From Clostridia bacterium (GTDB taxonomy: Bacteria > Bacillota > Clostridia > TANB77 > CAG-508), in contig JAFWKV010000001.1 in assembly GCA_017511265.1 (NCBI GenBank), positions 64,553-128,552 of the forward strand: 64,000 nt of DNA, in the 5' to 3' direction. Below are positions 1-64,000 of the stretch, in pieces. Positions within the stretch are counted from its first letter, which is position 1, and every line of letters starts with the position of its first letter. The translations under genes and the position numbers were made by a program. The notes beneath the pieces are model-generated. The model did no database searches, was not told the origin of the DNA, and saw only the letters and a program-made list of their open reading frames with translations.

Positions 1-891
1 TTTAAATAGATGATCCCTTCCTCCAAATTCAACCCTTGAGCCTATTGCTAACATTTGATTATATCCATTTTTTTGAAGGATTTCTCCTAATCCCATAGCC
101 CCTGGTAAAAAGCTTTTATAATCACCATAGGAATTGCGGTCTATTGGTATTTTTAGTGGTAATCCAAGCGTTTGTGCTGTCATGGCACCTGTCGTCCATG
201 TTGCACCTGGTAATGCATACAATCCTTTAAAAGTATCTGAATTTGAAAATACTATATTCTCTTTTGCTAATTCCTCTAAATCTTCAATTAAGCTATCTTC
301 AAAAGCTCCTCCATTTTCTTTTGAATAAAATGTTGCTTCCATTGACTCTAAGTATATATATATTAAGTTTCTTTTTTCTTCTGGAAACAATATGTTAACA
401 TCTTTTGTATTGATATATTCATTTTTTATTAATGTAGATTCAGATAATATTTGACGTACATATTGTATAAAATCAGTTTTTTGTATTGTATATGTAAAAC
501 TAATAATTAATACTATTAATGATGAAATCAATTTACCTATATATTTTTTGTCTATTCTACATTTTTTGTATACTGTTAATCTCTTTTCATTTACTCCCTT
601 CATTCTTTTGGGATATATTTTTTTTACTCTTTTTTTAAAAATAAAGCATATTAGTGTAAAAGTTATAATAGTACATAAAAGTATATATGGGAGTGCATTT
701 TGTGCATAATCATAATAATAATCTGTATTTGCATTTGTTAGTGGCACATTTATTTGAAACATTATTTCTTCTAGTCCAATATTTCCAAAATTTTTAAATA
801 TCCAGTTCATTGAAAATGCTAATGTATATGAAAACAATATTATTATGAAAACCAATACTTGTTTAATTATGTTTATTGTTTTTTTTATCAT
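1..891 (-). CDS. LtaS/sulfatase-family phosphoglycerol transferase (GacH-like), partial: C-terminus lies beyond the window edge
   Basis: Hand translation of minus strand (absent from ORF track because open at the edge). ATG at 891-889 follows AGAGG. TM-rich N-terminus (MIKKTINIIKQVLVFIIILF...), then IYLESMEATF and LPGATWTTGAMTAQTLGLPLK, typical of LtaS-type ectodomains. Frame stays open to nt 1. Confidence 0.65.
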   Translation of the reverse strand, partial: MIKKTINIIKQVLVFIIILFSYTLAFSMNWIFKNFGNIGLEEIMFQINVPLTNANTDYYYDYAQNALPYILLCTIITFTLICFIFKKRVKKIYPKRMKGVNEKRLTVYKKCRIDKKYIGKLISSLIVLIISFTYTIQKTDFIQYVRQILSESTLIKNEYINTKDVNILFPEEKRNLIYIYLESMEATFYSKENGGAFEDSLIEDLEELAKENIVFSNSDTFKGLYALPGATWTTGAMTAQTLGLPLKIPIDRNSYGDYKSFLPGAMGLGEILQKNGYNQMLAIGSRVEFGGRDHLFK

Positions 892-1012
892 TTTTTTCAA
901 ACCTCTTATTTCAACATACTTCACAAACTTTATTATACTATTTTTTTGTTTAATAGTCAATAATTTTAGAGGTTTTAATTTACATAATTCAAGTGGTGCT
1001 ACTTTATGATTA

Positions 1013-2800
1013 TTACTCTGTTTTATTATCTACATCTGCTATAGCAGGTATTGCAATCATAATTGGTAATGCATACGCTAATACAAATACATATCTTAAA
1101 CTAAATGCTACTGGAGTTGAAATCATAATTGTAATCCAAGTTAATATTGCTGGTAACAAAGAAATTATATACTTTGTTTTTCCGTTGATTATAAGAATAG
1201 CTATTATTAAAAGCATTATCCAAAACAATGTTCCACTGCCAATGTAAGTAGGCTCTTTAAAATATTTTTCAATTGAATGTCCAAAATATTTTTCAATTAA
1301 GTCAACTCTATGAATATTATAATCATTATTTGATTCTATTTTATCCCATATTATATAAGTATCTGCTAGCCCATACCAATTTTGCATATGTGTACTCCAA
1401 AAACCAAAAGTATTCATTAAATAAGCCTTGACATAGATACTAAAATTTGGAATTAGCATTTCTGCCCATACCTTAAAAAATTCTATTTTATTTTCATATA
1501 AAAAGTTTTTATTAAATTCAGGGTCCCATTTTACAGAATCAACAATCATCGGTTCATAAGTTTCCTTAAATTTTTCCTCTGGTAATAATTGATTTATAAA
1601 TTCTTTTTGTTTTTCAGTAATTTTTCCATCATATGCAACTGATCTTGCTATTTGTTGTAATGGTATTGCTACAGCTTCTTCAAATGGTGAATTTATGTTT
1701 AGTTTTGAATATACGGGTCCCTGTATTAATGCAATAAGTATAATAGTAGCACCTAATATAATATTAAACTTTAATGTTTTTTTTCTGTATACTAGTAATA
1801 AAATAATATATATACAAAATATAATCAAAAATCCATTATTTCTAAAAAAAGCAATAAGTAAGGAAAGAATTGTAAATCTAAAAATTGTAAATTTATTTTT
1901 TAACACTTCGCCATTACTTTTAACTACATCAAATAATAATAAAATCATTAAAAATAAAAATGAACAAAATAGTGGATCTTTCCACATAATAATAGCATAT
2001 CTAGCAAATATACTATTAGCTACAAAATATAACCAACTAAGTAAAATATAAATTAATTTAACATTTTTCTTTTTTAGCCATAGCATAGCATATCCTATTA
2101 TTCCCGACATAATTATAAGCTGAGTAAATGAATATAAAGCTACACCTAAATTATAGTTGTTAAATGCTCTACCTATTCTCATAAAAAATCCTACATAGAT
2201 TGAATATAATACCGGATGATGATTATTTAGTAGGCTGTAATTTAGCCCTTGTGCTATTGATGCTGTCGAATCCCCTAAAACTGATCCTGGTGCATACGTT
2301 AAAAAAAATGGTGACCAACAAGTAATTGTAATTATAGTAAAAATAGTCCAAAATAATAAATCATTTTTTAGGGTTGTTTTTTCTGTATTGTTAACTGTTA
2401 ATATATTAATTTTTCTTGTTGCTATCATTATTCCTATATTTAAGCATACTATATAACTTATTATAAATACAAGTACAAGTTTTAATAAATCAGTTGCCTC
2501 AAATTCAAGAAATACATTCTTTATATATGAGTCTCCTACATCTCCAGTAAAAACTATTTTATTATCTAAAATAATAGCTATATCTATAAGAAAAGAAAAA
2601 ATCCCTAAAACTATTGCAATTTTCTTACTTCTTAATAAATAACCATTTTTAATGATATTTTCTATAGCAATTATTAGAAAGAATGTGCATATAACTATAT
2701 AAATAGGATTATTAGGAATATTGAACATACAGAATACTAATTTTGATACTATTGTGCTTATTAAAAAAACTATTATTGTTTGTAAATTTTTATTTCTCAT
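1013..2800 (-). CDS. Polytopic membrane protein, putative GT-C-type glycosyltransferase (GtrC/YfhO-like position)
   Basis: 595-aa ORF with many predicted TM helices, immediately downstream of GtrB-like and GtrA-like genes. Function inferred from gene order only. Confidence 0.5.
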   Translation of the reverse strand: MRNKNLQTIIVFLISTIVSKLVFCMFNIPNNPIYIVICTFFLIIAIENIIKNGYLLRSKKIAIVLGIFSFLIDIAIILDNKIVFTGDVGDSYIKNVFLEFEATDLLKLVLVFIISYIVCLNIGIMIATRKINILTVNNTEKTTLKNDLLFWTIFTIITITCWSPFFLTYAPGSVLGDSTASIAQGLNYSLLNNHHPVLYSIYVGFFMRIGRAFNNYNLGVALYSFTQLIIMSGIIGYAMLWLKKKNVKLIYILLSWLYFVANSIFARYAIIMWKDPLFCSFLFLMILLLFDVVKSNGEVLKNKFTIFRFTILSLLIAFFRNNGFLIIFCIYIILLLVYRKKTLKFNIILGATIILIALIQGPVYSKLNINSPFEEAVAIPLQQIARSVAYDGKITEKQKEFINQLLPEEKFKETYEPMIVDSVKWDPEFNKNFLYENKIEFFKVWAEMLIPNFSIYVKAYLMNTFGFWSTHMQNWYGLADTYIIWDKIESNNDYNIHRVDLIEKYFGHSIEKYFKEPTYIGSGTLFWIMLLIIAILIINGKTKYIISLLPAILTWITIMISTPVAFSLRYVFVLAYALPIMIAIPAIADVDNKTE

Positions 2801-2815
2801 AACTTTTATTTTCTC

Positions 2816-3226
2816 CTATTTAAATGCAAAATATTTACTTATAAAAAAGTTCAGTATTACTACTAAGACAGTTATTATTCCTTTACTAATAATATTAGGT
2901 ATTGGAAATTTAAAAAGAATATATCCTCCTACAAATTCAACTATCATAGTAAAAGCTCTTCCAGCCATAAATTTTATGAATTCTTTTAATTTTTTATCTA
3001 ATGTGTTTGCATTTGAATGAAATACCATATCTTTATTTGTTAAATATGCCAATATAACAGCTACAAATATAGCAATAATATTTGATACATTTTCATTCCA
3101 TTTTAATATATTAGCCATTATATAAAAAGCGACAAAATTTACAATTGTTGTAAGCACTCCAAATAGAATATATAATATTACATCTTTTACCAGTAATTTT
3201 CTAATAATTCTTTTTATTTTATCCAT
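2816..3226 (-). CDS. GtrA-family membrane protein (lipid-linked sugar translocation)
   Basis: 136 aa with 4 TM segments; sequence pattern VILYILFGVLTTIVNFVAFYI...LTNKDMVFHS resembles the GtrA family; lies between GT2 and GT-C-like genes. Confidence 0.75.
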   Translation of the reverse strand: MDKIKRIIRKLLVKDVILYILFGVLTTIVNFVAFYIMANILKWNENVSNIIAIFVAVILAYLTNKDMVFHSNANTLDKKLKEFIKFMAGRAFTMIVEFVGGYILFKFPIPNIISKGIITVLVVILNFFISKYFAFK

Positions 3227-3260
3227 ATTTCTCTATGCTAGTATTGTTATACTTTCCTTT

Positions 3261-4199
3261 CTATTTTTTTAAGTTTTTAAACTTATCCTCATATTCATTT
3301 AATTTTATTTCAAAATCTTGTTTGCCTTTATTAACTATTGTTTGCAATACAAGTCCTCCAAAGAAAGATTGAATACCACATATAAAAAAGAATATACTTG
3401 CAACAAATGATGGCATTTTAGGTACTAAACCTGTTTGTACATAATCAATTAATACTGGTAATAAAAAAACTGTTCCTACTAAACATAAAAATACAGATAA
3501 CCATGTAAAAAAAGAAAAAGGCTTGTAGTTTTTATATAATTTTACTATTGTTTTTATAACTTTAAACCCATCTGAATATGTATTCAATTTTGATTCACTT
3601 CCATCAGGCCTATCTCTATATTCAATTATTATATTTTCTACTCCCATATTTTTGTCTAGTGTATGAATTGTCATTTCTGTCTCTATTTCAAATCCTTTTG
3701 ATAGTATTGGAAATGTTTTTACAAATTCATAGCTAAATGCTCTATATCCTGTCATTACATCTCTAATGTCACTCTTGTAAATCATATTTATTAGTTTTCT
3801 TACCAATACATTTCCTGTATTATGAAACGGTCTTTTATTCTCTGTAAAATATGTTGAAGAAAGTCTATCTCCTATAACCATATCAACATTTCTTTCTAAT
3901 ACAGCATTACACATTTCTCTTGCATATTCAGCAGGATATGTATCATCACCATCTGTCATTATATAACACTCTGCATCAATTTCACGAAACATAGTTCTAA
4001 TAACGTTTCCTTTTCCTTGCTTTCTTTCATATCTAACTATTGCTCCAGCATCTTTAGCTATTTTGTCAGTTTCATCTTTAGAATTATTATCATATACATA
4101 TATTGTTGCTTCTGGTAATGCACTCTTAAAATCCTCTACTACTTTTTTTATTGTTTTACTTTCATTATAACATGGTATCAATACTGCTATTTTATCCAT
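3261..4199 (-). CDS. GT2 polyprenyl-phosphate glycosyltransferase (GtrB/CsbB-like)
   Basis: N-terminus IAVLIPCYNESKTI, DNNSKDET and TDGDDTYP (DXD) motifs of the GT2/DPM1-like fold, plus two C-terminal TM helices. Confidence 0.85.
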   Translation of the reverse strand: MDKIAVLIPCYNESKTIKKVVEDFKSALPEATIYVYDNNSKDETDKIAKDAGAIVRYERKQGKGNVIRTMFREIDAECYIMTDGDDTYPAEYAREMCNAVLERNVDMVIGDRLSSTYFTENKRPFHNTGNVLVRKLINMIYKSDIRDVMTGYRAFSYEFVKTFPILSKGFEIETEMTIHTLDKNMGVENIIIEYRDRPDGSESKLNTYSDGFKVIKTIVKLYKNYKPFSFFTWLSVFLCLVGTVFLLPVLIDYVQTGLVPKMPSFVASIFFFICGIQSFFGGLVLQTIVNKGKQDFEIKLNEYEDKFKNLKK

Positions 4200-4225
4200 T
4201 TCAACTTTTCCTTTCTCTTTTATTT

Positions 4226-4870
4226 TTAATGTTTCCCTTTGTTCTGTTTTTTCGTCCTTATAACAACTATTGCTACTAAAGCAATCACTATACTTAAAGC
4301 TGTATAAATTATTATATTATTGTTTCTTTTGTCCTCTTCTGTTTGCACATTTTCTGTATTAGGATTTTCTAAGTTATTTGAATTGATGTTTTCTATGTCT
4401 GTATTTTTTTCACTATTTTCTTTTGAAATTGTTTCATCATTTCCTATTTTAATTATATATGTTCTTACAGTTCCTGACTCCGCAGTTACGTCTATTCTAT
4501 ATTCTTCTTTTCCTTGTTCTATTTTTAAGGTGCCTATTCCCTCAACTTTTGCTTTGTCATCATCTGTTTTTGCCTTAATTGTTATTTCTTCTGACTTTAT
4601 TTTTTCTCTAACGATATATTCTAATGTTTGTTTATCAAAGTTAGGGGTAAGCTCATACCCCTCAACTTCTAAATATTCTAAATAATTATTTGTTGATTTA
4701 CCGATAGATGGTTCTTCTTTTTTTTGTTCTTCTATTAATTTATTTGTATCTTCTGCTGCTTGTTCATCACTATAATCAGCAAAAGCTGCAAATACTTTGC
4801 AAAAGTAGTTTATGCTTGATATATTTATAATTACTAAAAATAGAATTAACAATTTTTGAAATATTTTCAT
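4226..4870 (-). CDS. Secreted, C-terminally membrane-anchored protein with cadherin-like beta-sandwich domain
   Basis: Signal peptide. LEYLEVEGYELTPNFDKQTLEYIV...YRIDVTAESGTVRTYIIKI matches the cadherin-like beta-sandwich pattern. C-terminal hydrophobic helix followed by RTKKQNKGKH. Confidence 0.5.
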   Translation of the reverse strand: MKIFQKLLILFLVIINISSINYFCKVFAAFADYSDEQAAEDTNKLIEEQKKEEPSIGKSTNNYLEYLEVEGYELTPNFDKQTLEYIVREKIKSEEITIKAKTDDDKAKVEGIGTLKIEQGKEEYRIDVTAESGTVRTYIIKIGNDETISKENSEKNTDIENINSNNLENPNTENVQTEEDKRNNNIIIYTALSIVIALVAIVVIRTKKQNKGKH

Positions 4871-4895
4871 TTTTATACTTCCTTAGTTTATATTA

Positions 4896-7802
4896 TTATC
4901 TTGTTAAAAACTTTGACGGCATAAATGCTTGTCTACCATCATTTAGTTGTATTCTAAGCCAATCAAATCCATCTATATTGTTATATGTACCTTGATTAAT
5001 TACAGTAACACTCGTTCCATCTGACAATGCTGTTATTTTGTCCAAACGTGTACTAGGTCCTACTCTAACATTACATCCAATTCCATCAGCTGTTTTTACT
5101 TTTGCTGTGTAATTACAGTTTGTTACATCTGCCACTTGTTTTAAGTAAGTACCAGACATATAGCCTATGGTTCCATCTGTCATTATTACTTTTTGCCAAT
5201 TACTATTTATTCCTCTTTGTACTGATAATACAATTTCTCCCTGTGCAACTGTTCTTAATTTTTCTGAATTTGTATCAGCCTCTTTTCTAAGTCTTAATCC
5301 TCCATTGGCAGTTATTTGTACATTAATAGGTGATGTTTCAGAATTATTTGTTGGTAGTTGTGAACCTTTGTTATCTATATTATCAATATTTTCATACAGT
5401 GGTATAACAAATGTAAATCCTGAATCAATTTTTCCTGTATTTACATACATTCCCCTTAATGTTCTAGCTTCACTGTATGCTGCCATTAGATTTTGCATAT
5501 ATTGATGTTGATATAATGGCGTTCCATTTTGTTTATCAATATCAAATTTATTTTGATATAGAGTATTTTGGTAATTCTCTAACCAATTATCCTTGCAGAA
5601 AGATATTCCTCCTTCTAATGCTTTTTGCATCGTATCCCATCCATATGCCTTTGCTTTTGCTAATGCATTATTATATATTGCAGTTTTTCCATTTCCTGAA
5701 GCACCTATATTAAATGGATTATAATACGTCTTTCCATCTCCTCCATTCATTCCTGTTCCTATTGTTGTTCCTTTAGTTCCTTGCTCCTGAATAACTCTTG
5801 CAATTATGTAGTATGGATTTACATTTTGATTTTTGCATGCATTATCAATTGCTGCTGCATAATTTGCTAAAAATGTATTCGAGACTTTTTGTTGTATTCC
5901 TTCTAATGTGCAAATTCCTTGCAAATATTCATTTAGTTTTTGGAATTGGAATACATTTGTATCATCTAAAAAATTACGTGGATCCATATAGTATGCTATT
6001 GCTTTTTCAGAAGCACAATACCAGCCGCTATCATAAAGCTTTGTTCCACATATTGGACAAACCCATTCTCCTGAATAAGATGAAGGCACCAAGTTTCTTG
6101 AATGAACTGCATATTCTCCCTTTATTGCTTCATCAAATGTAAGTCCTGTATATAATAGTTCGAAGTTCCATTCAGGATGTAAATTAATTAACCCTTCTAT
6201 TTTTTCCTTATATCCCGGATATTTTGAAATATCTATTGTGTTTACAATAGCAGATGGTTTTATAAATTTAAATTTTTGAGCATTTGTTCCATTTCCATCA
6301 TATACTTGTATATTGTTGCCATTGTATGCCATTCCAGCTCCTAAATCTAAATATAACTGGTTGCATTTTGATATTATTGAATACGTGTCATCTGAATTTT
6401 TTTGTATTATCCATTTTTGAGCATCTGTATTGTTGTATTCATACTGCCATACATTGGTTCCAGCTTTTTTTAATCCACAATATACATCTAATACTTTGTT
6501 TGAGCATTGTGCTGTTATTACGTAATAGCCATCAATATATTCTACTTTAAATTTTTGGCTGGTTGTTGAATTTTTTTCATATATCTGAACATTAGCCTCA
6601 TTTTCTTTCGAACCTCCACTAACATCTAATACATAATTGCTTGATACTGCTGTTTCTATTATATATGTTCCATCTTCTATTGTTTTGTGACTTTCAATTT
6701 GTTTTTGTTCTTCTTTTATTGGTTCCACACTAATATTGTTGTTTTCTCTTTTTTCTTCTTTTTCTATTTTTTCTGTATCTTCACTTTGGTCATTGTCTTC
6801 AACATTTTCAAGAATAAACTTCTGAGCTTTTGTTCCATTTCCATTATATACCTGTATATTGCTTCCATTTTGTGCTAAGCCACAATCTACATCTAGACAT
6901 AATCCATTACATTTTGATATTATTGAATATGTGTTATCTGAATTTTTTTGTATTATCCATTTTTGGGCATCCGAGTTATTAAATTCATATTGCCATACAT
7001 TAGTTCCTGCAGTTTTTTGTGCTGCATATACATCTAATACTTTATTTGAACCAATTGATGTTATTTTGTAATATCTATTATCTATCTTTTCTATTTTCCA
7101 TTTTTGGGCATTTGTGTCATTTCTTTCATATAATTGCACATTAGCACCATCGGTTTTTGCCCCCCCATTTACATCTAATACATAATCTTGGTTTAATGCT
7201 GATTTTATTATATACGTCTCTTCAGCTATGTCTGCTGAAATCGTATTTTTTGAATTTAATGACTCTATATAGTATTTTTGTGCTTTTGTTCCGTTTCCAT
7301 CATATACTTGTATGTTTCCTCCATTTTGTGCTATTCCACAATCAAGATCTAAACATAATCCATTACATTTCGATATAATTGAATATGTGTTATCAGCATT
7401 TTTCTGTATAGTCCATTTTTGAGCATCCGAGTTATTAAATTCATATTGCCATACATTAGTTCCTGCAGTTTTTTGTGCTGCATATACATCTAATACTTTA
7501 TTTGAACCAACTGATGTTATTTTGTAATATCTATTATCTATCTTTTCTATTTTCCATTTTTGGGCGTTTGTATCATTTCTTTCATATAATTGCACATTGG
7601 CTTCATTTGCTTTAGATCCACCGTCTACATCTAACACATAGTCTTGATTCACTGATGATTTTATGATATATACTCCTTCTTCTATGTCTTGTGTGCTTAT
7701 ATTTTCTCCTGCAAAAGAAATAATAGCATTAATACTAAGTATTTGAAATAAAACAAATACTATTAATGCTATTATTGACTTTGTTTTTATATTATCTTTC
7801 AT
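4896..7802 (-). CDS. Cell-wall hydrolase: three ricin-type (QxW) beta-trefoil lectin modules, GH73-like N-acetylglucosaminidase, two SH3b domains
   Basis: Likely start is ATG 7802, preceded by AAGGAGGG; signal peptide follows. Repeated ...NAQKW...YSIISKCNGLCLD... trefoil units. NPYYIIARVIQEQG...YNPFNIGA glucosaminidase-like block. C-terminal SH3b-like repeats (GYMSGTYLK, RQAFMPSKFL). Confidence 0.7.
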   Translation of the reverse strand: MKDNIKTKSIIALIVFVLFQILSINAIISFAGENISTQDIEEGVYIIKSSVNQDYVLDVDGGSKANEANVQLYERNDTNAQKWKIEKIDNRYYKITSVGSNKVLDVYAAQKTAGTNVWQYEFNNSDAQKWTIQKNADNTYSIISKCNGLCLDLDCGIAQNGGNIQVYDGNGTKAQKYYIESLNSKNTISADIAEETYIIKSALNQDYVLDVNGGAKTDGANVQLYERNDTNAQKWKIEKIDNRYYKITSIGSNKVLDVYAAQKTAGTNVWQYEFNNSDAQKWIIQKNSDNTYSIISKCNGLCLDVDCGLAQNGSNIQVYNGNGTKAQKFILENVEDNDQSEDTEKIEKEEKRENNNISVEPIKEEQKQIESHKTIEDGTYIIETAVSSNYVLDVSGGSKENEANVQIYEKNSTTSQKFKVEYIDGYYVITAQCSNKVLDVYCGLKKAGTNVWQYEYNNTDAQKWIIQKNSDDTYSIISKCNQLYLDLGAGMAYNGNNIQVYDGNGTNAQKFKFIKPSAIVNTIDISKYPGYKEKIEGLINLHPEWNFELLYTGLTFDEAIKGEYAVHSRNLVPSSYSGEWVCPICGTKLYDSGWYCASEKAIAYYMDPRNFLDDTNVFQFQKLNEYLQGICTLEGIQQKVSNTFLANYAAAIDNACKNQNVNPYYIIARVIQEQGTKGTTIGTGMNGGDGKTYYNPFNIGASGNGKTAIYNNALAKAKAYGWDTMQKALEGGISFCKDNWLENYQNTLYQNKFDIDKQNGTPLYQHQYMQNLMAAYSEARTLRGMYVNTGKIDSGFTFVIPLYENIDNIDNKGSQLPTNNSETSPINVQITANGGLRLRKEADTNSEKLRTVAQGEIVLSVQRGINSNWQKVIMTDGTIGYMSGTYLKQVADVTNCNYTAKVKTADGIGCNVRVGPSTRLDKITALSDGTSVTVINQGTYNNIDGFDWLRIQLNDGRQAFMPSKFLTR
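6812..7723. repeat. Near-identical tandem duplication (period 456 bp) inside the lectin-hydrolase gene
   Basis: The block starting GAATATGTGTTATC at 6925 recurs at 7381, with only scattered substitutions over more than 200 nt. The encoded ~152-aa double-trefoil units differ at a handful of residues. Boundaries approximate. Confidence 0.85.
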
Positions 7803-7891
7803 TTGTATTTCCCTCCTTCTTTTGGTACAATCATATTTTATCATATAATGTAGAAAAAGGGAATACTTTTTTTATGGATATTTTAGGTAAA

Positions 7892-10800
7892 TTAATAATT
7901 TTTATAGCATATATTCATATCAACTACTGTATTTATACCAGGTATCCATCCAGAGCTTGTATATTGCCACATATCATATTTATTTCTATAATCTGTTTGT
8001 TTATCACTACTACCTGTATAATGAGCAACCCAAATATCATATCCTCCTAATTGTGATAAATCTAAATCATTATAAAACCAATATTTACTTGCATAAATTC
8101 CTGGTATATATCCAGCATTGCGTATTGTATCACAAAATGCCCTACATACGGCTGTTCTTGTGTATCTATCTAAGTTATCAGCTCTTCCTGGATTATCTGC
8201 TGCTGCTGTAGACCTTTCTGTATCTATGTATATTGGATATTTTAAATACAATCCATATTGCTTTGCTAAATTTATAACATAGTTTGCCTCTTCAACTGCT
8301 TCTTGTGTATTAACTGCTTGCGTATAAAAATATAAACCAATATCTACTTTATTTTCTTTTATTCCTGCAATATTTTCTTCAAAGTTGCTATCTGTTACTA
8401 TTTTTCCTGTTCTGTATCCTCTATATCCTGTTCTTATTATTGCATAATCTACATTTCCAAATCGTTTTACTATTTGCCAATTAATGTCACCATTGTAACT
8501 ACTAACATCTATACCTCTTCTGTTTAATAGTGTATTAAATTTAAACATTTGTGCTATAGAAGTATTTCCCTTATAAACATGTACATTAGTTCCGTTAGCA
8601 GTTCCATTTCCTACAACATCTAAATAAAATCCTATGGCTTTATTTTTTATTTTGTAATAACCATTTCCTGCAATTTCTATACTCCACTGCTGATTATCTT
8701 CATTTTTATCTGATGCTTGTACAACATTATTATTACCTAATGCAGTTAAAACTTTATTAGAATGTCTTGCGATAATTTTATAATAAATGCCATCTATATT
8801 TTCAAATGAATACACTTGTTGATTTACATTATCTTGAGTCCATATTTGTAAATTTGCATTTTCACTATTTGAACCACCATCAATGTCTAAACATTTATTT
8901 TCATCTTTTTTTATTGATACTTTATAATAATTTTCTTCGATTACAAGAGCTGGCTCAAAAATAAATTTTTGAGCTTTGCTTTCATTGCCTTCATATATTT
9001 GAACATTAGTACCATTCGTAGTTTTTCCTCCACTAATGTCTAAATATAAATTTGAATTCAATGCAACTATGTAATAGCTTCCATTATCTGCTTTTTGAAT
9101 CGCCCATCTTTGAGCTATAGTATTATTGCCCTGATACTGCATTACATTTGTTCCATCTGTTTTTCCATTTCCGCACACATCTATATATTTTCCTGAATTA
9201 ACTGATTGTATTGTATAATACTTTTCGCCATTGTTGTAAGTTACTTTATATTTTTGTTGTTGGACATATGCTCTATCCCATATTTGAAGATTTGCACTAT
9301 TATTAAAACTTCCACCTGATATATCTAAAACTTTATTATTGTTTAGCATTGAACTTATGGTATAATAACCATCTTCTATAGTTTTTTCACTATTTAGTTC
9401 ATTTTCTAGTTTTAGAAATTTAAATTTTTGAGCGTTTGTGTTATTACCTTCATACATTTGTAATTTTGTTCCATTTTCTGCTCTACCTCCTGGAACATCT
9501 AAATATAACGCATTGCATCTTGAAATTAAATAATAATAATCATTTTCTGCTTTTTTTATAATCCACTGTTGCATATTGGAACCATTTTCATCATTTTGTT
9601 GTATTTGTGCTCCATTTGAATGTGATCCATTTACTACCTCTAATGCTTTTTCTGATTTTAATGATTGAATTTTATAATACCCATCACCTATGTATGCAAC
9701 TTTAAAACCTTGGCTTTTATTTATAACTCCTAGTTTTTTAGCAATTTGAATTTTTTTGTTATTTGCTGTTGATTGACCTTCCATTTCTATAACTTTATCA
9801 TTATTGCATTTTGGTACTATATTGTAAATTCCATCATCTATTGTTTGTTCCCCAACATTTACTTCTGCTTTAAGAAATTTGAATTTTTGTGCTTTTGTAC
9901 CATTACCTTCATATGTTTGCACATTTGTTCCATTTTCTGTTCTAGCTCCACTAATATCTAAATATAATTCATTACATTTTGATATTATACTATAATATCC
10001 ATCTTCTGTTTTCTTTAAAACCCATCTTTGAGCATCTGTATTATTACTTTCATATTGTGCAACATTTGTTCCATTATCTTGTCCTGCAGCAGAAACATCT
10101 AATACTTTTCCTGAATGGATTGCTGTAATAATATATGCCTTTTTGCTAGAATCATAAGAAATATTAAATTTTTGATATTCTTTGTCAATTTTATCCCATA
10201 TATTTACATTAGAGTTATTTTCATAGTTGCCATTACCTACTCGTAATACCTTGTTTTTTGATAATGCAGAACAGATATAATAGTCTCCTTCTTGTAAAAT
10301 ATTTTCACATTGTAATTTTTCAACTTTATTAAGCATAAATTTTTGTGCATTAGTACCATTTTGTTCAAATATCTGTATATTTGAACCATCTTGAATATTT
10401 CCGCCATAAGATATCTAAACATTTATTAGTATTTTTTGAAATTATGTTATAATTTTGACTGTCTATCTTCTTTATTTCCCATTGTTGTGCTAAAGTACCA
10501 TTATACTCATATAATTGAACATTCGTATAGTTTTCTTTTCTTCCGGCATTCAATATCTAGCACTTTATTTCCTTGTAGTGCTTTTATAATATATGCCTTT
10601 TTTTCTTTATCATATATAATATAAAATTTTTGTTTTTTTAAATGTTTATTCGTCCCTATATTTATATTTGTTCCATTGCTATATGTAGTATTAGAAATAT
10701 TTATTATTTTACTATTGTCCACACTTGAGCAAATTTCATATATTCCATCTTCTATCGTTTTTTCTTCATTTTTTTGTTCAGCTAGCTTTTTATGTTCATC

Positions 10801-11109
10801 AATACTATCTTCACTTTCTTGATTCTCTGTTTCTTTTTGTTCATTATTATTAGTTTCTTCTTTTAACATTTCTTTTCTGTCTAAATTAACAAGTTCATCA
10901 CTGTTTACATTATTAAGACTATTCTCTATAGCTTCTTTCTTTTCTGTAGAACTTTCTTGGTTTAATTTAGTAGTTTCATCTATTTTTTCTTGTTCTTTAT
11001 TCTCTATATTTGTTTCTTTTGATTCAACGTTAGTTGCTAAACTTATTGGTGCTATTAAAAGTGAAATAATTAATACAATAATAGCAAAAGTGAACACTTT
11101 ATTTTTCAT
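7892..11109 (-). pseudogene. Ricin-lectin-repeat GH25 muramidase, interrupted by two frameshifts near the 5' end
   Basis: ORFs 10507-11109 (signal peptide, linker, first trefoil), 10365-10553 and 7892-10336 are consecutive pieces of one protein. The repeat consensus ...VLDI|NAGRKENYTNVQLYEYNG... resumes in another frame near 10549-10556, and ...KCLDI|SYGGNIQDGSNIQIFEQNG... near 10405-10418. C-terminus RGIDVSSYNGDINW...YIDTE is GH25-like. Confidence 0.75.
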
Positions 11110-11124
11110 ATATTTTTTCTCCTT

Positions 11125-12387
11125 CTATGCATCTTTATTATTATTCTCTTTTATTGTTAGGCACATTGCTGAAAGTACTGCGAATACACTTACAGCTTGA
11201 ATTCTATATGTAAACCAAAAATGTATTGATGAATGTCCTGCAAATATAATATACCACAAATATGGTACTATTGCAATGAGTAATAATGGTAATACTACCT
11301 TAATTTTGCTAATGTTTTTTCTAAAAAATGCAAATAGCCCAATCCAAATAACAAATGCAACTCCCATAATATATTTTGCTATTGGAACAAAGAAACAATT
11401 GAAATTTCTTTTTAACATTTCTATTCTTGTTACAGGATACTGTTCATTTCCATTTACTCTAAATACAAAAGCATCTAACGCAATTTCAATTGCATTTTTA
11501 TGTAATACAATTGATGCTACTATCCATTTAGTAACAAATAATGTTCCATATCCTAATCCCCATAACATTCCATATTCAATGGTTTTTATTATTAATGAAG
11601 ATAACTTTGTGTCTTTTTTATTTTCAAGTAATAGAGTTAATACTAGTGGTAATCCAAGCGTTACTAACGGATATGTTAATAAGTCAAAGTAAGTAGATAA
11701 TGCTCCTATTACAAAAAATAAATATGGTAATAATTTTTCCTTTTTCATGCTTTCCATTATGCATACTGAGATAATTGAAAGCAACGTAATAATAAACATT
11801 GCACTAAATTGTAATGACATTGGTATTATAATTACATACATAAATGAAATAGTTATTGAAAAACAAATTATGTATCGTATTCCTAATCTTTTTCCAATAA
11901 CATAAATTGCTATACCTAAAAGTGTTGTTATAACTATCATCAAAATATATCGTATTTCTGTATAATTAAAAAACAGTAATAATGGCCTTAGCATTACCTG
12001 AATTCCATGCCAATATCTTGAATATTCATGATTATTAAAATCATCTGATTGAACTGTTGTATTTAAAGCTTCAACCATTGATGGTTCTTCATAAAATGAA
12101 CATTCCATTGCTTTTGAAAGTGTTCCCTCATTTTCAAACATTTCTTTATTTAGTGCAATATTTAACATTAGGGCATCAGTATGTGTATCTAGAAGAGCGC
12201 CTTCTTGACTAAAAAATGGTATATACCCAATTCCTTCATCTTTTAATTGTTTAACTGACTCTGCTACATGTCCTCTTATTCTTTCATTTGGTAATTTAAA
12301 GCTCACATATATAAGCACAATAAAAGACACAGCTAGTACTATATATAATAATATAAATGACATTATTTTTTTAAGAAGTTTTGGCAT
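11125..12387 (-). CDS. Polytopic membrane protein of unknown function in glycopolymer locus
   Basis: 420 aa, about 10 hydrophobic segments, one extracytoplasmic loop near the N-terminus (YSRYWHG motif). No family recognised with confidence. Confidence 0.35.
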   Translation of the reverse strand: MPKLLKKIMSFILLYIVLAVSFIVLIYVSFKLPNERIRGHVAESVKQLKDEGIGYIPFFSQEGALLDTHTDALMLNIALNKEMFENEGTLSKAMECSFYEEPSMVEALNTTVQSDDFNNHEYSRYWHGIQVMLRPLLLFFNYTEIRYILMIVITTLLGIAIYVIGKRLGIRYIICFSITISFMYVIIIPMSLQFSAMFIITLLSIISVCIMESMKKEKLLPYLFFVIGALSTYFDLLTYPLVTLGLPLVLTLLLENKKDTKLSSLIIKTIEYGMLWGLGYGTLFVTKWIVASIVLHKNAIEIALDAFVFRVNGNEQYPVTRIEMLKRNFNCFFVPIAKYIMGVAFVIWIGLFAFFRKNISKIKVVLPLLLIAIVPYLWYIIFAGHSSIHFWFTYRIQAVSVFAVLSAMCLTIKENNNKDA

Positions 12388-12774
12388 TTATACTTTCCTC
12401 CAATTCATTATTATTAATCCTAATATAATAATGCTTGCACCTATGATTCCTTGAATTGATATATTTTCTTTAAACACTACTTTTGAAGCAATCAAGGTTA
12501 AAATTTGTACAATACCTGTACATAGTGGAGTTATGTAGCTTAAGTCAAACATAACAACCATTCTTGTATATACAAAAAAACTTCCTATATAACATATAAA
12601 GCCTATAAGACTTATAGGGCTTATTCCAAAATTTATATTTCCATTTTCCATTGCAAAAGATCCAGTATTTCCTCCAAGCTTCATTAAGATTAGTCCTGAC
12701 ATAGTAAGTGCCAAATATATTCCAATTATTAAAAACTGCATTTTAAAATTACTCCCTTTATCTATTTTTTCCAT
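12388..12774 (-). CDS. Small 4-TM DMT/EamA-like membrane protein (possible lipid-linked sugar flippase subunit)
   Basis: Preferred start is ATG 12774, preceded by AAAGGAGA with 5-nt spacing. About 128 aa, four hydrophobic helices, embedded between GT genes. Confidence 0.45.
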   Translation of the reverse strand: MEKIDKGSNFKMQFLIIGIYLALTMSGLILMKLGGNTGSFAMENGNINFGISPISLIGFICYIGSFFVYTRMVVMFDLSYITPLCTGIVQILTLIASKVVFKENISIQGIIGASIIILGLIIMNWRKV

Positions 12775-12787
12775 TAATATCTCCTTT

Positions 12788-13834
12788 TTACCATTTAATA
12801 TCAATCTTTAATTTATTAATCATAAAGTTATATGATGCCATAAATGGTCTAAATAATCCACATACATATATTTTTTTCATAATAGCTACTTTTGTATTGC
12901 ATTTGTGCTTGATGCAATACGAAACGTTTAAATATTTTGATTTTCTCCAACTTGGAAAATTAGTATTTAAGTATTCTTTATTTTTTCTTAGTTCTTCTTT
13001 AAAGTTACTTGTTTTATCTGCTGAAATTCTAAACATTAATGAAATACCAAAATGTAAAAATGCCATTGAATCTATAACAGGAATGAGTTTTTTTCCATTT
13101 TCGTCATTTTCATATATTTCTTTAATCTTTAGCATTGCGTTTTGAGTTGCTTGTATTTGTTCTTTTTTTATTGTTGCCATTATTGAATCTTGCCTTACCA
13201 TATAATAGTAAAGACTATCTTTTATAAAGCTAATTTTTTTAGTGTTTAAATAAGCTAATAATAGAAACATCATATCGTCAAAAACTCTAGGTGGATTTTC
13301 TAGATTTTTCATATTCTTTAGTACTTCTGCTTTATACAACTTATTCCATAGAGCTGTATTAATAGAAATTATATCTTCTGGGTTTTTATCCATATCTATT
13401 ACTTTTCCTTCAAATTGTGTCATTTCTGTTGAATATACATGCCCAGTGTCTACGTCCATTCTATCAAATCCGCAAACAGATATATCTGCATCACTATCCT
13501 TAGCAGCTTTATACAGTTTTTCTGCATAGTCTAATGCTATATAATCATCAGAATCTGTAAAACCGATATATTCTCCTTTTGCTTTTTCAATTCCATCAAA
13601 TCTACCTTTCCATACTCCTTCGTTCTGTTTATCTATAATCACTATATTCTTATCAGGATATTTTTCTTTATATTCTTTAAGTATATTTAGGCAATTATCT
13701 GGTGAGCCATCATTAATGCAAATAATTTCAACACCATCGAGTGTTTGATTTATAAGAGAATCCATACTTCTATTCAAATATTTTTCTACTTTATACACTG
13801 GTACAATAATACTAACTTTTATTTTTTTTTCCAT
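12788..13834 (-). CDS. GT2 glycosyltransferase
   Basis: VSIIVPVYKVEKYLNRSMDSLINQT...INDGSPD...FTDSDDY: canonical GT2 N-terminal domain with DXD motif. Confidence 0.85.
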   Translation of the reverse strand: MEKKIKVSIIVPVYKVEKYLNRSMDSLINQTLDGVEIICINDGSPDNCLNILKEYKEKYPDKNIVIIDKQNEGVWKGRFDGIEKAKGEYIGFTDSDDYIALDYAEKLYKAAKDSDADISVCGFDRMDVDTGHVYSTEMTQFEGKVIDMDKNPEDIISINTALWNKLYKAEVLKNMKNLENPPRVFDDMMFLLLAYLNTKKISFIKDSLYYYMVRQDSIMATIKKEQIQATQNAMLKIKEIYENDENGKKLIPVIDSMAFLHFGISLMFRISADKTSNFKEELRKNKEYLNTNFPSWRKSKYLNVSYCIKHKCNTKVAIMKKIYVCGLFRPFMASYNFMINKLKIDIKW

Positions 13835-13846
13835 TTTTTTCTCCCT

Positions 13847-14983
13847 TTATATTATTTTTTCATTTCTTAGCGTGTTTAAAGCTTCTTCTATAACCTTGTC
13901 CATATCGTAATATTTATAAGTTCCTAATCTTCCACCAAAAATTATATTACTATCTTTTTTAGCTTGTTGGTTATATTTTATATATAAGTTGTTGTTTTTT
14001 TCGTTGTTTATAGGATAATATGGTTCTTTTGTATCGTCCCATGTAATAGGATATTCTTTTGTAATTATTGTATGATTTTGTGTCTCTTCATTTTCTTCAT
14101 TTCCAAGGCTTTTTCCATATTCAAAATGCTTATGTTCTATAATTCTTGTATATGGTGTTTCAAAATCGGTGTAGTTTATGACTGCATTACCTTGATAATT
14201 ATTTATATTTATCTCTTCTGTTTCAAATTTTAAACTTCTATATTCTAATTTTCCAAACCTATAATCATAATATTTATCTATTGGACCTGTAAATACTATT
14301 TTTTTTGCAATTTTTTCTAATTCTTTCTTATGTTCAAAGTAATCATAGTTTAACCAAACCTCAACATCTTTAAGCATTTTTTCAATTATACATGTATATC
14401 CTCCAATTGGAATGCCTTGATATTTGCAATTAAAATAATTATTGTCATATATTAATCTAACAGGTAATCTTTTAATTATAAAATTAGGCAATTCACTACA
14501 CTTTTTTCCCCATTGTTTCTCTGTATAACCTTTTATTAGTTTTTCATAAATTGTTGTTCCTACTAAGCTAATTGCTTGTTCTTCTAAATTTTTAGGCTCT
14601 TTTATTCTAGCTTCTGCTTTTTCTTCTTCTATTTTTCTTCTAGCCTCTTCCGGAGTAATTACCCCCCAAAGTCTATTAAATGTATTCATATTAAATGGTA
14701 AATTATATAATTCATTTTTATAATTTGCTACTGGTGAATTTGTATATCTGTTAAACTCACTAAACTGGTTTATATAATCCCATATTTCTTTATTGTTTGT
14801 ATGAAATATATGAGCTCCATATTTATGTACATTTATTCCATGAATTTTTTCAGTATATATATTTCCACCTATGTTGTTTCTTTTTTCAATTAATAAACAT
14901 TTCTTTCCTTTTTTTGTTGCTTCATATGCAAATATAGAACCAAACAATCCACTTCCAACAATTAAGTAATCATATTTTTCCAT
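13847..14983 (-). CDS. glf: UDP-galactopyranose mutase
   Basis: YDYLIVGSGLFGSIFA FAD-binding motif, NIGGNIYTE, VHKYGAHIFHTNN, GGRLGTYKYYDMD. Start at ATG 14983, preceded by AAGGAGG. Confidence 0.9.
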   Translation of the reverse strand: MEKYDYLIVGSGLFGSIFAYEATKKGKKCLLIEKRNNIGGNIYTEKIHGINVHKYGAHIFHTNNKEIWDYINQFSEFNRYTNSPVANYKNELYNLPFNMNTFNRLWGVITPEEARRKIEEEKAEARIKEPKNLEEQAISLVGTTIYEKLIKGYTEKQWGKKCSELPNFIIKRLPVRLIYDNNYFNCKYQGIPIGGYTCIIEKMLKDVEVWLNYDYFEHKKELEKIAKKIVFTGPIDKYYDYRFGKLEYRSLKFETEEININNYQGNAVINYTDFETPYTRIIEHKHFEYGKSLGNEENEETQNHTIITKEYPITWDDTKEPYYPINNEKNNNLYIKYNQQAKKDSNIIFGGRLGTYKYYDMDKVIEEALNTLRNEKII

Positions 14984-14984
14984 T

Positions 14985-15338
14985 TTATTCCTCCTTGTGT
15001 TTTTTATTTTCATCATATTCTTTTAATGCAATATAATGATCTAGGTCTTTTATTTTTTCATTTAAAGTAGATATTCTTATATTATCCATAAAAGTTTGTA
15101 TAAGTAAGAAAAATATTACTACTAGAAAAACAAAATTAACCGGTGCCATAAAACCTAGTTTTGCAGATATCCATTCAACAGCATTGTAGAAAATGCTCAT
15201 TAATATAAGGATTATACTTCCAATTAGCCAAACTACTGAACTTTCAATTTTTAATTTTGCTTGTTTTATTCTTGTCACGCATAAAAAACATGAAAACAGA
15301 GAAGCAATTATTAATATTATTCTTAGTGTTAATGTCAT
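14985..15338 (-). CDS. Small membrane protein, DUF2304/GacJ-like partner of the adjacent GT2
   Basis: 117 aa, 3-4 TM helices and a charged tail, immediately downstream of a ~230-aa GT2, as in streptococcal gacI-gacJ. Confidence 0.55.
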   Translation of the reverse strand: MTLTLRIILIIASLFSCFLCVTRIKQAKLKIESSVVWLIGSIILILMSIFYNAVEWISAKLGFMAPVNFVFLVVIFFLLIQTFMDNIRISTLNEKIKDLDHYIALKEYDENKKHKEE

Positions 15339-15353
15339 ATATTTTTCCTCCTT

Positions 15354-16043
15354 TTATTTATTTTTTCTTGTAATAGCTCTTATAAAAATAATTGAAAAAA
15401 ACATATTTGTCATATATTGCATAGATTTTATTGGGTTTAAATAGCTTTCTCCGAATTCTCTTTCTTTCATTTCTACTTGTACTTCTTCTACTTTCATCTG
15501 TTTTTTTATCATATAAACCATAGTATCTGGTTCTGGTGATAAACTTGCATTGTCAACAAACATTTTTATAGCTTTTTTATTGTAAGCTCTCATTCCAGAA
15601 GTTGGATCTTTAATTGTTTTTCCTGTTACCATTTTAATTGCAATACTAATTAAATTACTTCCTAGCATTCTCATTGTTTTTGGCTTTTTTTCAGTTACGA
15701 ATCTTGATCCTATTGCTATATCGCACTTATTTTCTTCTATCTTTTTTACTAAATCTTTAATATACTTTGCTTGGTGTTGTCCATCTCCATCAAATTGAAT
15801 TGCTATATCATAATCATTTTTAGCTGCATATTTCATTCCTATTTGTATTGCACTTGTTAGACCATAATTAATCGGTAATGAAATAAAGTTGAAATTATTT
15901 TTTTCACATACTTCTTTTGTATTATCTTTAGAGCAATCATTAATTATAATATAGTCAAATTCTGTGTTATTTTTAATATCGTTAATTGTTTTTTCAATAT
16001 TTAATTCCTCATTGTATGCAGGTACTATTATTAATACTTTCAT
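15354..16043 (-). CDS. GT2 polyprenyl-phosphate sugar synthase (GacI-like)
   Basis: VLIIVPAYNEELNIEKTI, INDCSKDNT, QFDGDGQH: short soluble GT2 of the DPM1-like class. Confidence 0.8.
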   Translation of the reverse strand: MKVLIIVPAYNEELNIEKTINDIKNNTEFDYIIINDCSKDNTKEVCEKNNFNFISLPINYGLTSAIQIGMKYAAKNDYDIAIQFDGDGQHQAKYIKDLVKKIEENKCDIAIGSRFVTEKKPKTMRMLGSNLISIAIKMVTGKTIKDPTSGMRAYNKKAIKMFVDNASLSPEPDTMVYMIKKQMKVEEVQVEMKEREFGESYLNPIKSMQYMTNMFFSIIFIRAITRKNK

Positions 16044-16055
16044 ATATCCTCCTAA

Positions 16056-17780
16056 TTACTTTACTATAATATTTTGTAAAATGCTTATTCCAATAAATAT
16101 TGTACTTACGATTGCAATATTTATATTTCTATTTTCTTTATTCATATATTTTACTTTGTTATTTGATACACATATAAGTACTAATGGTAAAACTGGTAAT
16201 ATATATCTAGTTTGGTAACCTGCCACATGCATTGTTCCCACTTCAGTAAATGATAAATACAGTACCATACTTGTCATTAAATATACCATAAAAAATGAAA
16301 TTGTCATAATTAGCTTGTCCTTTATTTTTAAATTCTTGTCATCTTCCGTAAGTGACACATATAAAATAAATAGTGCTAATGGCATAAATAAACATTGAGC
16401 ATCATTTGTAAAAAATACATTTTGGTGTAATAGTAGCCACCAATTAAAATTTAAAATTGTTTCTTTTATTTGCGTTAAAATTAGTTTTATATCAAATATT
16501 GGATGATATAATAATACATTTAATTGTTCTGTAGGATTAATAGTTCCTTGGGCTCTTGTGTCACTTATTATATATGTTTTTTTCACCATTATAACTGCTA
16601 TGATAAAAATTATTACAGAAACAATAGTGGCAAATATCATCCATGGTATGTATTTTCTATTGCTTTTTATTGTTTTTATTATAGGTAACATTAAGAAAAT
16701 TCCTGCTACTAATATATAAGCCATAGATTTAGCAAATAGTGTTAGTCCAAAAATAAGTGTTAATTTAATAAAGTCTTTTAAGCTTATAGTTTCTTTTTCT
16801 TCTTTCAGCTTTAAACAGTATGCAATTAAAATTGAAACCATTCCTATGCAATATCCATCTATTGAATATGTTCCTGCTAATAATAAAGCCATTGGCATCA
16901 TAAAAACTACAGCAAATATATTTTTCTTATAAGGTAATAGCTTAATTGCTATACATATTAATATACAATACTCAATTAAGTTAAATATTCTTCCTAAGAT
17001 ATATAAATCAATTATACTACCGCCTAATACTTTAGCAATAAAAATTCCTGTTGCAGAAAATAAATATGGAACAAAATTATATATTGCTGGTGTTGATGGT
17101 GTGTCTTCCATGTTGACATCATCTGTTAATTCTGGTATGTATCTCTCACTAAAGAATTCATCAATATTGGTATATCTTGTAAGTTGAGGCAAATCATTTA
17201 CTTTTTTATCTGTGATTGGATGATTCTTATAATCAAAGTTTCCTGAAGCAATGTTAAAAGCTGTCATAAAGTGTTTTTTCTCATCTATAGCATGATTATA
17301 ATTAGCTGATATGCTAAATACTATTCCAACAGAAAATGTAATTACAATAACATTTTTGATAATATTATTTGAAACATTTAATACAAATACTCCTGACATT
17401 AATATAGTAATAATTCCTATAGACATAGCTCTAATAATTATAGGATTTTTTAATATAATATATAAAGCTACAATTGTTATTATAACACTACAGCTTAAAT
17501 ATAAATATATTAATATTCTTTTTAGTTTATATTCTAATGATTTTTCTGTATCATTATTGAATGATTTTCTTTTAATAAAAAGTATTAAAAGAAATCCCAA
17601 AAATACTAAGAATCTACATAAAGAAAAGTTATAATTTATGTCATCTTTATTTCCATTTAAAAAGTTTATGACATTCGCTGAGTTACAATATCCTATTTCA
17701 AAAACTACAAATGCCATTATATATAAAATGAATGTAGTTACTTGTATGAATTTCTTATTTAATATATTTTTTATAATCAT
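16056..17780 (-). CDS. Polytopic membrane protein, DUF2142/GacL-like putative GT-C glycosyltransferase
   Basis: 574 aa with more than 10 TM helices. Order relative to the GacI-like and GacJ-like genes matches known side-chain addition modules. Confidence 0.5.
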   Translation of the reverse strand: MIIKNILNKKFIQVTTFILYIMAFVVFEIGYCNSANVINFLNGNKDDINYNFSLCRFLVFLGFLLILFIKRKSFNNDTEKSLEYKLKRILIYLYLSCSVIITIVALYIILKNPIIIRAMSIGIITILMSGVFVLNVSNNIIKNVIVITFSVGIVFSISANYNHAIDEKKHFMTAFNIASGNFDYKNHPITDKKVNDLPQLTRYTNIDEFFSERYIPELTDDVNMEDTPSTPAIYNFVPYLFSATGIFIAKVLGGSIIDLYILGRIFNLIEYCILICIAIKLLPYKKNIFAVVFMMPMALLLAGTYSIDGYCIGMVSILIAYCLKLKEEKETISLKDFIKLTLIFGLTLFAKSMAYILVAGIFLMLPIIKTIKSNRKYIPWMIFATIVSVIIFIIAVIMVKKTYIISDTRAQGTINPTEQLNVLLYHPIFDIKLILTQIKETILNFNWWLLLHQNVFFTNDAQCLFMPLALFILYVSLTEDDKNLKIKDKLIMTISFFMVYLMTSMVLYLSFTEVGTMHVAGYQTRYILPVLPLVLICVSNNKVKYMNKENRNINIAIVSTIFIGISILQNIIVK

Positions 17781-17802
17781 TTTTAAGTTTCTTTCCCCTT
17801 AA

Positions 17803-19710
17803 TTATTTATCATCTACACATTCTGCTTTTATTGCATATTGGTCATTGTCTAATCTTAAATTTTTGTTATAGTAAGGATCTCCTTTATCTAAAAAACATT
17901 TCCATCTTTCATCAAATCTATCAATTTCTGATTTAAATCTTATTTGTTTTTCTGGAGTATCTTCAAATCCTCTGCTCTTTGATTCATAGTGAGTAAATTG
18001 AACATATGGATCATATACTATTAATTTTCCTTTTTCTCTTATTTTTAAACAAAAGTCTACATCATTAAATGCTACTTTAAAACCTTCGTCCATATATCCA
18101 ACTTCATCATAGATAGATTTCTTGGTCATTATACAAGCTGCTGTAACAGCACTTAAATTTTGTATCATTGCATCTTTAGAAAAATATCCATGTCTTTCTC
18201 TAGGAAGATTTTTAAATACATGTCCAGCTATTCCACCTATTCCTATGATAATTCCAGCATGTTGAATAGTATTGTCTGGATAAAATAGTTCTACTCCTAC
18301 TGCTCCAACGTCTTCTCTTTGAGCAAATCCAAGCATTTCTTCTATCCAATTTGGTGTTAACAACTTTGTATCATTATTTAATTGAATTATGTATTCTCCT
18401 TGTGAATTTTGTACTCCAAAGTTTATTATTTTAGAATAATTAAATCCTTTTTCTGGATAATATACTACTTTTATGTTATCAATATTATCTATTTCTTTAT
18501 AGTATTCAAATGTTTCATTTTCTTCACTATTATTTTCTACAACTATTATTTCATAATTCTTATAGGTTGTAAGCTTTTTTATGGATTTTAAACATACTCT
18601 TAGTGTTGAAATGTAATCTTTATTCGGAATAACTATAGAAACCTTTGGATTACCTATTACTTCATAGTCAATTTTATATGTTCCTAATGTATTTCCATGT
18701 TTTACTTTTCCCTTTAAATTCAGTCTATCTATATGATCTTGTAAAGCTTTAATTCCCGCATCATATGCATACGGTTTAGCTGTTCCACCAGATTTAGAAG
18801 TTGATTTTTCATGTACTCTCCAATGATACAGTATTTTAGAAATATGTGCTATTTTATTTGTTGTTTCACTCATTCTCAAAAATAAGTCATAATCTTGTGC
18901 ACCATCATATTCACTTCTAAATCCACCCAGCTTGTCCATTAATCCTTTTTTCAAAATACTAAAATGACAAATGTAGTTGTTTGCCCTTAATGTGTCCGGA
19001 GCAAAATCTGATTTAAAATATGGATTATATCTTCTTCCATCAATTTTTTCAAATTTGTCTTCATCTGAGTATATAAAATCTACATCTGGATTCTCATTTA
19101 TATATTTTACAACTTCATATAATGCAAATTCAGCCAATAAGTCGTCATGATCTAATAATGCTATAAACTGCCCCGTTGTCATATTCAATGCTTCGTTTGT
19201 ATTTTGAGCTATACCTTTATTTTCATTTAAAAACTTATATTTTATTCTTTGGTCTTTATTGCATATTTGTTCTATCTTTTCATTTTTTTCTGGACTTCCA
19301 TCTGCTAAGCATAATTCCCAATTAGAATATGTTTGATTTATTAAGCAGTTTATAAGTTCTTCAAAAAAGTTTACAGGTGTATTATACATTGGTACAATTA
19401 CACTTATTTTTGGCATAAACTGAAATTGAGTATTTTTTTGTTTAAGTAGTTCTTCTTCATTAGGTTCGTTTTTTGCTATCCAAATTTGATAAATATCATC
19501 TTGCGATGTTGAGAATTCTCCATTAATTAAGTATATTTTTAATTCTTTTAATGCATAATTCCATCCCTTTTCATTTGCCTTTTGTTTTATCTTTCTTAAA
19601 AATTTTATATTAAACATGCTCTGTATAAATCTATTTGCTATTCTTAGAATTGTTCTGATTTTTCCACCTTCCGGGAATAGCTTATCTCTTATTCTTTTTT
19701 TCTCCGTCAT
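17803..19710 (-). CDS. Two-domain GT2 glycosyltransferase (paralogue 1 of 3)
   Basis: ISVIVPMYNTPVNFFEELINCLINQTYSNWELCLADGSP...LLDHDD, then a second GT2 domain VSIVIPNKD...QLNNDT. Strongly similar to 26295-28010 and 28012-29772. Confidence 0.85.
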   Translation of the reverse strand: MTEKKRIRDKLFPEGGKIRTILRIANRFIQSMFNIKFLRKIKQKANEKGWNYALKELKIYLINGEFSTSQDDIYQIWIAKNEPNEEELLKQKNTQFQFMPKISVIVPMYNTPVNFFEELINCLINQTYSNWELCLADGSPEKNEKIEQICNKDQRIKYKFLNENKGIAQNTNEALNMTTGQFIALLDHDDLLAEFALYEVVKYINENPDVDFIYSDEDKFEKIDGRRYNPYFKSDFAPDTLRANNYICHFSILKKGLMDKLGGFRSEYDGAQDYDLFLRMSETTNKIAHISKILYHWRVHEKSTSKSGGTAKPYAYDAGIKALQDHIDRLNLKGKVKHGNTLGTYKIDYEVIGNPKVSIVIPNKDYISTLRVCLKSIKKLTTYKNYEIIVVENNSEENETFEYYKEIDNIDNIKVVYYPEKGFNYSKIINFGVQNSQGEYIIQLNNDTKLLTPNWIEEMLGFAQREDVGAVGVELFYPDNTIQHAGIIIGIGGIAGHVFKNLPRERHGYFSKDAMIQNLSAVTAACIMTKKSIYDEVGYMDEGFKVAFNDVDFCLKIREKGKLIVYDPYVQFTHYESKSRGFEDTPEKQIRFKSEIDRFDERWKCFLDKGDPYYNKNLRLDNDQYAIKAECVDDK

Positions 19711-19725
19711 TTTGCATTCCTTTCT

Positions 19726-22266
19726 TTATTTTAATGTCCTTCTAATTTTTCTTACAGGTTCCATCATTTTCCAACTTCTTGAATTTTTTATTCCTCTCAA
19801 TTCATCTTCTAGTTCAGAAATTCTGTGTTTTAACTCTTCTATTTTTTTCATGTTTTTTTCTACTTTTTCTTTTTCTAAACTATATATATTTCTATAATGA
19901 ATTTTAGAATCATATATATTTTTTACAGTAGTTCTGTTTTCTGCATGTGCTTGCCAAATTATAGGATCCTTTATTGTATCTTGTATTTTTTCTTCTAAAA
20001 CTTGGAATAAATCAATAAATTGGGTTAATTTTAATTTTTCAAAAATATTGTCTTTATCTACTTTCGATGAAGATACTGCCAAATACTCTATAGCTCTATA
20101 TGCAATAAATTGAACTGGAAGATTATATTCTATCCATTCTTGATCATAAAAGAAAAATTCACCCTTTTCATAGAAACAGTTTTGGAAAATTAAATCAAAA
20201 AAGCCATATTTAGTGTAGTCAAATTTGTTTTCTGTTTCTTTATCAACTTCAATTCCATATTTTTCAAAAACAGTTTGTCCTTCTTTTTTATATGGAAGTA
20301 GTTTCTCATTTATTGTAAATATAAACTTTTCAATAAATTTGATAGCTTCTTCTTCATTATTTTCAAATTTATCAATTAAAATTTTGTCAAATTGTTTATT
20401 TTCACTCATAATTTTACTGTATATAATGTTTTCTTGATAAGTATCTAGTAAATTAATATTAATCTTTCTTAAAATATCTATATTATTTTTTATATTGTTA
20501 AAGTGTTGCTTACTTTCTATATTTGCTTTTTTATAAGCTTGAGTATCTGTTACTATAGTTTTTATTCTATATTCCTCTTTTCTTGAATTGTTAAAAGAAA
20601 CAAATTCAATTCCATTTTCTTCATTATTTATTTCTACTAAAAATGAATTTGCAAAAAACGGAAAAAGATTAGGATCTTCATTAATTATTTCTTTGTATTT
20701 TTTTATTTCATCTGTTGTAAGTATTTCATCTTCATTAAAAATAGTCAAGTCTCTCGTTATTGATTCTTTATCTGGTAGTTGTTTGTCTGTAAAAATCACA
20801 TTCGGTAAATTACAATTTGGTAAAGGATAATAATATTTAAACTTACTTATATTTAAAGATTTTAAAATTTTTTCTATTTCTTTTTTACTATAGTAACTAT
20901 GTTCTTTTTTTATACTATTATAATTTTGATTTTCTAATCCATATTTATTGTTAGCAGAAAACAATATTACTCCATTTTGTTTTAAATGCATTCTAGAAAA
21001 CTGTATAGCTTTTTCTAAAAGATTTTTTTCTTTGTCAATATTACCTATAAAAATCAAATCATATTTATCTAGTTTTTCTTTGCTTTTCAAATCTTTAATT
21101 TTTGTTATGTTTAATTTCTTACGGTTTTGTTGTTCATTAAATACATCTATGTCACTATTAATAATTAGCATATCTGTATGTTTTTCTGTTGGATACCAAC
21201 TAATAATGTTATTCCTTATTTTCTTTAGTTTATTATCATCTATTTTAATACTGTTTTTTTGTTCTGTGTTAATACTGTTTTTTATTTTATAATGTTCCTT
21301 ATAAAAGTTTAACATAGATTCATCTATTTTTATTAATTCTTGATTTTCTAAATTTACATTTGTTTCAATTTCATTGCATGAAGCTTCTATAAAAAATGAA
21401 TTAGCAAAAAAATCAAACTTTTTATTTTTTATAATTTCTTTGTAAGCTTCTTTTTCATCATATTGAACTTCTGCATTTTCATCAGATAAATATGGTGAAT
21501 ATTCTTTTATTGAGTCTTGTGTTGGTAAATATTCATCTGAAAAAATTATATTAGGCAATTTATAATCAGGCATTGGATAATAAAATTTTGTGTATTTAAA
21601 ACCACTTTGTTTTAGAATTTGTTTTAATTCTTCTTTTCCAAATGTTCTTATTCCATTTTTGTTCTCATATCCTAAAATTCCATCATATTTTTTTCCTGTG
21701 TGGTCCTCAGCTACTCCCGAAAAATATTTCATTCCAAATTGATTTTCAATTGCAATTAATAATTTTCCATCTTCTTTTAATAAGCTTTTTATATAATCTA
21801 AGAAATCTTTATATGGTTGTTCTGTAGAAGTATATAAAGAAGCATATTCTAGAACTCCAATTAACGTAATATAATCAAATTTTTTTTCAAATTTTATGTC
21901 ATTAAAATTTCCCACTATTATTTCTAGATTTTTTTTGTTTTTACATCTTTCTTCAATTGCTGAAGCTCTTTGTTTTGATAGTTCAACTGCAGTAACACTC
22001 TTGGCTTTGTCGCACAAAATCCCAGTTATTGCACCCATCCCTGCACCAATTTCTAAAACATCACTATTTTTCTTAAATGGATACCAATTTAAAATGTTTT
22101 TTCTAATAGGCGTAATATGATAAAATACTGGCCAACTAATGTCATTTTCAAATATTTCTTTATATCCTTCTTCTCCATAAACTTTTAAATAATCTATTAT
22201 ATCTTTTTCGATTTCTCCATCACAATAAGTATCTTCACCTGTATAAAAATCATAATTAACTTTCAT
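19726..22266 (-). CDS. Tandem class-I SAM methyltransferase-like protein with C-terminal coiled coil (WbdD-like chain terminator candidate)
   Basis: First module carries VLEIGAGMGAITG. Second module repeats the fold landmarks (WYP..K, YYPLPN..LPNVIFTD, FFANSFLVE) but lacks GxGxG. C-terminus EELKHRISELEDELRGIKNSRSW is coiled-coil-like. Confidence 0.65.
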   Translation of the reverse strand: MKVNYDFYTGEDTYCDGEIEKDIIDYLKVYGEEGYKEIFENDISWPVFYHITPIRKNILNWYPFKKNSDVLEIGAGMGAITGILCDKAKSVTAVELSKQRASAIEERCKNKKNLEIIVGNFNDIKFEKKFDYITLIGVLEYASLYTSTEQPYKDFLDYIKSLLKEDGKLLIAIENQFGMKYFSGVAEDHTGKKYDGILGYENKNGIRTFGKEELKQILKQSGFKYTKFYYPMPDYKLPNIIFSDEYLPTQDSIKEYSPYLSDENAEVQYDEKEAYKEIIKNKKFDFFANSFFIEASCNEIETNVNLENQELIKIDESMLNFYKEHYKIKNSINTEQKNSIKIDDNKLKKIRNNIISWYPTEKHTDMLIINSDIDVFNEQQNRKKLNITKIKDLKSKEKLDKYDLIFIGNIDKEKNLLEKAIQFSRMHLKQNGVILFSANNKYGLENQNYNSIKKEHSYYSKKEIEKILKSLNISKFKYYYPLPNCNLPNVIFTDKQLPDKESITRDLTIFNEDEILTTDEIKKYKEIINEDPNLFPFFANSFLVEINNEENGIEFVSFNNSRKEEYRIKTIVTDTQAYKKANIESKQHFNNIKNNIDILRKININLLDTYQENIIYSKIMSENKQFDKILIDKFENNEEEAIKFIEKFIFTINEKLLPYKKEGQTVFEKYGIEVDKETENKFDYTKYGFFDLIFQNCFYEKGEFFFYDQEWIEYNLPVQFIAYRAIEYLAVSSSKVDKDNIFEKLKLTQFIDLFQVLEEKIQDTIKDPIIWQAHAENRTTVKNIYDSKIHYRNIYSLEKEKVEKNMKKIEELKHRISELEDELRGIKNSRSWKMMEPVRKIRRTLK

Positions 22267-22268
22267 AT

Positions 22269-24125
22269 TTACTCCTTAATTTTTAACAAATAATTAATTT
22301 CATTTTCAGCACTGATATTATATTTTATATTATCATTTAATTTTAATTTTTTAGGTATAATAATCCAATTTACATTGTATTGAGATACTAATTCATCTAT
22401 TAGAGGTATATCAATTTCTACATTGTTATCATAATATATTTTATTATAAATTTCAATACATTTATCTTCTATTGGATTAACTTGTTTGTATATATTTCTT
22501 GAATACAATAAATTAATATCATTTGTATATTGTCTTAACATGCATGATTCCCATGGTTCCGGTGGTGCCACTACAATTACTTTTGAGAATGAATTTTTAG
22601 AAATATAGTCTGCTTCATCTAATATATATTGAGGTATCTTTTCTATTGTTTGAAACTTAGAAAATCCTCTATCTTCTGAATATACATATTTTCCACTTAT
22701 ACATATTATACATATTACACATATTATATAAATAAATTTTGTGTTTTTTTCTTTTATTATATCATAAATAATTGTTGTGGCTAATGATATAGTTAACTCA
22801 ATAGGTACCAACCAAAATAATCTCCAATACGTCGAAGCTGTAACAAGTCTTAAATATATTTTTGTAAGTATTGGGTTAAAGACAAGAATTATCATTATTA
22901 CAGGAAAATATATTCCTATAGCTTTCTGTGTCTCTGTTCCTTTTATAAAAGTTATAAATATACTAATTAAATATATGATTACTATAGGTTTTCCATCGCC
23001 AATAAAAGCAATCAATTCATTTGATTGGCTAAATTCATCTATTAGAGTATTTTCATTTAGTGTATTAGAGTTTATATAATTTAGTGCTACATACGTTACA
23101 CCAAAAATAATAATTGGAATAAATATCCATAGCAGTTTTAGAATTTTTTTATACTCTCTTTTCAACAATATCATTGCTAAAAACAATCCATAAATCAATG
23201 ATAACAAAGAAATAGTCATCGGCGTTAATGCTAACGATGCTATATAAATATTACATAAGATGATAATATTACTAGTTTTATTTTCTTTATATTCTAATAT
23301 CTTATATATAAACAAAGGAATTGCAATATTTAAAAATATTGATTTTCCCTGATGAATTCTGCCTAATAAAAAGGGTCCTTTAAATTTTTCAGATACACCT
23401 GTAAATAAAAATAAAAGTGTTAGTATAAAGAATGCAAAACCAAGGTTTTCTTTTTTTACTATTTTTTTTAAAACAGAATAATAAGCACAATAGGCTAATA
23501 TTATATATAATGGCTGTAAAATTGTATGCATAAAAGTTGTAACATTAATATTGAAAAATCTCGCTATAAATCCATTATATATTTCCCATGTATTAAAAAC
23601 GTATATATAGTTAAACTTTGAATTTTGTAAACCTGTACTAGGATCTGTATCATAAAAATTTTCTAGTTCACATGCTTCTTCAGCCCAGGAAATATAAAAT
23701 GAATCATCTGCATCTTGTTTGAAAAGAAGAGATGAATTTATAGTCTGGAACATTATCATTCCAATTGCTAAAACATAAAATACAATATTTTTAATTTTTA
23801 AGTTCTTTATCTTTTCTTTATTTTCTTGTATTAAACTAGTTACATTATATTTCTTTGTATGTCTATAAATAACATATGATAGTACAATAAGCAGAACATT
23901 TATAATTAAAAATAGTATATATATGATTCTAGAAGAATGTTTAAAAAGCAGTATAAATGGAATATTTAATAGTTCGAATATTGAAAGTTCAGTAATAAAA
24001 CCATACAATAAAGTAGTTATTAGTACATTTTCTTTATATCTTATAGTTTTTTTTAATAGTATTCCTATTCTGTAATATAAAAATATTAATAACAGTACTG
24101 TCATAGATCCTTTAAGTAGTATCAT
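22269..24125 (-). CDS. Polytopic membrane protein with C-terminal soluble domain, unknown function
   Basis: 618 aa, about 12 hydrophobic segments followed by a ~140-aa hydrophilic C-terminus. Located between the exporter ATPase and the methyltransferase. Confidence 0.35.
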   Translation of the reverse strand: MILLKGSMTVLLLIFLYYRIGILLKKTIRYKENVLITTLLYGFITELSIFELLNIPFILLFKHSSRIIYILFLIINVLLIVLSYVIYRHTKKYNVTSLIQENKEKIKNLKIKNIVFYVLAIGMIMFQTINSSLLFKQDADDSFYISWAEEACELENFYDTDPSTGLQNSKFNYIYVFNTWEIYNGFIARFFNINVTTFMHTILQPLYIILAYCAYYSVLKKIVKKENLGFAFFILTLLFLFTGVSEKFKGPFLLGRIHQGKSIFLNIAIPLFIYKILEYKENKTSNIIILCNIYIASLALTPMTISLLSLIYGLFLAMILLKREYKKILKLLWIFIPIIIFGVTYVALNYINSNTLNENTLIDEFSQSNELIAFIGDGKPIVIIYLISIFITFIKGTETQKAIGIYFPVIMIILVFNPILTKIYLRLVTASTYWRLFWLVPIELTISLATTIIYDIIKEKNTKFIYIICVICIICISGKYVYSEDRGFSKFQTIEKIPQYILDEADYISKNSFSKVIVVAPPEPWESCMLRQYTNDINLLYSRNIYKQVNPIEDKCIEIYNKIYYDNNVEIDIPLIDELVSQYNVNWIIIPKKLKLNDNIKYNISAENEINYLLKIKE

Positions 24126-24126
24126 T

Positions 24127-25401
24127 TTATTTACTCCTAATTATATTAATATCACTTTTTAAATCTATTAATCCCAAGCAATCTCTATATGAAATTATCT
24201 CAACTAAAAAAGCATCATACTTTCTATCAAACACCTCTAAGTCTCCATTATTATTGTATTTTGTACATCCAAACGAAAAAGCATATTTCTCTGGTAAAAA
24301 TGGAAATGTTTGTTTGAACTCTATCGTCACTATTTCTCCTGCTTTATATTTCCCTGTTTTCTTTTTATATACTTTTGTATTAACTCCGCCAAGTTCTAAA
24401 CCTTTAAAATCTTTAATTGACATTGCAAAAATTGGCTCATCAATGTCTTTATTAAATTTTACTCTTATTTTTACAATATATTCATCTTGATTATTTATTA
24501 TAGTCTGATATTCTCCATTTAAGTTTAATAAGCCATAATCTATTATTTCTGCATCCCCATTTCCATATGTTAGCATCTCCGGATTCAATTGGAAGTTATC
24601 TTTTATGCTATTATTTGTTTTAACTTTTTTTAATTCTATTGGATTTTTCTCTATCTTTTCGTCATCAAGTCCAACTATTATTTTTTTATATTTATCAACA
24701 CCCGTTTTTACATCTCCATCAAATATTTTTGTGCCTGATGATAAAATTATTGCTCTATTACAGTTTCTTATTACATCTGCAACATTATGAGTAACAAATA
24801 ATAATGTCTTTCCTTGTTTTTTAAAATCTTCAAATTTTTTAAAACATTTTAATTGAAATGCCATATCACCTACTGATAGTACTTCATCAACAATTAGTAT
24901 ATCTGGATTTACATTTATTGCACAGGCAAAAGCTAATCTAGCAAACATTCCTGATGAATACGTTTTTACCGGTTGAAATATGTGTTCTCCAATATCTGCA
25001 AAATCAATAATATCTTGTTTTTTGTTTTCAATTTCCTTCATAGTTAATCCCATTACTTGTCCATGTTGATATATGTTTTCTTCTCCCGTCAGTTCCGGAT
25101 TAAAAGCTGCTCCTAATTCAAGTAATGAACTTATTTTTCCTGTTACATTTATTTCTCCTGAAGATGGTGTTACAACTCCTGTAATCATCTTTAATAATGT
25201 TGACTTTCCTGCACCATTTTTTCCTAGTATTCCTATTGATTCGCCTTTTTGAATAGTTAAATTTAAATCTTTTATGGCATTAAACTCTATATGTCTGTTA
25301 ACCATTGGAATAATAGTTTCAATTAATCTATCTCTTTTTCTGGTAAACATTTTATAGTTTTTGCATAAATCTTTGATTTCTATTGCAATTTCTTCATTCA
25401 C
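24127..25401 (-). CDS. Polysaccharide/teichoic-acid ABC exporter ATPase (Wzt/TagH-like) with C-terminal extension
   Basis: Walker A GKNGAGKST, signature YSSGMFARL, Walker B ILIVDE. About 170 extra C-terminal residues in the position of Wzt carbohydrate-binding domains. Confidence 0.9.
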   Translation of the reverse strand: MNEEIAIEIKDLCKNYKMFTRKRDRLIETIIPMVNRHIEFNAIKDLNLTIQKGESIGILGKNGAGKSTLLKMITGVVTPSSGEINVTGKISSLLELGAAFNPELTGEENIYQHGQVMGLTMKEIENKKQDIIDFADIGEHIFQPVKTYSSGMFARLAFACAINVNPDILIVDEVLSVGDMAFQLKCFKKFEDFKKQGKTLLFVTHNVADVIRNCNRAIILSSGTKIFDGDVKTGVDKYKKIIVGLDDEKIEKNPIELKKVKTNNSIKDNFQLNPEMLTYGNGDAEIIDYGLLNLNGEYQTIINNQDEYIVKIRVKFNKDIDEPIFAMSIKDFKGLELGGVNTKVYKKKTGKYKAGEIVTIEFKQTFPFLPEKYAFSFGCTKYNNNGDLEVFDRKYDAFLVEIISYRDCLGLIDLKSDINIIRSK

Positions 25402-25416
25402 TTATTTTTCTCTCCT

Positions 25417-26208
25417 TTATAATACATCCGCGAAATCCTTTTTACTTTTCTTAAATATATAATTTCCCCATAGAAACATTAATACCGTTATTACCCAAAA
25501 AATAATTGTGTATATAAAATTATCTTGAAAAATTATGTTACCTTCCATAAAACTATTTCTAAATGATGTCACTAAATAAGTAAAAGGCATGCTCTGAATT
25601 ATTTTAGTTATTATTTGATGTTCTGAGATCATTGATATATCCCATACAATAGGTGTTGCCCAGAAAAATAGTTGCATTACAATACTTAGTAAATTCGAGA
25701 AATCTGGCACTAATGTAGAAATAGCCGATGTAAATCTAGTAAATACCATTAAAAATATATATGCTGAAAAAATTGTGTAAAAAATCATTAAAGCATTGGG
25801 AATAAATCCATATATTGCGCATACTATTGTTGCTATTATAAATAAAAATATTGCTACAAATGCATTTGCAAATAACGAAATTAAAGGGATAATATCAACC
25901 GGAAAAACTACTTTTTTCACCAAATAACTATATGCTCTAATTGAACTGCTTGCCCCCATAATTCCATCATTTATGCACATCCACATAGCCATTCCTGGCA
26001 TGAACCATACTACATATGGAGCACCTTTTGGACCTGTTTGCTTAAATATAAATTGAAATACTATTACATACATCATCATAAAAATAAATGGTTGTAAAAA
26101 TCCCCATATGCTTCCTAGGCTAGTGCTGGCAAATCTATTTCTAAAGTCATTTTTTCCTAGTGTCCAAATCAATTTTCTGTTTTTTATTACTGTTTTTATA
26201 AATTCCAT
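25417..26208 (-). CDS. ABC-2 type polysaccharide exporter permease (Wzm/TagG-like)
   Basis: 263 aa, 6 TM helices, N-terminus NDFRNRFASTSLGSIWGFLQP typical of ABC-2 permeases; directly upstream of the ATPase. Confidence 0.85.
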   Translation of the reverse strand: MEFIKTVIKNRKLIWTLGKNDFRNRFASTSLGSIWGFLQPFIFMMMYVIVFQFIFKQTGPKGAPYVVWFMPGMAMWMCINDGIMGASSSIRAYSYLVKKVVFPVDIIPLISLFANAFVAIFLFIIATIVCAIYGFIPNALMIFYTIFSAYIFLMVFTRFTSAISTLVPDFSNLLSIVMQLFFWATPIVWDISMISEHQIITKIIQSMPFTYLVTSFRNSFMEGNIIFQDNFIYTIIFWVITVLMFLWGNYIFKKSKKDFADVL

Positions 26209-26294
26209 ATTCTTCTTTTATTTAAGCCTCCTTGCTTTTCTTGTGTTTCAGATGATTATAATCATATATTAAAACAATCATTTTGTCAATAAAA

Positions 26295-28010
26295 TTAAGT
26301 ATTAACGTTATTATCCTTGATTTTATTTTTTATTTCTATGTTATAGTTGTATGAGTTTAAGCTGAAATTTCGATTGTAGTATGGGTCACAAATTTTGTAA
26401 TAATTTTCCCATTGTTCCAAAAATTTTTTAATATATAAGTCTTTCGTTTGATAATACTCTTTATGTTTTATATTATAATTCACTACTTCTACAAAAGGAT
26501 TATAAACAATTAATTTATTGTTATCTCTTAGTTTCAAGCAAAAATCTATATTGCTAACATTTTCCATTTTTTCATCAAAAAAGCCTATTTCATCATAATC
26601 ATTCTTTTTAAACATCATACAATCTTCTGAAACAGCACTAAAATTCTGGATTGTACCTTCTCTTGCAAAATACCCATGCACATAACGTTTTAAGCCCCTA
26701 AACAATTCAAATCCAATCTTATCTCCGCCTAAAATAATCCCTGCATGTTTAATCCTATTATTGGGGTAATAAATTCTAACACCAACCGCTCCAACATCAT
26801 TCCTTTGAGCAAATCCCAACATTTCCTCAATCCAATTGTTACTAATTATTTTTACTGTACTATCTAGTAAAATAACATATTCTCCTGTGCAATTTTGAAT
26901 ACTTTTATTTAATTCTTTTATATTACTAGATTGAACATACATTATTTCATAGTTATTATAATCAGTCCTTCTCGAAATTGATTTTATACATCTTTTTAGT
27001 TCCTTTTTTTCTCCTGCATTTCTAATTATTATAGAAACCCTTTGATTACCTTTTATTTTATAATGAATTCTATATGTTCCTAAACTTTCACCATTTTCAA
27101 CTACTGCAGGTAAATTCATTCTTTTTAGGTGATCTTCTATGGCCTTTATTCCCGCTTCGAATGCATAAGGTTTAGCATCAAAATCAGACTGAGCTGTTGA
27201 ATTTGGATGTGCTCTCCAGTGATATAATATTTTTGGAATATGTAAAATATTTTTTGGCTTAACTATTTCTGACATTCTTAATATTAAATCAAAGTCCTGT
27301 GCTCCATCATATTCGCTTCTTTCTCCTTCTAGCTTGTCCATTAATTCTTTTTTAAACACACTAAAATGACATATATAATTATTGGCTCTTAAAAAATCTA
27401 TTGAAAAATCTGGCTTAAAGTGTGGATCAAACCTTTGTCCATCTTTCATTGATATTTTATCTTCGTCTGTATAAATAAATTCTATATTTGGATTTTCATT
27501 TACAGCTTTTACAATTTCAAACAGACTATTCTGTGGTAATAAATCATCATGGTCAAACAATGCAATGTATTCACCGGTTGCCATTTTAATGCATTCATTT
27601 GTATTGCCAGCAATCCCTTTATTTTCTTTTAAGAATTTATATTTTATCCTCTTATCACTTTGTATAATTTCTTGCAATTTCTCATCCTGATTTTCACTAC
27701 CATCAGCTAAACAGAGCTCCCAATTAGAATATGTTTGATTTATTAAACATTCTATTAATTCTTTAAAAAAATTATAAGGTGTATTATACATTGGAACTAG
27801 AATGCTAATTTTAGGTTCATACTCAAACCTTGTTTTTCTTTGTTGTTCTAATATTTCAAAACTTGGATTATTATTTTTCATCCAAATTTTATACTGTTCT
27901 TCTCTTTTTAGCTGTTCTTCTATCTGTTTTTTCCTATTTACAATTTTAATTATTGTACCTTTTATACCTATTTTTTTTATACTATTGATTATTTTTTTTA
28001 TTATCTTCAA
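26295..28010 (-). CDS. Two-domain GT2 glycosyltransferase (paralogue 2; second domain looks degenerate)
   Basis: ISILVPMYNTPYNFFKELIECLINQTYSNWELCLADGS...LFDHDD. The second domain reads LLDSTV where its paralogues have QLNNDT. Confidence 0.8.
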   Translation of the reverse strand: MKIIKKIINSIKKIGIKGTIIKIVNRKKQIEEQLKREEQYKIWMKNNNPSFEILEQQRKTRFEYEPKISILVPMYNTPYNFFKELIECLINQTYSNWELCLADGSENQDEKLQEIIQSDKRIKYKFLKENKGIAGNTNECIKMATGEYIALFDHDDLLPQNSLFEIVKAVNENPNIEFIYTDEDKISMKDGQRFDPHFKPDFSIDFLRANNYICHFSVFKKELMDKLEGERSEYDGAQDFDLILRMSEIVKPKNILHIPKILYHWRAHPNSTAQSDFDAKPYAFEAGIKAIEDHLKRMNLPAVVENGESLGTYRIHYKIKGNQRVSIIIRNAGEKKELKRCIKSISRRTDYNNYEIMYVQSSNIKELNKSIQNCTGEYVILLDSTVKIISNNWIEEMLGFAQRNDVGAVGVRIYYPNNRIKHAGIILGGDKIGFELFRGLKRYVHGYFAREGTIQNFSAVSEDCMMFKKNDYDEIGFFDEKMENVSNIDFCLKLRDNNKLIVYNPFVEVVNYNIKHKEYYQTKDLYIKKFLEQWENYYKICDPYYNRNFSLNSYNYNIEIKNKIKDNNVNT

Positions 28011-28011
28011 A

Positions 28012-29772
28012 TCATCTTTTCTCGCTTTCTTTATCTGTTCTTATTGCACAATTTCCATTATCTAACCTTAAATTTTTATTATAATATGGATCTCCCATTT
28101 TTATCTCTTTATTCCAAATCTTTTCAAAAAGACATTTTTCGTTTTCGTACCCATTATCTTTTTTCATCTTTTTACTTTCATAAATATATAATTTTACATT
28201 AGGTTCATATACAACTAAATGCCCTTTTCCTCTAGCTCTTAAGCAAAAATCTATATCACTAAAATATTGTGCAAAATTATCATTTAGCCCTTGTATTTCT
28301 TCATATACTGCTCTTTTAGTTAACAAACATTCCTTTGAAACAGCAGTAACATTTTGTCTTATTAAATTTCTTGAAAAATACCCAAAATCAGTATCTCTCA
28401 TTCCTCTATGTATATATCCTCTATTCGCTGTCATTCCAAGTATTAATCCAGCATGTTGTATGGTAGTATCTGGATATAAAACTTTTGCGCCAACTACTCC
28501 TACGTCCTTTCTATTGCATATTCCTAGCATTATTTCTAGCCACTCTGGATTTATTACTTCTGTTCTTTTACTTAATTGCAATATAAATTCGCCATCTGTT
28601 AATTTCACTCCATAGTTAATTTTTTTTGAATAATTTTCTGTTTTTTCTGAAAAATATAATATTTTTATTTTAGTATTTTTTTGTAGTTCTTTATAATAGC
28701 TAAATGTTTTACTTTCTTTGCTATTATTTTCTATAATATCAATTTCATAATTTTGATATGTTGTTTTCTCTATAATAGAATTAATACATCTTTTTAAATC
28801 TTCTGTTCCATCTGTATTTGGAATTAATATATTAATTTTAGGATTACCTTTAATGCTATATGTTGTGTTATATATTCCATAATAATGACTCTTTTTTACA
28901 GTTGCATCTATTTTCATTCTATTCAAGTGATCTTGCACTGCTTTCTCTCCAGATACGTATGCATACGGTTTTGCCTCTTCGTTTTTTGCTGTAGATTCAT
29001 TGGATATTCTCCAATGATATAATATCTTTGGAATGTGGATAATATTTTTAGGTTCTACAATTTCTGCCATTCTTAGTACTAAATCAAAATCTTGTGCTCC
29101 ATCATATTGGCTTCTTTCTCCTTCTAATTTATCCATTACATCCTTTTTAAAAACACTAAAATGACATATATAGTTTCCGCTTCTTAATGTATCTATTGCA
29201 AAATTTGGTTTAAAATATGGCTCAAATCTTTTTCTGCTGTTTGAAGAAATTTTGTCTTCATCTGTATAAATAAATTCTACATTTGGATTTTCATTTATTG
29301 TTTTTACTATTTCATATAGAGCAAATTCAGGTAATAAGTCGTCATGATCAAATAATGCAATAAAATCGCCTGTTGCTATTTTTATACATTCATTAGTGTT
29401 TCCAGCAATTCCTTTATTTTCATTTAAAAATTTGTATTTTATTCTTTTATCACTTTGTATTATCGTTTTTAATTTTTCGTTTTGCTCTTCACTTCCATCA
29501 GCTAAGCACAATTCCCAATTGCTATAAGTTTGTTTTATTAAACATTTTACCAGTTCATAGAAAAAATTGTATGGTGTATTATACATTGGTACTATAATGC
29601 TAATTTTGGGTTCAAACTCAAATTTGATTTTTCTTTGTTTCTCTTGTTCTTCGCCTTTTGGCTCATAAATTTTTATCCATTTTTTATAATTACTTCTTTG
29701 CTTTAAATTAAAAATTATATTTTTTAATCTTATGGTATAATCCTTGCATATATTTAATTTCTTCGTTTTCAT
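28012..29772 (-). CDS. Two-domain GT2 glycosyltransferase (paralogue 3)
   Basis: ISIIVPMYNTPYNFFYELVKCLIKQTYSNWELCLADGS...LFDHDD, plus a second GT2 domain INILIPNTD. Confidence 0.85.
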   Translation of the reverse strand: MKTKKLNICKDYTIRLKNIIFNLKQRSNYKKWIKIYEPKGEEQEKQRKIKFEFEPKISIIVPMYNTPYNFFYELVKCLIKQTYSNWELCLADGSEEQNEKLKTIIQSDKRIKYKFLNENKGIAGNTNECIKIATGDFIALFDHDDLLPEFALYEIVKTINENPNVEFIYTDEDKISSNSRKRFEPYFKPNFAIDTLRSGNYICHFSVFKKDVMDKLEGERSQYDGAQDFDLVLRMAEIVEPKNIIHIPKILYHWRISNESTAKNEEAKPYAYVSGEKAVQDHLNRMKIDATVKKSHYYGIYNTTYSIKGNPKINILIPNTDGTEDLKRCINSIIEKTTYQNYEIDIIENNSKESKTFSYYKELQKNTKIKILYFSEKTENYSKKINYGVKLTDGEFILQLSKRTEVINPEWLEIMLGICNRKDVGVVGAKVLYPDTTIQHAGLILGMTANRGYIHRGMRDTDFGYFSRNLIRQNVTAVSKECLLTKRAVYEEIQGLNDNFAQYFSDIDFCLRARGKGHLVVYEPNVKLYIYESKKMKKDNGYENEKCLFEKIWNKEIKMGDPYYNKNLRLDNGNCAIRTDKESEKR

Positions 29773-29826
29773 GTTTTACCTGCCTTGCTTATGTTCTTTT
29801 ACTTCTGAACATATTATTTCAATATC

Positions 29827-30828
29827 TTAGTTTATTTTAAATGCTAAAAAAGCAATGAATGGTAAATGAAATAACACAATTTCTTTGCACATTTTTTTTA
29901 TTAGATTTTTTCCACCTAAAAGTTTAAAATACCTAATAAAGTGTATATTCATAATTCTTGTTTTTGAAATCATTTCATAATAAGCTATTAATTGTTTGCA
30001 AAGCAACTTGTCCTCGTTATTTTCTGCGTAGTCAAAGCACATTTTAGCTGCATCTAGATAGCAATTCTCAATTGCCCATTTTCTATATTTTCTAAAAGTA
30101 TCATAATTATTACCATACTTTTCTTTCCATCTTGCCAAATTTTGATTTAAACTTCTACCTCCAAAAACATTAGAGGTATGAAGTCTATAATCAAATAACT
30201 CATCATAAATATAATCAATACCATTCAATTCATTCGCAATAAATCCAGCTAACCAATCATGAGCTATAACGTCTGTTTTGAATGGAATCATTTTTTCTTT
30301 TACTTCTTTTGTAATTATTTGCGAACAACCTATTCCTGCATATCTTGATATAGCAAGCTTACTTTTTCCCTTTATAAGTGGTATATTCTTATGCTTAAAG
30401 TAATCTGTGCATATTACATTTCCATTTTCGTCAATTTGCCTACAATTAACATATACTAAACTACTATTTGTTTCTTTTATTTTTATTAAACTTTTTTCTA
30501 CCTTGTCATTGTGCCATACATCATCATGGTCACAAAACATTATATAATCTGCGGTTGATTGTTTTAAAAGAAATTCAAAATTACTATTGAATCCAATATT
30601 TTTTTCTTGCATAAAAATAATTACTCTGTCATCTTTTTCTTCATATTCTTTTAAAACTTGTCCCACATTTTTTTCAGTTGATGCATCATCACTAATGTAA
30701 ATTTTTATATTTTTGTGTGTCTGATTAAGTAAGCTATCAATTTGCTCTCGCAAAAAATTCTCATTTGAATTATAAGTTGCAAGCAAAATATCAACTAAAT
30801 CGTCATTCATACACTTTCTTTCCCTCAT
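29827..30828 (-). CDS. GT2 glycosyltransferase (rhamnosyltransferase-like family)
   Basis: VDILLATYNSNENFLREQIDSLLNQT...ISDDAST...CDHDDVW. The true start may be ATG 30810 (MNDDL). Confidence 0.8.
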   Translation of the reverse strand: MRERKCMNDDLVDILLATYNSNENFLREQIDSLLNQTHKNIKIYISDDASTEKNVGQVLKEYEEKDDRVIIFMQEKNIGFNSNFEFLLKQSTADYIMFCDHDDVWHNDKVEKSLIKIKETNSSLVYVNCRQIDENGNVICTDYFKHKNIPLIKGKSKLAISRYAGIGCSQIITKEVKEKMIPFKTDVIAHDWLAGFIANELNGIDYIYDELFDYRLHTSNVFGGRSLNQNLARWKEKYGNNYDTFRKYRKWAIENCYLDAAKMCFDYAENNEDKLLCKQLIAYYEMISKTRIMNIHFIRYFKLLGGKNLIKKMCKEIVLFHLPFIAFLAFKIN

Positions 30829-30840
30829 TTTTTAATTTTC

Positions 30841-31003
30841 TTTAGATGTTGATATATAAATATATAAATACGAAAATCTTTGTGTGTCGCAAGCTACGAA
30901 CTAAAAGTACTAGTCTGTAGCTTGCTCCAATCGCACTCGTTTCACTCGTTTGGTCGCTTACGCAGATTTTCTTTATTTATATATTTATATATCAACATCT
31001 AAA
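30841..31003. repeat. Hairpin element HP-A1 (family A): 30-bp perfect arms plus 101-nt conserved core
   Basis: Arms 30841-30870 and 30972-31003 are exact reverse complements. Inner helix GAAAATCT/AGATTTTC. Core 30871-30971 is the reverse complement of the HP-A2 core (about 90% identical by eye). Confidence 0.95.
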
Positions 31004-31020
31004 ACAATATCTAAAAAATT

Positions 31021-31992
31021 CTATTTAAATAATCTATAAGTAAATTTCGCCACAATTGGTAAATTAAGCATTACAAAAGTTTTTAGTCTCATCATTGGAT
31101 ATTCCATATTGTATAAATCAAAAAATGTTTTGTAATTTTTAAAATTTACTATTTTTTTTCTTTTTATGTCTTCCATATATGCTATTCCTCTTTTTGCTAA
31201 ATTAGGTATATCTTTATTTTCAAACTTGTCTTCATTTTCAACATAAATACTAAATTGGTCTAGCTTTAACTTTATATAGTTTTGCCTGTATTCATCTGCT
31301 GATTTAATTTTTTGTTTCATCCCATATATGCCTACTTGATTATTCTTATGTTGTCTATATTTTATTGTAGTTTCATCTAAAAAACTTAGTTTACCGTTTT
31401 GTCCTATCATTAATGCCATCCACCAGTCATGAACCATTGGTTTCTTCTGTGGTATCGGAATGTATTTGTTAATATGCTCTTTTTTTGTTATAATTGTACA
31501 CCCTGTCACACCACAATTATGTAAAAATACTAATTTGTAATCATTGTGCATATCTATATTTTTTTTATATCCTCTAAATTTGACAACAGATGAAGTTATT
31601 GTTTTTAAATTTTCATCTACTGCTTCTAAGTCAGTAAATACCAAGTCTGCCTTGTCTTCGATAATCTTATTTAATGACTTTTCTACTTTGTCAGGCATCC
31701 AGTAATCATCTTGATCTGCGAGCATAAAGTATTCGTTTTCTACTCTTTTTAATAAATTCTCAAAGTTTTTTATATATCCTAAATTTTTTTCATTAAAATG
31801 TAGGTTTATTCTGTTGTCTTTTTTTGCATATTCTTTTAAAATTTCTGCCGTTCCATCTGTTGATGCATCATCATTTATTACTATTCTAATATTTTTGTAT
31901 GTTTGGTTTAATATACTGTCTAGTTGGCATTTTAAATATTTTTCTCCATTATATGTAGCAAGTAAAATATCTACTCTGTGTAGATTTTCCAT
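31021..31992 (-). CDS. GT2 glycosyltransferase, paralogue of 29827-30828
   Basis: VDILLATYNGEKYLKCQLDSILNQT...INDDASTDGT...ADQDDYW. Preferred start is ATG 31992, preceded by GGGAGTG; the ORF track extends it to 32052. Confidence 0.8.
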   Translation of the reverse strand: MENLHRVDILLATYNGEKYLKCQLDSILNQTYKNIRIVINDDASTDGTAEILKEYAKKDNRINLHFNEKNLGYIKNFENLLKRVENEYFMLADQDDYWMPDKVEKSLNKIIEDKADLVFTDLEAVDENLKTITSSVVKFRGYKKNIDMHNDYKLVFLHNCGVTGCTIITKKEHINKYIPIPQKKPMVHDWWMALMIGQNGKLSFLDETTIKYRQHKNNQVGIYGMKQKIKSADEYRQNYIKLKLDQFSIYVENEDKFENKDIPNLAKRGIAYMEDIKRKKIVNFKNYKTFFDLYNMEYPMMRLKTFVMLNLPIVAKFTYRLFK

Positions 31993-32080
31993 ATGTTTCA
32001 CTCCCATATTATTAGATAGTGTAATTTTACCTTTTTTAGTGAGTTTTGTCAATATGTTGGATTTTTTATAAAGGTTGCTT

Positions 32081-32320
32081 TATGTAGATAGTTGTTACAG
32101 GAAAGGTTAAAGTTAGATAAATGCGTTCAGATGCCAATATGTATAAATAAAGAAAATCTGCGTAAGCGACCAAACGAGCAAAGCGAGTGCGATTGGAGCA
32201 AGCTACATACTAGTATTTTTATTTGGAGCTTGCGACACACAAAGATTTTCGTATTTATACATATTGGCATCTGAACGCATTTATCTAACTTTAACCTTTC
32301 CTGTAACAACTATCTACATA
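32081..32320. repeat. Hairpin element HP-A2 (family A): 69-bp perfect arms plus conserved core
   Basis: Arms 32081-32149 and 32252-32320 are exact reverse complements. Core is 32150-32251. The right arm contains the last codons and stop of uppP (32310-32320). Confidence 0.95.
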
Positions 32321-33110
32321 TGTATAGCCAAATGACAGCCAATCCTAATAATACTCTATAAACTGCAAAAACTTTAAAATCTCCCTTTTTAAGATAATCT
32401 AGCAAAAATTTAATTACAAGTATTCCAGAAATAGCACTTGTAATAACACCTACTAAAAAAGGAATATCAAACCCAAAATCTTTAAACTTGTATAAAGTGG
32501 CACCTAAAACTATAGGAGTTGAAAGCATAAACGAATACTTTGCAGCTCCCTCTCTAGAAACGCCTAGCATTCTACCTGTTGTCATAGTTATACCTGACCT
32601 TGAAACCCCTGGTATAAAAGCTAAAGCTTGTGATAAACCAATAAGAAAGCTTTGCTTAAAAGACATGTTTTCATACTCGTTTTTGGTTGGAGCATATTTA
32701 TCTACTAAATATAGTATTACTCCCATAACAATTAACATTATTGCAATAAGTATAGGCATATTTGCTAGTTTCTCACCAATAAAATGATCTAGCAAAAAGC
32801 CTATTACACCTCCTGGTATTGTTGCAATGGCAATAAGCCAAAACATTTTTCCTTCTTTAGATAAATGTACATTTTTTTTTGATTTACATTTAAAAATCTT
32901 CATGCCTTCCTTTATTAACTCTATCCAATCATTATAAAAAAATAAACAAATTGCTATAAGTGTGCCAAAATGTAAAGCCACATCAAAGCTTTCTGTTACA
33001 TTCCATCCACACATCCATGGTATGAGATTTAGATGTGCAGAACTCGAAATAGGCAAAAGTTCTGTTACTCCTTGCACTATTCCTAAAATTATCGCTTGAA
33101 AAATAGTCAT
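32310..33110 (-). CDS. uppP: Undecaprenyl-diphosphate phosphatase
   Basis: MTIFQAIILGIVQGVTELLPISSSAHL, PGVSRSGITM: BacA/UppP signature motifs. RBS AAAGGAGAAAAA precedes the ATG. Confidence 0.9.
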   Translation of the reverse strand: MTIFQAIILGIVQGVTELLPISSSAHLNLIPWMCGWNVTESFDVALHFGTLIAICLFFYNDWIELIKEGMKIFKCKSKKNVHLSKEGKMFWLIAIATIPGGVIGFLLDHFIGEKLANMPILIAIMLIVMGVILYLVDKYAPTKNEYENMSFKQSFLIGLSQALAFIPGVSRSGITMTTGRMLGVSREGAAKYSFMLSTPIVLGATLYKFKDFGFDIPFLVGVITSAISGILVIKFLLDYLKKGDFKVFAVYRVLLGLAVIWLYICR

Positions 33111-33133
33111 TTTTTCTCCTTTCGATGGTTAAT

Positions 33134-33424
33134 GGGCGTGTCAATGGGGACGGGTTTAATTGACACACTGATGATTTTTGGGTTGGTGTGAAAAAGTATC
33201 ACTTGAATAGCACTCTTATTGTTAAAAAATGAAGACCGCGTAGGCGGAGCGAAGCGTAGTCGGCTGGAGCTTTCGTTTCATTAATACATTTCAATGAAAA
33301 AAAGCGACAACAAGGTCGTAATGTTTAACAATAAGAATGATACTCTAGTTGATGCTTTTTCACCCCAACCCAAAAATCATCATCAGTGTGTCATTTAAGC
33401 CCGTCCCCATTGACACACGTCCCC
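33134..33424. repeat. Hairpin element HP-B1 (family B): imperfect ~100-nt arms plus conserved core
   Basis: Arms contain inverted copies of the 31-nt motif TGTGTCAATTAAGCCCGTCCCCATTGACACA (33137-33167 reversed, 33387-33417). Core 33234-33317 is about 90% identical to 52641-52726. The right arm encodes the last 12 codons of dpaA. Confidence 0.9.
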
Positions 33425-34266
33425 AAAATTAAATCAATTGTTCTTTTTATATGTTCTGCTGCAGTAAGTGGAGCAACCTTGCCAGGTAAAGCCAAAGCCC
33501 ATTCAAAATTAATATCTAATTCTTTTGCTGCGTCTCTATCAACGCCTCCAGGTCTTGAGGCTAAATCTATAACTAAGCAATCTTTCTTAATCATTTTCAA
33601 TTTGTTTCTATTTAAAATCAATGTTGGAGGAGTATTAATTATAATGTCATATTCTTTCAAGTTATCTCCTAATTCATTTATATTTGCAACTTTATAGCCA
33701 GATGCCTCAATCCAAGCAAATGCTTCTTGTTTTCTTGCTGCACATGTTACATCTGCTGACAGTTTTGCAAATTTATCGGCTACAACTTTTGCTACTCTGC
33801 CAAAGCCTAGTATTAGCACTTTGCTTCCATGTATTATTTTTTGTGTCCTTCTTATTGCAATTTCAACAGTTCCTTCTGCTGTAGCTATTGTATTTAAAAC
33901 TGCAAGGCTTTCACTTTGCATTAAATCTTTTACAATTACATCATAAGTTTGTGCAATGTCATATATTTCTTTTGAAATTGCACCAGCTATTAATGTTTTG
34001 CCTTTAGCATTTTGCATTAATACTTTTATTGGTATCTTATCTTCTCCATCTTCTGTATATACATTTTCTCCATCTTTTGAAAAAGGAATAGGCCCGATTA
34101 TCACTTCTGATTTCTTCACCGCATTTTCTAAATTATTTGCCTGTATTATGTGTTCATTTTTGAAATTGTTTTGCCCATACACAATAACCTCATTTTCTTC
34201 TGACATCATCTTCGCCAAGTATACCATTCTTTTGTCTCCACCTATTATTGCTATTTTTCTATCCAT
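33391..34266 (-). CDS. dpaA: Dipicolinate synthase subunit A
   Basis: MDRKIAIIGGDKRMVYLAKMM, Rossmann motif VLILGFGRVAKVVADKF; overall SpoVFA-like pattern. No dpaB-like gene is adjacent. Confidence 0.75.
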   Translation of the reverse strand: MDRKIAIIGGDKRMVYLAKMMSEENEVIVYGQNNFKNEHIIQANNLENAVKKSEVIIGPIPFSKDGENVYTEDGEDKIPIKVLMQNAKGKTLIAGAISKEIYDIAQTYDVIVKDLMQSESLAVLNTIATAEGTVEIAIRRTQKIIHGSKVLILGFGRVAKVVADKFAKLSADVTCAARKQEAFAWIEASGYKVANINELGDNLKEYDIIINTPPTLILNRNKLKMIKKDCLVIDLASRPGGVDRDAAKELDINFEWALALPGKVAPLTAAEHIKRTIDLILGTCVNGDGLK

Positions 34267-34325
34267 ACAAAAATCTCCTTCAAAAATATCTAGTTACTTA
34301 ATTATATTTAAATAATCTATATTTA

Positions 34326-35129
34326 TTAACTACTTTCTAAGGAACTTGAAATCATCCAGCTTAAAGCAAAAAGCAATATACATAAAATTCCATTCAGGTC
34401 AAATGTTATTCCTGGATATAGTACAAATACTGAGCCAAGTGTAAAGCCTATAATTGAATAAAAAGTTTGCGAATGAAATTTGTTAAGTAGTATTTTTATA
34501 ATTCTCATGCAAATTAGTGAACCTGTAATTAACCCTATTCCAATTGGCATTAACACAGGTAAATATGCTCCTGCAATAGAATTTAAATATATATTATATA
34601 CGCCAAGAAGCATTAAAATCACTGTGCTACTAACTCCTGGAATTATAACTCCAAGTGACATACACATTCCTGAAATTATTAAATATATTGTACTATGTTC
34701 AGTATTACAGGAAGTTATTATATTTCTTTCTAGTATAACCATAACTAAACCTATGCCTAGAGCTATAAATAAAAAGAATAAATTTGATATTTTAAATCTT
34801 CCCATACTATTTGCTTGCTTGAATAAAGACGGTACACATCCTATTACTAATCCTATAAATACAAAATTTATTTCATTTGGATATGCATTTAATAAGCAAT
34901 TTAAGACTTTACCCACAATAATCATTCCAATTATTATTCCTATACTTAATGGCAATAATAGTTTAATACTTTTTTTAAAATTCTTAAATAAATTCAAAAC
35001 ACAATCTATTAGTTTTTCATAAATACCCAGAATAACACATATTACTCCACTACTTACCCCTGGAACTATTGCTCCAGCACCAATCGCAATTCCCTTAATA
35101 ATATAAGAAAAAAATTCCATAGTCTTCAC
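34326..35129 (-). CDS. DUF368-family membrane protein (undecaprenyl-phosphate translocase family)
   Basis: Two internal repeats, each with the PGVSS motif (IVPGVSSGVICVILG, IIPGVSSTVILMLLG). About 8 TM helices. Confidence 0.75.
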   Translation of the reverse strand: MKTMEFFSYIIKGIAIGAGAIVPGVSSGVICVILGIYEKLIDCVLNLFKNFKKSIKLLLPLSIGIIIGMIIVGKVLNCLLNAYPNEINFVFIGLVIGCVPSLFKQANSMGRFKISNLFFLFIALGIGLVMVILERNIITSCNTEHSTIYLIISGMCMSLGVIIPGVSSTVILMLLGVYNIYLNSIAGAYLPVLMPIGIGLITGSLICMRIIKILLNKFHSQTFYSIIGFTLGSVFVLYPGITFDLNGILCILLFALSWMISSSLESS

Positions 35130-35182
35130 CTACAGAATTATATTCAAATCACTATATATAATATGTGTATTTCATTTTAATA

Positions 35183-36133
35183 TTAAGAAATTTCTAGTCC
35201 ACAGTTTGTACTAATATCATCAAAAAGTATAATTTCTTTTCTTTTTAATGTAACAGAAATTACTGAATTTATATTTTCGAAAACTTTTCTATCCATTTTC
35301 CCTTTTACTGGTGCAGAAAGCTTTAAACCTTTATCATATTCTGATTTTATCCTTAAGCTAGTTTTCCCCTTTTTCAATATTATGTCTAAATAATTTTCTC
35401 CAATTTCATATTTTGCAATTTTTGTATTATTATATGTTGTAAATTTATGCTCTTTATTATCTATTATTAAAGCACAAATAAGCCCTTTAAAATGCATAAT
35501 TTTAAAAGGTATATCCGCTATTGAAAGCATAAAACTTGCCTCTTTTGTTTTTTTAAAACAATTTCCCTGACACCAAATATAAGATTTAGGAAAAGAATAT
35601 CCCCAGTCCTTCTCTATATAACCTTTATTATCATTAAACCTGATTTTTTTATTATTAATTTCAATACTTCCATTTACGCAATTTTGCATACTAAGTATTG
35701 CATGATTGCATTCCATAGCTGGAACATACGAAAATGGTCCCATTATATTAGGTTTAAATAAATTTGTAATAATATTTTTACTATCAGAATACTTTATATT
35801 TCCATATATTTCAATATTTTGAGTGACTTCTGAAATTTCTATATGCAAGCCTTCTTTTGAAAAAAAGTTATTTCCAATCTTAATATAAAAAGGATTATGC
35901 ATAAATCTAAAATCAGAAATATTATAATCAACAAAATATGATGATTGGTCTGTAATAACCTGTATAAAAGCCTCTTTGAATTTATGATTTATATTAATTC
36001 CAGGAATAAAAGCAATACTATTTTTATCACCTGAATTTTTAAAATACCATCCTTCAAAATAGTTCAAATTTTTCTTTAAATAATTCTCTCCCTGAAAAAC
36101 TTCAGGTTTTCTCTTTAACCATAACTTATTCAT
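35183..36133 (-). CDS. Tocopherol-cyclase-like family protein, function unknown
   Basis: N-terminal YFEGWYFK motif and a ~316-aa beta-rich sequence resemble bacterial tocopherol-cyclase-like proteins. Weak call from memory of the motif. Confidence 0.35.
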   Translation of the reverse strand: MNKLWLKRKPEVFQGENYLKKNLNYFEGWYFKNSGDKNSIAFIPGININHKFKEAFIQVITDQSSYFVDYNISDFRFMHNPFYIKIGNNFFSKEGLHIEISEVTQNIEIYGNIKYSDSKNIITNLFKPNIMGPFSYVPAMECNHAILSMQNCVNGSIEINNKKIRFNDNKGYIEKDWGYSFPKSYIWCQGNCFKKTKEASFMLSIADIPFKIMHFKGLICALIIDNKEHKFTTYNNTKIAKYEIGENYLDIILKKGKTSLRIKSEYDKGLKLSAPVKGKMDRKVFENINSVISVTLKRKEIILFDDISTNCGLEIS

Positions 36134-36261
36134 ATTAAAATTATTATCACATTACACATTCTTATTCAATTAACTTTTTGGTTGTACTTTTTAAACTGGT
36201 CAGGCACTTTTGTTTTTCTAGCACATATAATTTTAAATATAAAACTTATGGAGGTGCTACG

Positions 36262-36961
36262 ATGTTATCACTTTGTTTAACAGGTTTTTTAGAATTTTTT
36301 AAAATCGCTACATTTTGCGTTCGGCTATATACAAGGAGGCAATTTATTTCCAGAACCATTGACTATGGAAGAAGAAAAGCTTTGCCTTGAAAAATTTAAA
36401 AATGGAGATGATGAAGCCAGAAATATATTAATAGAGCGAAATTTAAGATTAGTTGCACACGTTTGTAAAAAATACGCTAATACAAATGTTGATCAAGATG
36501 ACTTAATTTCAATTGGAACTATTGGATTAATTAAAGGGATAAATAGTTTTAATGTTGATAAAGGTTCAAAGCTTTCTACATATGTTTCTCGCTGCATTGA
36601 TAATGAAATTTTAATGCATTTACGTGCTACGAAGAAATTGAGTAATGAGGTTTATTTAAATGAGCCTATTGGAAAAGATAAAGATGATAATGTTATAACT
36701 CTTCAGGAAATTTTGGAAAATGATGATAGAGATATTGAGGAAGTTGTAGATATACGAATGAAAATAAAAGAATTATATCGTAAAATGAAAGAAATTTTAA
36801 AAGATAGAGAAAAAACTATCTTAGAACTGCGTTTTGGCTTAGGTGGACAAAAGCCAAAAACGCAAAATGAAATTGCTAAAATGTTAGGTATTAGTAGAAG
36901 CTATGTTTCAAGAATTGAAACAAAAGCAATTAACAAACTAAGTCATGAAATTCGAGAATAA
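36262..36961 (+). CDS. sigK: Sporulation sigma factor SigK with pro-sequence; needs a +1 frame change at the T4 run 36313-36316
   Basis: 36359-36961 encodes LIERNLRLVAHVCKKY, DLISIGTIGLIKGI, CIDNEILMHLRATKK, ISRSYVSRIE (SigK-like). In-frame upstream codons give FGYIQGGNLFPEPLT (mature N-terminus) but have no start. ATG 36262, with GGAGGTG 5 nt upstream, encodes MLSLCLTGFLEFFKIATF in the adjacent frame. Removing one T joins the two frames. Confidence 0.8.
36313..36316 (+). other. T4 run where the sigK pro-sequence and body frames meet
   Basis: GCT ACA TTT TGC in frame 1 versus CAT TTT GCG TTC GGC TAT in frame 2. Confidence 0.7.
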
Positions 36962-37158
36962 TTATTACAATTCACAGCTTTTTATATTAATATGTCCTGC
37001 CACGTGGTGAATACATAAAATTTTTTTCAAAACCTACGTCTTTGCCTTCGGCAAAAACATAGCTGGGGTCTTCCTACCGGTTTTGATTTAAAAAAATTTT
37101 ATTGTATTAACCACGGTCGCGGACTTTAAGTTAAATTGGCTGTGAATTGTAACAATTA
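36959..37158. repeat. Hairpin element HP-C1 (family C), degenerate arms
   Basis: Outer arms 36959-36978 and 37139-37158 pair with one A.C mismatch. Inner arms are imperfect. Apex has a TTTGCC-TTCG-GGCAAA hairpin, then AAAACATAGCTGGGGTCTTCCTA (37054-37076), identical to 56088-56110. The left arm starts at the sigK stop codon. Confidence 0.85.
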
Positions 37159-37178
37159 ATTTTTATTATCTAAAGTCA

Positions 37179-37207
37179 TTGATTTTGTTATAGAATAGTG
37201 TTAAAAT
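37179..37207 (+). promoter_or_regulatory. Sigma-A-type promoter candidate for the CNNM/TlyC gene
   Basis: TTGATT (37179-37184), 17-nt spacer, extended -10 TGtTAAAAT (37199-37207), about 40 nt upstream of ATG 37246. Confidence 0.5.
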
Positions 37208-37245
37208 ATTAATGTTAAATTTTAATTTTAGGAGCGATTTATTTT

Positions 37246-38577
37246 ATGCAAATTGTAACATTAATCATACTTGTAGCAATCAATGCCTTTTTTGCAGCAT
37301 CAGAAATGGCATTTGTAACACTAAATGATGCAAAAATTGCCTCACTGGCAAAAGAAGGAAACAAAAAAGCAAAAAAAATTCAAAAAATGTTAAATAAACC
37401 TAGTAAATTTTTAGCAACAATTCAAATAGGAATAACTCTTGCAGGATTTTTATCAAGTGCCTTTGCAGCAGACACATTTGTTAGTGTTCTAGCACCTGTT
37501 TTACAAAAAAGTATGCCATTTTTCAGCATAGAAATATGGCAAGGAATTTCACTAGTACTTATCACTATTTTGCTTTCATTTTTCACACTTATCTTTGGCG
37601 AATTAGTGCCAAAAAGAATAGCTATGAAATTTTCAGAAAAGGTTGCATTTTTTGCTGTAGGACCAATTCATTTTGTTTCTGTCATTACTGCACCTTTTGT
37701 AGCATTTTTAACAGCATCAACAAACTTCATTTCTAAATTATTTGGTATTAGCGAAACAGATGAAGAAACAGTTACTGAAGAAGAAATAAGAATGATGGTC
37801 AATCAAGGTGGAGAAAATGGAGCAATAGATGATAGTGAACAAGAAATGATAAATAATGTGTTTGAATTCAATGACAAAGAAGTTTCTGAAATAATGATTT
37901 ATAGAACTGAAATTTTTGCAGTTGATGGAGACACTACAGTAGCAGAATTTGAAAAAATTATTGAAAAAGAAAATTATAGATATAGTAGAATCCCTGTATA
38001 TGATAAAACTATTGATAATATGCAAGGCGTTGTATATTTAAAAGATATTCTAAAGGCAAAAGATAATAAAAATGATAGCAGTACAAGAATCAAAAAAATT
38101 ACTAGAAAAATTTTATTCTTCCCAGAATCTAAATTTATTAATGATGCATTTAAAGAAATGCAAGTAAATAAAATTCAAATGGCTGTTGTTCTAGATGAAT
38201 ATGGTGGAACTACTGGTATTGTAACAATGGAAGATATTCTTGAAGAACTCGTTGGCGATATTTATGATGAATATGATAAGGTTGAATTTAAATATGAAAA
38301 ATTAGATGATAATACTTTTAGACTTGATGGTTCTATGCCAATATTTGATGTAAATAAAATAATGGAAATAGAACTTCCTGAAGGTGATTATGATACTTTA
38401 TCTGGATTTATTATAAATGAATTAGATAGAATTCCTGAAGACAATGAGCGTCCAACTGTTGAAACACCACAAGCTGTATTTAAAGTTACAAAAATTCAAA
38501 ATAGAAAAATTGAACGCGTTAAGGCTTGTAGAACTAAAACTTTAGAAGGAAAAAATGAATCTGTCGATGAAGGCTAA
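37246..38577 (+). CDS. CNNM/TlyC-family membrane protein (DUF21, CBS pair, CorC_HlyC domains)
   Basis: N-terminal 4-TM DUF21 (GELVPKRIA), a CBS pair, and a C-terminal TGIVTMEDILEELVGDIYDEYD transporter-associated domain. The last 9 codons lie in the HP-D arm. Confidence 0.85.
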   Translation: MQIVTLIILVAINAFFAASEMAFVTLNDAKIASLAKEGNKKAKKIQKMLNKPSKFLATIQIGITLAGFLSSAFAADTFVSVLAPVLQKSMPFFSIEIWQGISLVLITILLSFFTLIFGELVPKRIAMKFSEKVAFFAVGPIHFVSVITAPFVAFLTASTNFISKLFGISETDEETVTEEEIRMMVNQGGENGAIDDSEQEMINNVFEFNDKEVSEIMIYRTEIFAVDGDTTVAEFEKIIEKENYRYSRIPVYDKTIDNMQGVVYLKDILKAKDNKNDSSTRIKKITRKILFFPESKFINDAFKEMQVNKIQMAVVLDEYGGTTGIVTMEDILEELVGDIYDEYDKVEFKYEKLDDNTFRLDGSMPIFDVNKIMEIELPEGDYDTLSGFIINELDRIPEDNERPTVETPQAVFKVTKIQNRKIERVKACRTKTLEGKNESVDEG

Positions 38578-38822
38578 GCTTTTTGATGGTTTGGCTAGAG
38601 CAGATGATTAGTTAAATTATTGAAATTTCGAATGTGCAGTGGAGCAATTGTACAAAATATTAAAGAGAAGTCAAAAAGGGTCCTGTCTTCGGGTATAGTT
38701 TTGACTTCTCTTTTAGATTTTGTAAATTGTGTAGCAAGCCGAGAAATGTAAATAATTTAACTAATCATCTGCTCTAGCCAAACCATCAAAAAGCTTAGCC
38801 TTCATCGACAGATTCATTTTTT
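38550..38822. repeat. Hairpin element HP-D: 71-bp perfect outer arms, imperfect inner stem, GC-rich apical loop
   Basis: 38550-38620 is the exact reverse complement of 38752-38822. The inner stem includes AAAGAGAAGTCAAAA/TTTTGACTTCTCTTT around the loop AGGGTCCTGTCTTCGGGTAT (about 38677-38696). The arms cover the stops of both convergent genes. Confidence 0.95.
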
Positions 38823-40043
38823 TCTTCTAATTATCCAATCTTTCTCACACTTTATAGGTAAATGCATAAATACCTTTTGTCCTTGTCTTCCGGGATTTAC
38901 AGTATCAATTTCTTCTTGTGTTTCAATATCCCATAGTCTATCAATTACAAATTTATATGGCTCTATCTTACTTGGAATAATAATTTCAAGCATATCTCCC
39001 ACTTGTAATCTATTACGTATTTCTATTACAGATTTATCATCATTATACTCTACTACTTTTCCTCCAAATTGATATTCTGCATTATACTGTTTTCCTGCAT
39101 ATTCTTGTATGTCTTTGTTCTCTCTATCATTGAAATAAAATGTAGTTAATCCTCTTGTTTTAACCTTTTCTATTTCTTTTAAATATTTAGTATAATCATA
39201 ATTTTCATGGTCTTTTTCATAATCGTCTATTGCATTTCTATATACATTTATTATGCTTGCTAAATAATATTCTGTTTTTAATCTTCCTTCAATTTTTAAG
39301 CTATCTACACCCATCTCAATTATTTCAGGAAGTTCTTTTATTAGGCATAAATCTTTTGAAGAAAAAATGCTTGTACCATATTCATTTGTTTCAATTGGCA
39401 TTAACTCCCCTGGATTGTTTGCTTCTTCTGCATATAAATTATATGACCATCTACAGCTTTGTGCACAATCTCCTAAATTTGCACTTCTGCCTGTCATAAA
39501 ATCACTTAAAAAGCATCTGCCAGAAAAAGCAAAGCAAATTGCGCCATGAATGAATATTTCAATTTCCATATCTTTGCTTTTGTTTTCTACAATGTACTTT
39601 AGCTGTTCTTTATTCATTTCTCTTGCCATTATCATTCTTTTCGCACCTTGCTTATGCCAGAAGTTGCAAGTATGTAGACTAACAAGATTTGCCTGTGTAC
39701 TCATGTGTATGTCAATACTTGGAGCATACTGTTTTACAATTTCTACTACTCCACCATCTGCTACAATAACTGCATCTGCTTTTAATTCTTCTAGCATTTT
39801 AACTTGCTCAATTATTTCTTCATATTTGTCGTCCCAAGCATAAATGTTTAATGTAACATATACTTTTTTACCTATACTATGTGCATATTTTATTGTGTTT
39901 GCTAAATCTTCGTTTTCCATATCTGCTCTGGTTCTTAATGATAATGAAGATGTACCACAATAGACTGCATCTGCTCCATACAAAAAGGCTATTTTTGCTT
40001 TTTCGAATGAACCGGCTGGTGCTAACAATTCAATTTTTTTCAT
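38814..40043 (-). CDS. Peptidase U32 family protein (YrrO/TrhP-like)
   Basis: ELLAPAGSFEKAKIAFLYGADAVYCG, EIFIHGAICFAFSGRCFLS: U32 hallmarks. Start at ATG 40043, preceded by AAGGAGG. Sits next to a YrrM-like methyltransferase, as in B. subtilis yrrMNO. Confidence 0.85.
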   Translation of the reverse strand: MKKIELLAPAGSFEKAKIAFLYGADAVYCGTSSLSLRTRADMENEDLANTIKYAHSIGKKVYVTLNIYAWDDKYEEIIEQVKMLEELKADAVIVADGGVVEIVKQYAPSIDIHMSTQANLVSLHTCNFWHKQGAKRMIMAREMNKEQLKYIVENKSKDMEIEIFIHGAICFAFSGRCFLSDFMTGRSANLGDCAQSCRWSYNLYAEEANNPGELMPIETNEYGTSIFSSKDLCLIKELPEIIEMGVDSLKIEGRLKTEYYLASIINVYRNAIDDYEKDHENYDYTKYLKEIEKVKTRGLTTFYFNDRENKDIQEYAGKQYNAEYQFGGKVVEYNDDKSVIEIRNRLQVGDMLEIIIPSKIEPYKFVIDRLWDIETQEEIDTVNPGRQGQKVFMHLPIKCEKDWIIRRKK

Positions 40044-40059
40044 CTTTTTCCTCCTTTGA

Positions 40060-40128
40060 GTTGTCAATTAGGTCGGGATGTGTCAATTAAGCCCGTCCCC
40101 ATTGACACACCCCGACCTAATTGACAAC
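40060..40128. repeat. REP-like hairpin HP-R1 (28-bp stem, 13-nt loop) containing the 31-nt motif
   Basis: GTTGTCAATTAGGTCGGGATGTGTCAAT / ATTGACACACCCCGACCTAATTGACAAC with one A.C mismatch. Motif copy at 40079-40109. Fills the gap between the methyltransferase stop (40130) and the U32 RBS (40050-40056). Confidence 0.9.
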
Positions 40129-40129
40129 T

Positions 40130-40720
40130 TCATTCACAGATTCTACTTATCGCTAAGCCATCTCCTACTTCAAGTATTTCTGTTTCAATTTTAGGATTTT
40201 CGGTAACTTCTTTGATGTATTCTCTTAAATTTCTTACAGCTGTGCGCTGTTTATGCTTGTTATAATCACTCATAACATATCCCTTGTATAAAATATTATC
40301 TGCTAAAATTATTCCATTATTTTTTATAAGTCTCATTGATTCCTTTAAAAAAAGTGGATATTTACCTTTTGCCGCATCTATAAAAATAATATCATATTCA
40401 TCGTTCAAATTTGGAAGAATTTCTACTGCATCTCCCTCAATAATGTTTATTTTATTTTCAACTTCAACTAATTTTATATTTTCTTTTGCTTCTTTGACTT
40501 TGTCACTTTCTCTTTCAATAGTATCAATTTTTCCGTTTTCAGATAAATACTTAGAAAAACACAGCGCAGAATATCCTACAGCTGTGCCTATTTCTAGAAT
40601 TTTTTCTGGTTTTTCTTGAATAAGAATTTTATCAATTACTTCTAGGGTATCATCCATTATTATAGGAATATGTCTTTTTAATGCATCTTCTTTTATTTCT
40701 TTTAATTTGTTCTCATTCAT
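40130..40720 (-). CDS. Class I SAM-dependent O-methyltransferase, family 3 (YrrM/TrmR-like)
   Basis: ILEIGTAVGYSALCF, IIFIDAAKGKYPLF, LADNILYKGYV: caffeoyl-CoA O-MT-like fold as in YrrM. Confidence 0.8.
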   Translation of the reverse strand: MNENKLKEIKEDALKRHIPIIMDDTLEVIDKILIQEKPEKILEIGTAVGYSALCFSKYLSENGKIDTIERESDKVKEAKENIKLVEVENKINIIEGDAVEILPNLNDEYDIIFIDAAKGKYPLFLKESMRLIKNNGIILADNILYKGYVMSDYNKHKQRTAVRNLREYIKEVTENPKIETEILEVGDGLAISRICE

Positions 40721-40730
40721 TATTTACCCC

Positions 40731-42551
40731 CTATTTATTGTTTGCTCTTGCTGCTCTTTCACGTTCTTTACTATCTAATATTTTCTTTCTTAGTCTAATT
40801 GATTTTGGTGTAACTTCAACTAATTCATCATCTTGAATAAATTCAATCGCTTTTTCTAGTGACATTTGAAGTGGTGGCACTAAACGTAAAGCTTCATCTG
40901 ATCCTGATGCTCTAGTATTTGTTAAATGCTTTTCTTTACATACATTTATTGCTAAGTCCTCTCCTCTTGAATTTAGTCCAACAATCATACCTTCATAAAC
41001 TTCTACACCTGGTCCAATAAATAGCTCACCTTTATCTTGTGCATTATATAATCCATATGTTACAGATTTTCCAGCTTCAAAAGCAACTATCGTTCCTCTA
41101 ACACGGGCAACCACATCACCTTTATATGGTTCGTATGAATCAAATATATGATTCATAGTGCCTTCACCTTTTGTATCTGTTAGGAATTCTGTTCTATATC
41201 CAATTAGTCCTCTTGCAGGAATTTTAAACTCAACTTTTGTGTGTCCATCTTCAGCTGGTTCCATATTAACCATTTCTGCTTTTCTTTGTCCCAATTTTTC
41301 TATTACATTTCCAATGCAATCATCAGGTACATTTACTACTAGTCTTTCTATTGGCTCACATTTTACTCCATCTATTTCTTTATAAATAACCTTTGGACGA
41401 GATACTAATAGTTCAAATCCTTCTCTTCTCATTGTTTCTATCAATACAGATAAATGAAGTTCTCCTCTTCCTGATACTTCAAATGAATCTGGTGAATCTG
41501 TTTCTTTTACTCTTAAAGATACATTTCTTTCTAACTCTTTAAACAGTCTGTCACGAATGTGTCTTGAAGTTACAAATTCTCCCTCTTTTCCTGCAAATGG
41601 TCCATTATTTACGCTAAATGTCATTGAAACTGTTGGCTCATCTATGTCTACAAATGGTATTTTTTCTGGATTATTAAAGTCACAAATTGTATCTCCTATA
41701 TTAATGTCTGAAATCCCAGAAAGTTCAATTATATCTCCCGCTTTTGCTTCTTCAACTTCTTGTTTTTCTAGTCCCACATGTGTATATACTTTTGCAATTC
41801 TTCCTTGAGCAACTACATCGTCTTTTTTACAAATGCTTACAGGCATTCCTGCTGTAATTGTTCCTCTTTCAATTCTTCCTACAGCTATTCTTCCTACATA
41901 GTCATCATAATCTATATTTGAAACTAGCATTTGCGCAGGTCCCTCTTCGTCACAATTTGGAGCCTGAATTGTATTTACTATTGTTTCAAAAAGGCATGTT
42001 AAATCTTCTGATTCTTCAGCTAAGTTCATTTTGCCTATTCCTTGTTTTGCTGAAGCAAATACAACAGGAAAATCCAATTGCTCATCTGATGCATCTAATT
42101 CTATAAATAGTTCTATAACTTGGTCTACAACCTTTAGAGGTTCTGCTCCTGGTCTGTCTATTTTATTTATTACAACAATTGGTTTTAAATTTAATGCTAA
42201 AGATTTTTTTAGCACTTCTCTTGTTTGAGGCATTGCTCCTTCAAATGCATCTACTAATAAAAGTACTCCGTCAACTGTTTTTAGTACTCTTTCAACCTCT
42301 CCTCCAAAGTCAGCATGTCCTGGTGTATCAACTATATTTATTTTTATATCTTTATACATTACTGATGTATTTTTAGAAAGAATTGTTATTCCTCTCTCTT
42401 TTTCTAAGTCGTTTGAATCCATTATTCTTTCTTGCACTTGCTCATTTTCTCTAAATACATGACTTTGTTTTAATAGTGCATCTACTAATGTAGTTTTTCC
42501 ATGGTCTACGTGTGCTATTATTGCTATATTTCTTATTTTTTCATTATTCAT
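40731..42551 (-). CDS. typA: Translational GTPase TypA/BipA
   Basis: IRNIAIIAHVDHGKTTLVD, NIVDTPGHADFGGEVER, NKIDR, full-length 606 aa. Confidence 0.95.
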   Translation of the reverse strand: MNNEKIRNIAIIAHVDHGKTTLVDALLKQSHVFRENEQVQERIMDSNDLEKERGITILSKNTSVMYKDIKINIVDTPGHADFGGEVERVLKTVDGVLLLVDAFEGAMPQTREVLKKSLALNLKPIVVINKIDRPGAEPLKVVDQVIELFIELDASDEQLDFPVVFASAKQGIGKMNLAEESEDLTCLFETIVNTIQAPNCDEEGPAQMLVSNIDYDDYVGRIAVGRIERGTITAGMPVSICKKDDVVAQGRIAKVYTHVGLEKQEVEEAKAGDIIELSGISDINIGDTICDFNNPEKIPFVDIDEPTVSMTFSVNNGPFAGKEGEFVTSRHIRDRLFKELERNVSLRVKETDSPDSFEVSGRGELHLSVLIETMRREGFELLVSRPKVIYKEIDGVKCEPIERLVVNVPDDCIGNVIEKLGQRKAEMVNMEPAEDGHTKVEFKIPARGLIGYRTEFLTDTKGEGTMNHIFDSYEPYKGDVVARVRGTIVAFEAGKSVTYGLYNAQDKGELFIGPGVEVYEGMIVGLNSRGEDLAINVCKEKHLTNTRASGSDEALRLVPPLQMSLEKAIEFIQDDELVEVTPKSIRLRKKILDSKERERAARANNK

Positions 42552-42585
42552 TTTTTCTTACCTCTTTTTAATTTTTACCTGAAAA

Positions 42586-42614
42586 ATTATACTATAAAAT
42601 CAGTATTTTGTCAA
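42586..42614 (-). promoter_or_regulatory. Consensus sigma-A promoter for typA
   Basis: On the minus strand: TTGACA (42614-42609), exactly 17-nt spacer, TATAAT (42591-42586), about 35 nt upstream of the typA ATG. Confidence 0.65.
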
Positions 42615-42682
42615 ATTTGACTTCTTTTTTTAATTAACATTCATACTATAATTTGCATATAATAAATATGAGGTGAGAATCT

Positions 42683-43186
42683 ATGCAATTATTCCGAATT
42701 ATTTATGAAGATGCAAAAAATATTGTGAATAAAGATCCTGCTTGTAGAAATTTATTTGAAGCAATTTTACTCTATCCTGGTTTTCATGCTATATTATTCC
42801 ATAGAATATCACATTTTTTGTATGAAAAAAGATTATTTTTTTTTGCAAGATTAAACTCTCAAATTGCTAGACACCTTACAGGAATAGAAATACATCCAGG
42901 TGCTAAAATAGGTAAAAGACTATTTATTGATCATGGTATGGGTATAGTTATAGGAGAAACTACCACTATTGGTAATGATTGCACTATATATCATAATAGT
43001 ACACTAGGTGGAACTGGAAAAGATAAAAATAAAAGACATCCAGATATAGGTAACAATGTTATGGTTGGGTCTGGTGCAAAAATTTTAGGTCCAATCAAAA
43101 TTGGAAACAACGTAAAAGTTGGTGCAAATAGTGTAGTATTAACTAATATACCTGATAATTCGACTGTAGTAGGTATACCCCGGTAA
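42683..43186 (+). CDS. cysE: Serine O-acetyltransferase
   Basis: [41 protein letters not shown] hexapeptide repeats, KRHPDIG. Confidence 0.85.
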
Positions 43187-43265
43187 AGTTTTATAATTGC
43201 TGGAATTGTATTGAACATAGCCTATTTTAATGATATAATTATTCAAAAAAATAGAGGTAAAATTT

Positions 43266-43712
43266 ATGGAAACAAAATTAATTGCTAAAAATCCAACAGC
43301 ATATCATAATTATACAATTGAAAATAAATTAGAAGTTGGAATTGTTCTTTCTGGAACTGAAATTAAGTCAATTCGTGCAGGAAAGGTTAATTTAAAAGAT
43401 AGCTATGCTTCTATAAAAGATGGAGAATGTTTTATTTATGGATTACATATTAGTCCTTATGAACATGGTAATATTTATAATAAAGATCCTTTGCGTACGA
43501 GAAAACTTTTGTTAAATAAAAGAGAAATAAACAAGTTATTTGGTTTGATTAAACAAAAAGGTTATAGCCTTATTCCTATTAGTATGTATTTTAAAGGTAG
43601 TTTTGTTAAAATTGATTTAGGTATTGGAAAAGGTAAGAAGCTTTATGATAAACGTGAAGATATTGCTAAAAAAGATGCTCAAAGAAAAATGGAAAGAGCT
43701 TTAAAAAATTGA
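43266..43712 (+). CDS. smpB: SsrA-binding protein SmpB
   Basis: [39 protein letters not shown]. Confidence 0.95.
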
Positions 43713-43726
43713 GTCAATAATAATAT

Positions 43727-43753
43727 CCCAAAGCTTTTAAATAAAGCTTTGGG
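43727..43753. terminator. Hairpin between convergent smpB and 43773-44225 ORF (candidate bidirectional terminator)
   Basis: CCCAAAGCTTT-TAAAT-AAAGCTTTGGG, 11-bp perfect stem. Flanking U-tracts are weak. Confidence 0.5.
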
Positions 43754-43772
43754 TAAAGAACTTAAAGATTAC

Positions 43773-44225
43773 TTATAAAAACTTGCAGATAAATAATGAA
43801 ATTCTCCATTGTATCATATGTGCATTTAGGGTAAAACTGTCAGCTCCATATATCAATCTAGGAATATAAATTTCACTATCCTGAATGTAGTTATCACTTG
43901 CAATTATAGATATAGCTTTTTCGCTATATGGAATAAAGAAAATTCCCTTATTCTCTATATTCTCTATTATTACTATTACATCACTATTAAAGTTAAATGT
44001 TCTAGGTTGTGTATTATAAAAACAACACATAGTAACCTGATATAATATTGGAATTGCTTGATAAACTAATTCCTCCTTATCATTTTTTTTCACATTTTGT
44101 AATTCAATTATTTCATGAATATCTATGCCGTCAAGTGGATCTATGGGTATTCCTATTTTTTTTAATTTAGAAACACTGTTAATTTTCCGTTTCACTATAT
44201 TGTGTATTATGTTATAAATAAGCAT
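43773..44225 (-). CDS. Hypothetical protein
   Basis: 150-aa ORF with no recognisable motif. Coding status supported only by length and its intergenic position. Confidence 0.3.
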   Translation of the reverse strand: MLIYNIIHNIVKRKINSVSKLKKIGIPIDPLDGIDIHEIIELQNVKKNDKEELVYQAIPILYQVTMCCFYNTQPRTFNFNSDVIVIIENIENKGIFFIPYSEKAISIIASDNYIQDSEIYIPRLIYGADSFTLNAHMIQWRISLFICKFL

Positions 44226-44303
44226 CTAAGTCCCTTTCAATAATTAGGTTTTCCTAAACACTCTGATTATAGCATATAATAAATTCATTGTCAAAAGCCT
44301 TAC

Positions 44304-45248
<945 letters not shown>

Positions 45249-45389
45249 CTAAAAATTTTTTTCTAGAGTTATTTTATTGCTAATTTTTTTTAATGTCAAG
45301 TTTAAATTTAGGATATAACCATTTTTGAGTCCTTACCCTATGTACATAGCCTATCCGTATACTATTTTATGTAAATTGTCACTTTTAAT

Positions 45390-45421
45390 AAAACATAGAG
45401 GAAATTTAACCTCTATGTTTT
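45390..45421. terminator. Stem-loop immediately downstream of the DUF1540 gene
   Basis: AAAACATAGAGG-(8 nt)-CCTCTATGTTTT, 12-bp perfect stem whose outer A/T runs provide U-tracts on either strand. Confidence 0.55.
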
Positions 45422-45422
45422 A

Positions 45423-45587
45423 TTAATCAACATTTTCATAGCTTGAGCACATCGATTCATCTTCTTTTTTAGATGAATTATTTTCTGTTGGTGTAACCAT
45501 TATCGATTCTAGAATGCATTTTTTATCTTGTGTATTATTATATTTACAACTTTGTACTGTACAATGAATTTTCTGTCTATTTTCCAT
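45423..45587 (-). CDS. DUF1540-like small cysteine-rich protein
   Basis: IHCTVQSCKYNN...KCILESIMV...SMCSSYE. Start at ATG 45587, preceded by GGAGGAAACAAA. Confidence 0.55.
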   Translation of the reverse strand: MENRQKIHCTVQSCKYNNTQDKKCILESIMVTPTENNSSKKEDESMCSSYENVD

Positions 45588-45655
45588 TTTGTTTCCTCCC
45601 CATAAACTTATTTTGAAGTGATCCTTCACTATTATTATGTAAAAAAATCTGAAAA

Positions 45656-46768
45656 TTAATCACTAATATCCACATCTAGTGTTATATTTATTTTATAATC
45701 ATTGTACTTTTCTTCAACTTCTTCATAAATATGTTTAAACAACTCTTCTCTTTCTTTAACATTAAAATCAATTATAATATCAAAACTAATGCTTTTTTCT
45801 CTCTCGTCTAAATAAAAGCCATGCATCTGTAAAATACCATCATGTGAAAATACAATATTTTTTATATCTTGCCTTACTTTTATTACATCCTCATCTTTTG
45901 TATTTATGGAATATACTCCTATTGTATGTAAAATTACTCCATATTTTTCCATCACTTTTTTTGTAATATTTCTAGAAATTTTATCTACTTCTGCAACTGT
46001 TAATGTGTCAGGAACCTCAATATGAATTGAGCCTAAGTATTGGTCTGGTCCATAATCATTTAGTATTAAATCAAAAGCTCCTTGAACATTTTCTTCTTTA
46101 GTTACTTCTTTTTTTATCTGCCTTGCTAAGTCACTTTCAACTCTAGTTCCTATCACATTATCTACAGCTTCTTTTATAAGTTCTAGCCCAGATTTTATAA
46201 TTACAACAGAAAGTAATATTCCAACATAAGCTTCTAAACTTATGTTAAATATCATATAAACTATTGCCGATACTAATACTGAAATTGATAAAATTGCGTC
46301 ATTAAAAGCATCTGATCCACTTGCAACTAATGAATCAGAATTTACCTCTTTTCCTTTTTTCTTAACATATATTCCTAATATAAATTTTACGATTATACCT
46401 GCTATTATTATAATAAGTGTTACTGTTGTATAATCAGGTGTTTCTGGATGAATTATCTTTTTTATTGATTCTATAAATGCAGTAGCTCCCGCATATAGCA
46501 CGATTACTGATACAATTAATGATGTCATATATTCAATTCTACCATGACCATATGGATGCTCTTTGTCTGGAGCTTTACCAGCTAATTTTGTTCCAATTAT
46601 TGTTATTATACTTGATAAAGCATCACTTAAATTGTTTACCGAATCTGATACTATTGCAATTGAATTTGCAAATAACCCAACTAATGCTTTAAATCCAGCT
46701 AAAACGATATTTGCAATAATACTTATAATACTTGTTCTTATTACAGTTTTTTCTCTGTGATTTTTCAC
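45656..46768 (-). CDS. Cation diffusion facilitator family transporter
   Basis: Six TM helices, IVSDSVNNLSDALSS, HPYGHGRIEY, C-terminal cytoplasmic domain. Confidence 0.85.
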   Translation of the reverse strand: MKNHREKTVIRTSIISIIANIVLAGFKALVGLFANSIAIVSDSVNNLSDALSSIITIIGTKLAGKAPDKEHPYGHGRIEYMTSLIVSVIVLYAGATAFIESIKKIIHPETPDYTTVTLIIIIAGIIVKFILGIYVKKKGKEVNSDSLVASGSDAFNDAILSISVLVSAIVYMIFNISLEAYVGILLSVVIIKSGLELIKEAVDNVIGTRVESDLARQIKKEVTKEENVQGAFDLILNDYGPDQYLGSIHIEVPDTLTVAEVDKISRNITKKVMEKYGVILHTIGVYSINTKDEDVIKVRQDIKNIVFSHDGILQMHGFYLDEREKSISFDIIIDFNVKEREELFKHIYEEVEEKYNDYKINITLDVDISD

Positions 46769-46835
46769 ATTACCACTCCCTTATATTAAATAATATGTTT
46801 AATTATTGCTTTTTTTACTGTGCATCGGTAATTTT

Positions 46836-47258
46836 TTAAATCATTTTGTCTAAAGTTTTCCAAGCAAGTAATGCACATTTTACTCTTGCTGGCATATTTG
46901 CTACATTCTTAAATGCAATTGCTTCTTCTAACTTCTCTAACTCTTTCTCATCAGTTGTTTCCCTTTTTATCATATCAATAAAAGTTTTGATAATTATTTT
47001 CGCTTCTTCTACAGTTTTGCCACGAAGCACATCTGCCATAATAGAAGTTGAGCTTTGAGAAATTGCACATCCAGAGCCAGTAAATGCTATATCTTCAATT
47101 ATATTGTTATTCATTTTAATTTCTATTTCTATTTCATCACCACAGCTTGGATTATGACCGTGTTCACATTTATCAGCATTCTCCAGCTTGTGTTTATTAT
47201 AGCTATTCATACTATGTTCCATTATTAATTCATTATATATTTCATCTAAATTTTCCAA
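46836..47258 (-). CDS. sufU: SUF-system Fe-S scaffold SufU (IscU-like)
   Basis: LDEIYNELIMEHS, HNPSCGDEIEIEI, FTGSGCAISQSS, ARVKCALLAW. Preferred start is TTG 47258, preceded by AAAGGAGAA. The ORF-track N-terminus (to 47306) reads into hairpin HP-R2. Confidence 0.85.
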   Translation of the reverse strand: MENLDEIYNELIMEHSMNSYNKHKLENADKCEHGHNPSCGDEIEIEIKMNNNIIEDIAFTGSGCAISQSSTSIMADVLRGKTVEEAKIIIKTFIDMIKRETTDEKELEKLEEAIAFKNVANMPARVKCALLAWKTLDKMI

Positions 47259-47279
47259 TTTCAGTTCTCCTTTTTTAGT

Positions 47280-47421
47280 GATGTTTTTTGGGACGTGTTG
47301 TGTCAATGGGGACGGGCTTAATTGACACGCTTGATGCCTTAGTAGAAATTTTTAAGTCACCAAAGCATTAGTGTGTCAATTAAGCCCGTCCCCATTGACA
47401 CAACCCATTCCCAAAATCATC
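47280..47421. repeat. REPIN-like doublet HP-R2: two inverted copies of the 31-nt motif forming a ~65-bp imperfect hairpin
   Basis: Motif copies at 47299-47328 (reversed) and 47372-47402. The flanks GATG..TTTTGGGA.. and ..TCCCAAAATCATC also pair. The element occupies the whole sufS-sufU spacer and includes the first bases of the sufS stop codon. Confidence 0.9.
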
Positions 47422-48643
47422 ACTTCTTTATAAATTTTTCAAACATACTATAGGCTTTTTTTAAAGCCTCAACTAGCCTATCCACGTCCTCTTTATTATT
47501 ATAGATATAAAAGCTTGCTCTACATGTTGCAGGAAGTTTTAAAAATCTAATTAATGGTTGTGCACAATGGTCTCCCGCACGCACTGCTATGCCTTGACTA
47601 TCTAGAATTGTTGCTAAATCATGTGGATGTACTCCTTTTATATTAAAAGAAATTACTCCACAATGATTATCTTCATTTGGTGTATAGTAAGTTTCTACAA
47701 AATCAAGTTTTGCAAGTTCTTGTTTAGCATAGCCTACTACTTCTTCCTCTATTTTTGCAATTGTATCATACCCAATACTTTCAATATAATCAATTGCAGC
47801 TCCTAAACCTACAACGCCTTCTACATTTTGAGTTCCTGCTTCAAATTTATTTGGAAGTGGTGCAAAAGTAGTTTTATCTTCATACACATATTCTATCATA
47901 TCTCCACCCATTAGAAATGGATTCATATCATTTAATAATCTCTTTTTACCATACAACACGCCAATTCCAAGAGGGCCAAGCATTTTATGTCCTGAAAATA
48001 CTAAAAAGTCTGCATCTAAGTCTTGGACATCCACCTTCATGTGAGGAATACTTTGTGATGCGTCAACAACAACTATAGCACCTTTTTTATGAGCATATTT
48101 AATTATCTCTTTTACATTATTTATAGTTCCTAACACATTAGAAACATGTGTAATGCCAACAATTTTAGTATTGTCTGTTATTTTTGCTTTTATCTCTTCT
48201 TCAGATAATTCGTATTCATCATTTATATACATGTATTCTAGTTTGCTACCTGTTTTTTTTGTTACAAATTGCCAGGGTACTAAATTTGAATGATGCTCCA
48301 TTATAGAAATTATCACAGAATCATCTTCACCTAAATTTTCTAATCCATACGAATATGCAATTAAATTTAAAGCTTCACTTGCATTTTTAGTAAAAATAAT
48401 TTGTTCCGATTTTTCAGCATTTATAAACTTAGCAATCTTTTTTCTTGTATTTTCATATACATCAGTTGCTTCTATACTTAATTCATACGCTCCTCTATGA
48501 GGATTAGCATTTTTTGTTTTATAAAAATTATCAATTGCATCTATAACGCACTGAGGTCTTTGTGAAGTAGCCCCACTATCTAAGTAAGCTATGTCGATTT
48601 TTTCAAAGATTGGAAAATCTTTTTTTATTTTATCTACATTCAT
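47420..48643 (-). CDS. sufS: Cysteine desulfurase SufS
   Basis: AYLDSGATSQRP, SGHKMLGPLGIGVLYG (PLP lysine), RAGDHCAQP. Confidence 0.9.
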   Translation of the reverse strand: MNVDKIKKDFPIFEKIDIAYLDSGATSQRPQCVIDAIDNFYKTKNANPHRGAYELSIEATDVYENTRKKIAKFINAEKSEQIIFTKNASEALNLIAYSYGLENLGEDDSVIISIMEHHSNLVPWQFVTKKTGSKLEYMYINDEYELSEEEIKAKITDNTKIVGITHVSNVLGTINNVKEIIKYAHKKGAIVVVDASQSIPHMKVDVQDLDADFLVFSGHKMLGPLGIGVLYGKKRLLNDMNPFLMGGDMIEYVYEDKTTFAPLPNKFEAGTQNVEGVVGLGAAIDYIESIGYDTIAKIEEEVVGYAKQELAKLDFVETYYTPNEDNHCGVISFNIKGVHPHDLATILDSQGIAVRAGDHCAQPLIRFLKLPATCRASFYIYNNKEDVDRLVEALKKAYSMFEKFIKK

Positions 48644-48731
48644 TTTTCAATACTCCTATTTAATTATTAACAGAAAATTATAAATATATAAATATTAGGA
48701 GACGATGCTTGATTGGAATAAGTAATAGAAA

Positions 48732-49784
48732 TTAAACCAAACGTTTATCAATTTCTTCAATTAGCTCATTTTTCAAGTCCTCGTCTTGCAATTTTTCAAG
48801 CACACCACTAAACTTAGCCTTAACAATAAGCTTTTGAGCCTCTTTTTTAGAAATTCCTCTAGCCATTATGTAATAAAGTTTATCCTCATCAATCTTGCCA
48901 GCACTATTACTGTGATTACCTTGCACATCATCTTCACTACACAAAAGCATAGGTAAAGCCTTTGATTTAGCAGTTTTTGATAAAAGCATACAATACTCGT
49001 TTTCATTACCTATAGCTTTTTTACAGCCAGTTTTAAAATCAATTGTTCCTTTAAAATTCTTTTTTGCTGTATCTTTTAATGCTCCATAAACTTCAATATC
49101 AATATTTGCCTTTTTTCCATATACTTCAGCAATATAATTTTGGTCTAATTCTTGCGTTCCAGTTCCAATATACATAGTATTTACACTATTATTCGAAGTA
49201 TTACCAATTAAATTAGAATAATAATTTGTAACAGTTCTTCTGCCTCCAAAATCAGCAATAATATACTCTAAAATTGCATTCTCTTCTGTTTTATTATTCA
49301 TAGAATAATAATTTTCGCTATTTTTGTTTAATAAATTTAAAATGATAACTTTTAATTTTGAATTAGCTTTAGCAGTTACATTACATACACCATTATGAAA
49401 TGCATCTACAGCATCATTTTGAGTTTTATATTTTAATATTACTGTTGCATTTGTGCCTTCTTCAGCTTTAATTGTCACATTATCTATCAATACATTTTGT
49501 TTATCATCTAGTTCAAAATCTATTACAATTGGCTCATTGACATTTTTATCTATATTTATATATAATTTTTGATTTCCATTATTTAATTGGTTTACTAATT
49601 TATTACCAATGCTAAACTTTGGTTTAAAATCATAGGTATCGTGTTCTATTTCAATTTCTGAATCAATAGTAACATTAGTAAATTCTTTTACTTCAGGCAA
49701 TTCAAAATCTTCTATTTTATAATTATTAATGCCAAATGACTTAGAAGTCCTTCTAGGAGTTTCGTTTAAAGTTACTTTTTCCAT
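48732..49784 (-). CDS. sufD: Fe-S cluster assembly protein SufD
   Basis: Beta-helix-type sequence with C-terminus LLCSEDDVQGNHSNSAGKIDEDKLYYIMARGISKKEA, between sufB and sufS. Confidence 0.8.
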   Translation of the reverse strand: MEKVTLNETPRRTSKSFGINNYKIEDFELPEVKEFTNVTIDSEIEIEHDTYDFKPKFSIGNKLVNQLNNGNQKLYINIDKNVNEPIVIDFELDDKQNVLIDNVTIKAEEGTNATVILKYKTQNDAVDAFHNGVCNVTAKANSKLKVIILNLLNKNSENYYSMNNKTEENAILEYIIADFGGRRTVTNYYSNLIGNTSNNSVNTMYIGTGTQELDQNYIAEVYGKKANIDIEVYGALKDTAKKNFKGTIDFKTGCKKAIGNENEYCMLLSKTAKSKALPMLLCSEDDVQGNHSNSAGKIDEDKLYYIMARGISKKEAQKLIVKAKFSGVLEKLQDEDLKNELIEEIDKRLV

Positions 49785-51184
49785 TATCCTATCGCTCCTT
49801 CCAATTCAAGATTAATTAAATTATTCATTTCTGCTGCATATTCAACAGGAAGTTCTTTAGAAATTGGTGAAGCAAATCCTCTAACAATCATTGCTTTGGC
49901 TTCTTCTTCTGATAAGCCTCTAGACATTAAATAAAAAATTGCCTCATCACTTATTTTTCCAATTTTAGCTTCGTGTGAAAATTCTACATCATCTGTACCA
50001 ATATTACTTACAGGTATAGTATCTGAAACAGACCAGTCATCTAACATAAGTGATTCACAAGATATATTTGATTTTGAGCCATCTGCATTTGGTGCTACAA
50101 CAACATTACTTCTAAATGTTGCAATTCCACCTGATTTTGAAATTGATTTTGAGCTTACAACAGATGCAGTATTTTTGGCTCCATGCACTACTTTCAGTCC
50201 TGTATCTAGGTTTTGTCCTTCTCCTGCAAAAGAAATTCCTGTATACTCCATTTTTGCATTGTCACCTTTTAAAATACTCATTGGATATAGCATTGAAATT
50301 CTTGAACCAAATGAACCTGTTACCCATTCCATTACACCATTTTTTTCTACTATAACCTTTTTAGTATTTAAATTAAGCATATTTTTTGACCAGTTTTCAA
50401 TTGTACTATAACGTAAACGTGCATTTTCTTTAACAAATAATTCAACACAACCTGCATGTAAATTTACTTTGTTATATTTGGGTGCAGAACATCCTTCAAT
50501 AAAATGTAAATTTGCTCCTTCGTCTACTATTATTAATGTATGCTCAAATTGACCTGATTCTGGTGAATTAAGTCTAAAATATGATTGTAAAGGTATTTCT
50601 ACGTTTACACCTTTTGGAACATATACAAAAGATCCACCAGACCATACAGCATAGTGTAGTGCTGCAAATTTATGGTCTTCAGCTGGAACACATTTCATAA
50701 AATACTTTTTTACAATATTCTCATATTTCTTTACTGCTGTTTCAAAATCTGTGTAAATAACTCCTTGTTTTAATAAATCTTCTTGTAAACTATGATACAC
50801 AACCTCTGAATCATATTGTGCACCAACTCCTGCTAATGATTTTTTTTCTGCTTCTGGTATTCCTAAAGCATCAAATGTATTTTTTATTTCTTCAGGCACA
50901 TCTTCCCAACTGGTGTTTAATTCTGATTTTGGTTTTACATATGTTGAGATTTCATCCATATTTAAAACTGATAAGTCAGGTCCCCAAGTTGGCATTTCAA
51001 GCTTGTTATACATTTCTAGCCCTTTTAATCTGCACTCTAGCATCCATGTTGGCTCATTTTTCATACTTGATATTTCTCTAACTATCTTTTCATCAAGGCC
51101 TTTTTGCATTTTGTAGCTATAGTTGTCCTCATTTTTTATATTATAAATACTCCTATTTATATCATCTACTTGAGTTTTAGCCAT
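49784..51184 (-). CDS. sufB: Fe-S cluster assembly protein SufB
   Basis: GVIYTDFETAVKKY, FEHTLIIVDEGANLHFIEGCSAP, FSHEAKIGKISDEAIFYLMSRGLSEEEA. Likely start is MAKTQ at 51184, overlapping the sufC stop. Confidence 0.9.
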   Translation of the reverse strand: MAKTQVDDINRSIYNIKNEDNYSYKMQKGLDEKIVREISSMKNEPTWMLECRLKGLEMYNKLEMPTWGPDLSVLNMDEISTYVKPKSELNTSWEDVPEEIKNTFDALGIPEAEKKSLAGVGAQYDSEVVYHSLQEDLLKQGVIYTDFETAVKKYENIVKKYFMKCVPAEDHKFAALHYAVWSGGSFVYVPKGVNVEIPLQSYFRLNSPESGQFEHTLIIVDEGANLHFIEGCSAPKYNKVNLHAGCVELFVKENARLRYSTIENWSKNMLNLNTKKVIVEKNGVMEWVTGSFGSRISMLYPMSILKGDNAKMEYTGISFAGEGQNLDTGLKVVHGAKNTASVVSSKSISKSGGIATFRSNVVVAPNADGSKSNISCESLMLDDWSVSDTIPVSNIGTDDVEFSHEAKIGKISDEAIFYLMSRGLSEEEAKAMIVRGFASPISKELPVEYAAEMNNLINLELEGAIG

Positions 51185-51929
51185 TAGCTTTCTCCTCTCT
51201 ATATGCTTCATATCCTTGTTTCTCAATCTCTTGTGCTAAACTTCCATCAGCTGTTTTTATTATTTTTCCATTTACTAAAATATGAACATAATCAACATGT
51301 AAATTTTCTAAAATTTTAGTTCCGTGTGTTATTATTAAAACTCCATTATTTTCATTATGATACATATTAATTCCTTTTGAAACCGTTTTGATTGCATCAA
51401 CATCAAGCCCAGAGTCTGTTTCATCAAGTATTGCAAGTTTTGGCTCTAACATAAGCATTTGCAAAATTTCATTCTTTTTCTTTTCTCCTCCTGAAAAGCC
51501 CACATTTAAATCGCGATTTGAATATTCTACGTTCATATTTAAATCTTTCATTGTCTGTTCTAGGTTTTTCTTAAATTCAAATATTCTAACTGGCTTTTCG
51601 TCTTTTGCAACTTTTGCTGATTTTATAAAATTTTGTACTGATATTCCAGGTATTTCCTCAGGTGATTGGAATGACATAAATATTCCTTTTTTTGCTCTTT
51701 CGTCTGTACGTAAATCATTTATATTTTCGTTTTCAAATATTATGTCTCCTTCTGTTCTCGTATATTCTGGGTTGTTTAAAATTACATTTGCTAGAGTGGA
51801 TTTTCCTGCTCCATTTGGCCCCATTATGACATGAACTTCTCCCTTGTTTATTTGTAAGTTTAGCCCTTTTAATATTTCTTTTTCTCCTGCATTTACATGT
51901 AAATCCTTGATTTTTAATAAATTTTCCAT
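51177..51929 (-). CDS. sufC: Fe-S cluster assembly ATPase SufC
   Basis: GPNGAGKSTL, FSGGEKKKNEILQM, LAILDETDSGLD. Confidence 0.95.
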   Translation of the reverse strand: MENLLKIKDLHVNAGEKEILKGLNLQINKGEVHVIMGPNGAGKSTLANVILNNPEYTRTEGDIIFENENINDLRTDERAKKGIFMSFQSPEEIPGISVQNFIKSAKVAKDEKPVRIFEFKKNLEQTMKDLNMNVEYSNRDLNVGFSGGEKKKNEILQMLMLEPKLAILDETDSGLDVDAIKTVSKGINMYHNENNGVLIITHGTKILENLHVDYVHILVNGKIIKTADGSLAQEIEKQGYEAYREEKANG

Positions 51930-51992
51930 TTTTAGTTCCTTTCTTTATAATTAAATTAGAATACAATAGTTAATATATAGGAAATTTATATA

Positions 51993-52448
51993 TTAGCTAG
52001 TTGCATTTTTATTTTTTACGCGTATACAATTTTGGCATTGGTTGTTTCCTAAATCAAAATTACATTTTAAATCATCTAATCCTAGTACTTTTATTATATA
52101 ATTTTCTAATTTTGAAACTGTTTCTTCAGATATAGCATGCTTCATTGCTATTGCTTCTTTTTCAGCAGTTTGATTATCAACATCAATTATTTGAATTAAA
52201 AATAATTTTAAAATATCTTCTCTCTTGACTGCTGATTTTGCCAACTTCTCTCCATCTTCAGTAATTTCTATATTACCATAAGCTTCATATAAAATAAGTC
52301 CTTCATCTTTTAAACATTTAAGTGCTCGATTTACACTAGGCTTACTACAATTAAGCTTTTTTGATATATCTGTAACGCGAACTTGTCCCTCACTGTTTTT
52401 CAATATATATATTGTTTTTAAATATTCTTCTAAAGAATTTGTCAGCAT
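51993..52448 (-). CDS. DtxR/MntR-family metal-dependent transcriptional repressor
   Basis: LEEYLKTIYIL, VRVTDISKKLNCSKPSVNRALKCLKDEGLI winged-HTH, metal-binding/dimerisation helix region. Heads the suf operon. Confidence 0.8.
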   Translation of the reverse strand: MLTNSLEEYLKTIYILKNSEGQVRVTDISKKLNCSKPSVNRALKCLKDEGLILYEAYGNIEITEDGEKLAKSAVKREDILKLFLIQIIDVDNQTAEKEAIAMKHAISEETVSKLENYIIKVLGLDDLKCNFDLGNNQCQNCIRVKNKNATS

Positions 52449-52464
52449 ACATTCACCTCACATT

Positions 52465-52482
52465 TGTTAGCTTACCCTAACA
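52465..52482. promoter_or_regulatory. Candidate DtxR-type operator upstream of the repressor-suf operon
   Basis: TGTTAGCTTACCCTAACA: GTTAG-N6-CTAAC inverted repeat resembling the core of the DtxR box (TTAGGTTAGCCTAACCTAA), 17-34 nt upstream of the repressor start. Confidence 0.4.
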
Positions 52483-52538
52483 TTATAAAGGTTATACTTC
52501 AATTTGTCAAGAGGAATACAACTATTTTGGACGGGGGA

Positions 52539-52827
52539 TGCTGTCTTTTGGGACGGGGCAAAAAAACATCACCTGCTGTCTTTTGGGACGGGGTTAAAAA
52601 ACATCATCATCTCCATTAGCTATATTTATTAAAAAATGTAGACCGCGTAGGCGGAGCGAAGCGTAGTCGTCTGGAGCTTTCTCTTCACTAATATAAATTT
52701 CAATGAAAGAAAGCGACAACAAGGTCGTAATGTTTAATAAATATAACCAATGGAGATGATGATGTTTTTTAACCCCGTCCCAAAAGACAGCAGGTGATGT
52801 TTTTTTGCCCCGTCCCAAAAGACAGCA
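52539..52827. repeat. Hairpin element HP-B2 (family B): ~92-bp near-perfect arms plus conserved core
   Basis: Arms pair from 52539/52827 inward with only two mismatches (52618.52748, 52620.52746). Each arm carries two copies of CTGTCTTTTGGGACGGGG (52541-52558, 52576-52593; reversed at 52773-52790, 52808-52825). Core is 52641-52726. Confidence 0.95.
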
Positions 52828-52834
52828 AAATGCA

Positions 52835-53728
52835 TCATCTTTCATTGTATTTTTCTAATTCAGTTTGAAATTCTTCAAGTAATCTGGCAAGTCTACTTTG
52901 TTGTTCTATATCTTCAGCTCTTTCCTGTAAACTTGTAATTCTTCTTATATAAGCATCAGCATTTTGCATTATTTCTTCTCTATTCCTTTGTCTATAAAAG
53001 TCAATAGCTTCTCTTGATGATGCAAATCTGCTATCTCCACTTTGCCATACAAGTTCAGGCTTATCTTCAACATAGCCACGTTTAAATGCACAAGTTCTAG
53101 AAATAAGGTTTCTTCTTTCTATTTCATCTAATGTTTCTAGCATTCTAACATATGAGTCATCATGATATCTAGGTTGAACAATACGAGGTGTTAAGCCATT
53201 TTCTCTATAGTACTGTTCACGCTCATAACACGATAATAAGCTTTCATATCTATCTACCGCTAGAATCGCCACATCAATATCATATCCTCCATTTTTTTGA
53301 TAATCTAGTATTGACAAATATCCATCCTTGCTTGCAAAAGTACCTTCTTGAACAACATTTACCTTTAAATCTACTCCTTTTCTCCTTAAGTGTTCATCTA
53401 ATGCAGGTCTAATAAATCTTTGCAAAATTTGAAAGCTGTCATCTGGATAATGTCTCATTATCTCTGCATAATGTTCATGATAAGGTCCAATATTATCTGG
53501 ATTAAATTCTACAAATGATGCTAATCTACCAGTATTTTGTCCTTGATTAATAACATATGTTTTTAACCCAGTTTTACCAGCTCCTGGCTGAGCAACAACA
53601 AATACTGAATATGGATGTTTACTTGGCTTACATGTCATAAACACACCCATTTCTGCTCTACTTAAGCTACTAATATATTCTTCTTCTGTTAAATCGTATT
53701 CTGAGCCTATTGGCATTTCTTCTTTCAT
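52835..53728 (-). CDS. Zeta-toxin-family kinase
   Basis: Walker A VVAQPGAGKTG, FNPDNIGPYHEHY, VVQEGTF, helical C-terminal tail. Preferred start is ATG 53728, preceded by GGAGG; the ORF track starts at 53740. Visibly more G+C than its neighbours. Confidence 0.75.
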   Translation of the reverse strand: MKEEMPIGSEYDLTEEEYISSLSRAEMGVFMTCKPSKHPYSVFVVAQPGAGKTGLKTYVINQGQNTGRLASFVEFNPDNIGPYHEHYAEIMRHYPDDSFQILQRFIRPALDEHLRRKGVDLKVNVVQEGTFASKDGYLSILDYQKNGGYDIDVAILAVDRYESLLSCYEREQYYRENGLTPRIVQPRYHDDSYVRMLETLDEIERRNLISRTCAFKRGYVEDKPELVWQSGDSRFASSREAIDFYRQRNREEIMQNADAYIRRITSLQERAEDIEQQSRLARLLEEFQTELEKYNER

Positions 53729-53739
53729 ACAATCCTCCA

Positions 53740-53943
53740 TTATTTATTTTTGACTTCTTCCAAATATACTGTTAGAACTTTTTCTATTATCTGTTCATTA
53801 TTATTGTATATTTCATTTTTTTCATCATATAATATTTGCATATTTTCTTTGAATTTATTAAAATCTTTTTCTTGATTATTTTTTATTGAATTTGCAATCT
53901 TTAAATTAATTATATATAATGCTAGTTCTTTTCTATTATTCAT
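53740..53943 (-). CDS. Small helical protein, candidate epsilon-like antitoxin
   Basis: 67-aa K/E/N-rich ORF whose stop abuts or overlaps the zeta start (TAATG). No sequence similarity recognised; call rests on position only. Confidence 0.4.
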   Translation of the reverse strand: MNNRKELALYIINLKIANSIKNNQEKDFNKFKENMQILYDEKNEIYNNNEQIIEKVLTVYLEEVKNK

Positions 53944-53966
53944 ATTTCCTCCTAATAATCTCTTAA

Positions 53967-54428
53967 TTAGTCTATTAAAGTTGTTTCTTTTAATAATAGT
54001 ATATTTTCACAATTTTCGTCTATTTTTCTCAAAATTGATGGATCATCATCAATAAATATAATTTGCGAATCTTTTTGTTCTAAACTTGTAATAAATTCAT
54101 ATTTTAAATCAATTGCATTTTTTTCAAAATTATATTGCTCTCTAGATAATATATTTCTATTTTCTTTTTTAAAAAAAGGTGCAAACTCATCTAGCCATTT
54201 ATTTTTTTGTTCAATTCCCTCTGACATTCTTGTAACTGATAAAATATGTAATTTAACATTTGGCATTTTAGAAATTTCTTCTAACTTAGAAAGAATACTA
54301 ACTAGAGGTCTCTTTTTGTCATATCTTGCTGGTACCCCAACTTCATAGTCTGCAATAACTCCATCCATATCAACATACATGTCTACATTTTTATTGTCTA
54401 AATCTTTTAAAATATCAAAAATAATCAT
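53967..54428 (-). CDS. HAD-superfamily 5'(3')-deoxyribonucleotidase-like protein (NT5C family)
   Basis: Motif I VDMDGVIADY near the N-terminus, late IFIDDD motif, about 150 aa. RBS AGGAGA 7 nt upstream. Confidence 0.6.
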   Translation of the reverse strand: MIIFDILKDLDNKNVDMYVDMDGVIADYEVGVPARYDKKRPLVSILSKLEEISKMPNVKLHILSVTRMSEGIEQKNKWLDEFAPFFKKENRNILSREQYNFEKNAIDLKYEFITSLEQKDSQIIFIDDDPSILRKIDENCENILLLKETTLID

Positions 54429-54519
54429 ATTATATTCTCCTAACTTTTATAATATCTTTTGCTATTATAACACCTTAATTACTTTTTTGCAAATTTCGAT
54501 GGATTTTTTATATTTTTTA

Positions 54520-54528
54520 TGCTAAAAT
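54520..54528 (+). promoter_or_regulatory. Extended -10 element upstream of the RelA/SpoT-like gene
   Basis: TGcTAAAAT about 28 nt upstream of ATG 54556. The -35 region is weak (TGGATT). Confidence 0.3.
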
Positions 54529-54555
54529 ATTGTGTTGGTGGAGGTGAATTACTAT

Positions 54556-56002
54556 ATGTCATTAGATAGTAACACATTTAGAGAACGAAATAAACAACAT
54601 CCTATTAGAAAAAACGCATTAGAAAATTTTAGTAAAGTTACAAATTTTTCTGTAAGCAAAGATGTAAGAAGATATATGTATCAAGTTATGGCAACAATTG
54701 GCTTAGAGCTTGAGCGAAAATTCCCAAATACAGTACATTTTGATGATAACCGGTTTTAAAATGTTCGGTCGTATAAAATCTGAAAAGAGTACATCTGAAA
54801 AAAAAGCATCGAATATACAAGATTATGATGATAAATTTCAAACTGCTATAGAAGAGCAAAAAGACATACCTACAGAAGTAAGACCTATTTTTGATTTTTA
54901 TGCTTACAAATTAGTATGTCCTGAAATTACAAACTCTCATGATGTAATAAATACTGTAATTTCAGATATTTTAACTGATATTGGAAAACATTCACCCAAA
55001 TATCTATCATACATAACTGAATTAAAAAGTAGTATTGATATATCGCGTTTTCCTTCATTAGAATTTATTACTAACAATTTTTCAGATAAATATCCTAATT
55101 TAAAAGATAAGTTAGCAGCTGTAATGTATACTCAAAATGAGGCAAATAAAACTCAAGAATTTTTGGATAATGCTCCTAAAGATGTATCAAATCTTACTTA
55201 TTCAGAATATTATTCAAAAATAATTGAATGTTATCAACTTTTAATTAATCTTTCGTATGATGATTCTATTGAAGAATATACTCGTATTGCAAAATTAGCT
55301 AAGCAGTCTAGAGAGCAATTACATCAAATAATTGAACAAGGTAAAAGTCATCAAAAAATTGATAAACAGTTCCATAAAGAATACGGAGATACTTTAGAAA
55401 AACTATTAAAACATGTTTCAAAAAAGCGAACAAACAGGCTTGACCTAACAATTTGTGATTTGATGGTCTTCGATGTTTTAACTACTTGTGAATCATTAAA
55501 AAAGTTAGGAGTGTCTTATTCAAAGGATCCTACTAGAACTAAGAAAAAGAGGAAGCAAAATGGCTACATAGCAAATTTTTATAGTTTAGATATGCCAAAT
55601 GGATTAACATCTGAAATTCAATTACAATCACTTTATAGATATGAATATGGTGAGTATGGACCTGCAGCACATCATAAAATGGAAAATGGATTAAAGAAAA
55701 GAACTTTATTTAAAAGACCTAAAAACAAAAGTAAATATGCAGATTGGGCTGAGAAGCAATTTAAAGCATTACCTAGATATTTTACCTATAGAGGTAATGG
55801 TTATGTTGAAGTACATAGCACTCTTCAAAATTTTAGAAAATATTATGACTGCAAAGATAAAAGTGAGGTTCAAACATATGTTGAATTTATTGCACAGCAT
55901 GATGTTGATTTATTAGATAGCCATCTTATACAATTTTCTTTGGATGATACTTCTCCTTTAAATAAATCAACAAAAGCAAATAATTCCGCAGAAGAACGCT
56001 AA
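54556..56002 (+). CDS. Atypical RelA/SpoT-homologue (RSH) nucleotidyltransferase-like protein; needs a +1 frame change at 54754-54759
   Basis: ATG 54556 follows GGAGGTGA. FGRIKSEKSTSEKK, FDFYAYKLVC, NGYIANFYSL...SEIQLQS...AAHHKM follow the order of RelA_SpoT synthetase motifs but are degenerate, and about 190 aa are inserted between them. The N-terminal 67 codons end at TAA 54757-54759. Skipping one T restores ...DDNRFKMFGRIKS. Confidence 0.55.
54754..54759 (+). other. TTT_TAA site joining the two RSH reading frames
   Basis: CGG TTT TAA AAT G in frame 0. Re-pairing Phe-tRNA on the overlapping TTT (+1) gives AAA ATG TTC GGT CGT = KMFGR. Confidence 0.6.
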
Positions 56003-56207
56003 GAACAATTTTTATAAATAAATAATAACTCATATACTATATAAATATAGAATCGCATGAATGTTGAATTATAAATATATTTGGAACAAAACATAGCTGG
56101 GGTCTTCCTATTGGTCTTGTTCCGACAATATATTTATAATTCAACATTTATGCGATTCTATATTTATATAGTATATGAGTTATTATTTATTTATAAAAAT
56201 TGTTCTT
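56001..56207. repeat. Hairpin element HP-C2 (family C): ~81-bp arms with a single G.T mismatch
   Basis: 56001-56081 pairs with 56127-56207 (mismatch 56059.56149). Apex GGAACAA/TTGTTCC encloses AAAACATAGCTGGGGTCTTCCTA (56088-56110). The right arm contains the last 7 sense codons and stop of the SEDS gene. The left arm starts at the last base of the RSH stop codon. Confidence 0.95.
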
Positions 56208-57292
56208 TGTCGTTTGCTGCTTATATTAAGTAATAGTCCTATACATACAAAGCTTGTTATTAATGAGCTTCCTCCATAACTAATAAACAAAAGCGGTATA
56301 CCTGTAATTGGAAGCAATCCAATTGTCATACCTATATTTTCAGCCATATGGAAGAAGAAAATTCCAGCAATGCCTATAGCAATATATGATCCCAAATTAT
56401 CATGTGCAGTTTTTGCTACATAAATTGCCTTTGTTATCAGAAATACATATAAAATAACAATTAAAGCAGCCATAATAAATCCTAATTCTTCTCCAATTGC
56501 CGCAAAAATGAAGTCTGTAGTTTTTGGATGTAAATAGCCTAATTGAGTTTGATTTCCTTGTAATAACCCCATTCCTAAAAGTTCACCTGCACCAACTGCT
56601 AATTTAGATTGAATTATATTATAGCCTGCTCCTCTTGGATCTAGCTCTGGATTTAAATATACATTTATTCTATTTTTTGCATAATCTGGTAAAACGAAAT
56701 TATATATTAGCGGTACAGCGACTGCAACAAGTACTGCTACAGTAATTATATATTTTTTATCTATTCCTGCTGTAAATAATATACATAATAATGCAATAAT
56801 GTATGCCATAGCAGTTCCATTGTCTGGTTCTTTAACAACTAGTCCTATCGGAATTCCAGCTATTAATAATATAAGTAATAACCATCCAAATTTATTTATT
56901 CTACTTATTCCTCTTTCTTGTATTTTCGAGATAGTAAAACTAAGAACTAATATTAAAAAAATTTTTGTAAATTCTGCTGGCTGAAATGTAAATGAACCTA
57001 AGTCAAACCAGCTTCTTGCTCCATTTACTGGCGTGGTAAATAAAACTCCCACCAGTAATGCACAAAAAAATACATACCATATCGGTGAAACTTTAGCTAT
57101 TACTTCATAATCAATTATTCCTACTATTAGCATTGCTACTACACTTATTCCAAGCCATATTGCTTGTTTTTTTAATTCTGAAAATTCTGTATTATACGAA
57201 ACTGTATATAATGCTATCATTCCAATTATAGTCAATGCTACTGCACAAATTAAAATTGCCCATTCTGTATTTTTTAGTCGTTGTCTTCCCAT
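56183..57292 (-). CDS. SEDS-family peptidoglycan glycosyltransferase (FtsW/RodA/SpoVE)
   Basis: 10-TM protein with GARSWFDLG, FQPAEFTKI, PDNGTA, LPITGIPLLFISYGGSS. Start at ATG 57292, preceded by AAAGGAGAAAAA. Confidence 0.85.
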   Translation of the reverse strand: MGRQRLKNTEWAILICAVALTIIGMIALYTVSYNTEFSELKKQAIWLGISVVAMLIVGIIDYEVIAKVSPIWYVFFCALLVGVLFTTPVNGARSWFDLGSFTFQPAEFTKIFLILVLSFTISKIQERGISRINKFGWLLLILLIAGIPIGLVVKEPDNGTAMAYIIALLCILFTAGIDKKYIITVAVLVAVAVPLIYNFVLPDYAKNRINVYLNPELDPRGAGYNIIQSKLAVGAGELLGMGLLQGNQTQLGYLHPKTTDFIFAAIGEELGFIMAALIVILYVFLITKAIYVAKTAHDNLGSYIAIGIAGIFFFHMAENIGMTIGLLPITGIPLLFISYGGSSLITSFVCIGLLLNISSKRQRTIFINK

Positions 57293-57339
57293 TTTTTCTC
57301 CTTTATGATTTTGGGAAACTGCCAAAATCATCTCTTTTA

Positions 57340-58239
57340 TTATAAAATAATTTCTCTTTTTAATCTATTGCTTCTGACTTCTCCAATTCCAATAAATTTA
57401 TTTGAATTATCATAAATTTTATACAAATCATCTTGCAATTCTACATTCAATTTTATTCCATTTAAAAACCTTCTTAAATCTTTGTTAGTCATTGTTATAC
57501 TTTTATTTTTAGAAAAAAATTTTTTAAAAGTATAAAAATTTTTATTCATAAATTCTGTATTATGAATATTTTCTTGTAGTTGTTCTATAGTTACGGCATC
57601 TTCTATATTAAATTTTCCTACTTTGATTCTATTTAATTCCTTCATATATCCTATTGTGCCTAATTTTTTTGCAATGTCTTCACATAAACTCCTTATGTAT
57701 GTTCCCTTTGAACATTCAACCTTAAATGAAATTTCATTTTCTTTTTTATTTAGTTTTAGTAATTCTATTGAATATATTTCAATTTGCCTAGGTTTTAAAT
57801 CAAGTTTTTCTCCATTTCGTGCATATTCATATAGTTTTTTACCATTTACCTTTATTGCTGAATATATTGGTGGTATTTGTTCTTGTTTGCCTTGAAAATT
57901 TGATAAAACATTTATAACGTTTTTATCGGTTAATAGGTTGCTTTTAATTGATTGTTCTTCTATAATTTTACCTTCACTATCTGCAGTGTCTGTTTTTATT
58001 CCAATCTTGAGAACTACTTCATATATTTTATCGTGATTTATCAAATATTTTGAAAGTTTTGTTCCTTTTCCTATTAAAAGGGGCAATACTCCAGTTGCAT
58101 TTGGATCTAATGTTCCTGTATGACCTACCCTTTCATTAAATATTTTTTTTACTTTATATACTACATCATGAGATGTGCATCCTTTTGGCTTATTTATTAC
58201 TATAATTCCATCCATTTTTGTAAGCTCATTTCTTTTCAT
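57340..58239 (-). CDS. truB: tRNA pseudouridine(55) synthase
   Basis: GIIVINKPKGCTSHDVV, GHTGTLDPNATGVLPLLIG, YSAIKVNGKKLYEYAR. Confidence 0.9.
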   Translation of the reverse strand: MKRNELTKMDGIIVINKPKGCTSHDVVYKVKKIFNERVGHTGTLDPNATGVLPLLIGKGTKLSKYLINHDKIYEVVLKIGIKTDTADSEGKIIEEQSIKSNLLTDKNVINVLSNFQGKQEQIPPIYSAIKVNGKKLYEYARNGEKLDLKPRQIEIYSIELLKLNKKENEISFKVECSKGTYIRSLCEDIAKKLGTIGYMKELNRIKVGKFNIEDAVTIEQLQENIHNTEFMNKNFYTFKKFFSKNKSITMTNKDLRRFLNGIKLNVELQDDLYKIYDNSNKFIGIGEVRSNRLKREIIL

Positions 58240-59245
58240 TTAACTTTTTACTAACATATTTCATAACTGAAATAACTTTTGAATAGTCCATTCTTTTAGG
58301 TCCAATTATTCCTATTGTACCTAAATCTTTGTCTCCCACTTTATGTTTAAAAGTAACTATACTAAAATCTTTTAGCTCGTCTTTTTCGTTTTCATCTCCA
58401 ATATATACATTTATATCTTGAGCAAAGCCTGAATTTAGCATATCTGACACAAGCTCTTTTGTATCAAGTATATTGATAAAATTTTTAGCAACCTCTAGGC
58501 TATTAAATTCTGGCAATTCAAAAGCTTTATTTGCTCCTTCTAGATATATTGTGTCATCTTCTGCAATAACTTTTTTTAGCTGTTCTATTATTGGTTTTAT
58601 AACTTTTACACTATATGTCATTTCATCAAATAAGTATTCTTCTAATGGTCTATCTATTTTTTCAATTGGCTCACCTTTTAATTTATTATTAAACATATAG
58701 TTTAGTGTTTCAACTTGTTTGTCTGTAATGTCTTCATCAAATTTAATTATTGTTTCTTTTACCATTCCTGTGTCTGTTAATATCACAGCCATAAGCATTC
58801 TATTGCCTAATAGAATAAATTTTATTTCTTTTATAATTTGATAATTTACATTTGGTCCAATTGATACTGTTGTATAGTGTGTTACTTCTGATATTGTACT
58901 TGTTGCAATTTTAGTTAAATCTTCTATTTCATTTACTTTTGTTTCTAGTTTTGAACTTATATATTTGATTTCTTCTAAGCTAATGTCATCATCTTTAACT
59001 AATTCATTTACATATAGTCTATATCCTTTTTCTGATGGTATTCTTCCTGATGATGTATGTGTTTTTTCAAGTAAACCTTCTTTTTCTAAACTTGCCATTT
59101 CATTTCTTATTGTTGCACTACTATAGTTTAGGCCATAGTTTTCTACAATAGCCTTTGAACTTACTGGCTCTGCTGTATTTATGTATTCTTCTATTATAGC
59201 TTGTAATACTTTTTTCTTTCTGTCGTCTATCAATATTAACACCAC
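58226..59245 (-). CDS. hrcA: Heat-inducible transcription repressor HrcA
   Basis: DDRKKKVLQAIIEEYINTAEPVSSKAI, SSATIRNEMASLEKEGLLEKTHTSSGRIPSEKGYRLYV. Confidence 0.9.
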   Translation of the reverse strand: MVLILIDDRKKKVLQAIIEEYINTAEPVSSKAIVENYGLNYSSATIRNEMASLEKEGLLEKTHTSSGRIPSEKGYRLYVNELVKDDDISLEEIKYISSKLETKVNEIEDLTKIATSTISEVTHYTTVSIGPNVNYQIIKEIKFILLGNRMLMAVILTDTGMVKETIIKFDEDITDKQVETLNYMFNNKLKGEPIEKIDRPLEEYLFDEMTYSVKVIKPIIEQLKKVIAEDDTIYLEGANKAFELPEFNSLEVAKNFINILDTKELVSDMLNSGFAQDINVYIGDENEKDELKDFSIVTFKHKVGDKDLGTIGIIGPKRMDYSKVISVMKYVSKKLNEKK

Positions 59246-59350
59246 CTATTTTTATATATAGTTTTTATTTATTTTATATTATTTTCTTTATAATATCAAT
59301 AATATTAAATAAAAAAATAGTAATACTGTATTTTTATCACTTTCGTCAAG

Positions 59351-60517
59351 TTAAATAAATTTTATCCAAACCTGGTTTGCCAAGTCTAGTCCTCTATTTG
59401 TTAATTTTATTATGTCACCATCAATGCTTATAAGTTTAGCATTTACCAATTCGTTCAACTCTTTGTTAAATATATAAATAGGATTTTCTTCAAATTTATT
59501 TTTGAAATCTTTTACGTTAATTCCTTCAGTCATTCTTAACCCTAATATCATAAATTCTTTTTGTTTATCTATTTCATCTTGTTGCTCTTCAATTATTTTA
59601 TTTTCTTCAAATCTTTCTACTTCAATATTTTTAATATATTTTTTTATATTTTCAATATTAGAATAACGTTCACTATCAATATAAGAAGAAGCATTTAAAC
59701 CAATACCAATATATTCTTTTTGCTTCCAGCAATTTACATTATGTTTTGATTCATACCCTGACTTTGCAAAATTAGAAATTTCATAATGCCTATAACCATT
59801 TAATTCTAGAGTGTTTTTAACAAACCAATACATTTGCCTTTCTTGTTCTTCATCAGGTAAAGTAACTTGTTTTTTTTCTACTAAATCATATAATTTTGTA
59901 TTCTCTTCTAATATTAAAGAATATACTGAAATATGTTCAATGTTTAGATTAATCAATTTATTTAAACTTAGTTTTAAGTCTTGGATGGTCTGTTTTGGCA
60001 AACCTAGCATTAAATCTACATTTATATTATTGAATCCAACATCTCTTGCCATACTATATGTATCTAAAAATTGCTCATATGTATGTATTCTTCCTATGGC
60101 TTTTAACAATTCATTATTGCAACTTTGCAATCCTATACTTAATCTATTTATTCCCGCTTCTTTATATTCTATAAGTTTTTGTTTTGTTACAGTTCCTGGA
60201 TTAACTTCAATTGTAATTTCAGCATTATCTAATTTGACATTCTTGCTTTTTATTATTTGTAGTATTTCTTTTATATACTTGCTATCTATATAAGATGGTG
60301 TTCCACCACCTATATAAACAGTTGTTATGTTATATCTTCCATTAACTTCTTCAAGTTTGTGTTTTAATTCCTTTTTCAAGCAATGCACATACTTTTCTTG
60401 CATCTGCTTAATCCCTGCAAATGAAACAAAATCACAATAGTAGCATTTGCTCTTACAAAAAGGAATATGTATATATATTCCTAATTCTCTTGTGATATTT
60501 CTATTATCTTCTTTAAT
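59351..60517 (-). CDS. hemW: Radical SAM heme chaperone HemW (HemN-like); probable non-canonical ATT start
   Basis: The ORF-track start (60403) removes the radical-SAM motif. The same frame upstream reads ELGIYIHIPFCKSKCYYCDF with no ATG/GTG/TTG. ATT at 60517-60515 lies 7 nt after AGGGGTGA. 1167 nt = 389 codons. Confidence 0.75.
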   Translation of the reverse strand: MKEDNRNITRELGIYIHIPFCKSKCYYCDFVSFAGIKQMQEKYVHCLKKELKHKLEEVNGRYNITTVYIGGGTPSYIDSKYIKEILQIIKSKNVKLDNAEITIEVNPGTVTKQKLIEYKEAGINRLSIGLQSCNNELLKAIGRIHTYEQFLDTYSMARDVGFNNINVDLMLGLPKQTIQDLKLSLNKLINLNIEHISVYSLILEENTKLYDLVEKKQVTLPDEEQERQMYWFVKNTLELNGYRHYEISNFAKSGYESKHNVNCWKQKEYIGIGLNASSYIDSERYSNIENIKKYIKNIEVERFEENKIIEEQQDEIDKQKEFMILGLRMTEGINVKDFKNKFEENPIYIFNKELNELVNAKLISIDGDIIKLTNRGLDLANQVWIKFI

Positions 60518-61362
60518 CTGTAATTCACCCCTGACTTTCCTATAGGATTTTTCAAGTAATTTCCAAGTTCTGATAAAGGCTCATTTGGATGCTCTAGCCT
60601 AATCTCTGCTATTTCTTTTAATGAATCTTCTAATTTATCAAATTTTTTTGCTTTTTTAAGCTTTTGTATTGCATTTATTTGTTCTACTGCTGCATTTATA
60701 GTTTTGTTCATGTTTGCAGTTTCACAATTTACTAATCTGTTTACTTTATTATTCATTTGTCTTACTACTCTAACTTCTTCAAATTTCAGTACTGCTTGAT
60801 TTGCACCTATAAAAGCTAAAAATTTAGATATTTCTTCTCCATCTTTTATGTATACAGGATATGAATTTTTGCCATCTAGCGTTTTAACAATTATTCCATT
60901 TTCAAATAATTTGTTTGAAATAATTTCACGATTTTCTTTAGTTGATAATGAAATTTCTAAATGATATTTTGCTTTAGGATTATTAATAGATCCAGACCCT
61001 AAAAAAGCTCCCCTAATTAAAGCTTTAAAATAGTTTTCTTTAAATTCTTTTGTTTTTAGATTTATACAGTCTTTATTTATAATTAGTAGTTTTTCAAATT
61101 TTTCAATTTCTTTTTCTTCAAATGTTATAACAAATAATTTTCCTTGTAAATTAATTTGATAATCTAATATTTGCATATTGTTTAGTAATTTTGAAAACCT
61201 ATTAATATTATATTCACTTTCTGTAGCATACTTTATTTCTTGGTTTACTATGCTTGTGTTACTGCTAATTAAGTATCCAATAAATTCTGCTTGTACTTGT
61301 TCTTTATTAGCTAAATTATTAGTTTTACTTAATTCTTCTTTTGTTTCTGTTGAGAAAGACAT
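60481..61362 (-). CDS. whiA: Sporulation/cell-division regulator WhiA
   Basis: MSFSTETKEEL, LAGLIDADG-like repeats (RGAFLGSGSINNP), C-terminal HTH LSELGNYLKNPIGKSGVNYRLKKI. Start at ATG 61362, preceded by AGGTGA. Confidence 0.9.
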   Translation of the reverse strand: MSFSTETKEELSKTNNLANKEQVQAEFIGYLISSNTSIVNQEIKYATESEYNINRFSKLLNNMQILDYQINLQGKLFVITFEEKEIEKFEKLLIINKDCINLKTKEFKENYFKALIRGAFLGSGSINNPKAKYHLEISLSTKENREIISNKLFENGIIVKTLDGKNSYPVYIKDGEEISKFLAFIGANQAVLKFEEVRVVRQMNNKVNRLVNCETANMNKTINAAVEQINAIQKLKKAKKFDKLEDSLKEIAEIRLEHPNEPLSELGNYLKNPIGKSGVNYRLKKIIEISQEN

Positions 61363-61363
61363 A

Positions 61364-62212
61364 TTAATCACCTACTCTTGTTACTATTATTCTATCATTG
61401 TCATATAAATCTTTTTTACAATATGTTTTACTATACCTTTTTTCATATTCTAGTATATCCATAACAAACTCTCTTTGGTCATAACCAATTTCCATGCATA
61501 AATATCCATTATATTTTAAATAATCATATGCTTTACCTGAAATTTTTCTGTAAAAGTCATATCCATCAATTCCACCATCTAATGCTATTTTGGGTTCATT
61601 TTGAACTTCCTTTTGTAATTTTTTTATATCTACTGTTCTTATGTATGGCGGATTTGTTACTATTATATCAAATTTCATTTTTGGAATATTTTCAAATAAA
61701 TCTGATTCAATAAATTGTATTCTATCGTATACATCATTATTTTGTGCATTTTTTTTTGCTATTTTTAATGCTTTTTTGCTAATATCTGATGCATATAAAA
61801 TTGCATTTTTTGCATATTTTGCAATCGAGATTGCTATTGCTCCACTGCCTGTACATAAATCTAATATGCGTGGTCTTGTTAGTCTTTTGGTAATGCTTAA
61901 GACTTCTTCAACTAGTATTTCTGTATCTGGTCTTGGTATAAGTACGTCTTCATTAACATAGAAATTTAACTTCATAAATTCTTGTGCTTGGGTAATGTGT
62001 TGTATTGGTACACCTGAAATTAGCTTTTCTACATTTTTCATGTATTCTTTTTCTTGCTCTTTTGTTATTTCTTTTTGATCATATATTATTAAGTATTCTC
62101 TTGGCTTGTTTATTGTGTATTGCATTAGCATTCTTGCTTTTAATATTGGCTTTTCTATTTTTGCACTTTTTAATTTGTATACTGCTCTATTTAGTAAATC
62201 TTTTAGCTTCAC
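61364..62212 (-). CDS. prmC: Peptide-chain-release-factor N5-glutamine methyltransferase
   Basis: ILDLCTGSGAIAI, IVTNPPYI, EPKIALDGGIDG. Confidence 0.9.
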   Translation of the reverse strand: MKLKDLLNRAVYKLKSAKIEKPILKARMLMQYTINKPREYLIIYDQKEITKEQEKEYMKNVEKLISGVPIQHITQAQEFMKLNFYVNEDVLIPRPDTEILVEEVLSITKRLTRPRILDLCTGSGAIAISIAKYAKNAILYASDISKKALKIAKKNAQNNDVYDRIQFIESDLFENIPKMKFDIIVTNPPYIRTVDIKKLQKEVQNEPKIALDGGIDGYDFYRKISGKAYDYLKYNGYLCMEIGYDQREFVMDILEYEKRYSKTYCKKDLYDNDRIIVTRVGD

Positions 62213-62235
62213 ATTCCCACTTCCTTAGCAAAAAT

Positions 62236-62425
62236 TATACCCCACTGGGCCGTAAGACTAGTTGAATTTTTAAGGACCTGCTCCTAAAAACAGGTGGGTG
62301 CCTACCTAAATATTCCTGGGCTTCTTACTGTACTGTAAGCTTGCACGCCATATTTGAGAGTTCGGCCCCTCTTAATGTGTGTTGGTTCTAAAAATTCCGT
62401 CTTTACAAACTTTGTAGGGTATATA
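62236..62425 (+). ncRNA. Candidate ~190-nt structured RNA, 6S-RNA-like long irregular hairpin (strand tentative)
   Basis: GC-enriched intergenic block. Paired ends TATACCC/GGGTATA, GTAAGAC/GTCTTTAC, AATTTTTA/TAAAAATT and GGACC/GGTTC enclose a central region with small hairpins (AGGTGG-GTGC-CTACCT; GAGAG-N8-CTCTT; CTTAC-N6-GTAAG). G.T pairs favour the plus strand. No sequence-level match to 6S can be asserted from memory. Confidence 0.35.
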
Positions 62426-62498
62426 AAAAACATATTTAATTGTTATATTAATAATAGCACATTAGTATTATTTTTGCAAGCGTTTTTATAAAATATTT

Positions 62499-63128
62499 TT
62501 AATCGTCATATTGAGTATAATCAATTTCGTCCTCTTCATCTTTTATATCATCAATTTCATCATATTCAAATTCATCTGCATCATCTTTTTTACGATTTTC
62601 AATTTTATGCTTTTTTTCTTGTTTGGCTTGTTTCTTTTTCTTTTCTTTTTGTTTTTCTTCTTCTTTTTTTACATTTTTTTGAATCTCTTTAACTATTTTT
62701 TGTGCATCTTCTCTTTTATTTTGTATACATTTACTCATTGTATTGCTAGCCTTTTCTATCATTTCAGGCACATAGTCTAAAAGCTTGTCTATACTTGATG
62801 AATATTCTACTGGTAACAATTTTACATTATTGGATTGTACTACTAAAAATGCAATAGGATTTATTGAAACTCCTGCACCTGATCCACCGCCAAATGGTAA
62901 TCTGTATTGAATAGCCTCTTCCTTATCCTTTTTAGTATATTCATCTAATGTTTCTCCTTTAAATTCACTTCCTCCTGCCGCAAAGCCAAAAGATACTTTT
63001 GATATAGGAATTATAATTACATTGTTTGCTGTTTCAATAGGTTCACCTATTATGGTATTTACATCAATCATATCTTGTATACTATTCATAGCTGTAACCA
63101 TAAGCCCTTCTATTGGATGTTCTGACAT
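62499..63128 (-). CDS. ytfJ: Sporulation protein YtfJ (GerW family) with long charged C-terminal tail
   Basis: IEGLMVTAMNSIQDMIDVNTIIGEPI, IIPISKVSFGFAAGGSEF, LPFGGGSGAGVSINPIAFLVV. About 80 extra K/E-rich then D/E-rich residues. Start at ATG 63128. Confidence 0.75.
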   Translation of the reverse strand: MSEHPIEGLMVTAMNSIQDMIDVNTIIGEPIETANNVIIIPISKVSFGFAAGGSEFKGETLDEYTKKDKEEAIQYRLPFGGGSGAGVSINPIAFLVVQSNNVKLLPVEYSSSIDKLLDYVPEMIEKASNTMSKCIQNKREDAQKIVKEIQKNVKKEEEKQKEKKKKQAKQEKKHKIENRKKDDADEFEYDEIDDIKDEEDEIDYTQYDD

Positions 63129-63741
63129 TTTTATCATCTCTCCTTTTCTTATTTAAGATATATATTATATAAATAATATGTATCATTTTCATCTCAATTA
63201 TACAGTTAAGTTTCAATTTTAATAAGTTTTTGTTATATACTGGATGTATAATAAATTTATTATCTTTAAATTTTTTCAATGTGTCTTTTAACATAATTCC
63301 TAGTATACTTGATAATAGTGCTACTAAATATGATGTAATTACTACATCTTCTAATCCTATATTAATAAATAAATTTATATATTTTATTTTAGGTCTAAAT
63401 CTATTTATTTTTTTTATTTGCTCTTTATCTATTTTTTCAAATTTAAATCTTTTAATATTAACTTTCTTTATCTTTTCTTTTATTCTTAATTTTGCTAATT
63501 TATCTTTAGTGATATCAATTTTAATTATAGGTATTAATTTTAAAACATATAAAATTATAGATATTTTATATGTATCAGCTATTAAATTTTCTTTTAGGTT
63601 TTCTGTTGATAAATTAAGATTCTTAATTTCAACTTTTAAATTAGAAAAAAGCAATATTACCACCAGTATTGCTAAAATTATCAAAATATAAAAAAACAAT
63701 ACTATCACCTCTATGTAAGGATCTAGTATTATTTTTTCCAT
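63082..63741 (-). CDS. DUF2953/YtfI-like membrane protein
   Basis: N-terminal TM helix, lysine-rich repeats, position immediately upstream of ytfJ as in Bacillus ytfI-ytfJ. Confidence 0.5.
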   Translation of the reverse strand: MEKIILDPYIEVIVLFFYILIILAILVVILLFSNLKVEIKNLNLSTENLKENLIADTYKISIILYVLKLIPIIKIDITKDKLAKLRIKEKIKKVNIKRFKFEKIDKEQIKKINRFRPKIKYINLFINIGLEDVVITSYLVALLSSILGIMLKDTLKKFKDNKFIIHPVYNKNLLKLKLNCIIEMKMIHIIYIIYILNKKRRDDKNVRTSNRRAYGYSYE

Positions 63742-63765
63742 TTATTTCTTTTTTAATCACTATAT

Positions 63766-64000
63766 CTATGCAGATTTTTCTTTTCGTGCTCTTTCAACTG
63801 TTATATCTCCAAATGTTTCTTTTTGAACTGTTGCAACTTTATTTCTTCTTGATAATTCAAGCAGTCCTGAAAATGCAGTTACTACCTCTTGTTTATTATG
63901 TTTTTTTATTGAGAAAAGTTTGTTAAATACAAATTTTTTATTTTTTACTAATACTTTAAACATTTCTCTTACTTTACTTGCTACTGAATATGTTTCTGTT
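63766..64000 (-). CDS. scpA: Segregation and condensation protein A, C-terminal part (5' end beyond window)
   Basis: EVVTAFSGLLELSRRNKVATVQKETFGDITVE resembles the ScpA C-terminal winged helix. The frame stays open upstream of the ORF-track Met through nt 64000. Confidence 0.55.
   Translation of the reverse strand, partial: TETYSVASKVREMFKVLVKNKKFVFNKLFSIKKHNKQEVVTAFSGLLELSRRNKVATVQKETFGDITVERARKEKSA

Follow-up and report, generated by a model that had tools for sequence, protein, structure and literature searches.

The stretch of DNA analysed here, referred to as the window, is 64,000 nucleotides (64 kb) long and comes from an uncultured gut Clostridia bacterium with a G+C content of approximately 27 %. 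It contains a long palindrome, HP-C2, at the place where rodA and an RSH-like gene converge at their 3′ ends (Table 1). The rodA ORF spans 56183-57331 on the reverse strand and the RSH-like ORF spans 54710-56002 on the forward strand, with the starts in orthologues called at 57292 and 54761, respectively. The RSH label used in the original prediction is weak for the window protein, which matches RelA_SpoT with an E value of only 0.15, but a 55 % identical homologue is above the Pfam cut-off. The gene is possibly of the toxSAS type.

Table 1. Positions of HP-C2, its flanking genes and other hairpin elements in the window
Feature	Position	Strand	Details
RSH-like gene	54761..56002	+	413 aa; weak RelA_SpoT match
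HP-C2 left arm, RSH-like side	56001..56081		Inverted copy of the rodA end (last 25 nt) covers 56001-56025 or more
HP-C2 left arm, part differing from strain L001	56004..56051		
HP-C2 tip	56082..56126	+	Motif CAAAACATAGCTGGGGTCTTCCTA at 56087-56110; closing 7-bp stem GGAACAA/TTGTTCC
HP-C2 right arm, rodA side	56127..56207		All 81 nt the same in L001
HP-C2 right arm, donor part	56183..56207		Conserved rodA 3′ end
rodA	56183..57292	-	SEDS family, PF01098; 369 aa as called in orthologues
Family A	30828..31016	-	Core oppositely oriented; 43-nt arms, 86 %
Family A (HP-A2)	32081..32320	+	69-bp perfect arms; right arm overlaps uppP by 11 nt
Family B	33138..33416	+	Repeat units (GGGGACGGG core) mirrored in both arms; right arm gives the last codons of DpaA
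Family B	52539..52827	+	95-nt arms, 98 %; same site in L001 without the element
D1 hairpin repeat	36959..37158	+	Same 24-nt motif as the HP-C2 tip, at 37053-37076
HP-D	38542..38830	.	88-bp arms, 97 %; overlaps the CNNM and U32 3′ ends

HP-C2 consists of two inverted arms of 81 nt each (56001-56081 and 56127-56207) separated by a spacer of 45 nt, the tip. The 81-bp stem with a single G.T mismatch that had been predicted is borne out, the mismatch being G56059 versus T56149. The right arm does include the final 25 nt of rodA (56183-56207), which encode ...RTIFINK-stop with the stop codon at 56183-56185. However, the left arm starts at the second base of the RSH-like TAA stop codon (56000-56002) and not, as had been claimed, at its last base. 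A repeat finder stretches the arms to 55988-56220 with 93 % identity, but by our own count only 7 of the 13 nt added outside the perfect arms match; as microhomology at possible switch points, this would be hard to tell from chance in A-rich coding sequence. Folded as single-stranded DNA, HP-C2 reaches -87.4 kcal/mol compared with -17.5±3.1 for shuffled sequences (z=-22), and none of 200 shuffles folded as stably.

The same 271-nt stretch is found, identical, in three more assemblies from other samples (L010, L011 and L014). As these assemblies are independent, HP-C2 is real, and it is hardly conceivable that it is a chimeric fold-back made by an assembler, particularly as a fourth strain has a variant form between intact flanking genes. 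HP-C2 does interrupt short-read assembly: three Logan contigs stop 28 nt beyond the RSH-like stop codon, 29-30 nt inside the arm, and we read this as the assembler having been halted by the palindrome.

Which of the two arms is older can be judged from rodA. The RodA C-terminus, KRQ[KR]TIF[IV]N[KR] followed by the stop, is kept in all 120 best homologues, at identities down to 62 %. The 3′ end of the gene is also conserved as DNA, CARARAACAATWTTYRTWAATARRTAR, in relatives that lack the palindrome (L002, L003, L004-L007, L008, L009 and L148), the last of which has a RodA in the same 90 % cluster as that of strain L001. Downstream of rodA, L002-L008 have unrelated hairpins of 8, 24, 13 and 15 bp, and L009 and L148 have a short spacer followed by another gene. 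The exact complement of the ancestral last 25 nt of rodA sits at 56001-56025, and the conservation of the rodA end in relatives without the palindrome identifies this segment as a secondary inverted copy. The original prediction, that one arm had to be a secondary inverted copy of pre-existing flanking DNA, is thus upheld for the outer left arm. It had allowed that both arms might have arrived together as part of the element if the terminal codons and adjoining sequence varied in orthologues; in rodA, the terminal codons and the DNA are conserved without the palindrome. No counterpart of 56026-56051 and its partner was found in the relatives. Homologues of the RSH-like protein nearly all end in R-stop, as does the window gene (...AEER-stop), and judging from these homologues the RSH-like end is ancestral too, and the inverted copy thus begins exactly where RSH-like coding stops.

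A variant of the stem is present in strain L001, the flanks of which are approximately 94 % identical to the window (2-12 differences per 100 nt). Window and L001 share 134 nt of HP-C2 without any difference (P ~2.5e-4 at 6 % divergence, by our own arithmetic); these comprise the complete 81-nt arm beside rodA, the innermost 30 nt of the opposite arm and the tip stem. The differences are confined to the apex, a 22-nt block at 56030-56051 and single bases at 56004 and 56017. At the apex, the window has TTCCTATT, the form that agrees with other family members, versus GACCGGCGA in L001, which makes a new GGTCGACC palindrome. The L001 RSH-like ORF has a one-base frameshift and reads into the arm, ending ...AKNNFY-stop. 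Starting from an L001-like sequence, one inverted copy of 56157-56204 accounts for the 22-nt block and the two single differences, and no local template was found for a change from the window form to that of L001. On the other hand, with the 21- and 22-nt blocks the two arms stay in register, as would be expected if an older perfect stem had later been lost in L001. A search for intermediate stem lengths among strains had been proposed; a variant stem is present in this close relative, with the evidence on the direction of change pointing both ways. The G.T mismatch is common to the window and L001, and hence predates the split of the strains. The cluster yielded no further informative strain: L148 is without the RSH-like gene and the palindrome, and L149 and L150 are of the window type and truncated.

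The HP-C2 tip carries an 18-24-nt motif (CAAAACATAGCTGGGGTC...), and the 24-nt form is repeated exactly inside the D1 hairpin. An 88 % identical copy of D1 is found in L148 at a different locus. A scan of metagenome contigs with the 18-mer gave 16 matches, 12 of which were set aside as they lie in high-GC or otherwise unrelated contexts. The other four, all in low-GC contigs (L135, L144, L139 and L142), have the motif at the tip of a hairpin, and the outer stems are unrelated yet self-complementary. The L135 and L144 elements resemble D1 (the 37-kb element), and as their neighbours differ, an association of D1 with CNNM genes was rejected. In L139 and L142 the core is short and resembles that of HP-C2, with approximately 60 nt common to both, and different stems of roughly 25 bp, each perfect; that of L139 begins directly after a stop codon. 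A scan of viral contigs gave no match to the motif. An apparent similarity of the inner arm to the arm at 30974-31016 had suggested that HP-C2 might be a family A element which has lost its core, but this was dropped because BLAST detected no similarity between them at E≤1, and the resemblance of TGGAAC...GTTCCGACAA to a family A junction is tentative. The small hairpin seed of the original prediction is thus better described as a dispersed repeat core than as an anonymous hairpin, and this means that stem growth and some form of spread both occur.

In total, the window contains at least eight long hairpin elements, several of which combine a conserved tip with locus-specific, near-perfect arms of 69-99 bp. 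Four of them, the family A and B elements in Table 1, have a larger core in common (GCGTARGCG..GCRAAGCG..TGGAGC-[hairpin]-GCGACA(C)ACAA). When one genome per species (genome_contigs) was scanned with the family A core pattern, at least 114 matching stretches were recovered, nearly all in uncultured low-GC Clostridia MAGs; about a dozen high-GC matches were attributed to chance. The hosts of the matches listed were rabbit, goat, buffalo, mouse and human gut, with several copies per genome, and among these matches the core showed no strand preference relative to neighbouring genes (23 sense, 34 antisense). In other MAGs (>80 copies), the family A arms are mostly approximately 20-35 nt with 95-100 % identity, and those of the window copies extend over 79-95 aligned columns. 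Inverted repeats with arms of ≥60 nt number four in the 64-kb window (6.2 per 100 kb) and two in 732 kb of related loci that were chosen for carrying family A (0.3 per 100 kb).

An Rfam scan (gathering thresholds and E≤5) found nothing for any hairpin other than matches to miRNA-precursor models below threshold. The only real Rfam match in the window is to 6S RNA at 62235-62423. The family A core had no BLAST match in the plasmid and phage collections, and there was no transposase or integrase among the ORFs scanned at 29-60 kb. The elements vary in presence: the 52.6-kb element is missing in the close strain L001, L146 and L147 lack HP-D at the corresponding site, and L148 carries a C-type copy at a position that is unoccupied in the window. 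By eye, no direct target duplication was seen at HP-C2 (ACGCT| versus |TGTCG) or at the Lapin-026 copies, with the ends of the elements not sharply defined. The original prediction favoured growth of a palindrome over classical transposition with direct target duplications, none of which was visible; the presence or absence of cores in close strains points to some form of spread beside growth.

Outward growth of the stems is supported by comparisons between copies. Between the two family A copies in the window, the cores agree at 90 %, yet the arms resemble each other only over the approximately 22 nt next to the core; in HP-A2, with its 69-bp arms, the outer approximately 50 nt are unique to the locus and 100 % self-complementary. 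The HP-D core (38614-38760) is 81 % identical to the L148 copy, and only 16-18 nt or so of arm are shared, compared with 88 nt in the window arms. One internal stem differs between these two copies at most positions and is fully compensated (AGAGAAGTC/GACTTCTCT versus TCGCAAATC/GATTTGCGA). Their arms are also swapped relative to the core, i.e. the core has been inverted. In a single MAG, the copies differ by compensated substitutions and by one-base indels that are paired between the two arms, and intermediates that have not been corrected also occur. Within copies, 64 of 1769 paired positions (3.6 %) are mismatched, including 12 G.T and 14 A.C, and the lack of a bias towards G.T over A.C is unlike the prediction from selection on pairing in one RNA strand. 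Between copies in the same genome, the arms diverge by 14-37 %, though this is a crude measure: the first version of the within- versus between-copy test was confounded by a conserved internal loop beside the core, and the revision is still crude. Arms of approximately 30 nt are conserved among the copies in some genomes, and otherwise only the inner 10-25 nt or so are shared.

The original prediction extended the reasoning for rodA to three other genes, and this holds in part. The U32 end, ..DWIIR[RK]K, lies within the right arm of HP-D and is conserved in L146 and L147, which indicates that it is ancestral. The last 12 residues of CNNM are wholly in the left arm of HP-D, and this arm-encoded tail replaces one that is variable and acidic in homologues. 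UppP aligns with a distant orthologue to residue 265 of 266, weakly suggesting that the end of uppP is ancestral. DpaA is the opposite case, where the element supplies the end of the gene: the last nine codons come from the repeat unit GTGTCAATGGGGACGGGCTTAA, and the alignment with a 53 % identical DpaA in L026 breaks off at residue 281 of 291.

We consider it probable (approximately 0.6), on the sequence comparisons above, that HP-C2 originated as one copy of a short dispersed hairpin repeat, and that template switching during replication has lengthened its stem and kept it uniform. Such repeats usually have stems of 25-35 bp, and that of HP-C2 is far longer. Template switching at imperfect inverted repeats evens out the arms, expands them and inverts the spacers (PMC5941160, PMC8794818, PMC13100816), and we infer that this was the copying process here. 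A nascent strand that has copied the hairpin would pair with the opposite arm, on itself or across the fork, copy outward beyond the end of the old stem and then rejoin its own template. This would be correction and extension of a quasi-palindrome of the type described by Ripley. The outer arm on the RSH-like side would then be the reverse complement of the last 25 nt of rodA together with the sequence that directly follows the gene. As the donor side stays unchanged, the stem can run into the rodA coding region without penalty. On the recipient side the sequence is overwritten, and growth would therefore halt at the RSH-like stop codon, after the conserved terminal residue. The best reading is that growth stopped where selection protects the recipient gene. 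The hairpin may also have a role as a 3′ stem-loop on both of the convergent mRNAs, and some selection for pairing in RNA is possible. Template switching fits all the features described above and accounts for the asymmetry of the two sides, but leaves the spread of the cores between loci unexplained.

Arm-to-arm gene conversion, through recombination or cruciform repair, could likewise keep the arms identical and move their boundary outward. It would account for the concerted evolution of the arms and the paired indels, and inversion of the core relative to the arms is a classical product of recombination between inverted repeats. However, arms of 25-35 bp are short for RecA-dependent exchange. 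Conversion also requires existing homology and, unlike template switching, would hardly extend a stem into sequence that was never complementary (PMC13100816). As the main process it is unlikely, but recombinational conversion may contribute, chiefly to the core inversions. The long arms could also have been born at insertion, if integration of a mobile core copied one flank in inverted orientation, possibly via a hairpin-capped break repaired by fold-back priming. The outer arms of HP-A2, HP-D, L139 and L142, which are locus-specific yet perfect, the presence or absence of cores between close strains and the lack of visible direct target duplications are all as expected for such an insertion-coupled duplication. 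Against this, most family A copies elsewhere have arms of approximately 25-35 nt that are shared within a genome, and the flanks just beyond these arms are not complementary. As ordinary family A copies are without flank-derived arms, inverted flank copies are not a regular product of insertion. In HP-C2, the inner G.T mismatch is common to the window and L001 and the outer arm differs, and the layers of the stem are therefore of different ages. We regard duplication at insertion as quite unlikely.

It is more doubtful still that HP-C2 is primarily a functional RNA element, either a 3′ stabiliser or terminator common to both convergent mRNAs or a small RNA. In that case selection would maintain the pairing and, by favouring a longer stem, would have produced the overlap with rodA as a side effect. 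The location of the elements directly after stop codons, the conservation of the tips across species and the 134 nt of HP-C2 that are invariant against 6 % divergence in the flanks would fit this, and intergenic stem-loops are known to govern mRNA processing and stability in Clostridia (PMC4423207). However, Rfam gives no match, no terminator-like site with a U-tract is present, the matches listed are without strand bias for the family A core, G.U wobble is not preferred in the arm mismatches, and a perfect match at 25 of 25 positions is not attainable by point mutation and selection alone.

A more speculative proposal, which we put forward tentatively and consider improbable, is that the hairpin tips (A/B, C and D) are undescribed small mobile elements of gut Clostridia, each copy of which then seeds a self-extending palindrome. 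If so, the tip elements would need neither conserved terminal repeats nor target duplications for their spread, which might proceed through templated copying or a hairpin-specific enzyme. The palindrome of each copy would flip its core and rewrite the 3′ ends and tails of the adjoining genes, and the process would be approximately 20 times faster in the lineage of the window than in its relatives.

Template switching at quasi-palindromes is a well-established mutation process, but to our knowledge natural cases in which it repeatedly built very long stems in a bacterial chromosome are rare. The process is of a known kind, and this case is set apart by how large the stems are, how often they recur in one bacterial chromosome and how they affect gene ends. 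At several loci of this genome the donor and recipient sides can be told apart, and it provides an example of a limit to stem growth set by selection on a gene. In places gene tails have been rewritten, as in CNNM, DpaA and the frameshifted RSH-like gene of L001 that reads into the arm. At least three families of repeat cores are involved, which are common in MAGs of gut Clostridia and absent from Rfam and from the phage and plasmid collections searched, and these families appear to be undescribed. As short-read assemblies break at these palindromes, such long-stem structures are probably under-counted in MAGs.

Among known systems, the repeats known as REP, BIME, REPIN, Correia, ERIC and RPE are short, non-coding, multi-copy, intergenic, hairpin-forming and variable between strains, and sometimes add codons to genes. 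What MITE-like and REP-like families conserve is the terminal repeats, and their insertions usually come with direct target duplications. The elements described here are also short, multi-copy, intergenic, hairpin-forming and strain-variable, and dispersed non-coding copies of the kind that characterizes MITEs were found (two loci in the window, L148 and four metagenome contigs). However, the tip is conserved and the stems are largely locus-specific, so that the outer arms do not constitute conserved terminal inverted repeats, and neither a target duplication nor a partner transposase was seen. REP and REPIN sequences have conserved REP arms with a GTAG-type motif, a variable spacer and a RAYT transposase. 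Here this layout is reversed, with a conserved centre and variable arms, and no RAYT was present among the ORFs scanned. The attC sites of integrons are imperfect palindromes at the 3′ ends of cassette genes, often toxin-antitoxin genes, and their structure is conserved more than their sequence; what attC conserves is the outer boxes (RYYYAAC/GTTRRRY) and not the centre. HP-C2 resembles them as an imperfect palindrome at a gene 3′ end. However, its ends, AAGAAC/GTTCTT, do not fit these boxes, the ORFs scanned at 29-60 kb did not include an integrase, and the elements are dispersed between housekeeping genes. Bacterial MITE-like and REP-like repeats have been reviewed elsewhere (PMC10969869).

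Like the intrinsic terminators and 3′ stabilising stem-loops of Clostridia (PMC4423207, PMC9045158), the hairpins lie directly after stop codons and are common to convergent genes, and relatives have hairpins of 8-24 bp at the rodA site. However, HP-C2-type stems are several times longer, and a promoter and terminator scan, otherwise uninformative, detected no terminator-like site in 55700-56500, which has neither a G+C-rich stem nor a U-tract. Protein-coding sequence also overlaps with long perfect inverted repeats in the mitochondrial genes of Nematomorpha (PMC6649704), but those palindromes lie inside genes with both arms coding. In contrast, the stems described here straddle the ends of genes, with an unchanged donor on one side and a 3′ flank or a variable tail as the recipient.

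A close parallel is with quasi-palindrome correction and template-switch mutation (Ripley 1982), as known from Escherichia coli, yeast and primates (PMC5941160, PMC8794818, PMC13100816). As in these processes, an inverted copy of adjacent sequence replaces the opposite side, the arms are perfect and expandable, differences between relatives are clustered over multiple nucleotides and the spacers can invert. The cases in these papers involve short inverted repeats, for example with arms of 5 bp (PMC5941160). In contrast, the arms described here are 69-99 bp long, they occur at several loci in one genome with dispersed cores as the seeds, and their stems enter the coding ends of housekeeping genes.

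A second layer of repeats is present in the window, made up of small units that are short inverted repeats with the centre GGGGACGGG / CCCCGTCCC. These units are frequently located directly 5' of a ribosome-binding site or directly 3' of a stop codon, and both arms of the large hairpins hold them in mirrored form. Similar small units flank the family A elements, the hairpin elements with a conserved core, in other MAGs (L026, L030, L094, L102 and L107), and a different unit of the same kind is found at the 52.6-kb site in L001, a strain about 94 % identical to the window in the flanks of the palindrome HP-C2.

Small repeat units and the structured RNA located in the window
Feature	Window position	Strand	Rfam match
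Small repeat unit	33138-33166		
Small repeat unit	33388-33416		
Small repeat unit	40060-40125		
Small repeat unit	47300-47328		
Small repeat unit	47375-47402		
Small repeat unit	52539-52606		
Small repeat unit	52760-52827		
6S RNA	62235-62423	-	RF00013, 74.7 bits

One small repeat unit encodes the final nine codons of DpaA (..CVNGDGLK-stop; window 33391-33420, minus strand), and hence the C-terminus of the protein is supplied by a repeat. The dpaA-uppP spacer of the distant MAG L026, in which UppP and DpaA are 35 % and 53 % identical, respectively, to those of the window, includes a family A core (L026 3391-3430), and both the spacer and the orientation match those of the window element at 33138-33416. 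The shared location reflects either long-standing conservation of the site or a preference for it as a target. At the CNNM-U32 spacer, the sequence in place of the hairpin HP-D in two relatives (L146 1469-1716 and L147 1488-1890) is unrelated and structured-looking, and in L147 it includes a tandemly duplicated unit of approximately 90 nt (...GCCTCTTAACTAGGTAAATCCAGA..).

Comparison with L001, L002, L148, L149 and L150 revealed that the region from rodA to an iron-dependent repressor gene (window 52835-56002) forms a variable island, which is made up of toxin-antitoxin-like modules (a Zeta toxin, an RSH-like gene and small ORFs) and is bounded at each end by a long hairpin. The content varies among strains: in L149 and L150, the RSH-like gene contains a nonsense mutation (366 aa), in L001 it contains a frameshift, and from L148 and L002 it is missing. 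Three Logan contigs (L012, L013 and L015) end 28 nt 3' of the stop codon of this gene, within the HP-C2 palindrome arm. Long palindromes break up short-read assemblies and are likely to be under-reported in MAGs.

Apart from 6S RNA, no Rfam family in the window exceeded the threshold. On the minus strand at window 4896-10336, two very long ORFs of 982 and 814 aa consist of diverged repeats of ~93 nt and ~300 nt, and we guess that they encode surface proteins.

In the Lapin-010 bin8 MAG (L022, L045, L055, L065, L088 and L112), the family A copies lie within far longer conserved arms of >100 nt. As these arms contain the motif ATGTAGCTGGGAG, which is similar to the HP-C2 tip motif, there are hints in the sequences that the core families are parts of larger composite elements.
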